NCBI GenBank assembly: GCA_943367535.1
Contig: CALRJK020000012.1
Location: 102-64,101, forward strand
Origin: Synechococcus sp. UW140
GTDB taxonomy: Bacteria > Pseudomonadota > Alphaproteobacteria > Sphingomonadales > Sphingomonadaceae
DNA: 64,000 nt
Direction: 5' to 3'
Shown: positions 1 through 64,000 of the stretch, piece by piece
Position numbering within the stretch: position 1 is the stretch's first letter
Layout of the letters: the number at the start of each line of letters is the position of its first letter
The notes under the pieces: model-generated
Seen by the model: only the letters and a program-made list of their open reading frames with translations
Told to the model about the DNA's origin: nothing
The model's database searches: none
Made by a program: the position numbers and the translations under genes

Positions 1-419
1 CCGATCCAAATAACACACAACAAACAACACACAACAAAGCGCGCTCGCTGCCGCATGCCAACTCGTCCGTAAGCGGTCTCCTCAAAAACCACCTCAAAAC
101 GGAAGACGACTTCCTCGGCCCTCCATGCGCCACACGCATTCGTGCTGCTGGTGAAGTTGCAGTTCTCCATCTGTCTAAGAACATCCGTTGTCGCCGCTCT
201 CACCGGATGTCGCGTGCTGAGATGTCTTGTGCTTACAGTTCCGCCGGCCAATGGCGCGCCGGGCCACAATGCTCTCGCGTTCAATCCGGGCATCGTCGGA
301 CAGCCATTTGCGGCCTTGAAGGCCGACACTTGCGCCAGGCGATAGAACCCTCCCATAGTGACGTCGCGCTTCTCCTCGCCCGCATAGGTGGTGCAGGATT
401 GCGCAGCAGGGGAGCATCC

Positions 420-857
420 ATGGCAAAGGCATCAACGCGCTATGTGTCGTCGTTCTTCGTCGAGGTGTTTGCCGACTTCATGCGGTTCGCGATCCAACAG
501 AACAATCTGACAGCCGAAGAGGTCGCCATCATTTGCGTGGTCACTGCCGAATCCACTCGTGAATTGCGCCGCGATCCCTTTGTGATGCGAAACTTCGGGG
601 CCGAAGATGACGTCCTACCCGATGCGGCTCGGCCAGTGGTGGGCTTGAAGTTCATCCACACCAGCCTCGGGATGAGCCGTGAGACGACCCGGCGCAAGGT
701 TGCAGGATTGGTCGAGCGCGGCTTCCTCAAACGGCAAGGGCGCGGCGTATATCTTCCCGCACAGGTTGGCGAGGACGATTATACCAAGGAACTCAGAGTG
801 TTCCTGCTGCGCAAGATGGAGGTGCTCAACGCCTACCTGGCCAAGATGCCGGATTGA
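420..857 (+). CDS. putative winged-helix transcriptional regulator (family uncertain)
   Basis: ATG at 420 lies in frame inside ORF 207..857. The C-terminal segment GLKFIHTSLGMSRETTRRKVAGLVERGFLKRQGRGVYL looks like a wHTH DNA-binding domain. The first ~70 codons of the long ORF look non-coding (Arg/Cys/Ser-rich). Confidence 0.5.
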   Translation: MAKASTRYVSSFFVEVFADFMRFAIQQNNLTAEEVAIICVVTAESTRELRRDPFVMRNFGAEDDVLPDAARPVVGLKFIHTSLGMSRETTRRKVAGLVERGFLKRQGRGVYLPAQVGEDDYTKELRVFLLRKMEVLNAYLAKMPD

Positions 858-964
858 GGCCGCCGCGCGGGCGGTTTGCCCAAAATGGGCAAATCACATT
901 GTCCGCCATGATTAATGACCCGATAAACCATCGCCGGATGCTCGGCTCCCCTTCGGGTCGCAAA

Positions 965-1324
965 ATGAAAAAAGAAAAAGGGAAAATCGAGTTGCCACCG
1001 CTGATGAAGATCGGCGATGAAATCGGGAAGGCCCGTAAGCGGCGCCGCATGTCCACGCTCAAGGTGTCCCAGATCACGCGGATACCGGAGCGTTATGTGC
1101 AGTGCATCGAAGCGGGCGATTTCGGCAGCCTGCCGGGCAAGACATTCGTCTTCGGCTTCACGCGGACGATATGCGCTCTGCTGGCGTTGGATGCGGATCC
1201 GTATATCCGGATCATCCGGGCCGAAATGTACGCAAGCTATACCGACGGGCCGAGCATCCACACCGCCCCCCGCAACCCGCTCAGGGCCTTTGCGCGATTG
1301 GGAGCCCGGCGACCCACCGCCTGA
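965..1324 (+). CDS. HTH domain protein (RodZ N-terminal / XRE-like)
   Basis: IGDEIGKARKRRRMSTLKVSQITRIPERYVQCIEAGDFGSLPGKTFVFGFTRTICALLALD fits the RodZ-type HTH pattern. No TM or C-terminal RodZ part is present. The start is ambiguous (854, 908, 965, 1004). Confidence 0.5.
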   Translation: MKKEKGKIELPPLMKIGDEIGKARKRRRMSTLKVSQITRIPERYVQCIEAGDFGSLPGKTFVFGFTRTICALLALDADPYIRIIRAEMYASYTDGPSIHTAPRNPLRAFARLGARRPTA

Positions 1325-1438
1325 ACCTGGCCGAGCCGGGACAATGATTTGTCCCACCCCGTCAAAATTGACGATACGCCCCGCCCCGCCACTCGGCTAT
1401 CTCCTCCTGCTTACACAGCAAAGCCGGGGAGAGGCGCT

Positions 1439-2203
1439 ATGGATCTGGGATTGAAGGGCAAGAAGGTCATCATGAACGGCGGGGCGCATGGGCTCGGCCT
1501 GCAATCGCTGAAGCTGTTTGCGGCAGAGGGCGCTGATGTCGCCTTCTTCAGCCGCAAGGAAGACAAAATCGCCGCCGCAGTCGCCGAGATCGACGCCGCC
1601 GGACCGGGCAAGGTATTTGCCGAGGTGTTCGACATGGCGACCGGCACTGAAGCCTATCAGGCCTGGCTCGAAAAGGCGGCGCAGGAACTCGGCGGCTGCG
1701 ACATCTTCGTTCACACCGCCAGCGCATCGGGCACCGGCGGAGCGGGTGACTGGCAGGCCTGCCTCGACATGGACATCAAGGGCGCGGCCTATGCGGTCGA
1801 GACGCTCACGCCTTACCTCGAAGCATCGGGCACCGGCTCGATCGTGATGCTGTCCAGCACCGCGGCGCTTGAAACCTTCATCGCCCCCAACCCCTTCAAC
1901 GCGCTAAAGGCCGCGCTGATCACCTATGCCTCGCAGCTTTCGCAGGCCTATGCCGCGAAGGGCATCCGGGTAAACACCGTTTCGCCGGGCGCGGTCTATT
2001 ACAAGGGTGGCAACTGGGAAGTGATCGAGGAGCACATGAAGCCCCTCTACGATGCCACCCTCGCCAAGATGCCGATGGGCCGCTTTGGCGAGCCGGTGGA
2101 AGTCGCCAAGGCAATCGTCTTCGTTGCCAGCCCGGCTGTGCCCTACATGACCGGCGCGAACATCGTCGTCGATGGCGGCTTCACGCAGCGCGTGCAGTTC
2201 TAA
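1439..2203 (+). CDS. short-chain dehydrogenase/reductase family protein with atypical active site
   Basis: ATG 1439 is preceded by GGGGAGAGG. Motifs present: glycine-rich loop NGGAHGLG, IRVNTVSPG and C-terminal GANIVVDGGF. At the YxxxK position the sequence reads PFNALKAAL, so Phe replaces the catalytic Tyr. Confidence 0.85.
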   Translation: MDLGLKGKKVIMNGGAHGLGLQSLKLFAAEGADVAFFSRKEDKIAAAVAEIDAAGPGKVFAEVFDMATGTEAYQAWLEKAAQELGGCDIFVHTASASGTGGAGDWQACLDMDIKGAAYAVETLTPYLEASGTGSIVMLSSTAALETFIAPNPFNALKAALITYASQLSQAYAAKGIRVNTVSPGAVYYKGGNWEVIEEHMKPLYDATLAKMPMGRFGEPVEVAKAIVFVASPAVPYMTGANIVVDGGFTQRVQF

Positions 2204-2232
2204 TCCCCGATTACCCTACAAAGGTGACACAA

Positions 2233-3213
2233 ATGGCCCAGATCGCCGAAACAATTGGGCGCGACAAGCTGCTCGACATCTACACCCGCACAATGAAGGT
2301 GAACCGCACCGACGAAAAGTTCCGCGAGCTGCTGATGGGCGGCAAGGTTGCGGTGATGTATTACTGCGTGCGCGGGCAGGAGCTTGTCTCGGCAGCGGCG
2401 ATGGCAGCCTTGGAGAAGGAAGACTACGTCGTTTGCACCTATCGCGGGCAGGGCGAGCAAACCGCCAAGGGCATCCCGATGGAAAAGTGGTGGGGCGAAT
2501 GCCTCGGCAAGGCGACCGGCACCTGCAAGGGCAAGGGCGGCACCATGCACATCACCGATCCCGAAACGGGGATCATGGTGACGACCGGCGTGGTCGGTTC
2601 GGGACTCCCCATCGCCAACGGCCTTGCCATGGCGAGCCAGAACAACGGCGATGGCCGCGTGACACTGGTCAGCTTCGGCGACGGTGCGGCCAATATCGGC
2701 GGCTTCCACGAAGCGATGAACATGGCCCAGCTGTATAAGCTGCCGGTGATCTTCCTGTGCCAGAACAACCGTTATGGCGAGCACACGTCCTACGCCGACC
2801 ACACCGACAGCCCGAACATCGCCAGCCGCGCAGCGGGCTACGGGATGAAGGGCGTGACGGTTGACGGCAATGACGTGAACCAGATCTACCCCGCGATGGT
2901 CGAAGCTGTTGCCCGCGCCCGTGCCGGTGAAGGGCCGACGCTGGTGGAGGCCATGTGCTACCGCATGATGGGCCACTTCTTCGGCGCCGACTTCAGCTAC
3001 ATGCCGCCCGAACACATCGCCGAAATGAAGGCCGAAGACCCGCTGCCCAAGCTGCGCAAGGTGATGCTGGAACACCAGTTCACCGAAGAGGAGCTGGATG
3101 CCATCGTCGCTGACATCAACGCGCAGATCGATGCTGCGGTGGAGCACGCGCTCAATGCGCCGCTGCCCGATACCGATGAAATCTACAAAGACGTGCTCGA
3201 GGAGACCGCCTGA
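2233..3213 (+). CDS. TPP-dependent 2-oxoacid/acetoin dehydrogenase E1 component, alpha subunit
   Basis: TPP-binding motif GDGAANIGGFHEAMNMAQLYKLPVIFLCQNN; AcoA/PdhA-like length. ATG 2233 has AAGGTG about 6 nt upstream; the ORF opens at GTG 2224. Confidence 0.9.
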   Translation: MAQIAETIGRDKLLDIYTRTMKVNRTDEKFRELLMGGKVAVMYYCVRGQELVSAAAMAALEKEDYVVCTYRGQGEQTAKGIPMEKWWGECLGKATGTCKGKGGTMHITDPETGIMVTTGVVGSGLPIANGLAMASQNNGDGRVTLVSFGDGAANIGGFHEAMNMAQLYKLPVIFLCQNNRYGEHTSYADHTDSPNIASRAAGYGMKGVTVDGNDVNQIYPAMVEAVARARAGEGPTLVEAMCYRMMGHFFGADFSYMPPEHIAEMKAEDPLPKLRKVMLEHQFTEEELDAIVADINAQIDAAVEHALNAPLPDTDEIYKDVLEETA

Positions 3214-4199
3214 TGGCCCAGATCACCATGACCCAGGCGCTGAATCTCGCCATTGACGAGGCGATGGCCGACGATGCGGGCGTGTTCTGCCTCGGCGAGG
3301 ATGTTTCCGCCAAGCAGGGCGGCGGGGTGTTCAAGGTCACGTCCGGCCTGACCGAGAAATATGGCGAACACCGCATCCGCGCGACGCCGATCTCGGAAAC
3401 TGCGATCATCGGGGCCGCCGTCGGTGCGGCCTTGGCGGGCCAGCGTCCGATTGCCGAAATCATGCTGATGAACTTCGTCGGCGTGTGCATGGACCAGATC
3501 GTCAACCACGCCGCCAAGCTGCGCTTCATGTCGGGCGGGCAGACCCCGTGCCCGATGGTGATCCGCACCACCACCGGCGTCGGCGTCGGCTTTGGCGGGC
3601 AGCACTCGGACATGCTGGAGGCGTGGTTCGCCCACGTCGCGGGCATTCATGTCGTCACGCCCAGCAACGCCGCCGATGCGCGCGGGCTGATGCGGGCTTC
3701 GATTGACGCCAATGACCCGGTGATCTTCATCGAAAACATCCTGTGCTACGGCCTCAAGTCGGAAGATCCGGGCCCGGGCTACCGCGTGCCCCTCGGCAAG
3801 GCGGCGATTGCGCGTGAGGGCACCGACATCTCGATCATCACCTATGGCCGCACCGTGCTCGATGCACTGGATGTGGCCGAGACTCTCGCCAAGGAAGGCA
3901 TCAGCGTCGAGGTGATCGACTTGCGCACCATCGCTCCGTACGATGAGGCAACCGTGCTGGCGTCGGTGCGCAAGACCGGCCGCGCAATCACGCTGCACGA
4001 AGCGGTCCGGCCCTTCGGCACCGGGGCGGAAATCGCCGCCAATATTCAGGAAAAGTGCTGGGACAGCCTCAAGGGCCCGGTGCGGCGCATCGGCGGGACA
4101 TTCTCCGCGGTGCCTTTCGCCAGCCATCTGGAACAAGCATGGATCCCGCAGAAATCGGACATGATCGCTCAGATCAAAGCATCGGTAGGTAAGGTCTAG
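3213..4199 (+). CDS. 2-oxoacid/acetoin dehydrogenase E1 component, beta subunit
   Basis: Transketolase-like pyrimidine-binding and C-terminal domains (RATPISETAIIGAAVGAALAG, GKAAIAREGTDISIITYG). The start overlaps the alpha-subunit stop (TGATG). Confidence 0.9.
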   Translation: MAQITMTQALNLAIDEAMADDAGVFCLGEDVSAKQGGGVFKVTSGLTEKYGEHRIRATPISETAIIGAAVGAALAGQRPIAEIMLMNFVGVCMDQIVNHAAKLRFMSGGQTPCPMVIRTTTGVGVGFGGQHSDMLEAWFAHVAGIHVVTPSNAADARGLMRASIDANDPVIFIENILCYGLKSEDPGPGYRVPLGKAAIAREGTDISIITYGRTVLDALDVAETLAKEGISVEVIDLRTIAPYDEATVLASVRKTGRAITLHEAVRPFGTGAEIAANIQEKCWDSLKGPVRRIGGTFSAVPFASHLEQAWIPQKSDMIAQIKASVGKV

Positions 4200-4200
4200 A

Positions 4201-4434
4201 ATGGCATCGGAAATCCGCATCCCCAAGCTGGGCATGAGCGCGGTTGAAATGACCCTCGTCGAATGGATGTTCGGCGCAGGCGAACGCGTGGAGAAAGGCG
4301 ACATCATCTACACGGTTGAAACCGACAAGAGCACCACCGAGATCGAAGCCCAGGCCAGCGGGACCATCCATCCCACTGGCGAGGAAGGCGCGGTCTACAA
4401 GGTGGGCGATCTGATCGGGACGATCGAGGAGTGA
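4201..4434 (+). CDS. free-standing lipoyl-domain carrier protein (77 aa)
   Basis: Lipoyl-lysine motif VETDKSTTEIEA within a ~75-aa biotinyl/lipoyl fold. No E2 catalytic (DHRxxDG) domain follows in any frame. Confidence 0.8.
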   Translation: MASEIRIPKLGMSAVEMTLVEWMFGAGERVEKGDIIYTVETDKSTTEIEAQASGTIHPTGEEGAVYKVGDLIGTIEE

Positions 4435-4853
4435 TGCCCTCAAGTAGCGAAGCGGTAGGGCAGCAAGGACTCACTCCGCGCGAAATGCTGGCCAACGTCT
4501 ATGCCACCGCCGGCACCCGCGATTGGGCGGCGGTCGAGGCGCTGATCCATCCCGATTTCGTGCTCTACGAGGCGAACTCGCTGCCCTTTGCAGGCGAATG
4601 GCGCGGCAAGGACGCGCTCCAGCGCTGCGCGGCGGCGATGTATGGCACCTGGGGCAGCACCGATCTCGAAATCCTCGATTGCACCGGGGGGGATACCCAC
4701 GCGGTGATGGTGATCCGCCTCACCATGCACCCCAAGGACGGCTCCGCGCCGTTCACCCAGACCATCTGCGAGGCGGGGACTTTCGAAGACGGCTTGCTGC
4801 GGACATTGCGCATCCACTACTTCGACGCAGCCGAGGTTGCCGCGCGCGCGTGA
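4431..4853 (+). CDS. SnoaL/NTF2-like fold protein
   Basis: 140 aa. Pattern W..VEALIHPDFVLYEANSLPFAGEWRG is typical of SnoaL-like small alpha+beta barrel proteins. The start overlaps the previous stop. Confidence 0.6.
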   Translation: MMPSSSEAVGQQGLTPREMLANVYATAGTRDWAAVEALIHPDFVLYEANSLPFAGEWRGKDALQRCAAAMYGTWGSTDLEILDCTGGDTHAVMVIRLTMHPKDGSAPFTQTICEAGTFEDGLLRTLRIHYFDAAEVAARA

Positions 4854-4966
4854 CCGGCGCGAAGTTGCTTGGTTAACCTTATATAGAACAATGTTAATTA
4901 TCGCGAGAAGCCAAGGGCCATGCAGGCCCGGGCGGCTGCGCGGCTGTCCGGTTTTGCAGGGCCGCG

Positions 4967-5986
4967 ATGTCCCGTCACCAGAGCAGCCCGGCCACCCCAG
5001 CGATGAACCCAGCCAATGCCTCTCCAGCCATCACGGGCCTGATCGGTCACACCGGCTTTGTCGGCGGTGCACTGCTGCGCCAGACCGCGTTCGATGCGTG
5101 CTATAACAGCGCGAACATCGCCGGGATCGAGGGCCGCACCTTCGGCACGCTGGTCTGCGCCGCCGCGCCCGGATCGATGCTGGAGGCCAACCGCGCGCCC
5201 GAACGTGACGCAGCCCAGATCGATGCGCTGATCGCCCGTCTGGACAAGGTCGAGGCCGAGCGATTCGTGCTGGTTTCCTCAATCGCGGTGCTGGCGGATT
5301 TCGCAGGGCGCGATGACGAAAGCACGCAGGCCTTCCAGCAGGAACTCGCCTATGGCCGCCACCGCCGCGCGCTCGAAGCTTTTGTCGAAAGCCGCTTCAA
5401 GGGCCACCTGATCATTCGCCTGCCCGCCTTGTTCGGGGCGGGTCTGCGCAAGAATTTCCTGTTCGATCTGATGAACCCCGTTCCCTCGATGCTGACCGAG
5501 GCCAAGCGCGATGCGCTGGTGCGGGCGCTGGGCGCGGAGCTAGGGGAGTGGCTCGCCGGGCTTTACACCCCTGATGCTGCGACCGGCTTGCTGAAGCTGG
5601 ACCGGCCCGCGCTGGATGCCGATCCGCGCCGCCGCGCGCTCGAAGCGGCGCTGGACGGAATGGATGCGACCGCCACCCAGTTCCACCACCGCGACACGAC
5701 CTACCAGTATTATCCGATAGACCGGCTGTGGCAGGATATCGGCATCGCATCAGGGGCGGGGCTGAGCCATCTCCACCTCGCCCCCGAACCGCTGACGGCC
5801 GCAGCCATTCACGCGGCGCTGACCGGCCGGCCGATGCCCGAAACGCCCGCCCGGCTCCACCGCGAAGATATGCGCACCGCCCATGCTGCGCTGTGGGGCG
5901 CACAGGGCCCATACCAGTTCTCCGCCGCTGGCACGCTCGAACTGTTGGCTGCTTTCTTCGCGCAGCCGAAGGGGCTGGCGGTATGA
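4967..5986 (+). CDS. NAD(P)-binding Rossmann-fold protein (epimerase/dehydratase-like)
   Basis: N-terminal glycine loop LIGHTGFVGG. First gene after an AT-rich spacer at 4860-4905. Alternative start at 5003. Confidence 0.6.
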   Translation: MSRHQSSPATPAMNPANASPAITGLIGHTGFVGGALLRQTAFDACYNSANIAGIEGRTFGTLVCAAAPGSMLEANRAPERDAAQIDALIARLDKVEAERFVLVSSIAVLADFAGRDDESTQAFQQELAYGRHRRALEAFVESRFKGHLIIRLPALFGAGLRKNFLFDLMNPVPSMLTEAKRDALVRALGAELGEWLAGLYTPDAATGLLKLDRPALDADPRRRALEAALDGMDATATQFHHRDTTYQYYPIDRLWQDIGIASGAGLSHLHLAPEPLTAAAIHAALTGRPMPETPARLHREDMRTAHAALWGAQGPYQFSAAGTLELLAAFFAQPKGLAV

Positions 5987-6828
5987 AGTTTGCCATGTCC
6001 AACATCGCCTGGGCGCCCGACGAACGGCTGGAGGCCTATGCGATCCTTGCAGACGCGGGCTTCACCGGGCTGGAAATCGCGCCCGGGCTGTTCTTCCATG
6101 AGGCCGAAGACCCCTTCCTGCCCGACACGGCCGGCGCACGCCGCGCGCGGGTCGAGGCGGCGGATGCCGGGCTGACAGTGGTTTCGATGCAGTCGCTCTT
6201 GTTCGGCGTTTCCGGCGCTGGCCTGTTCGATGGGCCGGAAGCGCGCGCAGCCTTCGAGGCTGGCATGCGCCGCGCCATCGCGCTGGCCGAGCGGTTCGCC
6301 ATTCCCAACCTCGTGTTCGGTTCCCCGCTGCAACGCCGCGTGCCCGAGGGGCTGGCTATGGCCGATGCGCAGAACCAGGCCGCCGAGGTGTTCCGCAAGC
6401 TGGGCGATGCAGCCGGAGCCGCGGGCACCCGCATTGCTATCGAGGCCAATCCGGCAGCCTATGGCACCAACTTCTGCAACACGCTGGACGAGGCGTTGGC
6501 CTTCGTCGATCTGGTCGCCCACCCGGCGATTGTGCCGCACCTTGATCTGGGCGCGATGCACATGAACGGGGATTTCGGCGGCGTTACCGCACGGCTGCCT
6601 GCCCTCGCGCCGCGCCTTGCCCACGTCCATGTCAGCGAGCCCGAGCTTGCCCCGGCGCCCGCCGATCCCGAGGCGCTGGCCCCGGTGCTCGGCAGCCTTG
6701 CCCGCGCCGGTTACGCGCGTGCGGTGTCGATCGAAATGAAGCGCCCACCTGAAGGTCTCGCCGCCGTGCGCCGTGCGGTGGCCGGTCTGGTGGCAGCGCG
6801 TGACGGAATGGAGGCGCTCCATGCGTGA
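5983..6828 (+). CDS. sugar-phosphate isomerase/epimerase (xylose-isomerase-like TIM barrel)
   Basis: MKFAMSNIAWAPDERLEAYAILADAGFTGLEIAP is a typical N-terminus for this family. ATGA start/stop overlap with the upstream gene. Confidence 0.7.
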   Translation: MKFAMSNIAWAPDERLEAYAILADAGFTGLEIAPGLFFHEAEDPFLPDTAGARRARVEAADAGLTVVSMQSLLFGVSGAGLFDGPEARAAFEAGMRRAIALAERFAIPNLVFGSPLQRRVPEGLAMADAQNQAAEVFRKLGDAAGAAGTRIAIEANPAAYGTNFCNTLDEALAFVDLVAHPAIVPHLDLGAMHMNGDFGGVTARLPALAPRLAHVHVSEPELAPAPADPEALAPVLGSLARAGYARAVSIEMKRPPEGLAAVRRAVAGLVAARDGMEALHA

Positions 6829-7858
6829 ACCCCCCGCTGACCAGTTCAGGGACCAGTTCAGGAAGCTGCGCGAGGATGTGGTGGTTTCGGTATGCTTCTC
6901 CGAGCTTGCCGCCACCCCTGCGACCTTCGCCGCCCTGCGCGATATCGCCGCCACGCTCGACCGTGCTTACCGCTTCCGTGAGATCATTCTCGTGGTCGAT
7001 GACACACAGCGCGAGGCCTTCCTGCCGGTGGTGCGTGAAGTGCCCAACACCCGCCTGTTCGTCGTCCGGCGCGGGACGGAGTATTATGATCGCCGCGTGA
7101 TCGCCGCCGAGGAGTCCATCGGCGATCTGGTGGTGCTGGGCCATCTGGAGGAGGTCGCCGCGCTCGATCTCCTGGCGTTCCTTGATTACGCCGAGGCCGA
7201 AAACGCGGTGACGATGGCCTTTCGTCCGGCCCGTCGCCCGTTCAAGCGGCTGGCGGCATGGCCCTTCATCGCGCTGGGCAAGCTTGCCGGGTTCAATGTC
7301 GATCCTGCGGAATTCCAGTCGATTGCGGTGCCGCGCACGCTGCTCAACCTGCTGCTCGCGCATGACGAGCCGCGCCTTGCGCTGCGTTTCCCCCCACGCG
7401 ATCCGCGTCTGCCGCGCGAATGGTTCCGCACCGGGGTGAATGTCGCCAGCCGCACCGCCTTCACCGGCGTGGGGCGCAGGCTTGCGCTGCTCCAGACCCT
7501 GCTCGTTTACCTCACGCCCACGATCCTGTCGGTGGTGGCGATTTCCTCGTGCCTGCTGACGCTTGTGGGGCTGGCCTATGCCGCGTGGATCGTGGGCGCG
7601 GTGGTGCTGGTGGAGAGCCTTGCCCCCGGCTGGCTGACGACCAACGCGATGCTGGCGGTGAGCGCCACCTTCATGGGCTTTTCGATGCTGGGGCTGAGCC
7701 TTGGGCTGCAACATCTGCTGAAGCAGCAGCGGCGGCTGAAGTGTGATCTGGTGCCTGAGGAAGTGAACCGGATCGACCTGTTCCAGCAGGTCGCCTTCGA
7801 TCTCAACGTGGTGCTGGAGAGCGACACGCCCTCCGCGACGACGCCCCCGGAGGCCTGA
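6821..7858 (+). CDS. GtrB-like family-2 glycosyltransferase homologue with degenerate catalytic motifs, C-terminal TM helices
   Basis: The layout follows bactoprenol-glycosyltransferase GtrB: VSVCFSE / ILVVDD / IGDLVVLGHLEE and a C-terminal PGW...TM segment. The usual YNE and DxD (DADLQ) positions read FSE and GHLEE. The start overlaps the upstream stop. Confidence 0.6.
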   Translation: MREPPADQFRDQFRKLREDVVVSVCFSELAATPATFAALRDIAATLDRAYRFREIILVVDDTQREAFLPVVREVPNTRLFVVRRGTEYYDRRVIAAEESIGDLVVLGHLEEVAALDLLAFLDYAEAENAVTMAFRPARRPFKRLAAWPFIALGKLAGFNVDPAEFQSIAVPRTLLNLLLAHDEPRLALRFPPRDPRLPREWFRTGVNVASRTAFTGVGRRLALLQTLLVYLTPTILSVVAISSCLLTLVGLAYAAWIVGAVVLVESLAPGWLTTNAMLAVSATFMGFSMLGLSLGLQHLLKQQRRLKCDLVPEEVNRIDLFQQVAFDLNVVLESDTPSATTPPEA

Positions 7859-9015
7859 TGCCCACAGGCGAGCGCACCCAATATGATTACATCGTGATCG
7901 GCGGCGGCTTTTACGGCTGCTGCCTCGCGTTGTACCTGCGCTCGATCTCGCAGCGCGTGCTGCTGGTGGAGGCGGGCGAGCGGCTGATGGACCGCGCCTC
8001 GCGGGTCAACCAGGCGCGGGTGCATACCGGCTTCCACTACCCGCGCAGCGCGGCGACAGCGGTGAAATCGATGCTGCTCCACCGCCGCTTCCTCAGCGAC
8101 TTCCCCGAGGCTGTGGTCGGTGACTTCCAGATGCTCTATGCCATCGCGCGGCGGCGTTCGAAGGTCACGGCCAAGAAATTCCACCGGATGTTCCGCGATA
8201 TGGGCGCGCCCATCGACATCGCCGGGCCGGCCCACCGCGCGCTGTTCAACCCCGATATGGTCGAAGAGGTCTTCGCCTGTCACGAGGTCGCCTTCGATCA
8301 CAAAATCCTGGGCAAGCTGGTGGGCGAAAGACTGACGGCGGCAGGCATCGAGGTGCGGCTGGCCACGCAGGTCACCGGGCTGGAGGACCACGCGAGCGGC
8401 GTGGTCGCCCGCCTGTCCGACGGCAGCGAGGTGTCCGCGCGCTACGCCTTCAACATCACCTATTCGCAGATCAACGCGGTGCTGGCCAAAGCGGGCCTGC
8501 CGCCTGCACGCCTCAAACACGAAATCGCCGAACTCGCCCTGATCGAGCCCCCGCGCGAGCTGGAGCGGGTGGGTGTCACGGTGATGGACGGGCCGTTCTT
8601 TTCGGCCATGCCCTATCCGGCGGAGGGGCTCTATTCCTTCACCCACGTGCGCTACACCCCGCATGACAGCTGGGCCGACAATGCGCAGGCGCGCGATCCT
8701 TACGCGCACTTTGCCGCGCTGGAGCCTGAAAGCCGCTATGCCTTCATGCAGCGCGATGCGCAGTTCTATCTGCCGTGCCTTGCAGGTGCCACCTATCGCC
8801 GGTCGATCTACGAGGTGAAGACCGTTCTCATCAAGAACGAGGGCGATGATGGCCGCCCGATCCTCTATCACCGCAGCCCCGAGGCGAGCCGCGTGATCTC
8901 GGTGCTGGGCGGCAAGATCGACAATATCTACGACCTGTTCGAGGCGGTAAAGGACGGCGGCGGGGAATTTGCCGCGCTGGATCCGGTCCATGTGTTCGGG
9001 CGGGTCCATGCCTGA
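7858..9015 (+). CDS. FAD-dependent oxidoreductase (GxGxxG Rossmann type)
   Basis: N-terminal dinucleotide fold YDYIVIGGGFYGCCLALYL...LLVEAG. The start shares a base with the upstream stop. Confidence 0.8.
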   Translation: MPTGERTQYDYIVIGGGFYGCCLALYLRSISQRVLLVEAGERLMDRASRVNQARVHTGFHYPRSAATAVKSMLLHRRFLSDFPEAVVGDFQMLYAIARRRSKVTAKKFHRMFRDMGAPIDIAGPAHRALFNPDMVEEVFACHEVAFDHKILGKLVGERLTAAGIEVRLATQVTGLEDHASGVVARLSDGSEVSARYAFNITYSQINAVLAKAGLPPARLKHEIAELALIEPPRELERVGVTVMDGPFFSAMPYPAEGLYSFTHVRYTPHDSWADNAQARDPYAHFAALEPESRYAFMQRDAQFYLPCLAGATYRRSIYEVKTVLIKNEGDDGRPILYHRSPEASRVISVLGGKIDNIYDLFEAVKDGGGEFAALDPVHVFGRVHA

Positions 9016-11083
9016 GATTGTGCGCGGGACAGGGCGCTGGCGCGGTTTCGCCGTGCTGGCGGTGGTGTTCGTGCTGCTGGCGGGCTTGCGCGGCGCGTTG
9101 CTGCTGCACGAGCACAGCCTCAATTCGATCGACGGCGCCTTGCAGACATGGTTCGCGCTCGATCACTTCGGGCGCGGGGAACAGCTGGGGACCGCGTTCC
9201 AGTCCTATCTCGGCATCACCATGGTGCTGGCGCTGCTGCCGGTGTTCGTGCTTGGCGGCAAGACGCTGTTCGCCTCGACGCTGGCGGCTTACACGCTGGT
9301 GCTGGCAGGGGCTTTCGCCGTCGCTTACGCCTGCGTGTGGTTGATCCGCCCGGTGCCGCCGCGCGCGCGCTGGCAGGCTGCCTTGGTGCTGGTTTTCCTG
9401 TTCTATTATGCCGGAGCGATGGCGGGCAAGGCGGTAGGCCTAACTGGGCCGGCGACGCTCGATCCGGGCGTGTCGCTGCGGCCATTGCGAGGCGCGCTGC
9501 CGTTTCTGGTGCTGCCGTGCTTCCTCGTGTTGGTGCGCCGGGTCTGGCTGGGGGGCCGGGCGATTGCCGGAGGGCTGCCGCTCGGGCTGATCGCCGGGGC
9601 GGGGCTGCTGTGGTCGAACGATGCGGGCATCCCGCTGGCCATCGCGCTGACCGGCGCGCTGGTGCTGGCGCTGTGGCCGCGCCCGGCGCTGCTGGCCCGG
9701 ACAATGGCGGCTTTCGTGCTTGGCGTCATGGCGTCGGCAGGCGCGATCCTGCTGGGCGTGACGCATGGCGCGCCGGAGCCGTGGTTCACCTATAATTTCC
9801 GCGATGTCGCCGCCGACCAGTTCTGGTTCTTCGCCCCGTGGGAAAGAACCACGCGCATTCTCGGGCCGGGCGACCTCCCCAATATCCTGCGGCACGCCGA
9901 CCCGCTTTCGGCGCTGAGCCTTGTGGTGCTGGCGCTGTGCGTCGCCTTTGCCGCGCTCCAGCGGCTGCGCGGGCGGAGCGCGCCGGTGCGGGGGAGCGCC
10001 TTCGTTTTCCTTGGCGCGAGCGTGCTCGGCACCGCGCTGCTCCCGCAGATCGGCGGGCACGTGGGGGCGGAGTATAATGGCATCACCTTCGTGCTGGGCG
10101 TCTGCGCGCCGCTGATCGTTGCCCCCGCAGGCCTGTGGCGGCGGACGAGCGACGTGCTGCGGCTGGTCAGCGCGAGGCAGATCGCGGCGCTGACCGGCGT
10201 CGCCGTGCTGGCGATGGCGGGGACAGAGGCCGCGCGTCTCGCCCTCTCCCCCGCCCGCGCCGAACGGACAGTGTATGATCCCGCGCTCGGCTTCTTCGTG
10301 ACCCCTGCCTATGCCGCAGACCTTGCCGCGATGCGCAAGCTGGCGGCGGCATGGGATGGGCTGGGCGTGCCGCAGGATCGCCGCTTGCTGTCAGTCTATA
10401 CCTCGCCGATCGATATTGCTGCAGGGACGCGCAGCCCCGCCGATGTCGGATCGCTGATCCACGCTTTGGGGCCGGAGAAACGCGCCGCCTTCACCGCGCT
10501 GGTCGCGGAGCAGCGGGTCGCCGCCGTCACCACCATCGCGCCGGATTATAGCGGGTGGGAGGGGTGGCTGCTGCGCGCCAACTGGCCGTTCTTCCGGAAT
10601 TTGCGCGAGAATTACGTACCGCTTGCACGCAATAACCAGCAGGTGCTGTGGATGCGTGCCGAGGGCAAGCCGATGGCTCCGGCCCCGGCATCCTGCCGCA
10701 TCGCCGCAAGCGCGCCGGGGCGGCTGGCGCTGGACATCACCGCCGCTGCCGAAGGCATCGCCTCGGTCAGCGTCACCCGCCAGCCGCCTTTCGCCACGGG
10801 GCGCGGGGCGATGTTGACGGTGGTGGAGGATTCCCCGGATACCGCCCCTTCCGGCCGCGAACGCTGGGCCGGTTTCCCGCGCTATGGCATCGCCAATAGC
10901 CCCGCGCTGGAGCTGATGGCCCCCGTCACGCCCGGCCGCGCCACCCGGCTGACGCTTGAAACGCTCGACGGCTCGCCGATTGGCGAGGCGACCTGCACCG
11001 CCCAAGCCTTGCCCGCCATCGATTTCGCCGCGCTCCCTTCGCTCAGTCGCGGAGCCGAACGATATAGGGCGGCGGCGCCATGA
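9008..11083 (+). CDS. polytopic membrane protein with large C-terminal soluble domain (possible GT-C-like transferase)
   Basis: About 10-12 hydrophobic helices over the first ~400 aa, then a ~290-aa hydrophilic domain. ATG 9008 overlaps the upstream stop. I recognise no family motif with certainty. Confidence 0.6.
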   Translation: MPEIVRGTGRWRGFAVLAVVFVLLAGLRGALLLHEHSLNSIDGALQTWFALDHFGRGEQLGTAFQSYLGITMVLALLPVFVLGGKTLFASTLAAYTLVLAGAFAVAYACVWLIRPVPPRARWQAALVLVFLFYYAGAMAGKAVGLTGPATLDPGVSLRPLRGALPFLVLPCFLVLVRRVWLGGRAIAGGLPLGLIAGAGLLWSNDAGIPLAIALTGALVLALWPRPALLARTMAAFVLGVMASAGAILLGVTHGAPEPWFTYNFRDVAADQFWFFAPWERTTRILGPGDLPNILRHADPLSALSLVVLALCVAFAALQRLRGRSAPVRGSAFVFLGASVLGTALLPQIGGHVGAEYNGITFVLGVCAPLIVAPAGLWRRTSDVLRLVSARQIAALTGVAVLAMAGTEAARLALSPARAERTVYDPALGFFVTPAYAADLAAMRKLAAAWDGLGVPQDRRLLSVYTSPIDIAAGTRSPADVGSLIHALGPEKRAAFTALVAEQRVAAVTTIAPDYSGWEGWLLRANWPFFRNLRENYVPLARNNQQVLWMRAEGKPMAPAPASCRIAASAPGRLALDITAAAEGIASVSVTRQPPFATGRGAMLTVVEDSPDTAPSGRERWAGFPRYGIANSPALELMAPVTPGRATRLTLETLDGSPIGEATCTAQALPAIDFAALPSLSRGAERYRAAAP

Positions 11084-11490
11084 CCGAACTCGTGCGCTTC
11101 TTCCTTGTGACGGTGCTGGGGGTGGTGATCGACCTCGCCATCGCCCTTGCGCTGCACACCTATGCAGGCGCAGATCTGTGGCTGGCCGCCGCGATCGGCT
11201 TTGCCCTCGCGGCGAGCGCCAATTATGTCATCCACCAGACATGGAGTTTCCGCAGCGGCCCGCTCTCGCTGAAACGCGCGGCGCTGTATGCGCTGGTTGC
11301 GCTGGTCACGCTGGCGGTGCGGGTCGGGATTGTGGCGCTGCTCGAACAGGCGGTGCCGGGGGCGTGGCCGCTCGCCATCCTGATCGCCGGGGCGGGGGGA
11401 TCGTTCCTCGTGAACTTCGGCTTGAGCAAGTTCGTGGTCTTCGCCCCTGAACCCGGGACCGCTCCGGCACATGCAGGTGAAACGCCATGA
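11080..11490 (+). CDS. GtrA family membrane protein (lipid-linked sugar translocation associated)
   Basis: 136 aa with 4 TM helices; LVRFFLVTVLGVVIDLAI...ASANYVIHQTWSFR is the classic GtrA signature. Overlaps both neighbours (ATGA). Confidence 0.85.
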   Translation: MTELVRFFLVTVLGVVIDLAIALALHTYAGADLWLAAAIGFALAASANYVIHQTWSFRSGPLSLKRAALYALVALVTLAVRVGIVALLEQAVPGAWPLAILIAGAGGSFLVNFGLSKFVVFAPEPGTAPAHAGETP

Positions 11491-13817
11491 CGATCCGCCC
11501 CGAACCATTGCTGGACGATGCCGCATGGGACGTCCCCGCGCATGACGTCGCGCTCTACGCCCCGCGCCTGCACCGCCACGCGCTGGTGATCCCGGTCATC
11601 AACGAGGGCGCGCGCATCCGCGGCCAGCTCTTGCGTGTTCAGGCGGCAGGCCTGCCGGTCGATGTGGTGATCGCGGACGGGGGATCGACCGACGGCTCGC
11701 TCGATGACGAGTTCGTCGGCCAAGCCGGCGTGCGCGCGGTGTTGACCAAGACCGGGCCGGGCAAGCTCTCCGCCCAGTTGCGCATGGCCTATGCCTGGTG
11801 CTTGCGCCAAGGCTATGCCGGGATCGTCACCATCGACGGCAACGGCAAGGACGGGGTTGAGGCGGTGGCGGCGATGGTCGCCAAGCTGGAGGAGGGCTGC
11901 GATTATGTGCAGGGCTCGCGGTACCTGCCCGGCGGCGCGGCGGAGAACACGCCGCTGGAGCGCACCATCGCCAACCGCCTGATCCACGCACCAATGCTCA
12001 GCATCGCGGGGCGGCACTGGTTCACCGACACCACGAACGGCTTCCGCGCCTATTCCGCCCGTTACCTGACGCATCCGGGGGTGCAGCCCTTCCGCGAGGG
12101 GTTCTCGGTCTACAACCTGTTGTTTTACCTGACGGTGCGCGCAGGGCAGCTGGGGTTGAGGGTCGATCATGTGCCGGTGGTGCGGCGCTATCCCGATGAC
12201 GGGAAGGTGCCGACCAAGATCGGCGGATTTGCCTCGAAAATGGCGCTGCTGAAGGAGACCTTCGTGGCGGCGACCGGCGGCTACACGCCCGATGCCGCCG
12301 CACCGCGCGCCGGGTGGCTGTGGCAGGGGGCGGTGCTCTTCGCGTTGCTGGCGGCGCTGCTGCTGAACGTGGTCGCCGCGCCGCCATATTCGCCGGATTC
12401 CTGGGCGCTGTGGGAGCTATCGCAGACAGTGTTCGGCGATTTCTACCGCTTCACCCACTGGCGCAGTTATGCCGGCGAGATCCCCTATTCCGCTAGCTTC
12501 CCGCCGCTCACCCCGTTGTTGATCGCGTGCCTTGATGCGCTGCTGGGCACCGGCCCGCGCACCGGGTTGTTCCTCGCCTTTGCCAGTTTTGCCGGCTTCG
12601 CGCTGGTGTCCGAGGCGATCGGGCGGCGGGTGACAGGGGCGGCGTGGCTGGGGCTCGGTGCGGCGCTCGTGCTGCTGCTTGGCCCCAACATGCTGCTGAT
12701 CGAGATGCAGGCGGGGCGCACGATCCCGCTGCAATTGCTGCTTTATGCGCTGGTGTTGCTGGGGCTGCTGGCACCTGAACGGATCAGCCTTGTGCGCGCT
12801 GCCATGATCGGCTTCGTCGCGGGTCTTGCCGTGCTGAACCGCTTTGATGCCTTGCTGCTGCCGGTTCCGGCGGCGCTGGCCGTGGGCTGGCTGACCCGTT
12901 CGCCCGCGCGCGGGGCCATGGCGCTGGCGGCGTCCGCCCTCGCCGTGTCGCCGTGGGCGCTGTATTCGCTGACGCATTTCGGGGTGCTGTTCGCCACCGA
13001 CAATGCCGGGATCGCGACAGCCCTCGATCCGCAGGCCTATGTGACCGACTGGTGGCCGACGCCGCAGGCAACCCTCGCCGATGATCCGCTGGCATGGGCG
13101 GGCAAGGTCGCGGCGAACATAGGCACGCTTGTCTGGGTCGCGGCGGGGCTGGCGGCGAGCTGGTTCGGCCTTGCGAGCGCGGCGTTTCTCGCCTTTCCCG
13201 CGATGCTGGCGTGGCTGTGCCGGACAGAACGACATCCGCGAACGGCGCTGTTCGTGCTGGCGGGCTTTGCCGTGCTGGCCGGGCTGATGCTCGCACCGCA
13301 GGTGCTCACCGGCTATATCGAGCAGCGGTATTTCAGCGCGGCTGTGTGGGCGGCGCTGCTGACCGCGGCCTGCGCCGGGATCATGCAGAGCGGCGCGCTC
13401 CACCAGCGGACGATCTTTGCGCGCGGCGCTGCGGCGGCAGCGATGTTTGCGGTCGCGGTGCTGGCTGCGGGGCACGCCTTCACCGCCAGGCCCGATCGCG
13501 CTGCCTTTGACGATCCCGCTGACGTTCGCGCCCTCAAGGCCTGCCTTGCCGACGCCCCTGAAGCGCGCGTGCTCGTGCTGGGCGACGACACATTGGCCGC
13601 GCGCGCCGGGGCGTTGGGGGGCGTCACCACGATGATGGCACCGCGCAACATTGCCGAAGGCCGCCTCGATCCCGCCGGAGCCCGCGCCTTTGCCGCCGCA
13701 TGGCAGCCCCGTTTCGCACTGGCCGCCGATCCGCAGCGCGCCCGCTGGATCGAACAGACCTTCGCGGCCGCACCCGTGCCCGGTTGCCCGCTCGCGCTCT
13801 ACCGTCTTCCCCGCTGA
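11487..13817 (+). CDS. fusion protein: N-terminal GT2 (polyprenyl-phosphate glycosyltransferase-like) plus C-terminal multi-TM GT-C/PMT_2-like domain
   Basis: N-terminus has LVIPVINEG, VIADGGSTDGS and TIDGNGKDG (GT2/DPM1-like). From about residue 290 there are >10 TM helices, with an acidic first loop (PPYSPDSWALWE) as in ArnT/PMT-type transferases. Confidence 0.8.
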   Translation: MTIRPEPLLDDAAWDVPAHDVALYAPRLHRHALVIPVINEGARIRGQLLRVQAAGLPVDVVIADGGSTDGSLDDEFVGQAGVRAVLTKTGPGKLSAQLRMAYAWCLRQGYAGIVTIDGNGKDGVEAVAAMVAKLEEGCDYVQGSRYLPGGAAENTPLERTIANRLIHAPMLSIAGRHWFTDTTNGFRAYSARYLTHPGVQPFREGFSVYNLLFYLTVRAGQLGLRVDHVPVVRRYPDDGKVPTKIGGFASKMALLKETFVAATGGYTPDAAAPRAGWLWQGAVLFALLAALLLNVVAAPPYSPDSWALWELSQTVFGDFYRFTHWRSYAGEIPYSASFPPLTPLLIACLDALLGTGPRTGLFLAFASFAGFALVSEAIGRRVTGAAWLGLGAALVLLLGPNMLLIEMQAGRTIPLQLLLYALVLLGLLAPERISLVRAAMIGFVAGLAVLNRFDALLLPVPAALAVGWLTRSPARGAMALAASALAVSPWALYSLTHFGVLFATDNAGIATALDPQAYVTDWWPTPQATLADDPLAWAGKVAANIGTLVWVAAGLAASWFGLASAAFLAFPAMLAWLCRTERHPRTALFVLAGFAVLAGLMLAPQVLTGYIEQRYFSAAVWAALLTAACAGIMQSGALHQRTIFARGAAAAAMFAVAVLAAGHAFTARPDRAAFDDPADVRALKACLADAPEARVLVLGDDTLAARAGALGGVTTMMAPRNIAEGRLDPAGARAFAAAWQPRFALAADPQRARWIEQTFAAAPVPGCPLALYRLPR

Positions 13818-13922
13818 AGCGGCCTATCTCCGCGCCCGTCTCGACCTCCTGCGCATAATGGCGTATTCTCCCCATGCGGGACGCCGCCTTACTGCACAGC
13901 CGATCCACGAGGGGACGATCCG

Positions 13923-14786
13923 GTGAAACAGTCGCTCATCAACCTGCTGCCGCCTGCGACACTGGCGGCGATCCTCGCCTTCTGGGGCCTTGCGCCTGCC
14001 GCCTGGGTCGAGGCGCCGTGGGCGCTGCCTGCCGTGGGCGTGGGCACGGTGGTGTTTGTTCAGACGCTCGAATTCCTGTTCGAGCGTCACGCCGGCTGGC
14101 GCATGAACATCCGCGAGTTCGCCACCGACATCTTCTACTTCGCCTTCTTCTTCTTCGTGATCGGCGCAGCTTCGGACGCGCTGATCAACTCGCCCCTGCG
14201 CGCGCTCAAGGAGGTGTGGGGCATCGGCACCCCGTGGCTGATGCAACTGCCCTTCCTGGCGCAGGCGATGATCGCGCTGTTTCTGTTCGAGCTCGGCCAA
14301 TACTGGATGCACCGCGCGATGCACAACTGGACGCCGCTATGGCTGACCCACGCGCCGCATCATCACCTGACGCAATTGAACGCGATGAAGGGCTATATCG
14401 GCAATCCGGTCGAGCTGTTCCTGATCAGCATCGGCGTGATCGCGTTGCTGGATGTTGACCGCAACGCCCTGTTCGCCAGTTTCACCATCGGCGGCGCGAT
14501 CGCGATCTATGCCCACGCCAATGTTCGGGCCAACCCGCCGATCTGGTACGGCTTCTTCTTCACCACGATCCGGAACCACTCGCTCCACCACACCGCCACC
14601 AGCTATGCAGACACCCGCTGCAATTACGGCAACAGCGTGATCTTCTGGGACCGCGTGTTCGGCACCTACAAGGAGGGGGAGGGCGCCATCGTCGGTCAGG
14701 ATGATCGCAAGCGGTTGTCGATCTGGGAGCAATGGACCTTCCCGCTGCGCCCGTGGCTGGAAAAGCGCCGGGGCGCGCAAGGGTAG
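13923..14786 (+). CDS. fatty acid hydroxylase / sterol desaturase family membrane protein
   Basis: Histidine boxes HRAMHNW, HAPHHH and NHSLHH in a membrane context; GTG start. Confidence 0.85.
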   Translation: MKQSLINLLPPATLAAILAFWGLAPAAWVEAPWALPAVGVGTVVFVQTLEFLFERHAGWRMNIREFATDIFYFAFFFFVIGAASDALINSPLRALKEVWGIGTPWLMQLPFLAQAMIALFLFELGQYWMHRAMHNWTPLWLTHAPHHHLTQLNAMKGYIGNPVELFLISIGVIALLDVDRNALFASFTIGGAIAIYAHANVRANPPIWYGFFFTTIRNHSLHHTATSYADTRCNYGNSVIFWDRVFGTYKEGEGAIVGQDDRKRLSIWEQWTFPLRPWLEKRRGAQG

Positions 14787-14854
14787 GAGCGGGCGCTTTC
14801 GGGCGGGCTGCACACCTGCGTGGAACGGGCGTTGTCGGAGCATCAAGACACAGC

Positions 14855-15391
14855 ATGGATGTAACGGTCCGCATCGCGACAATGGCAGACCTGCCCGCCC
14901 TGCGCGGCCTGATCGAGCGCGCCATCACGCAATTGCAGCGCGGGTTTCTCGACCCGGCAGAGATCGAGGCTAGCCGCCAGTTCATGGGGGTGGACACCCA
15001 GCTGGTGCGGGACGGAACCTACCTTTGCGCGATCATTGACGGGCAATTGGCCGGCTGCGGCGGGTGGAGCTGGCGGCGGACGCGTTATGGCGGGGATGAT
15101 GCGGTGGATCTGATCGATCCCTCGCCGCTCGACCCCTTGACCGAGCCTGCCAGGATCAGGGCGATGTACACCGACCCCGGTTTTGCCCGGCGCGGGGTGG
15201 GTCTGGCGATCATCACCGCCGCCGAAGACGCCGCCCGCGCTGCCGGGTTTCGTGCGGTGGAGTTGATGAGCACGCTATCGGGCGAACCGCTGTACCGCCG
15301 CTGCGGTTACAGCGCGACCGCCGCGCGGGTGCACCACGCGGATGTCCCGCTCATCCCGATGCGCAAGAGCCTGCTTGCTGCACCGGGATGA
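14855..15391 (+). CDS. GNAT family N-acetyltransferase
   Basis: Acetyl-CoA motif RRGVGLAIITAAEDAARAAGF. ATG 14855 lies inside ORF 14732..15391. Confidence 0.8.
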   Translation: MDVTVRIATMADLPALRGLIERAITQLQRGFLDPAEIEASRQFMGVDTQLVRDGTYLCAIIDGQLAGCGGWSWRRTRYGGDDAVDLIDPSPLDPLTEPARIRAMYTDPGFARRGVGLAIITAAEDAARAAGFRAVELMSTLSGEPLYRRCGYSATAARVHHADVPLIPMRKSLLAAPG

Positions 15392-15409
15392 GGGAAGGAT
15401 TGCCGCCGA

Positions 15410-18163
15410 TCAGAAGCGCGCGGTGACCCGCGCGTACCAGAACCCGCCCATCCAGCCGATCGGGGAGCCGTCGTTGTAGATCGACCCGTTCGCCGCCCCG
15501 CCGGTTCCGGCGAAGATGTTGCGGGTCTCACGCTCGGGCATGGTGTCGAACAGGTTCTGCGCCCCCACCGCGATGCGGTATTTTTCGGCGAAGGTCATGC
15601 CCACTTCGATATCGAAGCTCGCCTGAGCGCCGAACTTCTTGGCAAACGGCACCGGATACAGCGCCTGCGCTTGCGCCTGCGTGGTGATGCCGCCGGCGTT
15701 TGGCGTCGGGCCAATGCCGGTGGTGATCGGATCGAAGAAGCTGGTGAAGCTGCCGAAGTAGTTCACCCGCGCGACGGCATCGACAATGCCTTGCGTGTAG
15801 ATGGTGGAAAGCACCGCACGCCAGCGCGGAACCGATTCCTCGATATTGCCGACGCGCACATCGTCCACCGGCTGGAAGTTCGACAGCACCCGTCCGCTTG
15901 CGAGCGTGCCGTTGATGATCTTGCGATCGGTCACTTCGGTGGTGTTGTAATTGACCGCAAGGTTCGATCTGAAGCGACCGATGCCGGTGTCTGCGTCATG
16001 CGAGACGACCACATCGAAACCCTGGGTGCGCGTATCGAAGGCGTTGGTGAAGTACCGCACCGAGCCAAGCTCGGCGGCCTCGGCGATGCCCTGCGAGAGC
16101 AGGAATTGTGCGTCGGTCAAACCGTTGGCGTTAACAATATTGGGGTTGATCGCGCCGGAAATGCCGATCCGGTCGGTGACCTTGATGTTGTAGTAATCGA
16201 CCGTGATGTTGAACCCGCCGCCGGGCTGGATGACCAAACCGCCCGAGAGACTGAGCGACTTTTCCGGGGTGAGCCCCTCGGCGAGGTAGAACTGGCCGAT
16301 GTCACTGTCGGGCCGCGCGACAAGGGTGCCGAGCGGAACTGTCGAGCCGAAGGGGAAACCGGTGGTCAGGTTCTGCGTGAACTGCTGGCCCGGCGTCGGA
16401 GCGCGGAAGCCGGTCGAGGCCGTGCCGCGCAGTGCGATGGCATCGGTGAATTCATAGCGCGCCGAGACCTTGCCGTTGAAGGTGTCACCGAAGTCGTCGA
16501 AATAGTCGTAGCGCGCAGCGATCCCGACATCGAGCCCGGTGACCGGGGTGGCTTCGAAATCGATGTAGCCCGAATAGTTGTTGCGTCCGCCTTCGATCAC
16601 CGACGCGGGGCCAAAGCCCTGGAAGCCGTTGGAGCCCGGCAGTGCGACCTGCGTGCGCACGAAGGCCGGAGCCGACGCACCCGGGGTCGAACACGGCACG
16701 GGTGCCGCGGCAAGCGTGCACTGGAACAGGCGCTGCGAGGCATAGGGGCCGACCGTCCACGAAGGCGTGTCGCCCAGCCCGACCTCGAAGGCCTCGCGCC
16801 GCACTTCCACGCCCCATGCGATGAACAGCGGATCGGCAAAGCCGACTTCGACTTCGGTGTTGAAGTCGCCGTTGAAGTTGAATTCGCGCTGGACGAATTT
16901 GCCCATGTAGAATTCGGTCGGCGTGTTGGGCCCAAGCGAGGCGTTGATCGTGTCGCTCATGAAATAGCGGATCTGGTTGACGCCATACATCATCGAGAGA
17001 TCGTAGTTGACGCCCGACATCTCGCCCTTGAACCCGCCGACGATGCCGATGTCTTCGTTGGTCTGTTCAAAGAACGGGATGAAGCCGTTGCGCTGATCGG
17101 GGAAGCGATTGTCGTTGAAGATGTCGAACCTCGCCCCGTTCAGGTCCCATTGCGGGCGTCCCTGTGTATCGAAGCCGACCTGGGTGAGGAACACGATCGG
17201 CACCGGCCGGCCGGTCGAATTGGTGCCCGGGCGGCCGGGGATCGGCAGGTGCGTGGTGGAAACCGGCGGGCGATAGTTGAAGTCGTTGCCCTGGCGCTGG
17301 TAGCCGTAGTTGGCAAAGGCGTAGAAGGTCGTGTCGCCAGCCGGAATTTCGGTGTTGATGGTGGCGCGGTAGGCGCGGTTCTCGGGCCCGCCGAGGCGGT
17401 TGCCGGTCGGCTGGTCGGGCGTGATGCCGAGTGCGCGGAGCGGCTCGATCGCCGGGCGCTCCACCGAACGGTCGAAGACGTTCTGGTCGATGAATTCCAG
17501 CGACAGGTTGAAGAAGCCGCCGTTGTCCCCGAGCTCGGTGCCGTAAAATGCGGTGAGCTGGGTATCCTCGCCATCACCGGCATAGGACTGGCCGTAGCGC
17601 GCAGTGACCTCGTAACCGGTATCGCGGCGCAGGCCGATATTGATCACGCCGGCAATCGCGTCCGAACCATATTGTGCGGCCGCACCATCGCGCAGCACTT
17701 CGACCCGGCCCACGGCGGCGCTGGAGATCTGCGAAAGGTCGGCGCCTTGCGCGCCGGCGTTGAGCGCGCCGCCCTGAAGCTGGACCAGCGCCGAGCGGTG
17801 CACGCGCTTGCCATTGAGGAGCACGAGGATCTGGTCGGCCGGCAGGCCGCGCAGCGTCGGCGGGCGGATAAAGGCGGAAGCGTCGCCGAGCAGGTTGCGT
17901 TGCTGGTTGAAGGAGGGAACCAGCGTTTGGAGAATCGTTTGCAATTGCGGCGCGGGCTGTGCCTTGAAATCGTCGGCTGTGAAAACGTCGACCGGCGCGG
18001 AGCTTTCCAGCACGGTGCGATCGGTGCGGCGGGTGCCGGTTACGACAATCGCCTGCCCGGGATCGGTGGCAACCTGCTCGGCCGGATCGAGTGTGTCGTC
18101 CTCCGCCAGCAGAGGAGAAACGGGTACAGCAAGCGACGCAAGGAGAAGGTGACGAATACGCAT
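15410..18163 (-). CDS. TonB-dependent receptor
   Basis: Signal peptide MRIRHLLLASLAVPVSPLLAE; plug motifs (IVVTGTR, LRGL, RVEVLRDGAAAQYGSDAIAGVINI); C-terminal ...ARVTARF with terminal Phe. Confidence 0.9.
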   Translation of the reverse strand: MRIRHLLLASLAVPVSPLLAEDDTLDPAEQVATDPGQAIVVTGTRRTDRTVLESSAPVDVFTADDFKAQPAPQLQTILQTLVPSFNQQRNLLGDASAFIRPPTLRGLPADQILVLLNGKRVHRSALVQLQGGALNAGAQGADLSQISSAAVGRVEVLRDGAAAQYGSDAIAGVINIGLRRDTGYEVTARYGQSYAGDGEDTQLTAFYGTELGDNGGFFNLSLEFIDQNVFDRSVERPAIEPLRALGITPDQPTGNRLGGPENRAYRATINTEIPAGDTTFYAFANYGYQRQGNDFNYRPPVSTTHLPIPGRPGTNSTGRPVPIVFLTQVGFDTQGRPQWDLNGARFDIFNDNRFPDQRNGFIPFFEQTNEDIGIVGGFKGEMSGVNYDLSMMYGVNQIRYFMSDTINASLGPNTPTEFYMGKFVQREFNFNGDFNTEVEVGFADPLFIAWGVEVRREAFEVGLGDTPSWTVGPYASQRLFQCTLAAAPVPCSTPGASAPAFVRTQVALPGSNGFQGFGPASVIEGGRNNYSGYIDFEATPVTGLDVGIAARYDYFDDFGDTFNGKVSARYEFTDAIALRGTASTGFRAPTPGQQFTQNLTTGFPFGSTVPLGTLVARPDSDIGQFYLAEGLTPEKSLSLSGGLVIQPGGGFNITVDYYNIKVTDRIGISGAINPNIVNANGLTDAQFLLSQGIAEAAELGSVRYFTNAFDTRTQGFDVVVSHDADTGIGRFRSNLAVNYNTTEVTDRKIINGTLASGRVLSNFQPVDDVRVGNIEESVPRWRAVLSTIYTQGIVDAVARVNYFGSFTSFFDPITTGIGPTPNAGGITTQAQAQALYPVPFAKKFGAQASFDIEVGMTFAEKYRIAVGAQNLFDTMPERETRNIFAGTGGAANGSIYNDGSPIGWMGGFWYARVTARF

Positions 18164-18449
18164 GATGATGCCCCTTTTTGTTATTGTTGCATCGCAGCAA
18201 TACCATGCCGGGCCTATCAAACTACAATAATTCTAGGGAGTTATGGTGGTTAAATGACGTAAGTTTTGCGAATATTACAAAACAGAGCCAGAAATTATCC
18301 AAATTAATGCGGCAAATAATTAAAAGATTACCCTTCTTCACAACATGATGGCAATAATCCGCACATAAACGAATTTTTATGATAATTAACGATTGTGCGC
18401 CGCAATAATTTGCTTGGCGAAAGCGCGTGCGGGCGTATCAATATGACCC

Positions 18450-19268
18450 GTGACCACCGTATCGACCTTCTATCTTGCCATACCGGCCCTGCTGCTGGCC
18501 GGTGCTGCTGCGGGCTTTGCTGGCGGGCTGTTCGGGATCGGCGGCGGCTTTGTCGTCGTGCCGGCCCTGATGCTACTGCTCCCGCTTCTCGGCGTCGTGC
18601 CTGAAGAGATCGCCCACGTGGCGGTCGGCACGTCGCTTGCCTCGATCATCTTCACCTCGCTCAGGTCGACGCAAAGCCATGCGCTGCGCGGCGCGGTGGA
18701 TTTTGAATTGCTGCGGGGCTGGGCGATCTGGGTGGTGCTGGGGACTGTGGTCGGCACGCTGGTGGCCGGGATGATATCGAGCCGCCAGCTGGCGTTGATC
18801 TTCGGCATCGGCGTGCTGGGGTTTGCGGTCTATTTCCTGCTCCCGGCGCGCAAGGGCGCTCCGCTGTTTGCGGGCCTGCCCACCGGATTGCCGCGCGCAG
18901 GGATAGCCAGCGCGCTCGGCGTGTTCTCGACCTTGCTGGGGATCGGCGGCGGCACCGTGACCACTGTCACCATGACAGTGTGCGGCCAGCCGATCCACCG
19001 GGCCATCGGCACAGCGGCGGGTATGGGCGCGGTCATCGCTTTGCCATCCACCATCGGCTTCATGATCATCGGCTTTGGTGCGCAAGGCGTCGGCTGGGGA
19101 TCGCTCGGCTATGTCAACGTGCCCGCCGCCTTGGCTCTGATCGCCACCTCTGTGTTCTTCGCGCCCTATGGCGTGGCCGCCGCCCACCACCTGCCTTCCG
19201 CCATCCTGCGCGCCTTCTTCGGCGTTTATCTCGCTGTCATCGGACTGGTGATGATCACGCGTTTCTGA
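18450..19268 (+). CDS. TauE/SafE family sulfite-exporter-like membrane protein
   Basis: Eight TM helices with duplicated G-rich motifs (GGLFGIGGGFVVVPAL, LLGIGGGTV); GTG start. Confidence 0.85.
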   Translation: MTTVSTFYLAIPALLLAGAAAGFAGGLFGIGGGFVVVPALMLLLPLLGVVPEEIAHVAVGTSLASIIFTSLRSTQSHALRGAVDFELLRGWAIWVVLGTVVGTLVAGMISSRQLALIFGIGVLGFAVYFLLPARKGAPLFAGLPTGLPRAGIASALGVFSTLLGIGGGTVTTVTMTVCGQPIHRAIGTAAGMGAVIALPSTIGFMIIGFGAQGVGWGSLGYVNVPAALALIATSVFFAPYGVAAAHHLPSAILRAFFGVYLAVIGLVMITRF

Positions 19269-19300
19269 CCGCTTTCACACACAAGCAGAGGAGTTGCTCC

Positions 19301-20431
19301 ATGTTGACCAACCGCCGTTCATTTCTCGCCGGAGCCGGTGTCGCGACCGGTCTCAGCGCCCTTCCCCTGCACAGCCTGAGCGCCGCCGCCGCCGCGCCTC
19401 TGGTCGAACCCGATTTCGGGCCCAAGATCGGGCAGGCGCTGCTCAGCCGGAATGAGAACCCCTATGGCCCGGCCCCCAGCGCGCTGCGCGCCATCGCCGA
19501 AACGTCGAAGATGGGCTGCTATTACAATGATCGCGGCCACGCCAAGCTGACCGCAATGATCGCCGAGCGCAACGGGGTGAGCCCCGAGCAGGTGGTGATC
19601 GGCGAAGGATCGACCGAGGTGCTGTGCGCTGCCGCGCTCGCGTGGGGACGCAAGGGATCGATCCTCGCTCCCGAACTGTTCTGGGATACCACCGTCCAAT
19701 ATGCCGAGCGTCAGGGCATCAAGGCGGTGCGCGTGCCGCTGATGGCGGATATGAGCGTCAATCTGCCGGGCATGGCCGCGGCGCTGGATGACAGTGTGGC
19801 GATGGTCCACCTGTGCAATCCCAACAACCCCACCGGCATACTGATCCCGCCTGCCGAGCTAAAGGCCTTCATCGCCAAGGTCTCCCCCAAGGCGACCGTG
19901 CTGGTGGACGAGGCCTATAACGAACTCACCGATCGCCCGGATGACAATTCCACCATCGATCTGGTCAAGGCCGGGGCCGATGTGATCGTGTGCCGGACCT
20001 TCTCGAAAATCTACGGCATGGCGGGCCTGCGCGTCGGCTATGCCATCGCCAGCGAGGAAAATGCGGCCAGGATACGGTCGCACCAGATGAGCTTCGGCGG
20101 CAATCTGGGCGGGCTGGCGGCGGCGATCGCCAGCTATAACGACACCCCTTTCCTCGATCAGTCGCGCGCCGCGGTGCTTGAGGCGCGCGGGATGATTGTG
20201 GAGGCGGTCGCCAAGGCCGGGCTGACCGCGCTGCCTTCGCAGACCAATTTCGTCTTCGTGAAGGTGCCCGATGCCAACGCCTTGCGCGATGCCATGGCGC
20301 AAAGCGGCATTTCCATCAGAGGCGCCTATGGCAGCCTGAACGGATATTCGCGGGTCAGCACCGGCAAGCTGGAGGACGTTGCGCGCTACACCGCCGCCCT
20401 GCCGAAGCTGTCCCGGCAGTTGTGGGGGTAA
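19301..20431 (+). CDS. PLP-dependent aminotransferase (histidinol-phosphate aminotransferase family) with twin-arginine signal
   Basis: MLTNRRSFLAGAGVATGLSAL is a Tat motif. Class I/II aminotransferase motifs NPNNPTG and TFSKIYGMAGLRVGY (PLP lysine). Confidence 0.85.
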   Translation: MLTNRRSFLAGAGVATGLSALPLHSLSAAAAAPLVEPDFGPKIGQALLSRNENPYGPAPSALRAIAETSKMGCYYNDRGHAKLTAMIAERNGVSPEQVVIGEGSTEVLCAAALAWGRKGSILAPELFWDTTVQYAERQGIKAVRVPLMADMSVNLPGMAAALDDSVAMVHLCNPNNPTGILIPPAELKAFIAKVSPKATVLVDEAYNELTDRPDDNSTIDLVKAGADVIVCRTFSKIYGMAGLRVGYAIASEENAARIRSHQMSFGGNLGGLAAAIASYNDTPFLDQSRAAVLEARGMIVEAVAKAGLTALPSQTNFVFVKVPDANALRDAMAQSGISIRGAYGSLNGYSRVSTGKLEDVARYTAALPKLSRQLWG

Positions 20432-20569
20432 GGCCACTTCCGGGAGGCAAGAGCTGCGGCCGGCTCGGGGCCGGTTCGAAAATGTCGACCATGCGCGATC
20501 AATCGGCCAAAGCCGCCGGTCAGGTTTCGGGATCGCACGGCGTTGCCGTGGACGACTGCTTGTGGGTGG

Positions 20570-20980
20570 TTAGCGGCCGCCCCCGTGAACCTTGCAAGAT
20601 ACCTGCTCGCAAGTCGCGACCAAGTCCGCTCCGATGGCAGGGCTCATCTCCACGAAGATCAGGTCGCCCGAGACAACTTCACCGACCTTTAGGGCAATTA
20701 GGCCCGCATGTGCCTCTTGATACTCTGCCGAAGCACTTGGGTGCGGGGGTGTATACAGTCTGGCTAGGTTACTCAGTCTGCCCGGATGCTCCCGCGTAGT
20801 CGTGCCAAAATAGACGACGATGTTGCCTTCTCGGAAGTCATCCATCTGTAGCGCATCGACACCACTCAGAAGAACCTCGCACCCGCTGCCATCAGACCTG
20901 CTGAAGAACATTCGGCAGTCTTTGCCTTGCATCACGAGGCCATCGAAGGTGGCATCATGCAAAGGTAGTTCTTCAATCAT
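20570..20980 (-). CDS. hypothetical protein in low-GC islet (immunity-protein-like N-terminus)
   Basis: 136-aa ORF with codon usage unlike its neighbours (CTA, AGA, AGT, TAT, ATT). N-terminal ELPLHDATFDGL resembles small immunity/DUF proteins. No homology was verified. Confidence 0.5.
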   Translation of the reverse strand: MIEELPLHDATFDGLVMQGKDCRMFFSRSDGSGCEVLLSGVDALQMDDFREGNIVVYFGTTTREHPGRLSNLARLYTPPHPSASAEYQEAHAGLIALKVGEVVSGDLIFVEMSPAIGADLVATCEQVSCKVHGGGR

Positions 20981-21032
20981 CGCCCGATGTTAACCGCTAA
21001 TCTGGCAGTCCGCTACGGGGTCGCTTCCCGAA

Positions 21033-21070
21033 CGGCGGCTTTTGGCGAACAACTGCCAAAAGCCGCCGTC
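21033..21070 (-). terminator. perfect 15-bp stem hairpin downstream of the DUF305/LVIVD gene
   Basis: ACGGCGGCTTTTGGC-gaacaact-GCCAAAAGCCGCCGT; no U-tract on either strand. Confidence 0.4.
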
Positions 21071-21087
21071 GGTGCTTGGTGCAAGCC

Positions 21088-23439
21088 TCAGCCGCCCTTG
21101 CGGCTGGCCTCCACCGCTTCGATCACGCCCTTGTCCCACGTCACGCGGGTCTGGGTCTGGGGGTTGAAGCGGTTGTCTTCATATTTTGCGGCATTGGCGG
21201 CGGCGATTTCGGCCTCGGTCATTTCGTCGCCCGCCTTCAGCGCGAAGACATCGATCCCGCGGCTGATTTCGGTGCCGTAGATGTGGCCGCGATACCAATA
21301 GACCGACCAGTATCCGCCCAGCACCATCTGCTTCTTGTCGATCGGGCCGCGATCGAAATAGGCGATTTCCTTAGGCGCGGCGCTGTCGGTGAAGTCCATC
21401 ACGCTGAGGCCGCCCTGATACCACGCCTGTGCGAACAGATCGCGGCCCGGCACGGGGATGATCGATCCGTTGTGCGCGACGCAGTTTTCCTTGTCGGTCT
21501 GGGGGGCGGGCATCTTGTAATGCGCGCGGAACACCAGCTTGCCGTCCTTGATGTCATAGATAGCGTTGGCACCCCAGGTTTTGGGATCGCTCGCCTTGCA
21601 GCGCGGCCGCCCGCCGCCGCCCCACTCGTCGGTGAAGATCACCTTGGTGCCGTCATTGTTGAAGGTGGCCGAGTGCCAATAGGCAAAGCCTTCATCGGTG
21701 ACGACGTCGAGACGCTTGGGGTTCAGCGGATCGGCAATGTCGAAGATGATGCCATTGCCCGAGCAGGCGCCGGCCGCGATCTTCAGCGCCGGGAACACGG
21801 TGATGTCATGGCACTGATCGGTGCGCGAGGTGTTCTGCGTGCCGTCGCCGTGATCGCCGCCCTTCCACAGGCCTGCGATCTCACCGGTCTTTTCATCGGC
21901 GAAAACGCGCGGGGATTTGACGATGCGGGACTTGGAAGGGTCTGCCAGCGGGATCTCGATCACGTCGATCGAGAACAGCGCTGTGCGGGTATCGCCCGGC
22001 GTGCTGCCGACGCAGCCTGCCAGTTCCTCGCCATCGCGGATGCCGGCGGTGCCCGAGTTGTAGACGATCAACCGCTTGTCATCGGCGCTGACGATGGAGT
22101 GCGTGTGGCTCCCCCGGCAGGTCTGCACCGCGCCGACCTGACGCGGGGCGGCAAGATCGGAGATGTCGAAGATGCGCAGGCCCCGGAAGCGGTCTTCGTT
22201 GACCTTGCCCGGCGCGCCTTCCAGCCCGCAATCGAGCCGCCCGCGGGTCTGTTCGACGCTCATCACTAGGATATTGCCGACCACGGAAACGTCCCCCTGC
22301 CCGCCGGGGCAGACGACCGAGCTTTGCAAGGCGGGAATGCCGTCAGCACCCAGCTTGTAGATGTTGAACCCGTGGTATGATCCGGCCACCATCACATCGC
22401 CGAAGAAGGCCATGTCGGTATTGGCGAAATCGAGCAGCGGGGAGCGTTCGGCGAACTGGGTGAGGCTGTCTTCTTCCTCACGCGCAGGGGTGGCGGCGGC
22501 GTTGGTGGCCGCAGCGCCTCCTGCCGGAGCGGCAGCGGGGGCGGTTTCAGCGGGGGCGGGCGCCGGTTCGGCCGGCTTGGCGTCCTCGGCCTTCTTGTCC
22601 GCGCCATCCTTCTTGGCGTCCTTGCCCTTCTTGGGGGGGACGGGCAGGCGCAGTTCGGCCGGGTTTTCGGGGTTGAAGAAGCCTGCGGGCTTGGACAGGC
22701 TGGCGATCTTGGTCAGCCCCATGATCGCCTCGCCGGCATCATTGAACCCCGCCGCCAAGCCCGAGCGCGGATCGGGCGAAAGCTTGGCGAGCAGCTTGTC
22801 CATCCGGCCGATTTCGGTCTTCTGCTCGCTTTCGACATCGCCCACGAACTGGAACAGCACCGGATCGGCGGCGGTGCCTTCCTCGTCCAGCAGCTCTTCC
22901 GCCATATCGAGCGCGCCGTCATGATGCGCGATCATCAGGGTGAGGAACTGGCGGTCGAAATCCGCGCCCTTGGCTGCGGCCAGCGCCTTCATGTCTTCGG
23001 GCGAGGCCATGCCCTTCATCATGTGGTGCATGTGTTCGGCGTGGCCCTTCATCGCCGGGTCTTCGGTCGGCTCGCCGCGTTCCTTGAGCCAGGTCTGCAT
23101 GAAGGTGATCTCGTCGGCCTGCGAGGATTCGATGCGGCCCGCGATGGTCTTCAGGTCTTCGGTGTTGGTGCGGTCCTTGACCAGCTTGGCCATGTCGACC
23201 GCCTGTTGGTGGTGGACGATCATGTGCTGCATGAAGGCGACGTCGGCGGGCAAATAGCTCGCCTGCGCCAGCTTGGTCGCTTCGGCGGCCGACAGCGTTT
23301 TCGAAGCCTGCCCCGGTGCGCCGGGCTTCACGATGGGCGCGGAAGTCGCCACGCTTTGGGCAAACGCAATGCCCGAGCCGGAGAGCAACAGGGCGGCAAG
23401 GCCGGCGCGCAAGGCGCGGCGGGTGGCGATATCGGTCAT
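21088..23439 (-). CDS. secreted fusion protein: DUF305 four-helix domain + low-complexity linker + LVIVD-repeat beta-propeller
   Basis: Signal peptide ending in AFAQ. Duplicated DUF305 motifs MIVHHQQAVDMA and MIAHHDGALDMA, with a His/Met-rich MKGHAEHMHHMMKGM between them. K/A/P/E-rich linker. The C-terminus carries repeats GLRIFDISDLAAP, GIIFDIADPLNP and GLSVMDFTDSAAP. Confidence 0.8.
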   Translation of the reverse strand: MTDIATRRALRAGLAALLLSGSGIAFAQSVATSAPIVKPGAPGQASKTLSAAEATKLAQASYLPADVAFMQHMIVHHQQAVDMAKLVKDRTNTEDLKTIAGRIESSQADEITFMQTWLKERGEPTEDPAMKGHAEHMHHMMKGMASPEDMKALAAAKGADFDRQFLTLMIAHHDGALDMAEELLDEEGTAADPVLFQFVGDVESEQKTEIGRMDKLLAKLSPDPRSGLAAGFNDAGEAIMGLTKIASLSKPAGFFNPENPAELRLPVPPKKGKDAKKDGADKKAEDAKPAEPAPAPAETAPAAAPAGGAAATNAAATPAREEEDSLTQFAERSPLLDFANTDMAFFGDVMVAGSYHGFNIYKLGADGIPALQSSVVCPGGQGDVSVVGNILVMSVEQTRGRLDCGLEGAPGKVNEDRFRGLRIFDISDLAAPRQVGAVQTCRGSHTHSIVSADDKRLIVYNSGTAGIRDGEELAGCVGSTPGDTRTALFSIDVIEIPLADPSKSRIVKSPRVFADEKTGEIAGLWKGGDHGDGTQNTSRTDQCHDITVFPALKIAAGACSGNGIIFDIADPLNPKRLDVVTDEGFAYWHSATFNNDGTKVIFTDEWGGGGRPRCKASDPKTWGANAIYDIKDGKLVFRAHYKMPAPQTDKENCVAHNGSIIPVPGRDLFAQAWYQGGLSVMDFTDSAAPKEIAYFDRGPIDKKQMVLGGYWSVYWYRGHIYGTEISRGIDVFALKAGDEMTEAEIAAANAAKYEDNRFNPQTQTRVTWDKGVIEAVEASRKGG

Positions 23440-23664
23440 CTCGAAAGGTCCCCTTGAAACTGATTGACCGCCAGACTGCCTTTAGTGTCTGCGCAGTCAA
23501 GGCCATCTGCACCCTTGCAAGAGCGCAATCGACGAACCTGCGATGACGGTCGAGCAAGGGCGTGCCGCGCCCCCAGCCCGCAATTGCGCCGCGCTGTCCC
23601 CCGCCGCTTCACCCGCACCGTTCGCCGCATGCGCCGGAATGATTGCTTGCCGGGACAAATCGTG

Positions 23665-23673
23665 TGTGGATAA
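23665..23673 (-). promoter_or_regulatory. consensus DnaA box (TTATCCACA on the minus strand)
   Basis: TGTGGATAA is seen once, about 50 nt upstream of the beta-lactamase-like gene. Confidence 0.3.
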
Positions 23674-23720
23674 GTGCGGCATTAATCCCGCCGAAACCCT
23701 GTTGGAGTAGCCTGATCCTC

Positions 23721-24755
23721 ATGGCACGCCCCCGCTTTCTCGCCGCCCTGACCGGGTTTGTGGCTACCTTCGCGGCGGCGCTTGCCAGCCCGGCGGCGGC
23801 AAACCAGGACGAGCTTCAGGCGACGTTCGACAGCACCTTCGGCACCGAAGCGCGCAATCCGCAAAGCTTCGACGCGGTCTACGCCTCGACCTTCCAGCAG
23901 CGCATCGCCGATCTCGCCAACCCGGCGCTGGGCCGCGTCGGCGTGGCCGCGGTGGACCTTGCCACGGGCGAGGAGGTGATGGTGCTGGGCGACCAGCTGT
24001 TCCCGATGGCCTCGACCAGCAAGATCGCTGTGGCCGCCACTTTCATGGAGATGGTGGAACAGGGGCGCTACACGCTGACCAGCGAATTCCCGCTGATGAT
24101 GCCGGTGCCTTCCGCCAAGTATTCATCTGCCAAGGCACCGGTGCGTCCGGGGCAGTATATGTCGGCGATCGACCTGATCGAGATCATGATCACCCGCTCG
24201 TCCAATCCGGCAACCGATGCGCTGCTGGCTGCGGTGGGCGGGCCGGAGGCGGTGAATAGCTGGATCCGCCGCAAGGGCATCGCCCCCTTCTCGATCAACC
24301 GCGACATCGCCACGCTGGTGCGCGACGATGGCGAGTATAACCCCGCCACCACCATCGACAGCCGCGACGCCGCCACCCCGCGCGCCATGGTCCGCCTGCT
24401 GGCCGGGCTCTATCGCGGCGAATATCTTTCGGACCAGAGCCGTCAGGTGATCCTCGGCGCGATGAGCCGCACGGTCACCGGCAAGCGCCGCATTCCCGCC
24501 AACATCCCGCTGGACGCGCGGGTCAGCCACAAGACCGGATCGCTCAGCAACACTTCCAGCGATATCGGCCTGATCGAATGCCCAGATGGGCGCGTGATCG
24601 CGGTGGCGATCTATGTCACCGGGCAGGGCGGCAAGCTGGCGCGGGAAGAACGCAACGCTGCCAGCGCCCGCGCGCTGTATGATGGCTTTGCGGTCAAGGC
24701 GCAGACCAACCCCACCCGCAACTGGGCCAGCGCCCCTTACGCGACCGGCGGCTGA
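23721..24755 (+). CDS. class A beta-lactamase-like serine hydrolase
   Basis: Signal peptide; S-x-x-K (STSK) and KTG (HKTGS) motifs. The SDN position reads SSN. By manual alignment the omega-loop reads R-D-D-G-E-Y-N, so position 166 is apparently Asp. Confidence 0.8.
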   Translation: MARPRFLAALTGFVATFAAALASPAAANQDELQATFDSTFGTEARNPQSFDAVYASTFQQRIADLANPALGRVGVAAVDLATGEEVMVLGDQLFPMASTSKIAVAATFMEMVEQGRYTLTSEFPLMMPVPSAKYSSAKAPVRPGQYMSAIDLIEIMITRSSNPATDALLAAVGGPEAVNSWIRRKGIAPFSINRDIATLVRDDGEYNPATTIDSRDAATPRAMVRLLAGLYRGEYLSDQSRQVILGAMSRTVTGKRRIPANIPLDARVSHKTGSLSNTSSDIGLIECPDGRVIAVAIYVTGQGGKLAREERNAASARALYDGFAVKAQTNPTRNWASAPYATGG

Positions 24756-24780
24756 GCCGCTTCTGCCACAGACACAAAAA

Positions 24781-24816
24781 AGGGCGGCGCCTTGCGGCAG
24801 CCGCCCTTTCTGTTTG
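24781..24816 (+). terminator. rho-independent terminator
   Basis: AGGGCGGCGCC-ttgc-GGCaGCCGCCCT followed by TTCTGTTT; an A-run precedes it, so it may act in both directions. Confidence 0.6.
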
Positions 24817-24934
24817 CCCTTGAGGCGCACTTATACCAGCGCGCTAAGATGCTGACGCATCACGCGCTGGAAATGCTCAAGCGCCGCACCGGCTTAACCA
24901 ATGCGCGATAAGTCAGGCTCATCGCGCCTTGGTA

Positions 24935-25219
24935 TTATTCGGCGCCGGCGTCTTCGGCCTGATCGACCACGCTGAGCGCGTCGTCACCGATTTCGTCGGC
25001 AGTCTTGGTGGCGGTGTCGGCAGCGCCTTCGGCTGCGGCTTCAACATCGGCCGCGCCTTCGGTGACGGCGCCTTCGATGGCTTCGCCGGCCTGATCCGCG
25101 TCAGCGGCCATTTCGCCCACGGCTGCGTCGGTCTCGGTTTCGGTTTCGGCGGTTTCGCCGCAAGCCGACAGGGCGAGCGCGCTGGTGGCGATGGCGGCGG
25201 CGAGGATGATCTTGCGCAT
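24935..25219 (-). CDS. small acidic lipoprotein
   Basis: Lipobox LALSAC after the MRKIILAAAIATSA signal; the mature part is Ala/Glu/Asp/Thr-rich. Confidence 0.6.
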   Translation of the reverse strand: MRKIILAAAIATSALALSACGETAETETETDAAVGEMAADADQAGEAIEGAVTEGAADVEAAAEGAADTATKTADEIGDDALSVVDQAEDAGAE

Positions 25220-25438
25220 GGTATGTATCCTTTATCCTGCGGGTAAGAAGCGACGTCTTGGCAGACGCGCTGACCGGGTATTCTGGGTGTCCGGTTCGGG
25301 AGCGAATCTAGGGAGCGTCGGCGCGGTGCACAAGGCGCATTCGCCGCAATCCCGCCACATTTGCCGCGCGCCCTGTCGCAACTTGCTGCCTGCGCCAAAC
25401 CCCTACCCGCGTGAGCCCGCGCCTGCTAGCAGACCAGC

Positions 25439-28273
25439 ATGGCCGAAAAGCAGCACCTCTATCTCGTCGATGGCTCCTCCTACATCTTCCGGGCGTACCA
25501 CCGCCTGCCGCCGCTGACGAACCCCGAAGGCACGCCGGTCGGTGCGGTCTATGGCTACACCACGATGCTGTGGAAGCTGGCGGCGGACCTCGACGCGGCG
25601 GACGGCCCGACGCACCTTGCTGTGATCCTCGATGCCAGCGGGGTCAGCTTCCGCAATGACATCTACGAACATTACAAGGCCAACCGCCCGGAACCGCCCG
25701 AAGACCTCGTCCCGCAATTCCCGCTGATCCGCGACGCCACCCGCGCCTTCAGCCTGCCCTGCATCGAAGTGCCGGGGCTGGAAGCGGATGATCTGATCGC
25801 CACCTATGCCCGCCGAGCGCAGGAGCGTGGCTGGGATGTCACGATCGTCAGCTCCGACAAGGATCTGATGCAGCTGATCGGCGAGGTGAACGGCTCCCGC
25901 ATCGACATGCTCGACACGATGAAGAACCAGCGCATCTGGCTGGAAGAGGTCGAGGAGAAATTCGGCGTCGGCCCCGAACTGGTCGGCGATGTGCTGGCGC
26001 TGATGGGCGACGCGGTCGACAATGTGCCGGGCATCTACGGGATCGGCCCGAAGACTGCGTCGAAGCTGATCGCCGAACATGGCTCGCTGACCGCTGCGCT
26101 CGATGCTGCGCCGGAGATGAAAGCGTCAAAGCTCAAGGAGCGCCTGATCGAAGGCCGCAAGGATGCGGAGCTCAGCAAGATTCTGGTGACCCTGCGGGAG
26201 GATTGCGACCTGCCGCAGCCGCTCGACGAGATGAAGCTTGGCCCCGTGCCGCCCGAACCGCTGGCGGCGTTCCTCCAGACTCACGGCTTCACCTCGCTGC
26301 TGCGGCGGCTTGAGGGCGGCACGGGCAGCCCCTCGCGCCCCACCGATCTGAACCCGCCCAAGCCCAGCACAGCGGGCGCGAACGGGTCGGCTGAGGCGAA
26401 CCGCCAGCCCTTGCCCGATTTCCCTGCCGTCGATCACGCCGCCTACGAAACGGTGCAGACGCTCGAACGGCTGGAGGCATGGGTCGCCCGCGCCCGCGCC
26501 GCGCAGGCCGTGGCGGTCGATACCGAGACGAGCTCGCTCGATTCGATCCGCGCCGATCTGGTCGGCGTCAGCCTTGCGCTGGGGCCGAATGACGCGTGTT
26601 ACATCCCGCTCGCCCACGGCGGCACCGACATGTTCGCGCAGAAGCCGCAGCAGGTTCCGATGGCGCAGGCGATTGCGGCGCTGAAGCCGCTGCTGGAGGA
26701 TGAGGCAGTCCTCAAGATCTTCCAGAACGGCAAGTATGACATGAACGTGCTGGCCCGCGTCGGCATCAATGTCAGCCCCATCGACGATACGATGGTGATC
26801 AGCTTCGCGCTTGATGCCGGGCGGGGCGAGGAAGGCATGGGCGGCGGCCACGGGATGGACGAGCTGTCGCAGCGCCATCTCGCCCACACCCCGATCCCGT
26901 TCAAGGATCTGTGCGGCACCGGAAAGAAGGCGATAGGCTTTGCCGAGGTGCCATTGGACCGAGCCACGGCCTATGCCGCCGAAGATGCCGACATCACCTG
27001 GCGGCTCCACGCCCACTTGAAGCCGCGCCTTGCGGTGGAGGGCGGGAGCCGGGTCTATGAACGGGTCGATCGCCCGCTGATCCCGGTGGTTGCCGCGATG
27101 GAGCGCGAAGGCATCCGCGTTGACCGGGCGCGGCTGGCGAAACTGTCGGAGGAATTCTCGATCGAGATCCGGCGGCTGGAGGGGGAGATCCACGTTGTCG
27201 CCGGGCAGGAGTTCACCGTCGGCAGCCCCAAGCAGCTCGGCGATATCCTGTTCGACAAGCTGGGCTACAAGGGCGGCAAGAAGGGCAAGAGCGGGCAATA
27301 TTCGACCGACGTTTCGGTGCTGGAAAAGCTGGCTACGGAAGGCGCGCCGATTGCCCGGCTGGTGCTGGAATGGCGGCAGCTGGCAAAGCTGAAGTCGACC
27401 TATACCGATGCCCTGCAAGACGCGATCAACCCGGCCACCGGGCGTGTCCATACCAGCTATAGTCTGGTCGGTGCGCAGACCGGGCGCTTGTCCTCAACCG
27501 ATCCCAACTTGCAGAACATCCCGATCCGCACAGCCATCGGCCGCCAGATCCGTGAGGCCTTCGTGCCGGAGCCGGGCAACGTTCTGCTCGCGGCGGACTA
27601 TTCGCAGATCGAACTGCGGCTGGCGGCGCACATGGCCGATGTGCCTGCGCTGAAGGAGGCTTTTGCCGCGGGCGAGGATATCCACGCCCGCACCGCGCGC
27701 GAGATGTTCGGCGAAGTGACGCGCGATACCCGCGCTCGCGCCAAGACGATCAACTTCGCAATCCTTTACGGGATTTCACGCTGGGGCCTCGCCGCGCGGC
27801 TGGAAGTGCCGCCGGAAGAGGCGCAGGCGATGATCGACACCTATTTCCAGCGCTTCCCCGGCATCCAGCGGTATATCCACGAAACGCTCGAAACGGTGCG
27901 GGCCAAGGGCTATTCCGAGACGCTGTTCGGCCGCAAGACGTGGTTCCCGCGGATCAACTCCAAGAACCAGGCGGAACGGCAGGGCAGCGAGCGCGCGGCG
28001 ATCAATGCGCCGATCCAGGGCACCAGCGCCGACATCATCAAGCGCGCAATGGTGCGGATGCTCCCGGCGCTGGCGGAAGCGGGTCTCGATGATGTGCGGA
28101 TGCTGTTGCAGGTGCACGACGAACTGGTGTTCGAACTGCCCGAAGCCCGCGTCGAAGCGGCGACGCCGATTATCCGGCAGGTCATGGCCGAGGCCGCGCT
28201 GCCTGCGGTGGAGCTGACCGTGCCGTTGGGCGTGGACATCGGCACCGGGCTAAGCTGGGACGCGGCGCATTGA
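25439..28273 (+). CDS. polA: DNA polymerase I
   Basis: 944 aa with 5'-nuclease, 3'-5' exonuclease and polymerase domains (RRxAKxxNFGxxYG-type KTINFAILYGIS, QVHDELVFE). Confidence 0.97.
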   Translation: MAEKQHLYLVDGSSYIFRAYHRLPPLTNPEGTPVGAVYGYTTMLWKLAADLDAADGPTHLAVILDASGVSFRNDIYEHYKANRPEPPEDLVPQFPLIRDATRAFSLPCIEVPGLEADDLIATYARRAQERGWDVTIVSSDKDLMQLIGEVNGSRIDMLDTMKNQRIWLEEVEEKFGVGPELVGDVLALMGDAVDNVPGIYGIGPKTASKLIAEHGSLTAALDAAPEMKASKLKERLIEGRKDAELSKILVTLREDCDLPQPLDEMKLGPVPPEPLAAFLQTHGFTSLLRRLEGGTGSPSRPTDLNPPKPSTAGANGSAEANRQPLPDFPAVDHAAYETVQTLERLEAWVARARAAQAVAVDTETSSLDSIRADLVGVSLALGPNDACYIPLAHGGTDMFAQKPQQVPMAQAIAALKPLLEDEAVLKIFQNGKYDMNVLARVGINVSPIDDTMVISFALDAGRGEEGMGGGHGMDELSQRHLAHTPIPFKDLCGTGKKAIGFAEVPLDRATAYAAEDADITWRLHAHLKPRLAVEGGSRVYERVDRPLIPVVAAMEREGIRVDRARLAKLSEEFSIEIRRLEGEIHVVAGQEFTVGSPKQLGDILFDKLGYKGGKKGKSGQYSTDVSVLEKLATEGAPIARLVLEWRQLAKLKSTYTDALQDAINPATGRVHTSYSLVGAQTGRLSSTDPNLQNIPIRTAIGRQIREAFVPEPGNVLLAADYSQIELRLAAHMADVPALKEAFAAGEDIHARTAREMFGEVTRDTRARAKTINFAILYGISRWGLAARLEVPPEEAQAMIDTYFQRFPGIQRYIHETLETVRAKGYSETLFGRKTWFPRINSKNQAERQGSERAAINAPIQGTSADIIKRAMVRMLPALAEAGLDDVRMLLQVHDELVFELPEARVEAATPIIRQVMAEAALPAVELTVPLGVDIGTGLSWDAAH

Positions 28274-28297
28274 TCTCAAGGCAGGTCTGCGCCGGCC

Positions 28298-28326
28298 CAG
28301 ACCCGGCTTAGACCCCCTCCAAACCC
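28298..28326 (+). repeat. parS-flanking repeat, copy A
   Basis: CAGACCCGGCTTAGACCCCCTCCAAACCC matches the reverse complement of 51149..51177 at about 26 of 31 aligned positions. Confidence 0.5.
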
Positions 28327-28366
28327 CCGCCTCCCACGCCTTTGCGAGGTGTGGGTGAGGGGGTTT
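28321..28366 (+). terminator. long imperfect hairpin downstream of polA (no U-tract)
   Basis: AAACCCCCGCCTCCCACGCC-tttgcg-AGGTGTGGGTGAGGGGGTTT. Confidence 0.35.
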
Positions 28367-28373
28367 CGGTCAA

Positions 28374-28389
28374 TGTTTCACGTGAAACA
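28374..28389. other. parS (ParB-binding centromere-like) site, perfect palindrome
   Basis: TGTTTCACGTGAAACA, extended to the 20-bp palindrome AATGTTTCACGTGAAACATT. Lies between the convergent polA and cdc48-like genes. Confidence 0.8.
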
Positions 28390-28400
28390 TTGCGGGAACG

Positions 28401-30707
28401 TCAGTCGTGCTTCTTCTCCCGTGTCGGTTTGAGCATCTCGGGCGAGAAGAACCCGATTGGCTGCACCGCCGCTGCGCGCTTCTTCAATTCGCCGCGCATC
28501 CGCAGATATTCGTCCTCCATCTCCGGGGTGACCGTGGCGCGCGAATCCTTGAGCGCCGCGTCGAAATCCCTGCCCTCGACCGCGCTGACTTCCCCGCCAG
28601 CCCGGCGCAACGCGGCAAGCCCGGCGCGGCGCACCACGTCTTCCAGATCGGCGCCGGTGAAACGCTCGGTCTGCGCCGCTAACGCGGCGAGGTCGACGTC
28701 GTCCGCCAGCGGCATCCTGGCGGTGTGGATGCCGAGGATGTGCGCGCGGCCCGCCTTGTCGGGGGTGCCGACATACACCAGTTCGTCAAACCGTCCGGGG
28801 CGCAGCAAGGCGGGGTCGACCAGCGTCGGGCGGTTGGTGGCGCCGATCACGACCACGGATTGCAACTCCTCCAGCCCGTCCATTTCTGCAAGGATCGTGT
28901 TGACCACCCGGCCGGTCACCTGCGGCTCGCCTTGGCCTGAGCCACGGGCGGGAACGAGGCTATCGATCTCGTCGATGAACACCACGCAGGGCGCGACTGC
29001 GCGGGCGCGGGCGAAGAGTTTGGCGATCTGCTGTTCGCTTTCGCCATACCACTTGGACAGCAAGTCGCTGCTTTTCATGGAAATGAAATTCGCCTCCGCC
29101 TCCTTGGCGACCGCCTTGGCGAGCAGGGTCTTGCCTGTTCCCGGCGGACCATAGAGCAGGAAGCCCTTGGCGGGGCGGATGCCGAGGCGGCGGAAGGCGT
29201 CGGGGTTCTTGAGCGGGAGTTCGATCCCTTCCTTCAGCTTGTCCACGGCCTCCCCAGCGCCGCCGATATCGTCCCAGCCGATATTGGGCACCTGCACCAT
29301 CACCTCGCGCATCGCGGACGGCTGCACGCGCTTGAGGGCGGAGAGGAAATCGTCGCGGGTGACGCACAGGTCTTCGAGCACCTCGGGCGGGACGGTGCGT
29401 TCATCGAGGTCGAGGCGCGGCATGATGCGGCGGACGGCCTCGATAGCAGCCTCGCGGGCAAGCGCAGCGATATCCGCGCCGACAAAGCCGTGGGTGACGC
29501 GGGCGAGTTCATCCAGATCGACCGCGCTTTCCAGCGGCATGCCGCGGGTGTGGATGCTGAGAATCTCGCGCCGCCCGCGCTGGTCGGGAACGCCGATTAC
29601 GATCTCGCGGTCAAACCGGCCCGGGCGGCGCAGCGCCTCGTCGATGGCGTCGGGCCGGTTTGTGGCGGCGATGACGACAAGATTGGCGCGCTTTTCCAGC
29701 CCGTCCATCAAGGTGAGCAGCTGGGCGACAAGCCGCTTTTCCGCCTCACCCGGCACTTGGGTGCGCTTGGGCGCGATGGAATCAATCTCGTCGATGAAGA
29801 TGATCGCAGGCGCGGCGCGGGTCGCCTCCTCGAACACCTCGCGCAGGCGCTTTTCCGATTCGCCATAGCCCGATCCCATGATTTCCGGGCCGTTGATGGT
29901 GAAGAACTCGGCGTCACTTTCATTCGCCACGGCTTGGGCGAGGCGGGTCTTGCCCGTGCCCGGCGGGCCGTGGAGCAGCACGCCCTTGGGCGGCTCGACG
30001 CCGAGGCGGATGAACAATTCGGGATAGCGCAGCGGCAGTTCGACCATCTCCCGCAGCGCACGGATGGTTTCCTCCATCCCGCCGACATCGTCGTAATTGA
30101 CCACCGCCCGGCCATCACGCGGATCTTCGAATTCGGCGCGCAGTTCGACCTCGGTGTTCTCGTCGATATGTACGAGGCCCTTGGGGGTGGTCGAAGCGAC
30201 GGTGAGGCGGATCTGGGTCAGAGCATAGGCGGGCGCGCGCAGCAGCTGGCGCACGTCGGCGGGCATGTTCTGCACGGGCTGCTGGCCTGTGGTCGCGACG
30301 AGATCTCCGGCGACCAGCGGGCGGCGGAAGAAGTTGCGCTTCAGCGCCTGAGTCGGCCCCTGCAGGCGCATTTCGCGCTGGGCGGGGGCGAACACCACGC
30401 GGGTGGCGGGACGCGATTCGCCGCGGGCGATTTCGACATGCTCGCCAGAGCCACCTTGCGCATTGGCGCGCTGAAGCCCGTCCAACCGCACCACATCGAG
30501 CGCGTCATCTTCCGGATAGGCAGCCATGGCGATGGCGGCGGTCGTTCGCTTGCCGCGGATTTCGACGACATCGCCCTCGGTGATGCCGAGCTTCTGGAAA
30601 GCGGAACGCGGCATGCGGGCAATGCCGGCACCGGATTCCTCCTGCCGCGCAGGTGCGACCTGGAGCCTGACGGTGCGGGCAGGGGTGTCGGTTTCGGCAT
30701 CGGCCAT
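28401..30707 (-). CDS. Cdc48/p97-like double-ring AAA+ ATPase
   Basis: CDC48-type N-domain ([23 protein letters not shown]). Two AAA modules with Walker A GPPGTGKT twice and Walker B IIFIDEID / VVFIDEID. The C-terminus ends KKHD, so there is no HbYX motif. Confidence 0.9.
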
Positions 30708-30818
30708 GTGCGGCGTTCCTGTGCAAGAGCGTCGGTTGGATGAAACCGATAGCTAGGAACAGGGGCAATCGAATGCAATCAGCGGCAAACCGTGCGGAGG
30801 CCGCTGCAAGACGGCAAG

Positions 30819-30846
30819 AAAAAAGCCCGGCAACGAGTGCCGGGCT
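30819..30846 (-). terminator. rho-independent terminator on the minus strand, upstream of the cdc48-like gene
   Basis: On the minus strand: AGCCCGGCA-cucgu-UGCCGGGCU followed by UUUUUU. Confidence 0.65.
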
Positions 30847-30990
30847 TGAAAAGTTTGGGAGAGGATGCCTGAAAGGCACCCTTCAAATGCCGCAGATCCA
30901 GCCGTTGTGCAAGTGCGAAAGATCGCCCTTTGATTGCAAAGAACGCAATTAAGGCCCTTTTTGGTGCAAATTGGTGCGCAAACTTGCACG
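30819..30990 (-). ncRNA. candidate small RNA or 5' attenuator (5' end unknown)
   Basis: The minus-strand RNA would end with stem GGGUGCC-uuuca-GGCAUCC, a single-stranded CCUCUCCCAAAC (anti-SD-like) stretch, then the terminator. There is no credible ORF. The 5' boundary is a guess. Confidence 0.3.
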
Positions 30991-31187
30991 CATCTGCCTA
31001 AATTTGCGGCAATCGCTCAAAGTTTGAGCAGAAAAATCCGGCGCGATGATTTTGCGCCGCAACATGAAAGGTGATTCGACTTCCCGACTCGTGGGGCGTG
31101 ACAGAGCCCCCCCAACGCTCTAATCACCGGGGCGATCCCGGCCCAAGGGATCGACCTTGCGCGACATCACAAGAGGCACCCGGCCCC

Positions 31188-31910
31188 ATGACCAAGCTTT
31201 ACTCCGACGCCGCCAGCGCGCTCGCCGGTGTGCTTCGCGATGATATGCTTATCGCCGCTGGAGGCTTCGGCCTGTGCGGCCTGCCTGAAAAGCTGCTCGA
31301 TGCGATCCGCGATTCGGGCGTGAAGGGGCTTGTCTTCGCCAGCAATAATGCCGGGATCGACAATGAGGGCATCGGCAAGCTGCTGCGCACGCGCCAGGTA
31401 AAGAAGATGATCAGCTCCTATGTCGGCGAGAACAAGGAGTTCGAGCGGCAATATTTGAGCGGGGAGCTTGAGGTGGAATTTTGCCCGCAAGGCACCCTTG
31501 CTGAACGGATGCGTGCGGGCGGCGCGGGCATTCCCGGCTTCTACACCCGCACCGGTGTCGGCACCGAAGTCGCCAAGGGCAAGGAGCACAAGGACTTCCC
31601 CGACCGTGACGGCGAAATGCAGACCTATATCCTCGAACACGGAATCTTCGCCGACCTCGCTATCGTCAAGGCATGGAAGGCGGACGAAACCGGGAACCTC
31701 GTGTTCCGCAAGACGGCCCGCAACTTCAACCTGCCGGCCGCGACCTGCGGCAAGATCTGCGTTGCCGAGGTCGAAGAAGTGGTGCCGGCAGGCGCGCTCG
31801 ATCCCGACCAGATCCACCTTGCCGGCGTGTTCGTTAACCGGATCGTGCTGGGCGCGCCCTATGACAAGAAGATCGAATTCAGGACCGTGCGGGAGAGGGA
31901 GACGGTTTGA
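31188..31910 (+). CDS. scoA: 3-oxoacid CoA-transferase subunit A
   Basis: MTKLYSDAASAL...IAAGGFGLCGLPEKLLDAI...SNNAG is a typical ScoA/AtoD N-terminus. Confidence 0.9.
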   Translation: MTKLYSDAASALAGVLRDDMLIAAGGFGLCGLPEKLLDAIRDSGVKGLVFASNNAGIDNEGIGKLLRTRQVKKMISSYVGENKEFERQYLSGELEVEFCPQGTLAERMRAGGAGIPGFYTRTGVGTEVAKGKEHKDFPDRDGEMQTYILEHGIFADLAIVKAWKADETGNLVFRKTARNFNLPAATCGKICVAEVEEVVPAGALDPDQIHLAGVFVNRIVLGAPYDKKIEFRTVRERETV

Positions 31911-32878
31911 TGCGCAAGGGTTGGGCGGCGGTGCCGTTGCTGCTGCTGGCGGGTACAGCCCTGCCGGGATGTGTGGCCGTGGCGATTCCGGCGATTGCAG
32001 GATCGGCGATGGTCGGTTCGCGGGTGGTAGACGGCGACGGGGCTGACGAGCCGCAGGCGGTGGTTGCTGCGCCTGCCACGGCGCAACCCGCTCCCGCGCC
32101 CGCGTCAACGCAGGCGCCCGCGGCCCCTACGCTTCCGCCCAAGCCTGCCACTGTTCCGCCACTTGCCCTGGCGTCAGCGGCTGCCCCGGCACCCAAGCCC
32201 GTGACAATGCCCGCCGCCGCGCCCCCACCTGTGGCAACGACTGTCCCTGCCAATGTGCCGGCCCGCCCGGCAATGCCTGATGTGACCTATCCCGACCCTG
32301 ATCGCCCGATCGCAGCCGAGCAGGCCAACTTCGCGCGTTTCGTGCGCTACGGCTATGCCTCTGCCCGCGCCGCCGCCAAGGGGGAGGAGTTGCCTTCCGC
32401 CATGCTCGCCGATCCGGTTGCGCTCGATGGCAAGCGCCGCCGCTGCGCCAAGGGCGAGCAGTTGATCGCAATGATCGATCTTGATCCCGCAGGCGGGCAA
32501 TTCACGCCGCCCGCCAGCTCGGCCACGGTCCCCGGACTGGCGCTCGGCCTTGCGGTGCTGCGCGAGGCTGGCATCGAGGTTGCGTGGATTTCAGACCTGC
32601 CCACCGAGCAATCGGGTCTGGTGCGCGCCGCGCTCGAAAAATCCGGCCTTGATCCGCGCGGCGAGGACATCATCTCGCTGCGGCGGGACGAGAGTGACAG
32701 CAAGGACCAACGCCGGGGCAGCCTTGCCGGGGTGTCCTGCATCATCGCCATCGCAGGCGACGAGCGGCCCGATTTCGACGAGCGGTTCAAATATCTTCGC
32801 AGCCCCGAGGCGGGCGCCGGGATCGAACCGGTGGTCGGCGATGGCTGGTTCCTGATCGAACCGCTGCTCGGCAAGTGA
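31910..32878 (+). CDS. lipoprotein with Pro/Ala-rich linker and C-terminal HAD/class-B/C acid-phosphatase-like domain
   Basis: Lipobox ALPGC. HAD-like IAMIDLD (motif I) and [13 protein letters not shown] (motif IV-like, cf. GDNLxDF of e(P4)-type phosphatases). The start overlaps the scoA stop (TGATG). Confidence 0.6.
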
Positions 32879-32921
32879 GCGCCGCAAGGCCGCTGCCGGT
32901 ATATTTTCAAGGAGTGACCAC

Positions 32922-33578
32922 ATGGCTGACGCCGCAACCCTGACCGGCTGGACCCGCGACGAAATGGCCGCCCGCGCCGCGCGCGAGCTGAAGGACGGGT
33001 ATTACGTCAACCTCGGCATCGGCATCCCGACGCTGGTGGCCAACCACATCCCCGAAGGGATGATGGTGACCTTGCAGAGTGAAAACGGGATGCTCGGCAT
33101 CGGGCCGTTTCCCTATGATGACGAGGTCGATGCAGACCTGATCAATGCCGGCAAGCAGACCATCTCCGAACTGCCGCACAGCGCCTATTTCGACAGCGCG
33201 ACCAGCTTTGCGATGATCCGCGGCGGGCATATCGATCTGACCGTTCTGGGCGCGATGGAAGTGGCAGAGAACGGGGACATCGCCAACTGGATGATCCCGG
33301 GCAAGATGATCAAGGGCATGGGCGGGGCGATGGATCTTGTTGCAGGCGTGAAGAAGATCATCGTGGTGATGGACCACACCGCCAAGGACGGTACGCCGAA
33401 GTTCATCCCCGAATGCACGCTGCCGCTGACCGGCGCGGGTGTGGTCGACATGATCATCACCAACCTCGCCGTGTTCCAGCGCGCCGGCAAGGGCGAGCCG
33501 TTCCGCCTGATCGAGACCGCGCCGGGCGTGACCGCGGCCGATATCGCCGCGACCACCACTGCGCATTACCTCGTCTGA
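32922..33578 (+). CDS. scoB: 3-oxoacid CoA-transferase subunit B
   Basis: Active-site segment [12 protein letters not shown]; typical ScoB length. Confidence 0.9.
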
Positions 33579-34462
33579 TGAAGCGGAAACTTGCGTTTGG
33601 CGGCCTGGCCCTTGCCGCGATGGTGGGCGGGGTGCTGGCCTTCACTTCGCCGCCGCGGTTGTTATCGCATTATGACCGGCTGGCTGGCGGGCGCGCCGGA
33701 TCGTTCCCGGCAGCCGAGGGCGTTCCTTTCGGCAGTCACGGGCAGGCGCTTGATATCTGGGCACCCAACGACATGGCCAAGGCGCCGCTGCCGGTTGTCA
33801 TCTTCTGGTATGGCGGCGGCTGGGCCAAAGGCGATCGCGCCTCCTATGCCTTTGCCGGACGGGCGCTGGCAAAGGCCGGGTTCCTGGTGGTGATCCCGGA
33901 TTATCGCAAGGTGCCGGATGTGCACTTCCCCGAATTCCTTGATGACGGCGCGGAAGCAGTGCGCTGGGTGCAGGACAGCGTCGCCCAATATGGCGGCGAT
34001 CCCAAGCGAATCGCGTTCATGGGGCACTCGGCAGGGGCCTATCAGGCGGTGATGCTGGCGCTGGATGCCAAGCGGCTGCAAGCGGCGGGGGTTGATCCGG
34101 CCAATGTCACGGCGGCGGTTGGCCTGTCCGGGCCTTACGATTTCCATCCCTTCACCTCCGACCGGGCGATTGCCGCGTTCAGCCAGTGGCCGCGACCCGC
34201 AGAGACCCAACCGATCACCTTCGCTCGCACCGATGCGCCCCCGCTGCTGCTCGTCACTTCCGAGGGTGACGAGACCGTGCGGCCGAAGAACGCCAATAAT
34301 CTTGCGGCCAAGCTGAAGACCCTCGGCGCAACCGTGGAGGTCAAGAACTATGGCCCGCTGGATCACGAGGAAATCGTGATGGCCCTATCGGTGCCGTTCC
34401 GCAGCAAGGGGCCGGTGCTGGCTGACAGCATTGCCTTCCTCAAGAACCGGATGGGCGAATAG
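33578..34462 (+). CDS. alpha/beta hydrolase (esterase/lipase family)
   Basis: Oxyanion-region motif YGGGW and nucleophile elbow GHSAGA; N-terminal TM/signal. The start overlaps the scoB stop. Confidence 0.8.
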   Translation: MKRKLAFGGLALAAMVGGVLAFTSPPRLLSHYDRLAGGRAGSFPAAEGVPFGSHGQALDIWAPNDMAKAPLPVVIFWYGGGWAKGDRASYAFAGRALAKAGFLVVIPDYRKVPDVHFPEFLDDGAEAVRWVQDSVAQYGGDPKRIAFMGHSAGAYQAVMLALDAKRLQAAGVDPANVTAAVGLSGPYDFHPFTSDRAIAAFSQWPRPAETQPITFARTDAPPLLLVTSEGDETVRPKNANNLAAKLKTLGATVEVKNYGPLDHEEIVMALSVPFRSKGPVLADSIAFLKNRMGE

Positions 34463-34464
34463 GT

Positions 34465-35616
34465 ATGTGGTTGGCCGAGCCCCGCAACCCGAACGCGCCG
34501 CTCGCCGGGTTGAAAGTGGTCGAGCTGGCGCGGGTGTTGGCGGGGCCGTTCTGCGGGCAGATTCTGGCGGATCTTGGCGCGGATGTGATCAAGGTCGAAA
34601 GCCCGGAAGGTGACGGCACGCGCCTATGGGGGCCGCCATGGGTCGAGCGGGTGGGGCCGGATGGCACCGTCCACCGCGAGGCAGCCTATTACCACGCCTG
34701 CAACCGCGGGAAGCGGTCCATCATCGCGGATTTCTCCGAGGCGGATGACCTCGCGCGGGTGCGGGGATTCTGCGCCGGGGCGGACGTGGTGATCGAGAAC
34801 TTCAAGACCGGGAGCCTCGCCAAGTTCGGGCTCGATTACGCCAGCCTTGCCGCCGCCAATCCGGGCCTCGTCTATTGCTCGATCACCGGCTTCGGCCAGA
34901 CCGGGCCGAGAGCGCACGAAGCGGGGTATGATTTCGTCGCGCAGGGGATGAGCGGCCTGATGTCGCTGACGGGCGAGCCTGCGGGGCATCCGGTGAAGAT
35001 GGGGATCTCGATCAGCGACTTGGCGACCGGCGTCTGGGCGGCCAACGGTGTGCAGGCGGCGCTGCTGATGCGGGCGCGGACTGGTAAGGGACAGCAGGTC
35101 GACATGGCCTTGCTCGATTGCTCGGTCGGCCTGCTCGCCAATCAGGCGACTTATTTCTTCACCACTGGTCACAACCCGCCTCGCATGGGTAACGCCCACG
35201 CACAGGTCGCGCCCTATGGCGTCTTTGCGGTGGCTGACGGCCACGTGATCCTCGCCCCGGCCAATGACGGGCTGTTCCACAAGCTGATGGCGGTGCTGGG
35301 GCGCAGCGATCTGTGTGACGATCCGCGCTTTATCGCCAATGGTGACCGGACCGCCAATGCCTCCGCGCTGGATGCGGAAATTGCTGCGGCAACAGCCACT
35401 TGGACCAAACAGGGCCTGCTTGATGCCTGCCACGCGGCGGGGGTTCCTGCGGGTCCGATCAACCGCCTGGACGAGGTCTTCGCCGACCCGCAGGTGATCG
35501 CCCGGGGCATGCGGGTAGAGCTTGGCGGAATGGCGGGAATCCGGAGCCCTTTCACCTTCTCCGATGCGGAATTGGCGCTCGACCGGCCCTCACCGATCCA
35601 CGGCGAACACGATTAG
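34465..35616 (+). CDS. family III CoA-transferase (CaiB/BaiF type)
   Basis: PLAGLKVVELARVLAGPFCGQILADLGADVIKVE is a typical N-terminus. Confidence 0.85.
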   Translation: MWLAEPRNPNAPLAGLKVVELARVLAGPFCGQILADLGADVIKVESPEGDGTRLWGPPWVERVGPDGTVHREAAYYHACNRGKRSIIADFSEADDLARVRGFCAGADVVIENFKTGSLAKFGLDYASLAAANPGLVYCSITGFGQTGPRAHEAGYDFVAQGMSGLMSLTGEPAGHPVKMGISISDLATGVWAANGVQAALLMRARTGKGQQVDMALLDCSVGLLANQATYFFTTGHNPPRMGNAHAQVAPYGVFAVADGHVILAPANDGLFHKLMAVLGRSDLCDDPRFIANGDRTANASALDAEIAAATATWTKQGLLDACHAAGVPAGPINRLDEVFADPQVIARGMRVELGGMAGIRSPFTFSDAELALDRPSPIHGEHD

Positions 35617-36815
35617 GAGAGCGCCCGCGCCCCGGCGCGCCATAACCGCTCGGCCGGCCCTTGCCCGAAGCGCGCCACCCACGCGGGCGACCACGCCAAC
35701 ATCGCCGCCACCGGGACCAAGCCCAGCGCTAGGGCCTGCCAGCGCGTGACCTCGCCGAACAGGGCGAGGCCCCATGCAGCGAAGATCGCGGACAGGATCA
35801 CGCTGGTCATCAGGTAATTGCTCAGAGACAAGCGCCCCACCGCCGCCAATCGCCGGGTCAAACCTTTGTCTTCGCGCAAAAAAGCCATCGCCAGCGCGGC
35901 ATAAGCAAGCGCCAACAAGGTATCGAACGGGGCCGACAACACCAGCGCCACCGGCCCGACCAGCGCCGCCGGAAACCCCTCGGCCACCAGCCATCCCGCC
36001 AGCCCCAGCAACCCCGGCAGCGCCACCAGCGCCGATAGGCCTGCCACCCGTTGCAGGCGGAACGTCCGCCACTCCCCCTTCAGCATCCCGGCGCGCCACA
36101 GCCCCATGCCCAGCGCAATGGCGGAGAGGTTGAGCGGCAGTGTGGCCACCAGCGTGGTCATCTGGCCCGGAATGCCGAGCGTCCGCCGCACCACCCTTTC
36201 GCCCAATCCCTCGCGCCCCTGTTCCAGCAGCATCGCGATTGTCGGCGCATGCCGGCCAAACTGCCGTTCTGCCCAAAGCAGCGAATCCGAGCCCCATTGT
36301 TCCATGTGGAACATCACCAAGGGGGGGCCTAGCGCGCTCAAGCCGAGGGCTAGGTGCAGGCAAACGAGGCCTAGAGCCACGGTGAACAGCCTCTGCGCAG
36401 AGAGGTCCGCCAGCAAGGGCAGCGCGAGGCCCGCCAGCGCATAGGCGCGCAGCACATCATTGCTGGCAAAGACCGTCGCGTGCACCAGCCCGATCGCGAA
36501 CAGCACGATCATGCGCGCATAATGCGCCCGCCACGGCTTCTCACCTGACCGCTCGATCAGGATCAGGCACCCCGCACCGAACAGCATCGCGAACAGCGTG
36601 CGGAACTTGTCCTCGATGAAGACGAAGCTGCCCAGCCACACCCAGTAATCAGCCGGGCCGGTGCCACCAAAGCTCATGGGATTGTAATAGGCCGGCCCCG
36701 GCAGCGCGAACGCGAGGACGTTCATCCCCACGATCCCGATCACCGCTACACCGCGCAGCGCGTCAAGCGCGAGGATGCGTCGGGGAGGGGGTAAGGGTGC
36801 CGTCACGGACAGCAC
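35613..36815 (-). CDS. DUF418 (YeiB-like) membrane protein
   Basis: RILALDALRGVAVIGIVGMN start and about 10 TM helices; GTG start 12 nt after the metK stop. Confidence 0.75.
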   Translation of the reverse strand: MLSVTAPLPPPRRILALDALRGVAVIGIVGMNVLAFALPGPAYYNPMSFGGTGPADYWVWLGSFVFIEDKFRTLFAMLFGAGCLILIERSGEKPWRAHYARMIVLFAIGLVHATVFASNDVLRAYALAGLALPLLADLSAQRLFTVALGLVCLHLALGLSALGPPLVMFHMEQWGSDSLLWAERQFGRHAPTIAMLLEQGREGLGERVVRRTLGIPGQMTTLVATLPLNLSAIALGMGLWRAGMLKGEWRTFRLQRVAGLSALVALPGLLGLAGWLVAEGFPAALVGPVALVLSAPFDTLLALAYAALAMAFLREDKGLTRRLAAVGRLSLSNYLMTSVILSAIFAAWGLALFGEVTRWQALALGLVPVAAMLAWSPAWVARFGQGPAERLWRAGARALS

Positions 36816-36827
36816 CCTACCTGAAAA

Positions 36828-38063
36828 TCAGGCCAGCGCAGCCTTCAGATCGTCCACCAGATCGAGGCGTTCCCACGGGAAGAAGTCGCCTTCCGCGGTG
36901 CGGCCGAAGTGGCCGTAGGCGGCGGTCGGCTGGTAGATCGGCTTGTTGAGGCCAAGATGCGTGCGGATCGAACGCGGGGTCAGACCGCCCAGCTTGGCGA
37001 TGCCGAGGATCGCCGCTTCGATTGCATCGTCACCCACGGTGCCGGTGTCATGCGTGTCGACATACAGCGACAGCGGCTTCGATACGCCGATCGCATAGGC
37101 GATCTGGATGGTGCAACGCGTGGCAAGGCCAGCGGCGACTACGTTCTTGGCGAGGTAGCGGGTGATGTAAGCGGCCGAACGGTCAACCTTGGTCGGATCC
37201 TTGCCGCTGAACGCGCCGCCACCGTGCGGAGCCGCGCCGCCATAGGTGTCGACGATGATCTTGCGGCCCGTCAGGCCAGCATCGCCATCCGGGCCGCCGA
37301 TTTCGAAGCTGCCGGTGGGGTTGATGAAATACTCGGTCTCGCGCAGCAGGACCGGCGGGATCACGTCGGCGATCACGCCCTTCACGTAAGCTTCCAGTTC
37401 CGCCTGCTTGGCCGGATCGTTCTCGTCATAACCGGCCTTGTGCTGGGTCGAAACGACGACGGCGGTGGCCGCAACCGGGAGCGAGCCTTCGTAGCGCAGG
37501 GTCACCTGGCTCTTGGCGTCAGGCTCGAGGAAGGGGGCCGCGCCCGAGTGGCGGTCGGCGGCCATGCGCTCGAGGATCTTGTGGCTGTAATACAGGGTCG
37601 CGGGCATCAGGCCCGGGGTTTCGTCGGTCGCGTATCCGAACATGATGCCCTGGTCGCCTGCGCCTTCATCCTTGTTCTCGCCCGCGTCCACGCCCTGCGC
37701 GATGTGCGCCGACTGGCCGTGCAGACGGTTGATGAATTCGAACTTTTCCCAGTGGAAGCCGGTCTGCTCGTAGCCGATGCGCTTCACTGTCGCGCGCACG
37801 ACCTTTTCAATCTCTTCCTTTGCGCCGGGAGCCCAGTAGCCGTTGGCCTTCCACTCCTCACGGTCGTCCTCATAGACGCCCTTGCAGCGGATTTCGCCCG
37901 CAAGCACGACCAGCTGGGTGGTGGTCAGGGTTTCGCAGGCGATGCGCGCTTCGGGGTCCTTGGACAGGAACAGATCGACGATCGCGTCCGAAATCTGGTC
38001 GGCGACCTTGTCGGGGTGGCCTTCGGAAACGCTTTCGGAGGTGAAGAGGTAATTGCTGCGCAT
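36828..38063 (-). CDS. metK: S-adenosylmethionine synthetase
   Basis: [28 protein letters not shown] and GGGAFSGKD motifs. Confidence 0.97.
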
Positions 38064-38163
38064 GATGTCCCCCGGGGGCTGGAATGGTCGGTCGGGAGCG
38101 GGAGAAAGAGCACCTTATAGAGATATAAGGAAACCTTTATGTCCTGCTTGTCTGCCGACCGCC

Positions 38164-39810
38164 CTAGCCGCGCGCGCGGACGAGCGCAAGCACTCTCGGC
38201 CCAAACCACTTTTGCGCAAGGCCGAGGATCAGGAACACCGCTGCCCAAGCCAGCGTCAGAGCATGGCCCCATTGGCCGAATAGCGTGGGCGGCTTGGCTT
38301 GGGGGACGAGGCCATCGAGGGTGGCCGCCTTTCCGCTCGCGATGCTGCCGCGCACCACGCCGCTGGCGTCGATCACCGCGCTGATACCGGTGGTGGTGGA
38401 GCGCAGCACCGGCAGGCCTTCCTCGATCGCCCGCATCCGCGCCTGCGCAAGGTGCTGCGGCGGCCCCCACCAGCCGAACCAGCCGTCATTGCTGGGGTTG
38501 AAGATGTAATCGGGGCGATTCGCCCTGTCGGCCACGTGGCCGGAGAAGACGATCTCGTAGCAGATCATCACGCCGGCCTTGCCGTGCTTGCCCAAATCCA
38601 GCGTGCGCGGGCCGGGGCCGGGCAGGTAATCGATGCTGCCCGCCACCAGACGCGACAGGCCGAGCGGTTCAAGCAGCGGCCGCATCGGCAGATATTCGCC
38701 ATAGGGCACCAGATGCGCCTTGTCGTAGCCGCCGACGATTGCGCCCGCCCCGTCGATCGCCATCACCGAATTGCGGGCGCTGACTGCGCCTCTTTGACCC
38801 TTGGCGGGGCCATCGGGCAGGGGGCCGATGTTGAGATTGACCACGCCGGTCAACAGCGTCGATTGCGGCCCGATCACCGCGCCGACGCGGCGGCGGGCGA
38901 ACTTGGGATCGCCGCCTGCTGTCATCTGGAGATAGAACCGGTCGGGATAGCCCTCCTCAAGGTAATCTGGCACCGCGCTTTCGGGCCACAGCACGATCCG
39001 CGATTGATCGCGGCCCGGCGCGGTGAGGCGGTTGAGCCTTGCGAACTGCTCCTCGAACTTCGATCCGTCGTTGATCTCGGACTGCGGGATATAGGGCTGG
39101 ACGAGGGTGTAGCGCAGGCCTTCGCGCGTGATATCCGCGGTCAGGCTGGGGGCCAGCATTATTGCGGCCAGCACGACAATTCCGCCGCCCGCCACACGCC
39201 AGCGCCCGGCGCATGCTGCCGCCAGCAACAGTGCCGCGATCAGCATGGTGAAGCCGGACAGCGCGTAGGTGCCCATCCATGGGAGCAGCCGCGCCAACCC
39301 CGGCGTATCCCAAGTCCCCAGCAGCATCAGCCCGAGCGGCGGCCAAGGGTAGCCGGTAAACACCCAGCCGCGTAAGGCTTCGGTCACGATCCATGCGCCC
39401 GCTAGCACGAGGCCGTAGGCGGTGAGCGAGCGTTTTTTTGCCAGCCAATGCGCCGCCAGAACGGCAAGGGCGGGATATATCGCGAGGTAGATGCACAGCA
39501 GCGGCACCGCCAGCCACCCGAGAAACTCGGGCATCTTGGCCTGATGGGTGAAGGCTGTCGCGATCCAGTTATTGCCGAGCGTCAGATGCGCCCATCCGAA
39601 GCACCACCCGGTCCACAGCGCCGCGCGCTTGGTGGGTGCCTGATAGGCCAGCCACACGAACCCGGCCAGCGCGGCAAGGCCCAGCGGCCACAGGTGCAGC
39701 GGGGGATAGGCGCAGGCCGCGACAAGGCCGAGCACGATGGCAGCCAGCGCCGGGCGACGCTGCGCCAGCGCGCGCACTGAAGCCGCTGCTGCCGACAGCC
39801 GCTCCATCAC
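38164..39810 (-). CDS. lnt: apolipoprotein N-acyltransferase
   Basis: N-terminal multi-TM region plus a C-terminal nitrilase-type CN-hydrolase domain (VLWPE, MICYE). Confidence 0.9.
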   Translation of the reverse strand: MMERLSAAAASVRALAQRRPALAAIVLGLVAACAYPPLHLWPLGLAALAGFVWLAYQAPTKRAALWTGWCFGWAHLTLGNNWIATAFTHQAKMPEFLGWLAVPLLCIYLAIYPALAVLAAHWLAKKRSLTAYGLVLAGAWIVTEALRGWVFTGYPWPPLGLMLLGTWDTPGLARLLPWMGTYALSGFTMLIAALLLAAACAGRWRVAGGGIVVLAAIMLAPSLTADITREGLRYTLVQPYIPQSEINDGSKFEEQFARLNRLTAPGRDQSRIVLWPESAVPDYLEEGYPDRFYLQMTAGGDPKFARRRVGAVIGPQSTLLTGVVNLNIGPLPDGPAKGQRGAVSARNSVMAIDGAGAIVGGYDKAHLVPYGEYLPMRPLLEPLGLSRLVAGSIDYLPGPGPRTLDLGKHGKAGVMICYEIVFSGHVADRANRPDYIFNPSNDGWFGWWGPPQHLAQARMRAIEEGLPVLRSTTTGISAVIDASGVVRGSIASGKAATLDGLVPQAKPPTLFGQWGHALTLAWAAVFLILGLAQKWFGPRVLALVRARG

Positions 39811-39816
39811 GGCAGC

Positions 39817-40695
39817 TTACTCGACGGTTTCGAGTGTGCCGCTATCGCCGCCCGCGTCATCGCCGCGGATCGAGGGCGGGAGGATCGAGCTGTCGATGCC
39901 GCCCTGATTCGCCGAACGCTCGCCATCACCGGCGGGCTTGCGCGGCTTGCGGGCGCGGGGGGGCTTGGCGTCCGAGCGTTCGGCGGAGCGTTCCGGGGCG
40001 CGCTCTGGGGCACGTTCCGGGCTGCGCTCGGCGGCGCGCTCGGTGCTGCGCTCAGGCCGTTCGGCGCGTTCGGCGCGCTTTTCGCTGCGCTCTGGGCGGT
40101 CGGCACGGTTGCCGTCCCGCTCACCGCGGTTTTCGTCACGCGAGCCGTCACGCCCGCTCTCACGTCCACCTTCTCGGGGCTTGCGCTGCGGCTGCTGGCG
40201 ACGCTGGCCGCGGGGGCGGTCTTCGCGCTGATCGCCGCGATCATCCTGACGATCATCGGCAAGGAAGCTTTCGCCCTCCTGCCCCGGCTCACCCTCGGCC
40301 ATGTCGGTGGTGGCGCCATTGTCCTGCTGTTCGTAGGGCGAGCGCGTCGGCGCATCGTTGCGGCGGCCACGATCGAAATCGAAATCGTCGTCGTAGTCTT
40401 CGTTCTGGTCGCGCTCGTCATTGCGGCGGGGACCGGCATTGCCGCCGCGCTGTTCGTCCTGACGGGCCTTGTTGTCGGCGATCACGCGAAAATAGTGATC
40501 CGCAAACTGGAGGTAGTACTCCATCTGCACGCGGTCGCCGTTGTGGTGGGCGTCCTGCGCGAGCTTCTTGTACTTGTCGAGCATCTGCGGGGCATTGCCG
40601 CGCGCCCGGCTGTCAATGCGGTTCAGCTGGGCGCCATTGCCGCCCTGATTGCGGTTGCCGCGACCGCGACGCCGGTTATTGCGATTATTATTCAA
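39817..40695 (-). CDS. DUF4167 domain protein with R/E/D-rich repetitive tail
   Basis: N-terminal RRRGRGNRNQ...NAPQMLDKYKKLAQDAHHNGDRVQMEYYLQFADHYFRV is the alphaproteobacterial DUF4167 signature. The C-terminus has ERAPERAPERSAERS-type repeats. Confidence 0.8.
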   Translation of the reverse strand: MNNNRNNRRRGRGNRNQGGNGAQLNRIDSRARGNAPQMLDKYKKLAQDAHHNGDRVQMEYYLQFADHYFRVIADNKARQDEQRGGNAGPRRNDERDQNEDYDDDFDFDRGRRNDAPTRSPYEQQDNGATTDMAEGEPGQEGESFLADDRQDDRGDQREDRPRGQRRQQPQRKPREGGRESGRDGSRDENRGERDGNRADRPERSEKRAERAERPERSTERAAERSPERAPERAPERSAERSDAKPPRARKPRKPAGDGERSANQGGIDSSILPPSIRGDDAGGDSGTLETVE

Positions 40696-40970
40696 GGAAA
40701 ACGTTCCTTATCAGCGACCTGGCGCGAGAAAACTGATCATACGCGCGGTCAACAGACCCCTTGCCCTAGCGTCACGCTTGGCCCTGACTTTGGGCCGTGC
40801 CAAAACCATGCCGCGTGCTCCGCGCTGCCGCTGCCGGGGGGTTACCCTGACGGCCGTATCAGCTGAGTTTAGGAGCTTGGCCCAGCCGTCTGCGCCCTTC
40901 GCAGATCGTCTGGCCTTTGTGTGACGTAGCGATGGTAAATCCGTTTGCCAAGCCCCGCCGTTCATTTCTG

Positions 40971-41807
40971 TCATGTCAGCAGCAAGGCCCGCGCGCGCCC
41001 GGCGAGATCGCGGCGCAGATCGACGCGGAAACCCGCAGCCGCCGCGATTGCCCCGACGGCGTCGGCCTGATTCGCCCCGATTTCCAGCACCGCGAGCGCG
41101 CCCGCATTCATCAGTGCGCGCAATTGGGGCAAGAGGATGCGGTAATCGTCCAGCCCCTCCGGCCCGGCGAATAGTGCGCTGGCCGGCTCGAAATCGCGCA
41201 CATCGCGGTCGAGTTCGGCGTCTGCCTCCACATAGGGCGGGTTGCACAGGATCAGATCGAAGGTGCCCAGATCCTTGGCCCAGCCCGCTTCATGCCAGCT
41301 CAGCACGTGCCATGCGCTGCGATCCGCGAGATCCAGCGCGGCAGCGTTGGCCTGCGCCGCCGCCAGTGCACCAGCCGAGGCGTCGATGCCCACCCCTTGC
41401 CAGCCCGCACGGTTCGCCAGCACAGCTAGCAGCAGCGCGCCCGAACCCGTGCCGAGGTCAAGCGCGCGGCCCGCGCCCGCGATGCCCTCCTCGCCAATGC
41501 CCTCCAGCGCCGCCGCGACCAGCGTCTCGCTGTCGCCGCGCGGGATCAGGGTCGCGGGGGTGACCATGAGGGTGAGGCCGTAGAACTCCTGTGCGCCGGT
41601 GATGTAGGCGACGGGTTCATGCGCAGCGCGCCGCTCCACCAGCGCGGCGAAACCCTCGGGCGCAGGGTCGCGCATCGCTTTCAGCAGCATGTCCGAGCGC
41701 GACAGGCCCAGCGCGTGCGCCATCAGCAATTCGGCATCCAATCGCGCCGTATCGCTGGTGGCCGCGAGGCGCTCTGCAGCGGCGCGGATCGCCTCGCCGA
41801 CGGTCAC
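40971..41807 (-). CDS. prmC: release factor glutamine N5-methyltransferase
   Basis: DLGTGSGAL SAM motif and NPPY catalytic motif; lies immediately downstream of prfA. Confidence 0.9.
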   Translation of the reverse strand: MTVGEAIRAAAERLAATSDTARLDAELLMAHALGLSRSDMLLKAMRDPAPEGFAALVERRAAHEPVAYITGAQEFYGLTLMVTPATLIPRGDSETLVAAALEGIGEEGIAGAGRALDLGTGSGALLLAVLANRAGWQGVGIDASAGALAAAQANAAALDLADRSAWHVLSWHEAGWAKDLGTFDLILCNPPYVEADAELDRDVRDFEPASALFAGPEGLDDYRILLPQLRALMNAGALAVLEIGANQADAVGAIAAAAGFRVDLRRDLAGRARALLLT

Positions 41808-41817
41808 TCGGCCCCCG

Positions 41818-42885
41818 TCACTCAGCCAACGCCGCCAGCCGCTTGCCCTCGTCCTCGGCGATCAGGGCATCAACCAGCTCGCCCAGCCCTGGCCCGGCCA
41901 GCACTTCTTCCAGCTTGTGGAGGGTCAGCCCGATGCGGTGATCGGTTACGCGGCCTTGGGGGAAATTATAGGTGCGAATGCGCTCCGACCGGTCGCCAGA
42001 ACCGACCATCGCCTTGCGCGCCTCGGCCTCGGCGCCCTGGGTGGCTTCGCGCTGGGCGTCATACAGGCGCGTGCGCAGCACCTGCATCGCCTTTTCCTTG
42101 TTCTTGTGCTGGCTGCGCCCGTCCTGACAGGTCACTACCGTGCCGGTCGGCAGGTGAGTGATGCGCACAGCCGAATCGGTGGTGTTGACGTGCTGCCCGC
42201 CAGCGCCCGAGGCACGGTAAACGTCGATCTTGAGGTCTTTCTCCTCGACGCTGACATCCACCTCGTCCGGTTCCGGCAGGACCGCGACGGTGGCGGCCGA
42301 GGTGTGGATGCGCCCGCCGCTTTCGGTGACAGGCACACGCTGGACGCGGTGGACGCCGCTTTCAAACTTCAGCTTGGCGAACACGCCGGTGCCGGTGACG
42401 TTGGCGATCACTTCCTTGAAGCCGCCGATGTCCGAGGCGTTGATGCTGACCGCCTCGACCTTCCACCCCTGTTCGGCGGCATAGCGTTCGTACATCCGGT
42501 AGAGATCGGCGGCGAACAGCGCGGCTTCATCGCCCCCGGTGCCGGCGCGGATTTCGAGCATTGCGGGCTTGGCATCGGCCGAATCGCGCGGCAGCAGCGC
42601 GATGGCGAGACGGCGTTCGAGATCGGGAAGCGTCGCCTTGATTGCGCCGAGCTCCTCCTCGGCCATGGCTTTCATTTCAGGGTCAGCGAGCATGTCCTGC
42701 AAACCCGCCATTTCCTCGCGCGCGGATTTCACCTCGGCGGCGATCTTGGCGACGGGTTCAAGTTCGGCATAGTCGCGGGAGGCGCGGACGAAGGCCTCGC
42801 CCTCGAGCGTTCCGCTCGCCATGCGCGCTTCCAGCTCCGCAAAGCGGTGCGCGATCTGGTCAAGGCGTTCGGGTGGGATTTGCAT
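41818..42885 (-). CDS. prfA: peptide chain release factor 1
   Basis: GGQ motif ([16 protein letters not shown]) and PAT-type RF1 architecture. Confidence 0.97.
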
Positions 42886-42996
42886 AGTGCTGGTTCTTAC
42901 TCACCGTCCCGGCCATCGAGCCGGGACCCCGCTTTCTATTGGAGCGGCGGAAAAAGGGAAGCGGGGCCCCGGGTCAAGTCCGGGGCGGCGAACAGG

Positions 42997-44247
42997 TTAG
43001 CCGCTCGCCAAAATAAAGCTTTCCACTTCCGTATGGCGCACTCCGCCATCGCCCATGATGCGCATTGGCGAACCTTCGTCCGTGACCGCGAAAGACACGA
43101 GCGCGTGCGAAGGCAGCTTCTTTGCTTTGTCGAACCGCTTTCGGGGCGAGCCGCTGGCGACGAGTTCTGATGAGAAACCCGCGGCGCGAAGCTTGCTCAT
43201 CAGCGCAAGCGCGTCTGCCAGGCGATCGTCATTCTCGACCACCACCACAGCATCGGCCTTCGCCTCCTCCCGTGCCCCGACCAACATCGCCAGCCGCTCG
43301 ATCCCCGCAGCCCAGCCGACCGCAGGCGTGGCTGCACCGCCGAGCGATTCCATCAGCCCGTCATAACGCCCGCCACCCAGCACCGTGCTTTGCGAACCCA
43401 GCGCCGCCGCCGAGGCGCTGCCCTCGTCGGGGATGAACTCGAAGGCGGTGTGGCGGTAGTAATCGAGGCCCCGGACAAGGCTTTCCGCGCGCACCCATTT
43501 CACGCCTGCCGCGTCCAGCCCCGAAGTCACCGCCGCAAAGAACGCAGAAGCCTCCTCCGACAAAAACGCGTCGATCTTCGGCGCGTCCGCAAGGAACGGC
43601 TTGTCGCGCGGGTCCTTCGAATCGAGGATCCGCAGCGGGTTCTTCTCCAGCCGCTCCTGCGATTCCTCGGACAATTGATCCTTCACCGCCCGGAAATACG
43701 CGATCAAGGCCGCCCGCCACGCCTCGCGGCTCTCCGCATCGCCGAGCGTGTTGAGGTGCAGGGTCACATCATGGATGCCCAGCTCCTTCAGCAGCTGATC
43801 CGCCATCGCCAGCAGTTCCACATCCGCCTGCGGTTCGCCCGCGCCGATCACTTCGGCGTCGATCTGGTGGAACTGGCGGTAGCGGCCCTTCTGGGGGCGC
43901 TCGTAGCGGAACAGCGGGCCGTGGGTGGCGACCTTCAAGGGCGCATATTGCTGCCAGCCATTGGTAAGGAACGCGCGGGCGATCCCGGCGGTGAATTCAG
44001 GGCGCAAGGTCAGCGATTCCCCGCCGCGATCGTCGAAGGAATACATCTCCTTCGACACCACATCGGTTGTTTCCCCCAACGAGCGCGCGAACACCTCGGT
44101 CTTTTCGAACACGGGCATTTCCACGCGGCGGAAACGGTATAGGCGGCGGACGCGTTCGAAGGTTTCGACCACGAAAGCGAAGGCTTCGGCATCGGCGCCG
44201 AAGATGTCCTGGGTGCCTCTGATAGCCTGCGGGGTTTTCTTGCTCAT
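42997..44247 (-). CDS. hisS: histidine--tRNA ligase
   Basis: [37 protein letters not shown] and GGGRYDGL motifs. ATG 44247 lies inside the longer ORF. Confidence 0.93.
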
Positions 44248-44373
44248 GGGGGCCGCGATTAGGCTCACACAGGGTCTTTCGCAATCCTGCGGCACGCATT
44301 AAGGGGGCGCGTCGCAAATCAAGCCTCTCCGCCGCAAGCGAACACGCGCGGCCTGCAACAGAAGAGAAAATCC

Positions 44374-44907
44374 ATGCGCATCGACAAGATCCCGACCGGC
44401 GTGAACCCCCCCGACGATCTCAACGTGATTATCGAAGTGCCGACCGGCGGGGAGCCGGTGAAGTACGAATTCGACAAGGAAAGCGGCGCGCTGTTCGTGG
44501 ACCGCATCCTGCACACGCCGATGCGCTATCCGGCGAATTACGGCTTTGTGCCGCACACGCTTTCGCCCGATGGCGATCCGCTGGATGCGCTGGTGATCTC
44601 GCGCTCGCCCTTCATCCCGGGCTGCGTGGTGCGCGCCCGCCCGATCGGTGTGCTGAACCTCGAAGACGAGCAGGGCGGCGATGAAAAGCTGATCTGCGTG
44701 CCGGTGAACGAGACGTTCCCCTATTACGCCGATGTGATCGAGACGAGCGATCTGCCGAACATCATCTTCCAGCAGATCGAGCACTTCTTCACCCACTACA
44801 AAGACTTGGAAGCCGAAAAGTGGGTGCGCGTGGGCAAGTGGGGCAACGCCGCCGAAGCCCGCCAGATCACGATCGAGGCGATCGAGCGGTATAACGCGGA
44901 CAAGTAA
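44374..44907 (+). CDS. ppa: inorganic pyrophosphatase
   Basis: IIEVPTGGEPVKYEFDKESG...YPANYGFVPHTLSPDGDPLDALV. Confidence 0.95.
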   Translation: MRIDKIPTGVNPPDDLNVIIEVPTGGEPVKYEFDKESGALFVDRILHTPMRYPANYGFVPHTLSPDGDPLDALVISRSPFIPGCVVRARPIGVLNLEDEQGGDEKLICVPVNETFPYYADVIETSDLPNIIFQQIEHFFTHYKDLEAEKWVRVGKWGNAAEARQITIEAIERYNADK

Positions 44908-45000
44908 TGACAAAGACTGGGGCGGTTAGGAAGGCATTGGAACGGTTGCGCAGCAACCACAAGGCCGGCCGCCCACAGGGCTTGAAGCAGCGCCGAGGAT

Positions 45001-45020
45001 GAGCGGCCTGAGGGCCGCTC
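45001..45020. terminator. GC hairpin between the convergent ppa and membrane-protein genes
   Basis: GAGCGGCC-tgag-GGCCGCTC; no clear U-tract. Confidence 0.4.
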
Positions 45021-45025
45021 ACACA

Positions 45026-45403
45026 TTAAAACACGCTCAACAGCATCTTGAAGATCAGCGTCAGGCCAAAGGGCAGGCCGACGGCCACCGCCCATAGCGT
45101 GATCAGATCGCGGCGGAAGGCGCCAGCATAGCCCGGGTCAATCGCTTCGGCATCGGACAGGCCCGCCCAGCGTTTCTCGAACCAGCGGCACACAGGGATG
45201 ATCCCCGCCACCAGCACGATCAGCGCCAGATAGGGCAGCGCGGTCGAGGAACCTTCGGTCAGGGCCTTCACGGTCACGAAAATCTGCAAGCCGGTGTAGA
45301 CCAGCAGGCCGTAGGCGACATGGTCGCTCATCGCTTTGCGCCAATCGCGCGGGGCTTTGGCGGAAAGGGCCTGTGCCTTGCTGTGCTTTTCCGGATTGAT
45401 CAT
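45026..45403 (-). CDS. hypothetical membrane protein (3 TM)
   Basis: 125-aa ORF with three hydrophobic helices and host-like codon usage; no family recognised. Confidence 0.5.
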   Translation of the reverse strand: MINPEKHSKAQALSAKAPRDWRKAMSDHVAYGLLVYTGLQIFVTVKALTEGSSTALPYLALIVLVAGIIPVCRWFEKRWAGLSDAEAIDPGYAGAFRRDLITLWAVAVGLPFGLTLIFKMLLSVF

Positions 45404-45656
45404 GCGTGCCGCTCCCCAGAGGCTCGTTCATCTTGCGGACAGTATCGCAAAGGTGACGCAGTCTTGCAACAATTCGCTCACAATCGTCACATTGTTGCGC
45501 GGAGCGCAAATGACGCGGGCCAAGCCGCTCAATTCGTGGCGATCTTGCCTGCGCGGGGGTGCCTGACGCGCCTTTGCCGCAGGCCTAAGCAAAAATCCTG
45601 CCAAACGCGTGTGCCCACTTTCCTGCCGCTGCCATGGTGCTAAAGACGGGGTTAAG

Positions 45657-46436
45657 ATGAGCATCACCACCCTTTCGGACGAGGCCAGCCAAGCCGCCCC
45701 GGTTCAGCCGCTTGGCAGCGGGCTTGAAGTCATCTCGATCGCCAAGAGCTATGACAAGCGCGCGGTGCTGACCGATATTTCGCTCAGCGTGGCCAAGGGC
45801 GAGGTGCTCGGCCTGCTCGGGCCGAACGGGGCGGGCAAGACCACCTGCTTCTATTCGATCATGGGGCTGGTGAAGCCGGATTCGGGCCGCATCCTGATGG
45901 ATGGCGAGGATGTGACCAAGCTGCCGATGTATCGCCGCGCAATCCTCGGCCTTGGCTATCTGCCGCAGGAAACCAGCATTTTCCGCGGCATGACGGTGGA
46001 ACAGAACATCGCCTGCGTGCTCGAACTGGTCGAGCCGGACAAGGCCACCTGCGCTTCCGAACTGGAGCGCCTGCTCGGCGAATTCGGCCTCACCCGCCTG
46101 CGCGAAAGCCCGGCGATGGCGCTGTCAGGCGGGGAGCGGCGACGCTGCGAGATTGCCCGCGCGCTGGCGGCCAAGCCTTCGATCATGCTGCTGGACGAGC
46201 CGTTTGCGGGCATCGATCCGCTCTCGATCAGCGACATCCGCGAATTGGTGCGCGATCTCAAGGCGCGCGGCATCGGTGTGCTGATCACCGATCACAACGT
46301 GCGCGAGACGCTGGATATCGTGGACCGCGCCTGCATCATCTATGGCGGGCAGGTGCTGTTCGCCGGCTCCCCGCAGGAGCTCGTCGCCGACGAGAACGTG
46401 CGGCGGCTTTATCTCGGCGAGAGCTTCACGCTCTAG
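45657..46436 (+). CDS. lptB: LPS export ABC transporter ATP-binding protein
   Basis: Walker A GPNGAGKTT, signature LSGGERRR and Walker B MLLDEP; lies directly upstream of rpoN as in most proteobacteria. Confidence 0.93.
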   Translation: MSITTLSDEASQAAPVQPLGSGLEVISIAKSYDKRAVLTDISLSVAKGEVLGLLGPNGAGKTTCFYSIMGLVKPDSGRILMDGEDVTKLPMYRRAILGLGYLPQETSIFRGMTVEQNIACVLELVEPDKATCASELERLLGEFGLTRLRESPAMALSGGERRRCEIARALAAKPSIMLLDEPFAGIDPLSISDIRELVRDLKARGIGVLITDHNVRETLDIVDRACIIYGGQVLFAGSPQELVADENVRRLYLGESFTL

Positions 46437-46444
46437 CTGCCCCG

Positions 46445-47941
46445 ATGGCGCTCGGTCCCCGCCTCGATTTACGGCAATCGCAATCGCTGGTGATGACGCC
46501 GCAATTGCAGCAGGCGATCAAGCTGCTGGCGGCCTCCAATCTCGAAATCGAGACCTTCATCGCCGATGCGCTGGAGGCCAATCCCCTGCTCGACACCGGC
46601 GGGCCTGCCGACCCCGGAGAGCCGGACCGCATCGAAATCGCCGCCCCGGCCGGGGAGGATACGACCGCCGATCAGCTGATGCTGGCAGGTGGGGGCGAGG
46701 GCGATGCGCCGCTTGATCTGGGCGCGGTGGACCGGGATTTCGATACCGGGGACGGCGCCGGGCCTTCGATGCGCGATGCCGAATGGGGGGCGGCCAGCGC
46801 GCCCGGCGGCGATTCGGGCGAGATGCCCGACTGGGAGCAGCTGCGCGCGGCCGAGGTGACGCTGGCCGAACATCTTGAAGGCCAGATCGGCGCGCTCACC
46901 AATGATCCCCGCACCGGTTTCATCGCGCGCCACATTATCGGCCTGCTGGACGAGGCGGGATATCTTTCCGCCACGCTTGATGAAGTGGCCGATGATCTGG
47001 GCGTGGAACTCTACGAGGCCGAGGCCGGGCTGGCGCTGGTGCAATCGCTCGATCCGTCAGGCGTGGGCGCGCGCAATCTGGCCGAGTGCATTGCCATCCA
47101 GGCGCGCGAGGCGGATCGTTATGATCCGTGCATGGCGGCGCTGATCAGCAACCTTGATCTGGTCGCGCGCGGCGAGATCGAGCGTCTGAAGCGCCTGTGC
47201 CGGGTGGATGACGAGGATTTCGCCGATATGCTGCGTGAACTGCGCAGCTACAACCCGCGCCCCGGCCTCGCTTTTGCGCCGGCCGAGACCGGCACGGTGG
47301 TGCCCGATGTGCTCGTGGCGGGCAACGCAGCCGGCGGCTGGGACATTGCGATCAACGAGGACACGCTGCCCAAGCTGATCGTCAATCGCGGCTATTATGT
47401 CGAACTCAATGCAGGCGCGACCAACAAGGAATCGCAGGGCTGGCTCAAGGAGAAGCTGGCCGACGCGCATTGGCTGATCCGCGCATTGGACCAGCGCCAG
47501 AAAACGATCCTCAAGACCGCGGCTGAAATCGTGAAGCAGCAGGACGGCTTCTTCCGCCGCGGCGTGGCCGAACTGCGTCCGCTGACCTTGCGCGAAGTGG
47601 CCGAGCAGATCGGGATGCACGAAAGCACGGTCAGCCGTGTCACCAGCAACAAATATCTCGCCTGCGCGCGCGGCACGTTCGAGATGAAATACTTCTTCAC
47701 CAGCGGAGTCGCGTCAGCTGACGGCGAGGGTGCATCCAGCGCGGCAATCAAGGCGCGGATCAAGGCGCTGATCGATGCCGAGACCGCCAAAAACATCCTG
47801 TCCGACCAGCAATTGGCCGAAATGCTCCAGAAAGAGGGCTTCGATCTGGCCCGGCGCACGGTCGCCAAATACCGCGAGGCGATCGGGCTGGGATCGAGCG
47901 CCGAGCGCCGCCGCGCCAAGAAGCTGGCCAGCGCGTCCTAG
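46445..47941 (+). CDS. rpoN: RNA polymerase sigma-54 factor
   Basis: N-terminal LRQSQSLVMTPQLQQAIKLL; C-terminal HTH and RpoN box ARRTVAKYRE. Confidence 0.95.
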   Translation: MALGPRLDLRQSQSLVMTPQLQQAIKLLAASNLEIETFIADALEANPLLDTGGPADPGEPDRIEIAAPAGEDTTADQLMLAGGGEGDAPLDLGAVDRDFDTGDGAGPSMRDAEWGAASAPGGDSGEMPDWEQLRAAEVTLAEHLEGQIGALTNDPRTGFIARHIIGLLDEAGYLSATLDEVADDLGVELYEAEAGLALVQSLDPSGVGARNLAECIAIQAREADRYDPCMAALISNLDLVARGEIERLKRLCRVDDEDFADMLRELRSYNPRPGLAFAPAETGTVVPDVLVAGNAAGGWDIAINEDTLPKLIVNRGYYVELNAGATNKESQGWLKEKLADAHWLIRALDQRQKTILKTAAEIVKQQDGFFRRGVAELRPLTLREVAEQIGMHESTVSRVTSNKYLACARGTFEMKYFFTSGVASADGEGASSAAIKARIKALIDAETAKNILSDQQLAEMLQKEGFDLARRTVAKYREAIGLGSSAERRRAKKLASAS

Positions 47942-48012
47942 CATTTCCCCTCAGGCGACGCGGCATTCGTAAACGCCTAGCTTGCTCCGTACTTCGTCTG
48001 CTCCGTGGGTGT

Positions 48013-48091
48013 GACTCGAAAGACTCACTGCAAAAAGTTAACGACCTAAACTTCTTATTAACCTTTTTTGGTGAGAAGTGGCGTGGTTAAC
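48013..48091 (+). promoter_or_regulatory. ctrA upstream control region: two GANTC sites and three TTAAC half-sites
   Basis: GACTC at 48013 and 48022; TTAAC at 48038, 48058 and 48087. No canonical TTAA-N7-TTAA is present. Confidence 0.45.
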
Positions 48092-48155
48092 AGGCGGCAA
48101 CCTCTCCTAAGCAGGGGTTACCACGGGACAGGCACCGAAAGTACGGGGGACTGCA

Positions 48156-48851
48156 ATGCGCGTTCTGCTGATTGAAGACGAACCGACCACTGCCAAGGCG
48201 ATTGAGCTGATGCTCACCACCGAAGGCTTCAATGTCTATTCGACCGACCTTGGTGAAGAAGGTTTGGATCTGGGCAAGCTGTATGATTACGACATCATCC
48301 TGCTCGACCTGAACCTGCCCGACATGCATGGCTATGACGTGCTCAAGAAGCTGCGCGTCGCCAAGGTGCAGACGCCGGTTCTGATCCTGTCCGGCATTTC
48401 GGAAATGGATTCCAAGATCCGCAGCTTCGGCTTCGGGGCTGACGATTACGTCACCAAGCCGTTCCACCGCGAAGAACTGGTCGCCCGCATCTATGCCGTG
48501 GTGCGCCGTTCGAAGGGCCACTCGCAGTCGGTCATCCGCACTGGCAAGCTTGCCGTGAACCTCGATGCCAAGACAGTCGAAGTCGATGGCAGCCGCGTGC
48601 ACCTGACCGGCAAGGAATATGCGATGCTGGAGCTGCTTTCGCTCCGCAAGGGCACCACCCTGACCAAGGAAATGTTCCTCAACCACCTGTATGGCGGGAT
48701 GGACGAGCCGGAACTCAAGATCATCGACGTGTTCATCTGCAAGCTGCGCAAGAAGCTGTCGCTGGCCTGCGGCGGGGACAATTACATCGAGACCGTCTGG
48801 GGCCGCGGCTATGTGCTGCGCGATGACGAAACGGTGGTCGAAGCGGCGTAA
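48156..48851 (+). CDS. ctrA: cell-cycle response regulator CtrA
   Basis: [20 protein letters not shown]...[33 protein letters not shown]...[12 protein letters not shown] is near-canonical CtrA. Confidence 0.95.
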
Positions 48852-48986
48852 CTGGTTTTTCGATGGCGCCTCCGCGCCCTCGTCCTCGGTGCGTTTCGAT
48901 CCTTTCAGGATCGAGCACCTGCGAGCGGCCGGTCGGCCTTGCGGCCCTTTGGGCCGGAACAGCGCGCTACTTAAATGATTGCGGGA

Positions 48987-49018
48987 GGCCCGGGGCATTG
49001 CTCCGGGCCTTCGCGTTT
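48987..49018 (+). terminator. hairpin terminator candidate between the convergent ctrA and LuxR-type genes
   Basis: AGGCCCGG-ggcattgct-CCGGGCCT followed by TCGCGTTT. Confidence 0.45.
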
Positions 49019-49827
49019 CAGCCGATGCGGTTGAAGGTTATGGCTTTCGGGTCAGGCATTTCGCCGTTCGCCCAGACGATCGTTTCCGTCATCGAGCGGC
49101 CATCCTTTGCCACGGTGTAGACCCGAGTCGAAACCCTCGCGCGGTTCTTGCTGAGTGTCATCACCAGCGTGTCCGGCTCCGGCTGGCGCAATGACACCGA
49201 ATCGATCCCGGCCATCGAACCACCCACCGGCACCGGCACGCCATCAAGCGCCGCCGTGGATTCGGCCTTGATCTTCGCGCCGCCGCGGTTTTCGATCCAC
49301 ACCAGCGTGTGCCACCGCCCGTCCGGCTGCGGCGTGAAGGTGATCGTCACCGCGACCGGGCGCTCGTTCTGTGGCAGCCGGGCGACATCCAGCGACCAGC
49401 GCCCGGCCAAAGGCGCAACAGCCGCAGCCTGCGCCGTTTCGGCGTCCTGCGGCATGGAGGTAGTGTCCGCAGTCAGCGCAAGCGCGAGGGCGGCGGCGGT
49501 GAGCATGAAAGCCATGGCAATTCGTCCTTTCGTCCATTCAAACGCCCCTTTGCGGGGCACGGACGAGGTCTGGGCGGACGGCGCTGGCGGGGACAGATCG
49601 ATTTCCTCGTCCCAGATTTTTTGGTCCGCCAACTGCCGCGCCAACTCGCGGCTGCTGCCCACCCCGGTCTTGCGCCGCGCTTCGCGCAGGCGTTCGTTGA
49701 TCGAGGCTTCCGAGCGTCCCAGCTGCGCCGCGATCGACTTGACCGTATGCCCGCTCGCAAGCAGGCGCAGGATCTCCCGCTCCTTGTCGGTCAGTATATC
49801 GGGAGAGACGGGCGGCGCGCTGGACAT
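49018..49827 (-). CDS. membrane-anchored LuxR-type HTH protein with extracytoplasmic C-terminal domain
   Basis: N-terminal LTDKEREILRLLASGHTVKSIAAQLGRSEASINERL (LuxR/GerE HTH), one TM helix (IAMAFMLTAAALALALTA), then a ~150-aa beta-rich domain. Confidence 0.7.
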   Translation of the reverse strand: MSSAPPVSPDILTDKEREILRLLASGHTVKSIAAQLGRSEASINERLREARRKTGVGSSRELARQLADQKIWDEEIDLSPPAPSAQTSSVPRKGAFEWTKGRIAMAFMLTAAALALALTADTTSMPQDAETAQAAAVAPLAGRWSLDVARLPQNERPVAVTITFTPQPDGRWHTLVWIENRGGAKIKAESTAALDGVPVPVGGSMAGIDSVSLRQPEPDTLVMTLSKNRARVSTRVYTVAKDGRSMTETIVWANGEMPDPKAITFNRIG

Positions 49828-49909
49828 GGCCCCTGATCACCACAGCACGACCCTGCGTCCAGCACGATTTTCTTGTGCCGCGCTGGCCCGCGTGCCAAGC
49901 GCGCGCCCC

Positions 49910-50611
49910 ATGACGGCATTCAAGGAAGGTGATCCGACCACCATCGCACGGCTTTACGGGCGCTCGGTCGGCAAGAAGCTGCGCAAGTATCAGCAGGGGT
50001 TGGTCGACACCCTCCTGCCGCAGATCGCCGTGCCTGCCGAAGGCCCGGTGACGTCCGAGGTATTGTTCGGCGATTCGCGCGCCCTGCACCTCGAGATCGG
50101 CTTCGGCGGGGGCGAGCATCTCGCCTATCGCGCCGATCTGTTGCCCGATCACGGCTTCATCGGTGCAGAACCCTTCGTCAACGGGGTCGCGCAGGCGCTG
50201 ACCCATGTCGCCGACCAGCGCCTCGCCAATATCCGCCTGCACCATGGCGATGCGCTGGAGGTGCTCGCCCGCGTGCCGGATGGCGGGCTGACGATGCTCT
50301 ACCTGCTCCACCCCGATCCCTGGCCCAAGGCCCGCCACGCCAAGCGGCGGATGATGAACGACGGTCCGGTGAAGCTGATCGCCGACAAGCTGAAGCCCGG
50401 TGGGGAGTTCCGGTTCGGCACCGACCATGCAGTCTATCTGCGCCATGCGCTGATGGTGATGCAGCGCCACACCGATCTGTTCGAGTGGGTGGTGGAGAAA
50501 CCGTCAGACTGGCAGGTGCGCCCCTCCGGCTGGCCCGAGACGCGCTATGAACACAAGGCGCGCACTGTTTACGGGCACGAGGTGTGGTATTTCCGCTTCC
50601 GGCGGAAATAG
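49910..50611 (+). CDS. trmB: tRNA (guanine-N7)-methyltransferase
   Basis: LEIGFGGGEHL and LLHPDPWPKARHAKRR motifs. ATG 49910 lies inside a long spurious ORF. Confidence 0.9.
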   Translation: MTAFKEGDPTTIARLYGRSVGKKLRKYQQGLVDTLLPQIAVPAEGPVTSEVLFGDSRALHLEIGFGGGEHLAYRADLLPDHGFIGAEPFVNGVAQALTHVADQRLANIRLHHGDALEVLARVPDGGLTMLYLLHPDPWPKARHAKRRMMNDGPVKLIADKLKPGGEFRFGTDHAVYLRHALMVMQRHTDLFEWVVEKPSDWQVRPSGWPETRYEHKARTVYGHEVWYFRFRRK

Positions 50612-50620
50612 ACGCAGGGG

Positions 50621-51091
50621 TTGGCGATGGGGCCCAAGGGATTGTTTGGCGCGCTGTTTCTGCTGATCGGCGGGTTCTTCTTCTCCGTCTTTGCCTATTG
50701 GCTGGTCGATGCCAACCTGATCGCGATGAACGGGGTGCGCACCACCGGACAGATCGCAGGCTACGACACGTTCGGCAACCGGCGCAAACTGGCCTACACT
50801 TTCACCGACCGCAGGGGCGAGGCTTTCCGCGGCCACTTCCATCGAACATGGACCAAGACCGGCCCGCTGCGGCTCAAACGCCTCGAAGCCGAACTTGAGA
50901 TCGGGCGGACTATCCCGGTGATCTATGATCCTGCCGATCCCCGACGGTCGGTCGCTGACACCTTCACGGGCCGCTTCGGGGCCTTGCTGCAAATGCTGGT
51001 GATGCTGCCCTTCATGTTGATGGGCGCTTACTTCCTCCGCGGTGACCGCCGCGAGCAGATTGCGGACGGTTGGGCGCAGCGCCGGTTCTGA
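50621..51091 (+). CDS. DUF3592-like membrane protein
   Basis: An N- and a C-terminal TM helix flank a beta-rich core (TTGQIAGYD...IPVIYDPADP), as in DUF3592. Confidence 0.6.
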   Translation: MAMGPKGLFGALFLLIGGFFFSVFAYWLVDANLIAMNGVRTTGQIAGYDTFGNRRKLAYTFTDRRGEAFRGHFHRTWTKTGPLRLKRLEAELEIGRTIPVIYDPADPRRSVADTFTGRFGALLQMLVMLPFMLMGAYFLRGDRREQIADGWAQRRF

Positions 51092-51099
51092 CCCGACGT

Positions 51100-51115
51100 T
51101 GTTTCACGTGAAACA
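51100..51115. other. parS (ParB-binding centromere-like) site, perfect palindrome
   Basis: TGTTTCACGTGAAACA lies 9 nt after the DUF3592 gene stop, between convergent genes. Confidence 0.8.
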
Positions 51116-51148
51116 GCAAAAAGCGCGCGTCGAACGAGGGGCAAAGGA

Positions 51149-51177
51149 GGGTCTGGAGGGGGGCTAACCGGGGTCTG
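51149..51177 (-). repeat. parS-flanking repeat, copy B (inverted relative to copy A)
   Basis: The reverse complement CAGACCCCGGTTAGCCCCCCTCCAGACCC aligns to 28298..28326. Confidence 0.5.
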
Positions 51178-51195
51178 ACCCGGCTTTGCGCCGCT

Positions 51196-51588
51196 CTAAC
51201 CCGCCGCCCGCACCCGCCACCACGGCATCAGCGCAAAGACGATCTGCCCCGCCAGCCCCAGCAGCGCGTGCGGCTGACGCAGGCCTGCGAGCCATTGCGC
51301 GGGCGATTGTCCCGTCAGCACCCCGGCGAGCGCACATTCGGCGATCATCAGAATGGCAAAGGCCAGCCCGCCGGCGGCCAGCGCCTCGCGCGCGCTGGCA
51401 AGGCGGAACCGCCGCACCAGCCAACCGGCCGCAAACCAGCTTGCGGCAAGGATGATCGGCAGCTCGATCAAGGTCGCGGGCAGCAGGCCCACCAGCGGGA
51501 TCACCCACAGCACTCTGATGGTGCCCAGCACAAACCCCAGCGCGAACACCACCGCCCAATAGGCGATAGCGGCGCGCAGCCAGTTCAC
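51196..51588 (-). CDS. hypothetical membrane protein (4 TM)
   Basis: GTG start overlaps the maeB stop (GTGA). Four hydrophobic helices; no family recognised. Confidence 0.5.
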   Translation of the reverse strand: MNWLRAAIAYWAVVFALGFVLGTIRVLWVIPLVGLLPATLIELPIILAASWFAAGWLVRRFRLASAREALAAGGLAFAILMIAECALAGVLTGQSPAQWLAGLRQPHALLGLAGQIVFALMPWWRVRAAG

Positions 51589-53858
51589 CCCACCACGCCT
51601 GCGCCCGCCAGCACCGCCAGTGTCAGCACATCGGGCACTGCCGCAGTCATCGGCACGATCTGCACCGGCTTGCCCATGCCGATCATCATCGGGCCGATCG
51701 TGGCATTGCTGCCCAGTTCGCGCAGCAGCTTGGCCGAAAGGTTCGCCGATTGCAGCCCCGGCATGATCAGCACATTGGCCGGGCCGGACAGGCGGCTGAA
51801 CGGATAGAGCGCCATCACCTTGGGGTTCAGGGCCGCATCGGGGGCCATTTCGCCTTCATATTCGAAGCCCGGATCCTCACGGTCGAGGATCGCCACCGCC
51901 TCGCGGATCGAATCGAGCCATTGGCCCGACGGGTTGCCGAAGGTCGAATAGGACAGGAACGCCACCCGCGGTTCGTGGCCCATGCGCCGGGCGACCGCTG
52001 CGGTCTCCTTGGCGATATGGGCCAGCATCGCGGCATCGGGGCGTTCGTTGATGGTGGTGTCGGCAAGGAAGGTGGTGTGGTTCTTGCCGATCATCATGTG
52101 GATGCCGAAAGGCAGCGCGCCTTCCTTGGGATCGAGCACCAGGTTCACCTCGCGCACGGTCTGCGCAAAGGTGCGGGTCATGCCGGTGATCATCCCGTCG
52201 CCATGCCCCAACGCCACCAGCAGTGAGGCAAACACGTTGCGGTCCTGATTGACCATGCGCCGCACATCGCGTTCGGTAAAGCCGCGCCGTTGCAGGCGCT
52301 TGTAAAGATATTCGACCATCGCCGGCACGTGTTCGCTATCGGCCGAGTTCTGAATTTCAAAGCTGGACGGATCGCCGACCGAAAGCTGGTGCAGCTTGTC
52401 CAGCACCGCCTTGGTGCGGCCCACCAGAATGGGGGTGCCATAGCCGAAATCGCGGAACTGGATCGCGGCGCGCAGCACCACTTCTTCCTCCGCCTCGGCA
52501 AACACCATGCGCTTGGGATTGGCGCGCGCGACTTCATAGACGCCCGACAGCACCGAGGTGGTGGGGTTGAGGCGGCTGCGCAGCTGCATCCGGTAAGCGT
52601 CAAAATCCTCGATCCGGGCACGCGCGACGCCCGAATCCATCGCGGCCTTGGCAACCGCCGATGACACGACTTCGATCAGGCGCGGGTCGAAGGGGGCCGG
52701 GATGATGTAATTGGTGCCGAACTTGTGGTTCTGGCCATAGGCGCTGGCCACTTCTTCCGGCACCTGCTGGCGGGCGAGTTCGGCAATGGCCTGTGCGGCG
52801 GCGACCTTCATTTCTTCATTGATGGTGGTCGCCTGCACATCCAGCGCGCCGCGGAAGATGAAGGGGAAGCCGAGGACATTGTTGACCTGATTGGGGAAGT
52901 CGCTGCGGCCTGTGGCGATGATCGCATCGGGGCGCACGGCCTTGGCTTCGTCCGGCATGATTTCCGGCACGGGGTTGGCCATGGCGAAGATGATCGGCTT
53001 ATCGGCCATGCGCCGCACCCAATCGGGCTTCAGCGCGCCCGCAGCCGACAGGCCAAGGAAGATGTCAGCGCCCACCAAAGCCTCTTCAAGGCTGGTGGCG
53101 GTGGTTTCAACCGCATGGGCGCTCTTCCACTGGTCCACCCCGTCACGGCCCGGCGTGATCGGGCCGGACCGGTCGCACAGGATCACGTTTTCGTGGCGCA
53201 CGCCCATGGCCTTGATCAGCGCGGTGCAGGCGATGGCGGCAGCGCCCGCGCCGTTGACCACGACCTTGACGTCCTTGAAATCGCGCCCCGTGATGTGGCA
53301 GGCGTTGAGCAGGCCGGCCGCGGTGATGATCGCGGTGCCGTGCTGGTCATCATGCATCACCGGGATTTTCATGCGCTCGCGCAGGGCGGCTTCGATGATG
53401 AAGCATTCGGGCGCCTTGATATCTTCAAGGTTGATGCCGCCAAAGGTCGGCTCCATCAGGGCAACCGCGTTGATGAAGGCTTCGGGGTCTTCGGTGTCGA
53501 GCTCGATATCGATCGAATCGACGTCGGCGAAGCGCTTGAACAATACCGCCTTGCCTTCCATCACCGGCTTGGAAGCCAGCGCGCCGAGATTGCCGAGGCC
53601 GAGGATCGCGGTGCCGTTGCTGATCACCGCCACAAGGTTCGCCTTGGCGGTGTAACGCGCAGCCAATGAGGGATCGGCGGCGATGGCTTCCACCGGCACG
53701 GCCACGCCCGGCGAATAGGCCAGCGAAAGATCGCGCTGCGAGGTCATCGGCTTGGTGGCGACGATCTCCAGCTTACCCGGGCGGATCGTCTCGTGATAGA
53801 ACAGCGCCTCGCGCGCGGTGAAGCCGCCCCTGTTTTGTGGTGCGTTCTCGTCGGCCAT
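51585..53858 (-). CDS. maeB: NADP-dependent malic enzyme (malic enzyme + phosphotransacetylase-like domain)
   Basis: [15 protein letters not shown] and [11 protein letters not shown] motifs, plus a C-terminal PTA-like domain. ATG 53858 lies inside the longer ORF. Confidence 0.93.
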
Positions 53859-54010
53859 GGTGGCGTGTCCCTGTATTCTTATGTGCGATGAACCGAGCCA
53901 TCGCTTAGCCGCGCGCGCGCCGATGCGATAGGCCCGAAAATGAGCGACTTCGGGGAAAGCGGCCGCCGTGGTCATTCCCGAATCGGCCCGCATGGGGCTA
54001 GGCGGGAAAG

Positions 54011-56659
54011 ATGGCCGCGCTTGATGATCCCCAGACCCCTGCAAAGCTGACGCCGATGATGGCGCAGTACCTGGGCCTGCGCGAGGAAGCGGGCGATGCG
54101 CTGCTGTTCTACCGCATGGGTGATTTCTTCGAGCTGTTCTTCGAAGACGCCAAGACCGCCGCCGCGATCCTCGATATCGCGCTGACCACGCGGGGCGAGC
54201 ATGGCGGCGCGCCGATCCCGATGTGCGGTGTGCCGGTGCATGCGGCGGAAAACTATCTCGCGCGGCTGATCAAGGCGGGCTGCCGGGTGGCGATTGCCGA
54301 GCAGGTGGAAACGCCGGATGAAGCCAAGGCGCGGGCCAAGCGCGAGGGCACGCCTTCGTCAAAGGTGCTGGTCGGCCGCGCGATTGTGCGGCTGGTGACG
54401 GCGGGGACGCTGACCGAAGAAGCCCTGCTCGAACCGCGCCGGGCCAATGTGCTGGTCGCTTTGGCTGGCTTGCGCGAGGGTATCGGGATCGCCGCGATTG
54501 ACGTTTCGACCGGCGCGATGGTGCTGGAGGAGTGTGCTGGCGATCAATTGGGCGCGGCCCTTGCGCGGATTTCCCCGAGCGAGGTGGTGGTGCCGGAAGA
54601 CTGGGCTCATGGTCCGGACGAAGTGATTTACCGCCCGCGCTCGACCTTCGCCAGCGATGCCGGGGCCGAGCGGTTGAAGGCGGTGCATGGCGTGGCGACG
54701 CTTGATGCCTTTGGCGCCTTTACCCGCGCGATGCTCGCCGCGGCAGGCGGGCTGGTCAGCTATCTCGACCATGTCGGGCGCGGGAAGCTTCCGCTGCTCC
54801 TGCCGCCGGTGGCGCGCGAGACGCGGAGCACCATGGCGATGGACGCGGCCACGCGCGGGAGCCTTGAAATCCTCGAATCCGCCCAAGGCGGCCGCGCCGG
54901 CAGCCTGATCGGCGCGGTGGACCGCTGCGTGACGGGGGCGGGATCGCGGCTTTTGGCCGAGGATCTGTCTGCCCCCCTGCTTGATGTCGCCGCCATCGCG
55001 GCGCGGCTGGCGCTGGTGCAGTTCTGGCAGTCCCGCCCGATCGAGCGCGCGCAATTGCGCGATGCCCTGCGCGCCATCCCCGATCTTGGCCGTGCGCTGG
55101 GGCGGGTGGTGGCCGGGCGGGGAAGCCCGCGTGATCTTGGCCAGTTGCGCGATGGCCTGTCGGAGGCAGCGCGGCTGCACCACTGGCTCGCCGGAGCGCC
55201 TGACAAGCCTGCGCTGCTGTCTGATGTGATTGCCCGCCTGACCGGGCATGGCGCGCTGACCGATCATCTCAGCCGCGCGCTCGTCCCCTCGCCGCCGACC
55301 GAGCGGAGCGGGGGCGGGTTCATCGCCGATGGTTATGACGCGGGGCTGGACGAATTGCGCGCCGCCTCGGGCGATGCGCGGCGGGCGATTGCCGCGATGG
55401 AGGCGCGCTACCGCGAGGATACCGGGATTGCGACCCTGAAGATCCGGCACAACGGCGTGCTGGGTTATTTCATCGAGGTTGCCGCACGCCATGCCGACCG
55501 GCTGATGGCGCCCGACAGCGGCTTTACCCACCGCCAGACGATGAAGGACGTGGTGCGCTTCAACTCGCTGAAGCTGCACGAGGAAGCCGCCCGCATTGCC
55601 GAGGCAGGCGGCCATGCCCTCGCGATGGAAGAGGCGCATTTTGAAAGCCTTGTGGCCGAAGTGGTGATGCTGCGCGAACCCATCGCCGCCACCGCTGCTG
55701 CACTGGCGCGGCTCGATGTCGGCGCGGGCAATGCCGAGCGTGCGGCGGAAGGCGACTGGTGCTGCCCCGAAATTGCCGAGGACGCCGGGCTCGCCATTAC
55801 CGCAGGCCGCCATCCGGTGGTCGAAGCCGCGCTGGCCAAGGCGGGGGAGCGGTTCGTCGCCAATGATTGCGCGCTCGGCCAGACCAACCGCCTGTGGCTG
55901 ATCGGCGGGCCGAACATGGGCGGCAAGTCGACCTTCCTGCGCCAGAACGCGCTTATCGTGCTGCTGGCTCAGGCCGGCTGCTTCGTCCCCGCCTCAGCCG
56001 CGCGGATCGGGCTGGTGGACCGCCTGTTCAGCCGCGTCGGCGCTGCCGATAATCTTGCACGCGGGCGATCGACCTTCATGGTCGAAATGGTCGAGACCGC
56101 CGCCATTCTTGCGCAGGCCACAAGCCGCAGCTTCGTGATCCTGGACGAGGTCGGGCGCGGCACTTCGACCTATGATGGCCTCGCGCTCGCCTGGGCGGTG
56201 GCCGAGGCGGTTCACAGCCAGATCGCCTGCCGCTGTCTGTTCGCCACCCACTACCACGAACTCGCCCGGCTGGCGGAAACCTGTGAGGCGCTGAGCCTCC
56301 ACCATGTTCGCGCGCGGGAATGGCAGGGCGATCTGGTGCTGCTCCACGAACTGGCCGATGGTCCGGCGGACCGGTCGTATGGCCTTGCCGTGGCGCGGCT
56401 GGCGGGGGTGCCGGCACCGGTGGTGGCGCGGGCCAAGGCGGTGCTCGAAAAGCTTGAGGCCACCCGCGAGGCGACCGGCGGAATTGCCGCAGGGCTGGGC
56501 GATCTGCCGCTGTTCGCCAACCTGCGCAGCGCGGAACCTGCGCCCGCCAGCCCCGAATCGCAGCTGGCCGATGCCTTGCGCAGCGCCGATCTTGATGCGC
56601 TCACCCCGCGTGAGGCGCTCGACCTGCTGTATGAATGGAAGCGCGGATTGCCCCGCTGA
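54011..56659 (+). CDS. mutS: DNA mismatch repair protein MutS
   Basis: TPMMAQYLGLREE..LLFYRMGDFFELFFEDA; Walker A GPNMGGKSTF; STFMVEM; DEVGRGTSTYDG. Confidence 0.97.
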   Translation: MAALDDPQTPAKLTPMMAQYLGLREEAGDALLFYRMGDFFELFFEDAKTAAAILDIALTTRGEHGGAPIPMCGVPVHAAENYLARLIKAGCRVAIAEQVETPDEAKARAKREGTPSSKVLVGRAIVRLVTAGTLTEEALLEPRRANVLVALAGLREGIGIAAIDVSTGAMVLEECAGDQLGAALARISPSEVVVPEDWAHGPDEVIYRPRSTFASDAGAERLKAVHGVATLDAFGAFTRAMLAAAGGLVSYLDHVGRGKLPLLLPPVARETRSTMAMDAATRGSLEILESAQGGRAGSLIGAVDRCVTGAGSRLLAEDLSAPLLDVAAIAARLALVQFWQSRPIERAQLRDALRAIPDLGRALGRVVAGRGSPRDLGQLRDGLSEAARLHHWLAGAPDKPALLSDVIARLTGHGALTDHLSRALVPSPPTERSGGGFIADGYDAGLDELRAASGDARRAIAAMEARYREDTGIATLKIRHNGVLGYFIEVAARHADRLMAPDSGFTHRQTMKDVVRFNSLKLHEEAARIAEAGGHALAMEEAHFESLVAEVVMLREPIAATAAALARLDVGAGNAERAAEGDWCCPEIAEDAGLAITAGRHPVVEAALAKAGERFVANDCALGQTNRLWLIGGPNMGGKSTFLRQNALIVLLAQAGCFVPASAARIGLVDRLFSRVGAADNLARGRSTFMVEMVETAAILAQATSRSFVILDEVGRGTSTYDGLALAWAVAEAVHSQIACRCLFATHYHELARLAETCEALSLHHVRAREWQGDLVLLHELADGPADRSYGLAVARLAGVPAPVVARAKAVLEKLEATREATGGIAAGLGDLPLFANLRSAEPAPASPESQLADALRSADLDALTPREALDLLYEWKRGLPR

Positions 56660-56707
56660 CCCTGGAGTGCGGGCTCGCCTCAACCAAGGCTTAACCCTGC
56701 TGCGGTT

Positions 56708-57112
56708 ATGCTTCCGGCCATGTACAAGATGGTCTTCCAGAACAGCAAGGTCGCCCTGCTTTTCGCGATTGTGACAATCATGAGCGCGGTGTCGATGGTC
56801 GGCACCTCGGAGGACAGCGGGTTGTTGCTGCGCGTTGCCAGTCTCATCAACGGGCAGCGCAGCCATGCGGCTGGCCCTTCCGATGCCCCCGGCCAGCCGG
56901 GCGAAGCGCCCCCGCCGCCCTCGGTGTTTGGCGAGTATGATGCCTCCGCGCCCTCCTCTGCTTCGCAGGTCGCGAGCGCGCCGCCCGCTTACGGCAATGG
57001 CTACAACCCCATGACCGCCCCGGTTTCCCCGGGCGCGGTCGTGGTGCAGAACGGCACGGCAAGCACCGGCGCCGATATTCCGATGGCCGAGCAAGAGGTC
57101 CAGCCGCAATAG
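56708..57112 (+). CDS. hypothetical membrane-anchored Pro/Ala/Ser-rich protein
   Basis: One N-terminal TM helix (VALLFAIVTIMSAVSMV) followed by a low-complexity tail; the coding call is weak. Confidence 0.4.
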   Translation: MLPAMYKMVFQNSKVALLFAIVTIMSAVSMVGTSEDSGLLLRVASLINGQRSHAAGPSDAPGQPGEAPPPPSVFGEYDASAPSSASQVASAPPAYGNGYNPMTAPVSPGAVVVQNGTASTGADIPMAEQEVQPQ

Positions 57113-57137
57113 GCCGGACAGGCAGGGCTGCGCGGGG

Positions 57138-57638
57138 TCAATCCTCCTCGTCGTCGGGCAGGTTGCTGCGGCTTATATCATCATCGTCGCGCGCTTCGGC
57201 TTCCTCCAGCAGAACGACTTCTTCCAGCAATCCCTCGCCATCGAGCAGATCGGCTTCCTCGGCCGTGTCCTCGCCATCGGCGATGAGCCATTCCCCGTTC
57301 CCGCCGACCTCGTCATCATCGGTGGTTTCGCCGCCATAGGTGTCCGGCTCGTCATCATGGTTGGGCTCGCCCGCGAAGGCCGACATATCGATCCGGCCTT
57401 CGCCCTCCATCCGGCGCATCTCGTCAACCAGGTCGGCGGTGCTGTCGGGCGCCAGATCATAGGGATCGGCCTCGGGCTTGGTGCTTTCGAGCGGGCTTGC
57501 GGTGTGGCTGTCGGGGGCGCGGGCGGCATCGGCGACATCCTGCGCCTGTGTGCCGACCGGATCCTGTTCGTCATTGACGATCTCCGGTGGCGGCACGTCT
57601 TCGGGGCTGCCGGGGATCGGTTCGTCACGCTTGGCCAT
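57138..57638 (-). CDS. highly acidic hypothetical protein
   Basis: ATG 57638 is preceded by AGGAGA. 166 aa, very Asp/Glu-rich (..DDEPDTYGGETTDDDE..). Confidence 0.55.
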   Translation of the reverse strand: MAKRDEPIPGSPEDVPPPEIVNDEQDPVGTQAQDVADAARAPDSHTASPLESTKPEADPYDLAPDSTADLVDEMRRMEGEGRIDMSAFAGEPNHDDEPDTYGGETTDDDEVGGNGEWLIADGEDTAEEADLLDGEGLLEEVVLLEEAEARDDDDISRSNLPDDEED

Positions 57639-57723
57639 GGGGCATCTCCTTTGCCGGGATAACCGGGCAGGAGCGCCGAATGTTGCACCGCTTTCGCCGG
57701 GACGGGGCGGGCGTGCGACCGGC

Positions 57724-58593
57724 CTAGCGCGTGGGGACGGGGGCCTCGCCCGTGTAGTCGTAGAAGCCGCGCCCGGTCTTGCGGCCCAGCCAGCCGGCCT
57801 CGACATATTTCACCAGCAGCGGCGCAGCGCGATACTTGCTGTCGCGGGTGGTGGTGTAGAGCACGTTCATGATGTCGAGGCATGTATCCAGCCCGACGAA
57901 ATCGGCCAGTTGCAGCGGCCCCATCGGGTGGTTGAGGCCGAGGCGGCAGCCCTTGTCGATATCCTCGATCCCCGCGGTCGACTGGCCCAGCACGAACACC
58001 GCTTCATTGATCATCGGCAGCAGGATGCGGTTGACGACAAAGCCGGGCTCATCCTGCGAAAGCACCACTTCCTTGCCGAGGCCGCGTGCAAAGGCGGTGA
58101 CCCGGTCGGTGGTGGCGGGCGCGGTGGCAAGGCCGGGGATGACTTCGATCAGACCCATGACCGGCACCGGATTGAAGAAGTGCAGCCCGATGAAGCGCGC
58201 AGGATCGGGCGAATGGTTGGCCATGCGGGTGATCGGAATGGAGGACGTGTTGGACGCCATCACCGCATCGCTGCGCAGCACCTTGCCCGCGTTTGCGAAG
58301 ATCGCGTTCTTGATCTCCTCACGCTCGGTCGCGGCTTCGATGATCAGATCGGCCTCGGCAAAGGGGGCGTAATCGGCGACCGGCGTGATGCGGGCGAGCA
58401 GGCTTTCCGCTTCGGCCGCTTCGATCTTGCCGCGGCCCATCAGCTTGGCGAGGGCCTTTTCGATGGCCAGCTTGCCGGCCTCGGCCCGGGCGAGGTCAAC
58501 ATCGGTCAGCATGACCTTCAGCCCTTGCGCGGCGCAGGTCTGTGCAATGCCGGTGCCCATTTGTCCGGCTCCGATAACGGCGATGTTGCGCAT
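57724..58593 (-). CDS. hbd: 3-hydroxybutyryl-CoA dehydrogenase
   Basis: MRNIAVIGAGQMGTGIAQ Rossmann start; HFFNPVPVM and C-terminal GRKTGRGFYDY motifs. Confidence 0.9.
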   Translation of the reverse strand: MRNIAVIGAGQMGTGIAQTCAAQGLKVMLTDVDLARAEAGKLAIEKALAKLMGRGKIEAAEAESLLARITPVADYAPFAEADLIIEAATEREEIKNAIFANAGKVLRSDAVMASNTSSIPITRMANHSPDPARFIGLHFFNPVPVMGLIEVIPGLATAPATTDRVTAFARGLGKEVVLSQDEPGFVVNRILLPMINEAVFVLGQSTAGIEDIDKGCRLGLNHPMGPLQLADFVGLDTCLDIMNVLYTTTRDSKYRAAPLLVKYVEAGWLGRKTGRGFYDYTGEAPVPTR

Positions 58594-58673
58594 GGGTGGT
58601 GTCGTCCTTCGCAAGTGCAGCAAGAACGCCGCCCCTAGCGAGGAAGATTACGGCTGGCTAGCAGCCTATTTGG

Positions 58674-59240
58674 CTACCTGTTCTGGCCCGGCACCCACTT
58701 CACGTCCATCCGCCCGTTGTCGTTCACAACGCGGGCGAGCACGAAGAGGTAATCGGACAGGCGGTTGATATAGGCCAGCGCGGCGGGGTTCACCGCATCT
58801 TGGGCCGCCAGCGCCACCATCGCGCGTTCGGCCGCACGGGTCGTGGCGCGGGCGATGTGGAGCCGGGCGGCGAGTTCCGTCCCGCCGGGCAGAATGAAGC
58901 TGGTCAGCGGCTCGAGCTTTTCGTTGCAGGCGTCAATCCGCTGCTCCAGCCAATCGACCTGCGCCGGCACAATCCGAAGCACCATCTCTGACGGTGCGAA
59001 ATCGTCACCCGGCGTGGCTAGATCGGCACCCAGATCGAACAGGTCGTTCTGGATGCGGGTGATTTCTGCTCCCGGCGCGCCGGCCATCTTGACGGCGGCC
59101 AGGCCGATGGCGCTGTTCGCCTCGTCCACCAGCCCCATCGCGGCGATGCGCGCGGAATGCTTTGGGCAGCGTGAGCCATCGACAAGGCCCGTCGTCCCGT
59201 CATCCCCGGTGCGGGTGTAAATCTTGTTGAGCTTGACCAT
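58674..59240 (-). CDS. PduO-type ATP:cob(I)alamin adenosyltransferase
   Basis: MVKLNKIYTRTGDDGTTGL is the canonical N-terminus. Confidence 0.9.
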   Translation of the reverse strand: MVKLNKIYTRTGDDGTTGLVDGSRCPKHSARIAAMGLVDEANSAIGLAAVKMAGAPGAEITRIQNDLFDLGADLATPGDDFAPSEMVLRIVPAQVDWLEQRIDACNEKLEPLTSFILPGGTELAARLHIARATTRAAERAMVALAAQDAVNPAALAYINRLSDYLFVLARVVNDNGRMDVKWVPGQNR

Positions 59241-59253
59241 CAGAGGAAGGGGG

Positions 59254-59484
59254 TCAGCGCGATACCGCCAGCAGGATGGCGACCACCGCGATCGCCAGCC
59301 CCTGATACTTGATACGCGCGAACATCGCCTTGTTCTGGGCAAGCTGCATATCGGTGGCGGTCGAGCCTTCGCCGGTCTCCAGATCGATCTTGGTCGTCTT
59401 GAGGAAGGCGATGATACCCTTGATCAGCGAATAGGCGACAAGGCCCATGAGGATCAGCAGCGCGGGGATGAGGACATAGGTCAT
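59254..59484 (-). CDS. twin transmembrane helix small protein (HIG1-like)
   Basis: 76 aa with two TM helices and the conserved MFARIKYQG segment. Confidence 0.7.
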   Translation of the reverse strand: MTYVLIPALLILMGLVAYSLIKGIIAFLKTTKIDLETGEGSTATDMQLAQNKAMFARIKYQGLAIAVVAILLAVSR

Positions 59485-59508
59485 GGTGGCTAAATGGACG
59501 CTTGGCCC

Positions 59509-60339
59509 TTAGGTTCCAAGTGACAAAAGTTGCATTCTGAGTTGTTCGGCAAGCACGCGCCCATCCTCACCCGCTTCGCGCCGCTCCGCCAGCGCGGGCG
59601 AGCCGCGGCGTTTGGCGAGTTTTTCGCCGCTTTCGTCCCGCAGCAAGGGGTGGTGATGCCAGCGCGGCACGGGGAGGCCGAGCAGGGCTTGCAGGGTGCG
59701 GTGGACATGGCTGGCGGCGAACAGATCGGCCCCGCGCGTCACCAGCGTCACGCCGTCCGCCGCATCGTCCAGCGTGACGGCGAGGTGATAGCTGGCGGGC
59801 AGGTCCTTGCGCACCAGCACGACATCGCCGAGGCCTGACAGATCCACCTGCTGCGGCCCGGCCCGCGCGTCTTCCCAGACCAGCGGCCCGGTGACTGCCA
59901 GCGCCTTGGCCGCATCGAGCCGCCATGCAGCGGGGCGCGAAGGATCGGGCGCGCGGTGTTTGCAGGTGCCGGGATAGATCAACCCGTCCGAGCCTTCGGC
60001 CGCGCCCGCCTCCTCGATCTCCTTGCGGGTGCAGGTGCAGGGATAGAGCAATCCGTGCGCCTTCAGGCTTTCGGCGGCGGCGGCATAGCTTCCGAGGCGG
60101 GTCGATTGCGCTGGGACTTCCTCCCATTGCAGCCCCAGCCATGCCAGATCGCGGCGGAATTCTTCCGCGAGTTCCGGGCGCGAGCGCGGCCCGTCAATAT
60201 CCTCGAGCCTTAGCAGAAAGCGTCCGCCGCCCGCTTTGGCGAGATCATGCGCCACAATGGCGCTCAGCGCATGGCCGAGGTGCAGGTGCCCGTTGGGGCT
60301 GGGCGCGAAACGGGTCACGGCGGGCAAGGTGCGATCCAT
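59509..60339 (-). CDS. gluQ: tRNA glutamyl-Q(34) synthetase
   Basis: TRFAPSPNGHLHLGHA HIGH-type motif, truncated GluRS length. ATG 60339 was chosen by analogy with known GluQRS N-termini. Confidence 0.85.
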   Translation of the reverse strand: MDRTLPAVTRFAPSPNGHLHLGHALSAIVAHDLAKAGGGRFLLRLEDIDGPRSRPELAEEFRRDLAWLGLQWEEVPAQSTRLGSYAAAAESLKAHGLLYPCTCTRKEIEEAGAAEGSDGLIYPGTCKHRAPDPSRPAAWRLDAAKALAVTGPLVWEDARAGPQQVDLSGLGDVVLVRKDLPASYHLAVTLDDAADGVTLVTRGADLFAASHVHRTLQALLGLPVPRWHHHPLLRDESGEKLAKRRGSPALAERREAGEDGRVLAEQLRMQLLSLGT

Positions 60340-60373
60340 CGCTTGCGCCCATGCCACAGGACACAATCTTGCG

Positions 60374-60411
60374 CTATCCACAGGCCATCCACAGCGTGTC
60401 CCTGTGGATAC
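60374..60411. promoter_or_regulatory. cluster of three DnaA-box-like sites (exact ATCCACAG cores, two direct and one inverted)
   Basis: cTATCCACAGg at 60374, cCATCCACAGc at 60385, and cCTGTGGATAc at 60402, whose reverse complement is gTATCCACAGg. Confidence 0.5.
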
Positions 60412-60483
60412 CCACCCTGTCACGGGTTTGACTCTTTGGCCTGTCAGGTCAGGATGCACTTCAATCAGGGAGGAACGCGCACC

Positions 60484-61092
60484 GTGTTCAATGCCGAACT
60501 GATCGAGAAAGTGGCCAAGTTCCGCGGGATCGACGAGGATCCGACGCGCAACCTTTCGGCCTGCCCGGCGCTGGTGCTCAACGCCGATTACACCCCGCTG
60601 TCCTATTACCCGCTAAGCCTGTGGCCGTGGCAGACCGCGATCAAGGCGGTGTTCCTCGACCGGGTCGACATCGTCGCCAGCTATGACCGCGAGGTGCATT
60701 CGCCCAGCTTCGACATGAAGATCCCGAGCGTCATCGCGCTCAGGCAATATGTGAAGCATTCGGAATTTCCGGCCTTTACCCGCTTCAACGTGTTCCTGCG
60801 CGACCGCTTCCAGTGCCAGTATTGCGGCAGCCACGAACACCTGACCTTCGACCACGTGATGCCGCGCCGGCTTGGCGGGCGCACCACGTGGGAGAACATC
60901 ATCACCGCCTGCGCGCCCTGCAACATGAAAAAGGGCGGGCGCACGCCGAAGCAGGCGGGGATGGGGCTGCACCACGCCCCGATCCGGCCGACAAGCTGGC
61001 AATTGCAGCAGCACGGCAAGCTGTTCCCGCCGAACCACCTGCACGAAACCTGGCGCGATTGGCTGTACTGGGACGTCGAGCTGGAAGCGTGA
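60484..61092 (+). CDS. HNH endonuclease family protein
   Basis: CQYCGSHEHLTFDHVMPRRLGGRTTWENIITACAPCNMKKG HNH motif. GTG 60484 lies 10 nt after GGGAGG; alternative ATG at 60454. Confidence 0.8.
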   Translation: MFNAELIEKVAKFRGIDEDPTRNLSACPALVLNADYTPLSYYPLSLWPWQTAIKAVFLDRVDIVASYDREVHSPSFDMKIPSVIALRQYVKHSEFPAFTRFNVFLRDRFQCQYCGSHEHLTFDHVMPRRLGGRTTWENIITACAPCNMKKGGRTPKQAGMGLHHAPIRPTSWQLQQHGKLFPPNHLHETWRDWLYWDVELEA

Positions 61093-61346
61093 CGGGCGGC
61101 CTCCGGGCGGCGCTATCTTCATCACAGCAACGGGTCGCCGCACGGGTTTGCGGCTGCAGATGTTTGCTATCAACTGATTCGCCCATGTCATTTGACATTA
61201 AACAAAAGATACGGGCTAAATACATTTGACACTTTTTGAAGACGAGTCGTTTATCATAAGATCAATCGAGATTCTATTCTGTTATTCAAATGTAGATCAG
61301 ACTTCGACTCACCGTATTTTAATATAGATTATATTGACGGGTAAGG

Positions 61347-61382
61347 AATCCTCCCTCCATCAGCATGGGGCACAGGAGGATT
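61347..61382 (+). promoter_or_regulatory. hairpin pairing an anti-SD (AATCCTCC) with the GH16 gene RBS (GGAGGATT)
   Basis: Perfect 8-bp complementarity between 61347-61354 and 61375-61382, with a 20-nt loop. The start codon is at 61387. Confidence 0.4.
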
Positions 61383-61386
61383 GCCC

Positions 61387-62760
61387 ATGAAGCGTTTGTT
61401 TACTCTTGCACTTGCGGTTTCAAGCTTGGCCGGTTGCGGCGGAGACGAAACTGCGCCCCCAGCGGCCACCACCAAGCCCGAGGCACTGGCCGCGCTTGTG
61501 CCATCCGGCGACAGGGTGGCCTCCCTCGGCAGCAGCCTTCCGGAGGGCGCGACCACCACCACCGTCAACCCCTTTGCCACCTTCGATTTCAAGAGCGGCA
61601 CGGCCTATCCCACCAAGGCGGCGATCAGTATCGGCACGGTCAGTGTGCCGGTCGGCGCGACCGAGGCCTTCGTGCCGATCCGCATCAACCGCAACACGCC
61701 CAACACCGTGATCGTCCGGGTGATGACTCGCAATGGATCGGGCACTCTCGGCGGGTTCGAGGGGCGGCATTTCCAGAAGACCGCAACCACCGTCTTCTTC
61801 CGCCCCGGCGATGCGCTCGAACAGACCGTGCGCATCCCGCTCATCAACATGGACGCAGGCCGCACCTTCGACGTGATCCTGCCTGAAGGCGTCGCGGGTG
61901 GCGGCGTCATCAACTCCTCGGCGCGGGTCACTGCGGTTGTCGGGGCGGCGCCCGGGGTGGCCAAGACCAGCGGCTTCCGCGCCCCGCGCAGCTTTGCAGC
62001 CAATGGCACGCTCGCCTACCAGCTCGATCCCGCCAAGGTGACATGGAGCGATGCAGGCGGCGCGGATGTGTGGCGCACCCGGCTTTCCCATGGGCGCACC
62101 CAGCCTGCCAATAACGAATCCGGGCTCTACCTTGATCCGGTGCTGCACAATTCGCCGCTGCCGCCCTTCGCCATCGAAAACGGGGAGGTCGTGATCCGCA
62201 GCCAGCAGCTGCTCAGCCCGATTTTCCATAACAACGTGTACTGGAAGCATGGCGCAGCGGTCCTGACCGGCCAGCGGATGCCCGCCACGCAGATCCAGTT
62301 CGGCCAGTACGAATGGACCGCGATGATGCCCAACCGCCGCGGCGGCTGGCCCGCCTTGTGGCTGCTGCCGGCCGGCGGTGGCTGGCCGCCCGAGATCGAT
62401 GTCTATGAAGGCTTCGGCTATTCATCGGGCTGGAACTTCAGCCGTAACATCTCGGGCAATATCCATGGCGGCGCCAGCGGGTCGCGCACCTTCACCGCGC
62501 TGATGCAGGTCAACGCTGCGAGTGCCTACGGCCTGTCCGGGTTCGATACCGGCTACCACCGCTTCGCTGTCGATATCGCGCCAGATTTCATCACCTGGTT
62601 CGTCGACGGCAAGGAGACCTACCAGACGGTGAACCCGTTCCGCGGCACGACCTGGTATCCGCTCATGAATGTCGCCGTGAAGCACGGCACTGCCGATTAT
62701 ATCGGCGGTACGGCAGAGATGCGGGTGCGCAGCTTCGCGGTCTGGAAGGTGCCGGGCTGA
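61387..62760 (+). CDS. lipoprotein with Calx-beta-like domain and C-terminal glycoside hydrolase family 16 domain
   Basis: Lipobox SLAGC. Calx-beta-like segment VSVPVGATEAFVPIRINR...VFFRPGDALEQTVRIPLI. GH16 catalytic motif WPPEIDVYE preceded by GWPALWLLP. Confidence 0.8.
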   Translation: MKRLFTLALAVSSLAGCGGDETAPPAATTKPEALAALVPSGDRVASLGSSLPEGATTTTVNPFATFDFKSGTAYPTKAAISIGTVSVPVGATEAFVPIRINRNTPNTVIVRVMTRNGSGTLGGFEGRHFQKTATTVFFRPGDALEQTVRIPLINMDAGRTFDVILPEGVAGGGVINSSARVTAVVGAAPGVAKTSGFRAPRSFAANGTLAYQLDPAKVTWSDAGGADVWRTRLSHGRTQPANNESGLYLDPVLHNSPLPPFAIENGEVVIRSQQLLSPIFHNNVYWKHGAAVLTGQRMPATQIQFGQYEWTAMMPNRRGGWPALWLLPAGGGWPPEIDVYEGFGYSSGWNFSRNISGNIHGGASGSRTFTALMQVNAASAYGLSGFDTGYHRFAVDIAPDFITWFVDGKETYQTVNPFRGTTWYPLMNVAVKHGTADYIGGTAEMRVRSFAVWKVPG

Positions 62761-62853
62761 GGCACAAGGCCTGGCAGCAGCGCGCCCAAGTGCGCGCGCG
62801 GGCGCGGCGGCGGGGTTCTCCTTTGCCCGCCGCCGCGCTTACCTGACGAGAAC

Positions 62854-62902
62854 GCCCGCCTAGCGCGTTGCAATTCCATGACGCCGCGCTAGGCGGGCTT
62901 TG
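62854..62902 (+). terminator. perfect 14-bp stem hairpin followed by TTTG, between the GH16 gene and prs
   Basis: GCCCGCCTAGCGCG-17 nt-CGCGCTAGGCGGGC-TTTG. Confidence 0.5.
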
Positions 62903-62928
62903 TCACGCGGCCACGGGGATTCGCATCC

Positions 62929-63864
62929 ATGAAGATCATGTCCGGCAATTCAAACCTGCCGCTCGCCCGGGCCATTGCGGCCTATCTCGAAATCCCGCTG
63001 ACCGATGCCAGCGTGCGGCGCTTCTCGGACGAGGAAGTGTTCGTCGAGATTCATGAAAACGTGCGCGGCGAAGATGTGTTCGTTGTCCAGCCGACCAACT
63101 TCCCGGCGAACGACAACCTGATGGAATTGCTGATCTGCATCGATGCGCTGCGCCGCGCGTCGGCCAAGCGGATCACCGCGGTGGTGCCCTATTTCGGCTA
63201 TGCCCGGCAGGACCGCAAACCCGGCCCGCGCACCCCGATCTCTGCCAAGCTGGTGGCGAACCTGATTACTGAGGCAGGCGCTGACCGGATGCTGGCGGTG
63301 GACCTCCACGCCGGGCAGATCCAGGGCTTCTTCGATATCCCGACCGATAACCTCTATGCCGCGCCCGTCATGGCGGCGGATATTCAGGCACGGTATGGCG
63401 ACCAGTCGCTGATGGTGGTTTCGCCCGACGTTGGCGGCGTGGTGCGCGCCCGCGCACTGGCCAAGCGGCTCGATAACGCCCCGCTCGCCATCGTCGACAA
63501 GCGCCGCGACCGTCCGGGCGAATCGGAGGTGATGAACATCATCGGTGACGTTTCGGGGCGGCACTGCATCCTGATCGATGACATCGTCGATTCGGGCGGC
63601 ACGCTGTGCAACGCGGCCGAAGCGCTGCTTGAAGGCGGGGCAAAGTCGGTCGCGGCCTATATCACCCACGGCGTGCTGTCGGGCGGCGCGGTGGCGCGGA
63701 TCAACGGGTCGAGCCTCAAGGAGCTGGTCATCACCGATTCGATCCGCCCGACCGAAGCCGCCGCCGCATCAGACCGCATCCGCATCCTGCCGATTGCCCC
63801 GCTGGTGGGCGAGGCGATCCGCCGGATTGCGGACGAAAGCTCGGTCAGCTCGCTGTTTGACTGA
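62929..63864 (+). CDS. prs: ribose-phosphate pyrophosphokinase
   Basis: [17 protein letters not shown]..., [10 protein letters not shown] and [13 protein letters not shown] motifs. Confidence 0.97.
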
Positions 63865-64000
63865 TGCTTGACCCTGTCGAAGTGCGCGGGCTGCTCGTCG
63901 AAGCTGCCCGCGCGCGGCAGGTGTTCACCTATGGTGTGCTGCTGGGCATTCTCGGCCACACCTTCACCCGTCCCCTGATGCGCCATCTTTGCAAGGTGCT
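63864..64000 (+). CDS. partial ORF running off the window (unknown function)
   Basis: The ATG overlaps the prs stop (TGATG). It reads [34 protein letters not shown]..., and only 45 codons are visible. Confidence 0.3.
   Translation, partial: MLDPVEVRGLLVEAARARQVFTYGVLLGILGHTFTRPLMRHLCKV

Follow-up and report, generated by a model that had tools for sequence, protein, structure and literature searches.

Seven chained genes of an Erythrobacter-like bacterium, G1 to G7, all on the + strand at positions 4967-13817 of the window (the whole stretch of 64,000 nucleotides that was analyzed), form a translationally coupled operon. We propose, with a probability of about 0.55, that this operon encodes a three-component glycosylation system acting in the extracytoplasmic (periplasmic) space, with a built-in module that would oxidize, epimerize and reduce a sugar carried by polyprenyl phosphate. 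The locus is made of a widespread six-gene core to which Erythrobacteraceae-specific elements have been added. The initial annotation had not recognized the arrangement as a described locus. This stands insofar as the literature search yielded no paper on the cassette and no characterized locus matched it, but this does not make the arrangement unique: its six-gene core (G1-G4, G6 and the N-terminal domain of G7) occurs in hundreds of bacterial species.

The seven ORFs and their six overlapping junctions were found where they had been annotated, with overlaps of 1-8 nt: 4 nt between G1 and G2 (ATG of G2 at 5983), 8 nt between G2 and G3 (6821), 1 nt between G3 and G4 (7858), 8 nt between G4 and G5 (9008), and 4 nt both between G5 and G6 (11080) and between G6 and G7 (11487). 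The domains initially assigned to these genes were upheld by Pfam, NCBIfam, family profiles and structure models. Gaps of 105 nt between G7 and G8 and of 68 nt between G8 and G9 limit the translationally coupled unit to seven genes. The fatty-acid hydroxylase G8 (FA_hydroxylase, 1.2e-23 in Pfam) and the GNAT protein G9 (2e-9) do lie downstream as annotated, but a conserved partnership with the system is not observed. Such a hydroxylase, OlsE-like, adjoins the cassette in the closest relatives only, and no relative has the GNAT gene there, so that neither belongs to the system. In the window, the operon is surrounded by housekeeping genes and no glycan cluster lies close to it.

Three of the encoded proteins are putative soluble enzymes. 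G4 (7858..9015, +, 385 aa) is a DAO-family FAD oxidoreductase (PF01266, 8.8e-18) with a GxGxxG motif at residues 13-20, and its family profile A4 has the glycerophosphate oxidase 4x9m as top PDB match (7.6e-7). It is 56-92% identical among the fetched loci and is predicted to convert a secondary hydroxyl of a sugar into a ketone. G2 (5983..6828, +, 281 aa) is a xylose-isomerase-like TIM barrel (AP_endonuc_2, 5.7e-24 in Pfam) of the ketose 3-epimerase or 3-keto-glycoside epimerase type. Its profile A5 matches D-psicose and D-tagatose 3-epimerases at about 1e-10 and the 3-keto-D-glucoside 4-epimerase YcjR (6wn6) at 2.9e-9, and the tetrad E154, D188, H214 and E251 is invariant. G1 (4967..5986, +, 339 aa), the conserved first gene of the cassette, encodes an extended-SDR, RmlD-like protein predicted to reduce keto-sugars. 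It is barely at threshold for Epimerase PF01370 in Pfam (E 2.5e-4), and its profile A6 matches the dTDP-4-dehydrorhamnose reductase (RmlD) 8g22 at 3.5e-5; it displays a GxxGxxG motif and an invariant Y129xxxR133, and has no TM segment. Neither a signal peptide nor a convincing TM segment was detected in G1, G2 and G4, which are thus probably cytoplasmic.

The membrane components follow the GT2, GtrA and GT-C logic that had been put forward from the gene content. G7 is a protein of 776 aa with a polytopic C-terminal part. Its N-terminal domain (about residues 1-268; 11487..12290, +) is a GT2 of the DPMS/PpgS/AglJ type, predicted from its sequence to be a polyprenyl-phosphate sugar synthase. The GT2 match is weak in Pfam (21.6 bits for a cut-off of 23.3), NCBIfam returns AglJ at 1e-10 and PpgS at 5e-10, and the profile A3 places the domain in the DPMS/ArnC/GtrB family, with DPMS 5mlz at 2.2e-9 followed by ArnC and GtrB. 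A D117-G-N119 motif aligns with DAD and replaces the canonical DxD. G6 (11080..11490, +, 136 aa) is clearly a GtrA-family protein with four hydrophobic segments (GtrA_DPMS_TM, PF04138, 3e-18 in Pfam), predicted to be the membrane partner of the soluble GT2 and/or a flippase for the polyprenyl-phosphate sugar. The C-terminal domain of G7 (about residues 269-776; 12291..13817, +) would be an ArnT-like transferase. Its AlphaFold2 model (pLDDT 89.4, pTM 0.91) displays a GT-C fold, for which Foldseek returns ArnT 5f15 first (2.2e-6, TMq 0.56), then STT3, AglB, AftB, AftA and PglB; PMT_2 (PF13231) is a precomputed assignment for two homologues. The first periplasmic loop, which follows TM1, contains a conserved P-D304-S-W ... 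E310 ... D318 pattern, and the protein ends in a small alpha/beta domain. The fusion of synthase and transferase in G7 is real, and it is derived, because Aurantiacibacter luteus possesses the two halves as separate adjacent genes.

G5 (9008..11083, +, 691 aa) has no Pfam match. About 12 hydrophobic segments, with a conserved D42 in the first loop, are followed by a soluble tail of about 270 aa, modeled as a C-terminal alpha/beta and beta-sandwich region that would be periplasmic. The AlphaFold2 model is of moderate confidence (pLDDT 77, pTM 0.77) and its top Foldseek matches in the PDB are AftA 8if8 (1.1e-5), AftD, STT3 and ArnT (TMt 0.5), with TM-scores of 0.3-0.5. The models thus give both large membrane proteins a glycosyltransferase-like GT-C fold, as had been supposed. 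The beta-sandwich of the tail resembles carbohydrate-binding modules through weak Foldseek matches. No Pfam or NCBIfam model names either of these GT-C proteins or the G3 protein described below.

G3 (6821..7858, +, 345 aa) is a homologue of the polyprenyl-phosphate glycosyltransferases ArnC and GtrB with juxtamembrane and TM helices. It had no match in Pfam, in NCBIfam or in a single-sequence PDB search; its family profile A2 matches ArnC 9hwj at 7e-7 over positions 19-288, TM helices covered. The sequences FSE and GHLEE had been correctly read at the YNE and DxD positions: the first Asp of DxD is missing, and the G3 family has not kept the nucleotide motifs YNE and DDGS. A variable residue also occupies the position of ArnC D100, the proposed catalytic base of that enzyme (bioRxiv 10.1101/2025.01.29.634835). 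The lack of this base and of the nucleotide-binding motifs agrees with the non-catalytic or re-purposed paralogue first suspected, and from its sequence we predict G3 to be a non-catalytic lipid-sugar binder or scaffold. A near-invariant Glu is retained at the second, metal-binding DxD position, together with an invariant I-G-D, so that some residual catalysis is possible. E314 and N329 are conserved in the C-terminal tail. The family is small (210 cluster representatives). Three homologues of 22-25% identity were looked up and all lie in a TIM barrel/DAO context: the TIM barrel is immediately upstream in two of them, the DAO gene immediately downstream in one, and the third has both within the same gene run.

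Gene order proved to be strongly conserved in other genomes. The order SDR-TIM-pseudoGT2-FAD-GtrA-GT2 is kept in most fetched loci from Rhodobacteraceae, Caulobacter, Sphingomonas, Novosphingobium, Rhizobium, Thalassospira and Ancylobacter, and the genes abut or overlap in this order in about 70 of the 80 fetched loci, a count that includes loci truncated by contig ends. Its recurrence in so many genera indicates that the arrangement is more than chance. Re-ordered variants are found on Psychrobacter and Azospirillum plasmids; an SMR protein takes the place of GtrA in the former, and the latter shows neither GtrA nor an obvious GT-C nearby. In the present data set, G5 at its position is largely confined to Erythrobacteraceae-like loci and the GT2::GT-C fusion of G7 to Erythrobacteraceae; elsewhere the N-terminal domain of G7 mostly exists as a separate protein of about 265 aa (63-75% identity). 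A variable polytopic membrane protein usually abuts the core, and in 22 of the 35 unfused loci the abutting protein is encoded on the same strand and has 6 or more TM segments. By sequence profile, these partners from other genomes could be linked neither to GT-C proteins nor to one another. The cassette lies within clusters of O-antigen/EPS type, which contain rml, gmd, ABC-transporter, PGT and GT4 genes, in a Caulobacter MAG, Sphingomonas sanguinis and Azospirillum.

The following scheme could account for these features. G6 and the N-terminal domain of G7, whose families are well assigned, would together load polyprenyl (undecaprenyl) phosphate with a sugar taken from a nucleotide sugar, on the cytoplasmic side of the membrane. 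G4 would then oxidize a ring hydroxyl of the lipid-linked sugar to a ketone, G2 would invert the adjoining carbon, and G1 would reduce the ketone with NAD(P)H, the product being an epimer, probably a rare sugar, that has not left its carrier. From the family chemistry and the strict co-conservation of these genes, we infer that the remodeling takes place on the lipid-linked rather than on the nucleotide-linked sugar. A possible role of G3 is to bind the sugar-loaded polyprenyl phosphate, to recruit G1, G2 and G4 to the membrane, or both. Once the lipid-linked sugar has been flipped, for which GtrA is a candidate, the C-terminal domain of G7 and G5, with its CBM-like tail, would transfer the sugar onto periplasmic acceptors, most likely a cell-surface polysaccharide.

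Several known systems resemble parts of this scheme. The Gtr systems (GtrA/GtrB/Gtr* of Shigella and Salmonella phages, CsbB/GtcA/YfhO of Firmicutes) display the same set of GT2 synthase, small GtrA and GT-C, but the synthase of the operon lacks TM helices of its own and is fused to a GT-C, a second GT-C is present, and the four additional conserved genes (SDR, TIM barrel, pseudo-GT2 and FAD oxidase) have no Gtr counterpart. The mycobacterial galactosamine system PpgS (Rv3631)/Rv3632/Rv3779 likewise combines a soluble-type GT2, a separate GtrA-like protein and a GT-C, but it has neither redox and epimerase genes nor a fusion, and the 39 bits of the N-terminal domain of G7 against PpgS are far under the equivalog cut-off of 370. 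In the Arn pathway (ArnC, ArnD, ArnE/F, ArnT), ArnC and ArnT are the nearest relatives of the G3 profile and of the G7 C-terminal model, respectively, the SMR-type ArnE/F parallels the SMR protein of the Psychrobacter variant, and ArnD is a precedent for a sugar modified once on undecaprenyl phosphate. The operon nevertheless lacks homologues of ArnA, ArnB and ArnD, G3 lacks the catalytic Asp of ArnC, and its chemistry would be redox and epimerization instead of deformylation. The E. coli YcjQRS enzymes, which interconvert D-glucosides and D-gulosides, offer the same sequence of C3 oxidation, epimerization of the neighboring carbon in a xylose-isomerase-like TIM barrel and reduction. In that catabolic pathway, YcjS and YcjQ, which are Gfo/Idh/MocA and MDR enzymes, depend on NAD and work on free glycosides, whereas the oxidase of the operon is a flavoprotein set among lipid-carrier glycosylation genes. 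As for DprE1/DprE2, which epimerize decaprenyl-phospho-ribose by oxidizing then reducing its sugar before a GT-C acts, the parallel drawn initially is one of analogy and not of homology: as already noted then, G4 has a Rossmann fold and not that of DprE1. G4 is a DAO-type flavoprotein, and the fold of DprE1 is PCMH/FAD_binding_4. Judging from its family, a GT2 would here make the donor from an NDP-sugar, whereas the donor of the DprE1/DprE2 route comes from PRPP through a UbiA-type phosphoribosyltransferase. In Citrobacter youngae O2, the SDR ORF13 converts undP-Ribf to undP-Xylf, and the authors of that study (PMC11127046) state that they are unaware of any further epimerase in systems for side-chain glycosylation. 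DprE1/DprE2 and ORF13 are precedents for the remodeling of lipid-linked sugars, to which the operon adds a TIM-barrel epimerase.

Against the main reading we count the D-G-N motif of the G7 N-terminal domain, the near-invariant Glu of G3, the moderate G5 model, the partners unlike GT-C, the Azospirillum variant and the lack of a glycan cluster close to the operon in the window. Against lipid-linked remodeling in particular, we count that the usual substrates of RmlD-type reductases are dTDP-sugars. One may wonder whether G4, G2 and G1 could instead act on a soluble nucleotide sugar, the resulting unusual NDP-sugar being loaded afterwards by the GT2 and G3 being a membrane anchor or an unrelated regulator. 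The resemblance of G1 to dTDP-4-dehydrorhamnose reductases, the absence of membrane segments in the three enzymes and the fact that nucleotide-sugar pathway genes often share operons with their transferases speak for this possibility. We consider it rather unlikely: the cassette has neither a nucleotidyltransferase nor a 4,6-dehydratase, and neither DAO-type flavoenzymes nor TIM barrels of the ketose-3-epimerase type are, to our knowledge, recognized components of NDP-sugar pathways, which rely on tightly bound NAD in SDRs and on cupin epimerases. Moreover, a G3 that is strictly co-conserved and catalytically degenerate yet keeps its membrane part fits better with a lipid-linked substrate.

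It is quite improbable that G3 itself loads polyprenyl phosphate with a sugar, as a second active synthase whose metal site is non-canonical, giving two donors, one per GT-C, with the redox and epimerase enzymes serving one branch only. The two GT2-like and two GT-C proteins of the Erythrobacter operon, as well as the Glu and I-G-D of G3, are in line with such a function, but every cassette with a single membrane partner still has G3, its catalytic-base position is variable, its YNE and DDGS.D motifs are not conserved, and it stays with the TIM barrel and FAD genes even at 22-25% identity. Little probability is also left for a lipid or protein acceptor (lipid A-like, glycosphingolipid, ornithine lipid or protein O-glycosylation) or for a redox module of 3-keto-glycoside catabolism or salvage linked by chance. 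The ArnT/PMT_2-like fold serves lipid A and protein acceptors, and the downstream OlsE-like hydroxylase and the absence of a glycan cluster nearby would also fit this reading; pairs of FAD or NAD oxidase and TIM barrel are also found in 3-keto-glycoside catabolism. Yet the hydroxylase and GNAT genes are not conserved with the cassette, which elsewhere lies in O-antigen/EPS-type clusters, the G5 tail is of CBM type judging from its weak Foldseek matches, and fortuitous linkage is incompatible with synteny across orders. No pointer to glycosphingolipid as acceptor was found in the present analysis.

Returning to carrier-linked remodeling followed by transfer to a surface polysaccharide, the six-gene core could be an ancient mobile cassette, and the transferases would be interchangeable add-ons.

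The seven genes under study, G1 to G7, occupy 4967-13817 of the forward strand and are coupled by six start/stop overlaps of 4, 8, 1, 8, 4 and 4 nt at 5983, 6821, 7858, 9008, 11080 and 11487, respectively; recomputation from the open reading frames returned exactly the junctions of the initial annotation. A gene for a fatty-acid hydroxylase (G8, 13923-14786) follows 105 nt after G7, and a GNAT gene (G9, about 14855-15391) lies 68 nt after G8. The GC content is about 65-70% across the operon region, and the nearest relatives of the window proteins are found in Erythrobacter/Porphyrobacter (Erythrobacteraceae). A consensus promoter and terminator scan of 4300-15600 found no promoter-like site and fewer terminator-like sites than expected from shuffled sequence, and it thus says nothing on the operon boundaries. 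We rejected a link of the operon to any glycan or lipid cluster close by: its neighbors in the window encode an E1 dehydrogenase, SnoaL, a TonB receptor, PolA, MetK, Lnt, PrfA and HisS. Since these flanking genes are housekeeping genes, the window gives no clue to the acceptor. Elsewhere in it, a 768-aa double-AAA ATPase with CDC48_N and CDC48_2 domains (28401-30707, reverse strand) displays a Cdc48/p97-like architecture on an alphaproteobacterial chromosome. A 783-aa open reading frame (21088-23439, reverse strand) has a DUF305/DUF4142 match limited to residues ~66-217, the other ~560 aa being without Pfam match, and may be an over-extended call.

The logic of GT2 synthase, GtrA and GT-C transferase proposed at the outset for this operon is borne out by four protein domains. 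G6 is a GtrA protein (PF04138, 3e-18, 66.6 bits for a cut-off of 26.1) with four hydrophobic segments. Residues 1-268 of the 776-aa protein G7, hereafter G7N, belong to the polyprenyl-phosphate glycosyltransferase family. Their profile matches the Pyrococcus DPMS (5mlz) at 2.2e-9, then ArnC (2.5e-5) and GtrB (1e-4); the NCBIfam matches are AglJ and PpgS at ~1e-10, the Pfam GT2 score of the single sequence is slightly below the cut-off, and D117-G-N119 lines up with DAD. The remainder of G7 (G7C) and the 691-aa protein G5 gave zero matches in single-sequence searches of Pfam, NCBIfam and the PDB (phmmer). The AlphaFold2 model of residues 265-776 of G7 (pLDDT 89.4, pTM 0.91) has as best PDB match in Foldseek the transferase ArnT (5f15, E 2.2e-6, TMq 0.56), followed by 25 more GT-C matches; the best ones are all GT-C and include STT3, AglB, AftB, AftA, PglB, DPY19 and ALG3/9. 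The catalytic acid of GT-C enzymes sits after TM1, in the first extracytoplasmic loop, and G7C displays after TM1 an invariant P-D304-S-W...E310...D318. The G5 model is less confident (pLDDT 77) and also matches GT-C enzymes first, with AftA (1.1e-5) ahead of AftD, STT3 and ArnT (TMt ~0.5). D42 is invariant after TM1 of G5, and the C-terminal end of the protein is a beta-sandwich with weak CBM-like matches. Since both models match GT-C enzymes first, in agreement with the original suspicion concerning the large membrane proteins, the operon is predicted to encode two GT-C transferases, of which one shares a polypeptide with the synthase.

G3 was resolved solely by family profiles, as G5 and G7C were solely by structure prediction. 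Single-sequence searches with G3 returned nothing from Pfam, NCBIfam or PDB phmmer, and a 24-sequence profile matches ArnC (9hwj) at 7e-7 over a span that starts at the first beta-strand and takes in both transmembrane helices. ArnC carries the motif 100-DADLQN-105, in which D100 is the proposed catalytic base, and in the equivalent motif of GtrB the second Asp and the Gln are assigned to metal coordination (bioRxiv 10.1101/2025.01.29.634835). In the G3 family, the position equivalent to D100 is variable, there is no equivalent of Q104, and only a Glu (E111) is kept at that of D102. The nucleotide motifs YNE and DDGS.D are not conserved either. The invariant residues lie elsewhere: E54, R78, Y89, I-G-D 100-102 and G-W 270-271, plus E314 and N329 of the C-terminal tail, which is itself conserved. 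With the catalytic-base and nucleotide motifs lost and the invariants displaced, G3 most likely derives from a polyprenyl-phosphate glycosyltransferase and has lost catalysis, which supports the earlier view of a non-catalytic or re-purposed GtrB-like paralogue. Comparison of the G3 and G7N families with hhalign was not significant (probability 0.15), and we therefore reject a recent duplication of the synthase gene of the operon as the origin of G3, which is closer to ArnC. The family is small (210 cluster representatives when 1.84 billion proteins are clustered at 50% identity) and is a good marker of the cassette. AP_endonuc_2 and DAO genes occur in the same gene run as each of the three G3 members at 22-25% identity that we inspected, with a weak-Epimerase SDR alongside in two of the three.

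The three soluble enzymes are of other families. G4 is a DAO flavoprotein (PF01266, 8.8e-18) with an N-terminal GxGxxG, and its closest solved relatives are glycerophosphate oxidase first, then other GR2-type flavoproteins. G2 is an AP_endonuc_2 TIM barrel (PF01261, 5.7e-24), the profile of which matches D-psicose (DPE) and D-tagatose (DTE) 3-epimerases at ~1e-10 and the 3-keto-D-glucoside 4-epimerase YcjR (6wn6) at 2.9e-9. E154, D188, H214 and E251 are invariant in 24 sequences, and their spacing suggests the E-D-H-E metal/catalytic tetrad. With a xylose-isomerase-like barrel and these invariant residues, G2 fits the class of ketose 3-epimerases and 3-keto-glycoside epimerases. G1 sits at the threshold of Pfam Epimerase, has zero NCBIfam matches, and its family profile matches dTDP-4-dehydrorhamnose reductase (RmlD, 8g22) at 3.5e-5. 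The catalytic motif of extended SDRs is Y-x-x-x-K; G1 carries GxxGxxG and an invariant Y129xxxR133 instead of YxxxK. Members of the G1 family (4967-5986 for the window gene) further share a C-terminal extension of ~120 aa, which is conserved and matches nothing in the databases.

In a survey of GTDB with each species represented by a single genome, we found 444 relatives of the GT2 of G7, and the best 80 of these loci were fetched and searched by tblastn with every operon protein. Among these best 80 of 444, the core G1-G2-G3-G4-G6-G7N is found in that order, mostly abutting, in Erythrobacteraceae, in Rhodobacteraceae (Loktanella, Sulfitobacter, Salipiger, Pseudooceanicola) and in Caulobacter, Sphingomonas, Novosphingobium, Rhizobium, Thalassospira and Ancylobacter. 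Among the exceptions are a few loci (Nitrospirillum L064, L043, L069) with no detectable G3 and re-ordered genes. The core order is kept in most of the 80 loci and in many genera. Most cassette loci encode the GT2 on its own, as a protein of ~265 aa with 63-75% identity to G7N. Within the same best 80 of 444, its fusion to a G7C-type domain is limited to Erythrobacteraceae and a few MAGs, and the G5 position between G4 and G6 is specific to Erythrobacteraceae-like loci, with displaced G5 copies in one Hyphomonadaceae MAG and in Primorskyibacter. Aurantiacibacter luteus has the GT2 (271 aa) and a G7C homologue (538 aa, 33% identical) as separate neighbors, which argues that the fusion arose from adjacent genes. 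One Caulobacter MAG has the cassette amid rmlB/rmlC, GT4 and ABC-transporter genes.

The initial interpretation of the operon is supported, with corrections: the arrangement is not unique, the cassette being present in many genera, and G8 and G9 are not members of the system. It is just the nearest relatives that have G8 adjoining the cassette, at times with a displacement of 2-3 kb, and G8 is absent within 10 kb elsewhere, while G9 was found by tblastn in none of the 80 fetched loci; we rejected both on this lack of conservation. For its part, G8 resembles the OlsE fatty-acid (ornithine-lipid) hydroxylase, with an NCBIfam match of 1e-16 that is far below the cut-off.

Among 35 loci with an unfused GT2, 22 have a same-strand protein with at least six TM segments directly abutting the cassette. 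These partners form several families, none with a Pfam model, and all-against-all hhalign detected no profile similarity between them or with G5 and G7C (probabilities of 5% or less). Some carry after TM1 acidic motifs, WIDE or GDNDD, which are suggestive of GT-C. An SSF symporter, the sole Pfam family found in the partner search, is a neighbor and not a partner. In Pseudooceanicola onchidii (L049:8010-9569) and a related MAG (L051:8008-9585), a polytopic protein of ~520 aa between the FAD and GtrA genes fills the G5 slot and has no sequence similarity to G5.

The cassette is also present on plasmids. On Cereibacter sphaeroides plasmid p.A (L081, CP031752.1), a second fusion of the GT2 to a membrane domain (839 aa, 11914-14433) can be aligned to G7 no further than residues 1-306, a stretch that takes in TM1 and a PDxW motif. 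As the remainder is unrelated in sequence to G7, this fusion seems to have arisen independently, with another kind of transferase domain. In Sphingomonas sanguinis, the cassette on pNP2-R2 has as neighbors a GT2 and a phosphoglycosyl-transferase-type "sugar transferase". A variant with another gene order on Azospirillum sp. TSA2s plasmid p2 (L086, 8257-13069) encodes an SDR-like protein, the TIM barrel, the GT2, the FAD oxidoreductase and a 339-aa "glycosyltransferase", in that order; GtrA is missing and the vicinity shows no obvious GT-C. The variant lies inside an ABC-transporter O-antigen-like cluster (gmd, methyltransferases, GT4, GT9, GT61). An LPG_synthase_TM-type membrane protein is encoded ~4 kb from this variant. 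Finally, the 10.8-kb Psychrobacter sp. plasmid pA22P4 (L085, NZ_MN657058.1), annotated with MobC and relaxase genes and typed as non-mobilizable in PLSDB, carries a compact variant at 2336-8624. It encodes an SDR, the TIM barrel, an SMR-family transporter, the FAD oxidoreductase, a G3-like open reading frame (about 5410-6400) that is absent from the plasmid gene table, the GT2 and a 480-aa membrane protein. The SMR protein takes the slot held by GtrA elsewhere, which hints that this slot is the place for a small flippase-like protein, as with ArnE/F.

A flavin oxidase, a ketose/3-keto-glycoside-type epimerase, a putative RmlD-like reductase and a degenerate ArnC-like membrane protein form a strictly co-inherited quartet. 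The simplest model using all parts would be the following. A split DPMS-like synthase, G7N with GtrA, would form a polyprenyl-phosphate sugar at the cytoplasmic face. G4 would then oxidize a ring hydroxyl of the lipid-linked sugar, G2 would epimerize the carbon next to the ketone and G1 would reduce the ketone, while G3 could hold the lipid-linked substrate and/or dock the soluble enzymes. The product would be flipped by GtrA, or by the SMR protein in Psychrobacter, and the GT-C enzymes would move the sugar to periplasmic acceptors. In the main rival reading, G4, G2 and G1 act on a nucleotide sugar before its transfer. We consider this less likely, since the cassette contains no nucleotidyltransferase or dehydratase, the enzyme families of the quartet are unusual for NDP-sugar pathways, and the conserved pseudo-glycosyltransferase keeps its membrane part. 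We consider an integrated lipid-sugar epimerization module within a three-component periplasmic glycosylation system as probable, and we infer its chemistry, sugar and acceptor. The cassette contexts in other genomes point to O-antigen or EPS as a likely acceptor. To the full proposal, an unrecognized and widespread machine that would epimerize a hexose or pentose on undecaprenyl phosphate via a keto intermediate, with a dead ArnC-like glycosyltransferase as lipid-sugar holder, we give a probability of about 0.4.

Parallels can be drawn with several known systems. Like Gtr-type three-component systems, the operon has by sequence and structure a GT2 synthase, a GtrA and a GT-C with an acid in the first loop. 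Membership of the DprE1/DprE2 system was rejected on its defining features. G4, a DAO protein with GxGxxG, lacks the DprE1-type FAD_binding_4/PCMH fold and has zero FAD_binding_4 match, as expected from the initial annotation, which had called the arrangement formally analogous and not homologous to DprE1/DprE2. The substrate of DprE1/DprE2 comes from a PRPP-dependent UbiA-type phosphoribosyltransferase, whereas the donor-forming enzyme here is a GT2 and no UbiA-family gene is present in the operon or the cassette. The Arn pathway (L-Ara4N on lipid A) was also rejected: G3 aligns with ArnC over its full length but without a competent DADLQN motif, and the domains of ArnA, ArnB and ArnD (decarboxylase/formyltransferase, aminotransferase and deformylase) are missing from G1-G9 and the flanks. 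The proposed chemistry mirrors that of E. coli YcjQRS, which acts on free glycosides, and the proposed strategy mirrors those of DprE1/DprE2 and of the SDR ORF13 of Citrobacter youngae O2, the authors of which stated that they were aware of no other epimerases in side-chain glycosylation systems (PMC11127046).

The arrangement had not been recognized at first as a described locus, and full-text literature searches likewise gave no description of the cassette; subscription journals are mostly uncovered by them, so that this absence is not a proof. All database names that we saw are generic ("hypothetical protein", "glycosyltransferase family 2 protein", "FAD-dependent oxidoreductase"), and G3, G5 and G7C are all without a Pfam or NCBIfam model. 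What is new with respect to described systems is the conserved four-gene remodelling module with its pseudo-glycosyltransferase, the recurrent fusions of synthase and GT-C, and the exchange of transferases as modules.

Surface antigens owe their diversity in large part to periplasmic (post-export) glycosylation, and the sugars that can be added in the periplasm have been thought to be limited by the polyprenyl-phosphate donors available. If our model is true, the cassette would be a new, non-homologous route to lipid-linked sugar epimerization beside DprE1/DprE2 and the ORF13-type SDR, by which a rare sugar without nucleotide-activated form would be put onto surface glycans via interchangeable GT-C transferases. 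It would also show clearly that a pseudo-glycosyltransferase can be retained to handle a substrate, and would supply glyco-engineering with new enzymes that act at the membrane (a flavin oxidase, a TIM-barrel epimerase and a reductase). The finding is widespread, coherent and directly testable. Given the GT2 relatives in 444 GTDB species genomes, the plasmid spread, the generic names and the lack of models, hundreds of loci could be annotated from one genetic and biochemical study. Such rewriting of stereochemistry at the carrier level by a portable cassette would widen the donor repertoire, which could explain rare sugars in O-antigens and EPS of Alphaproteobacteria.
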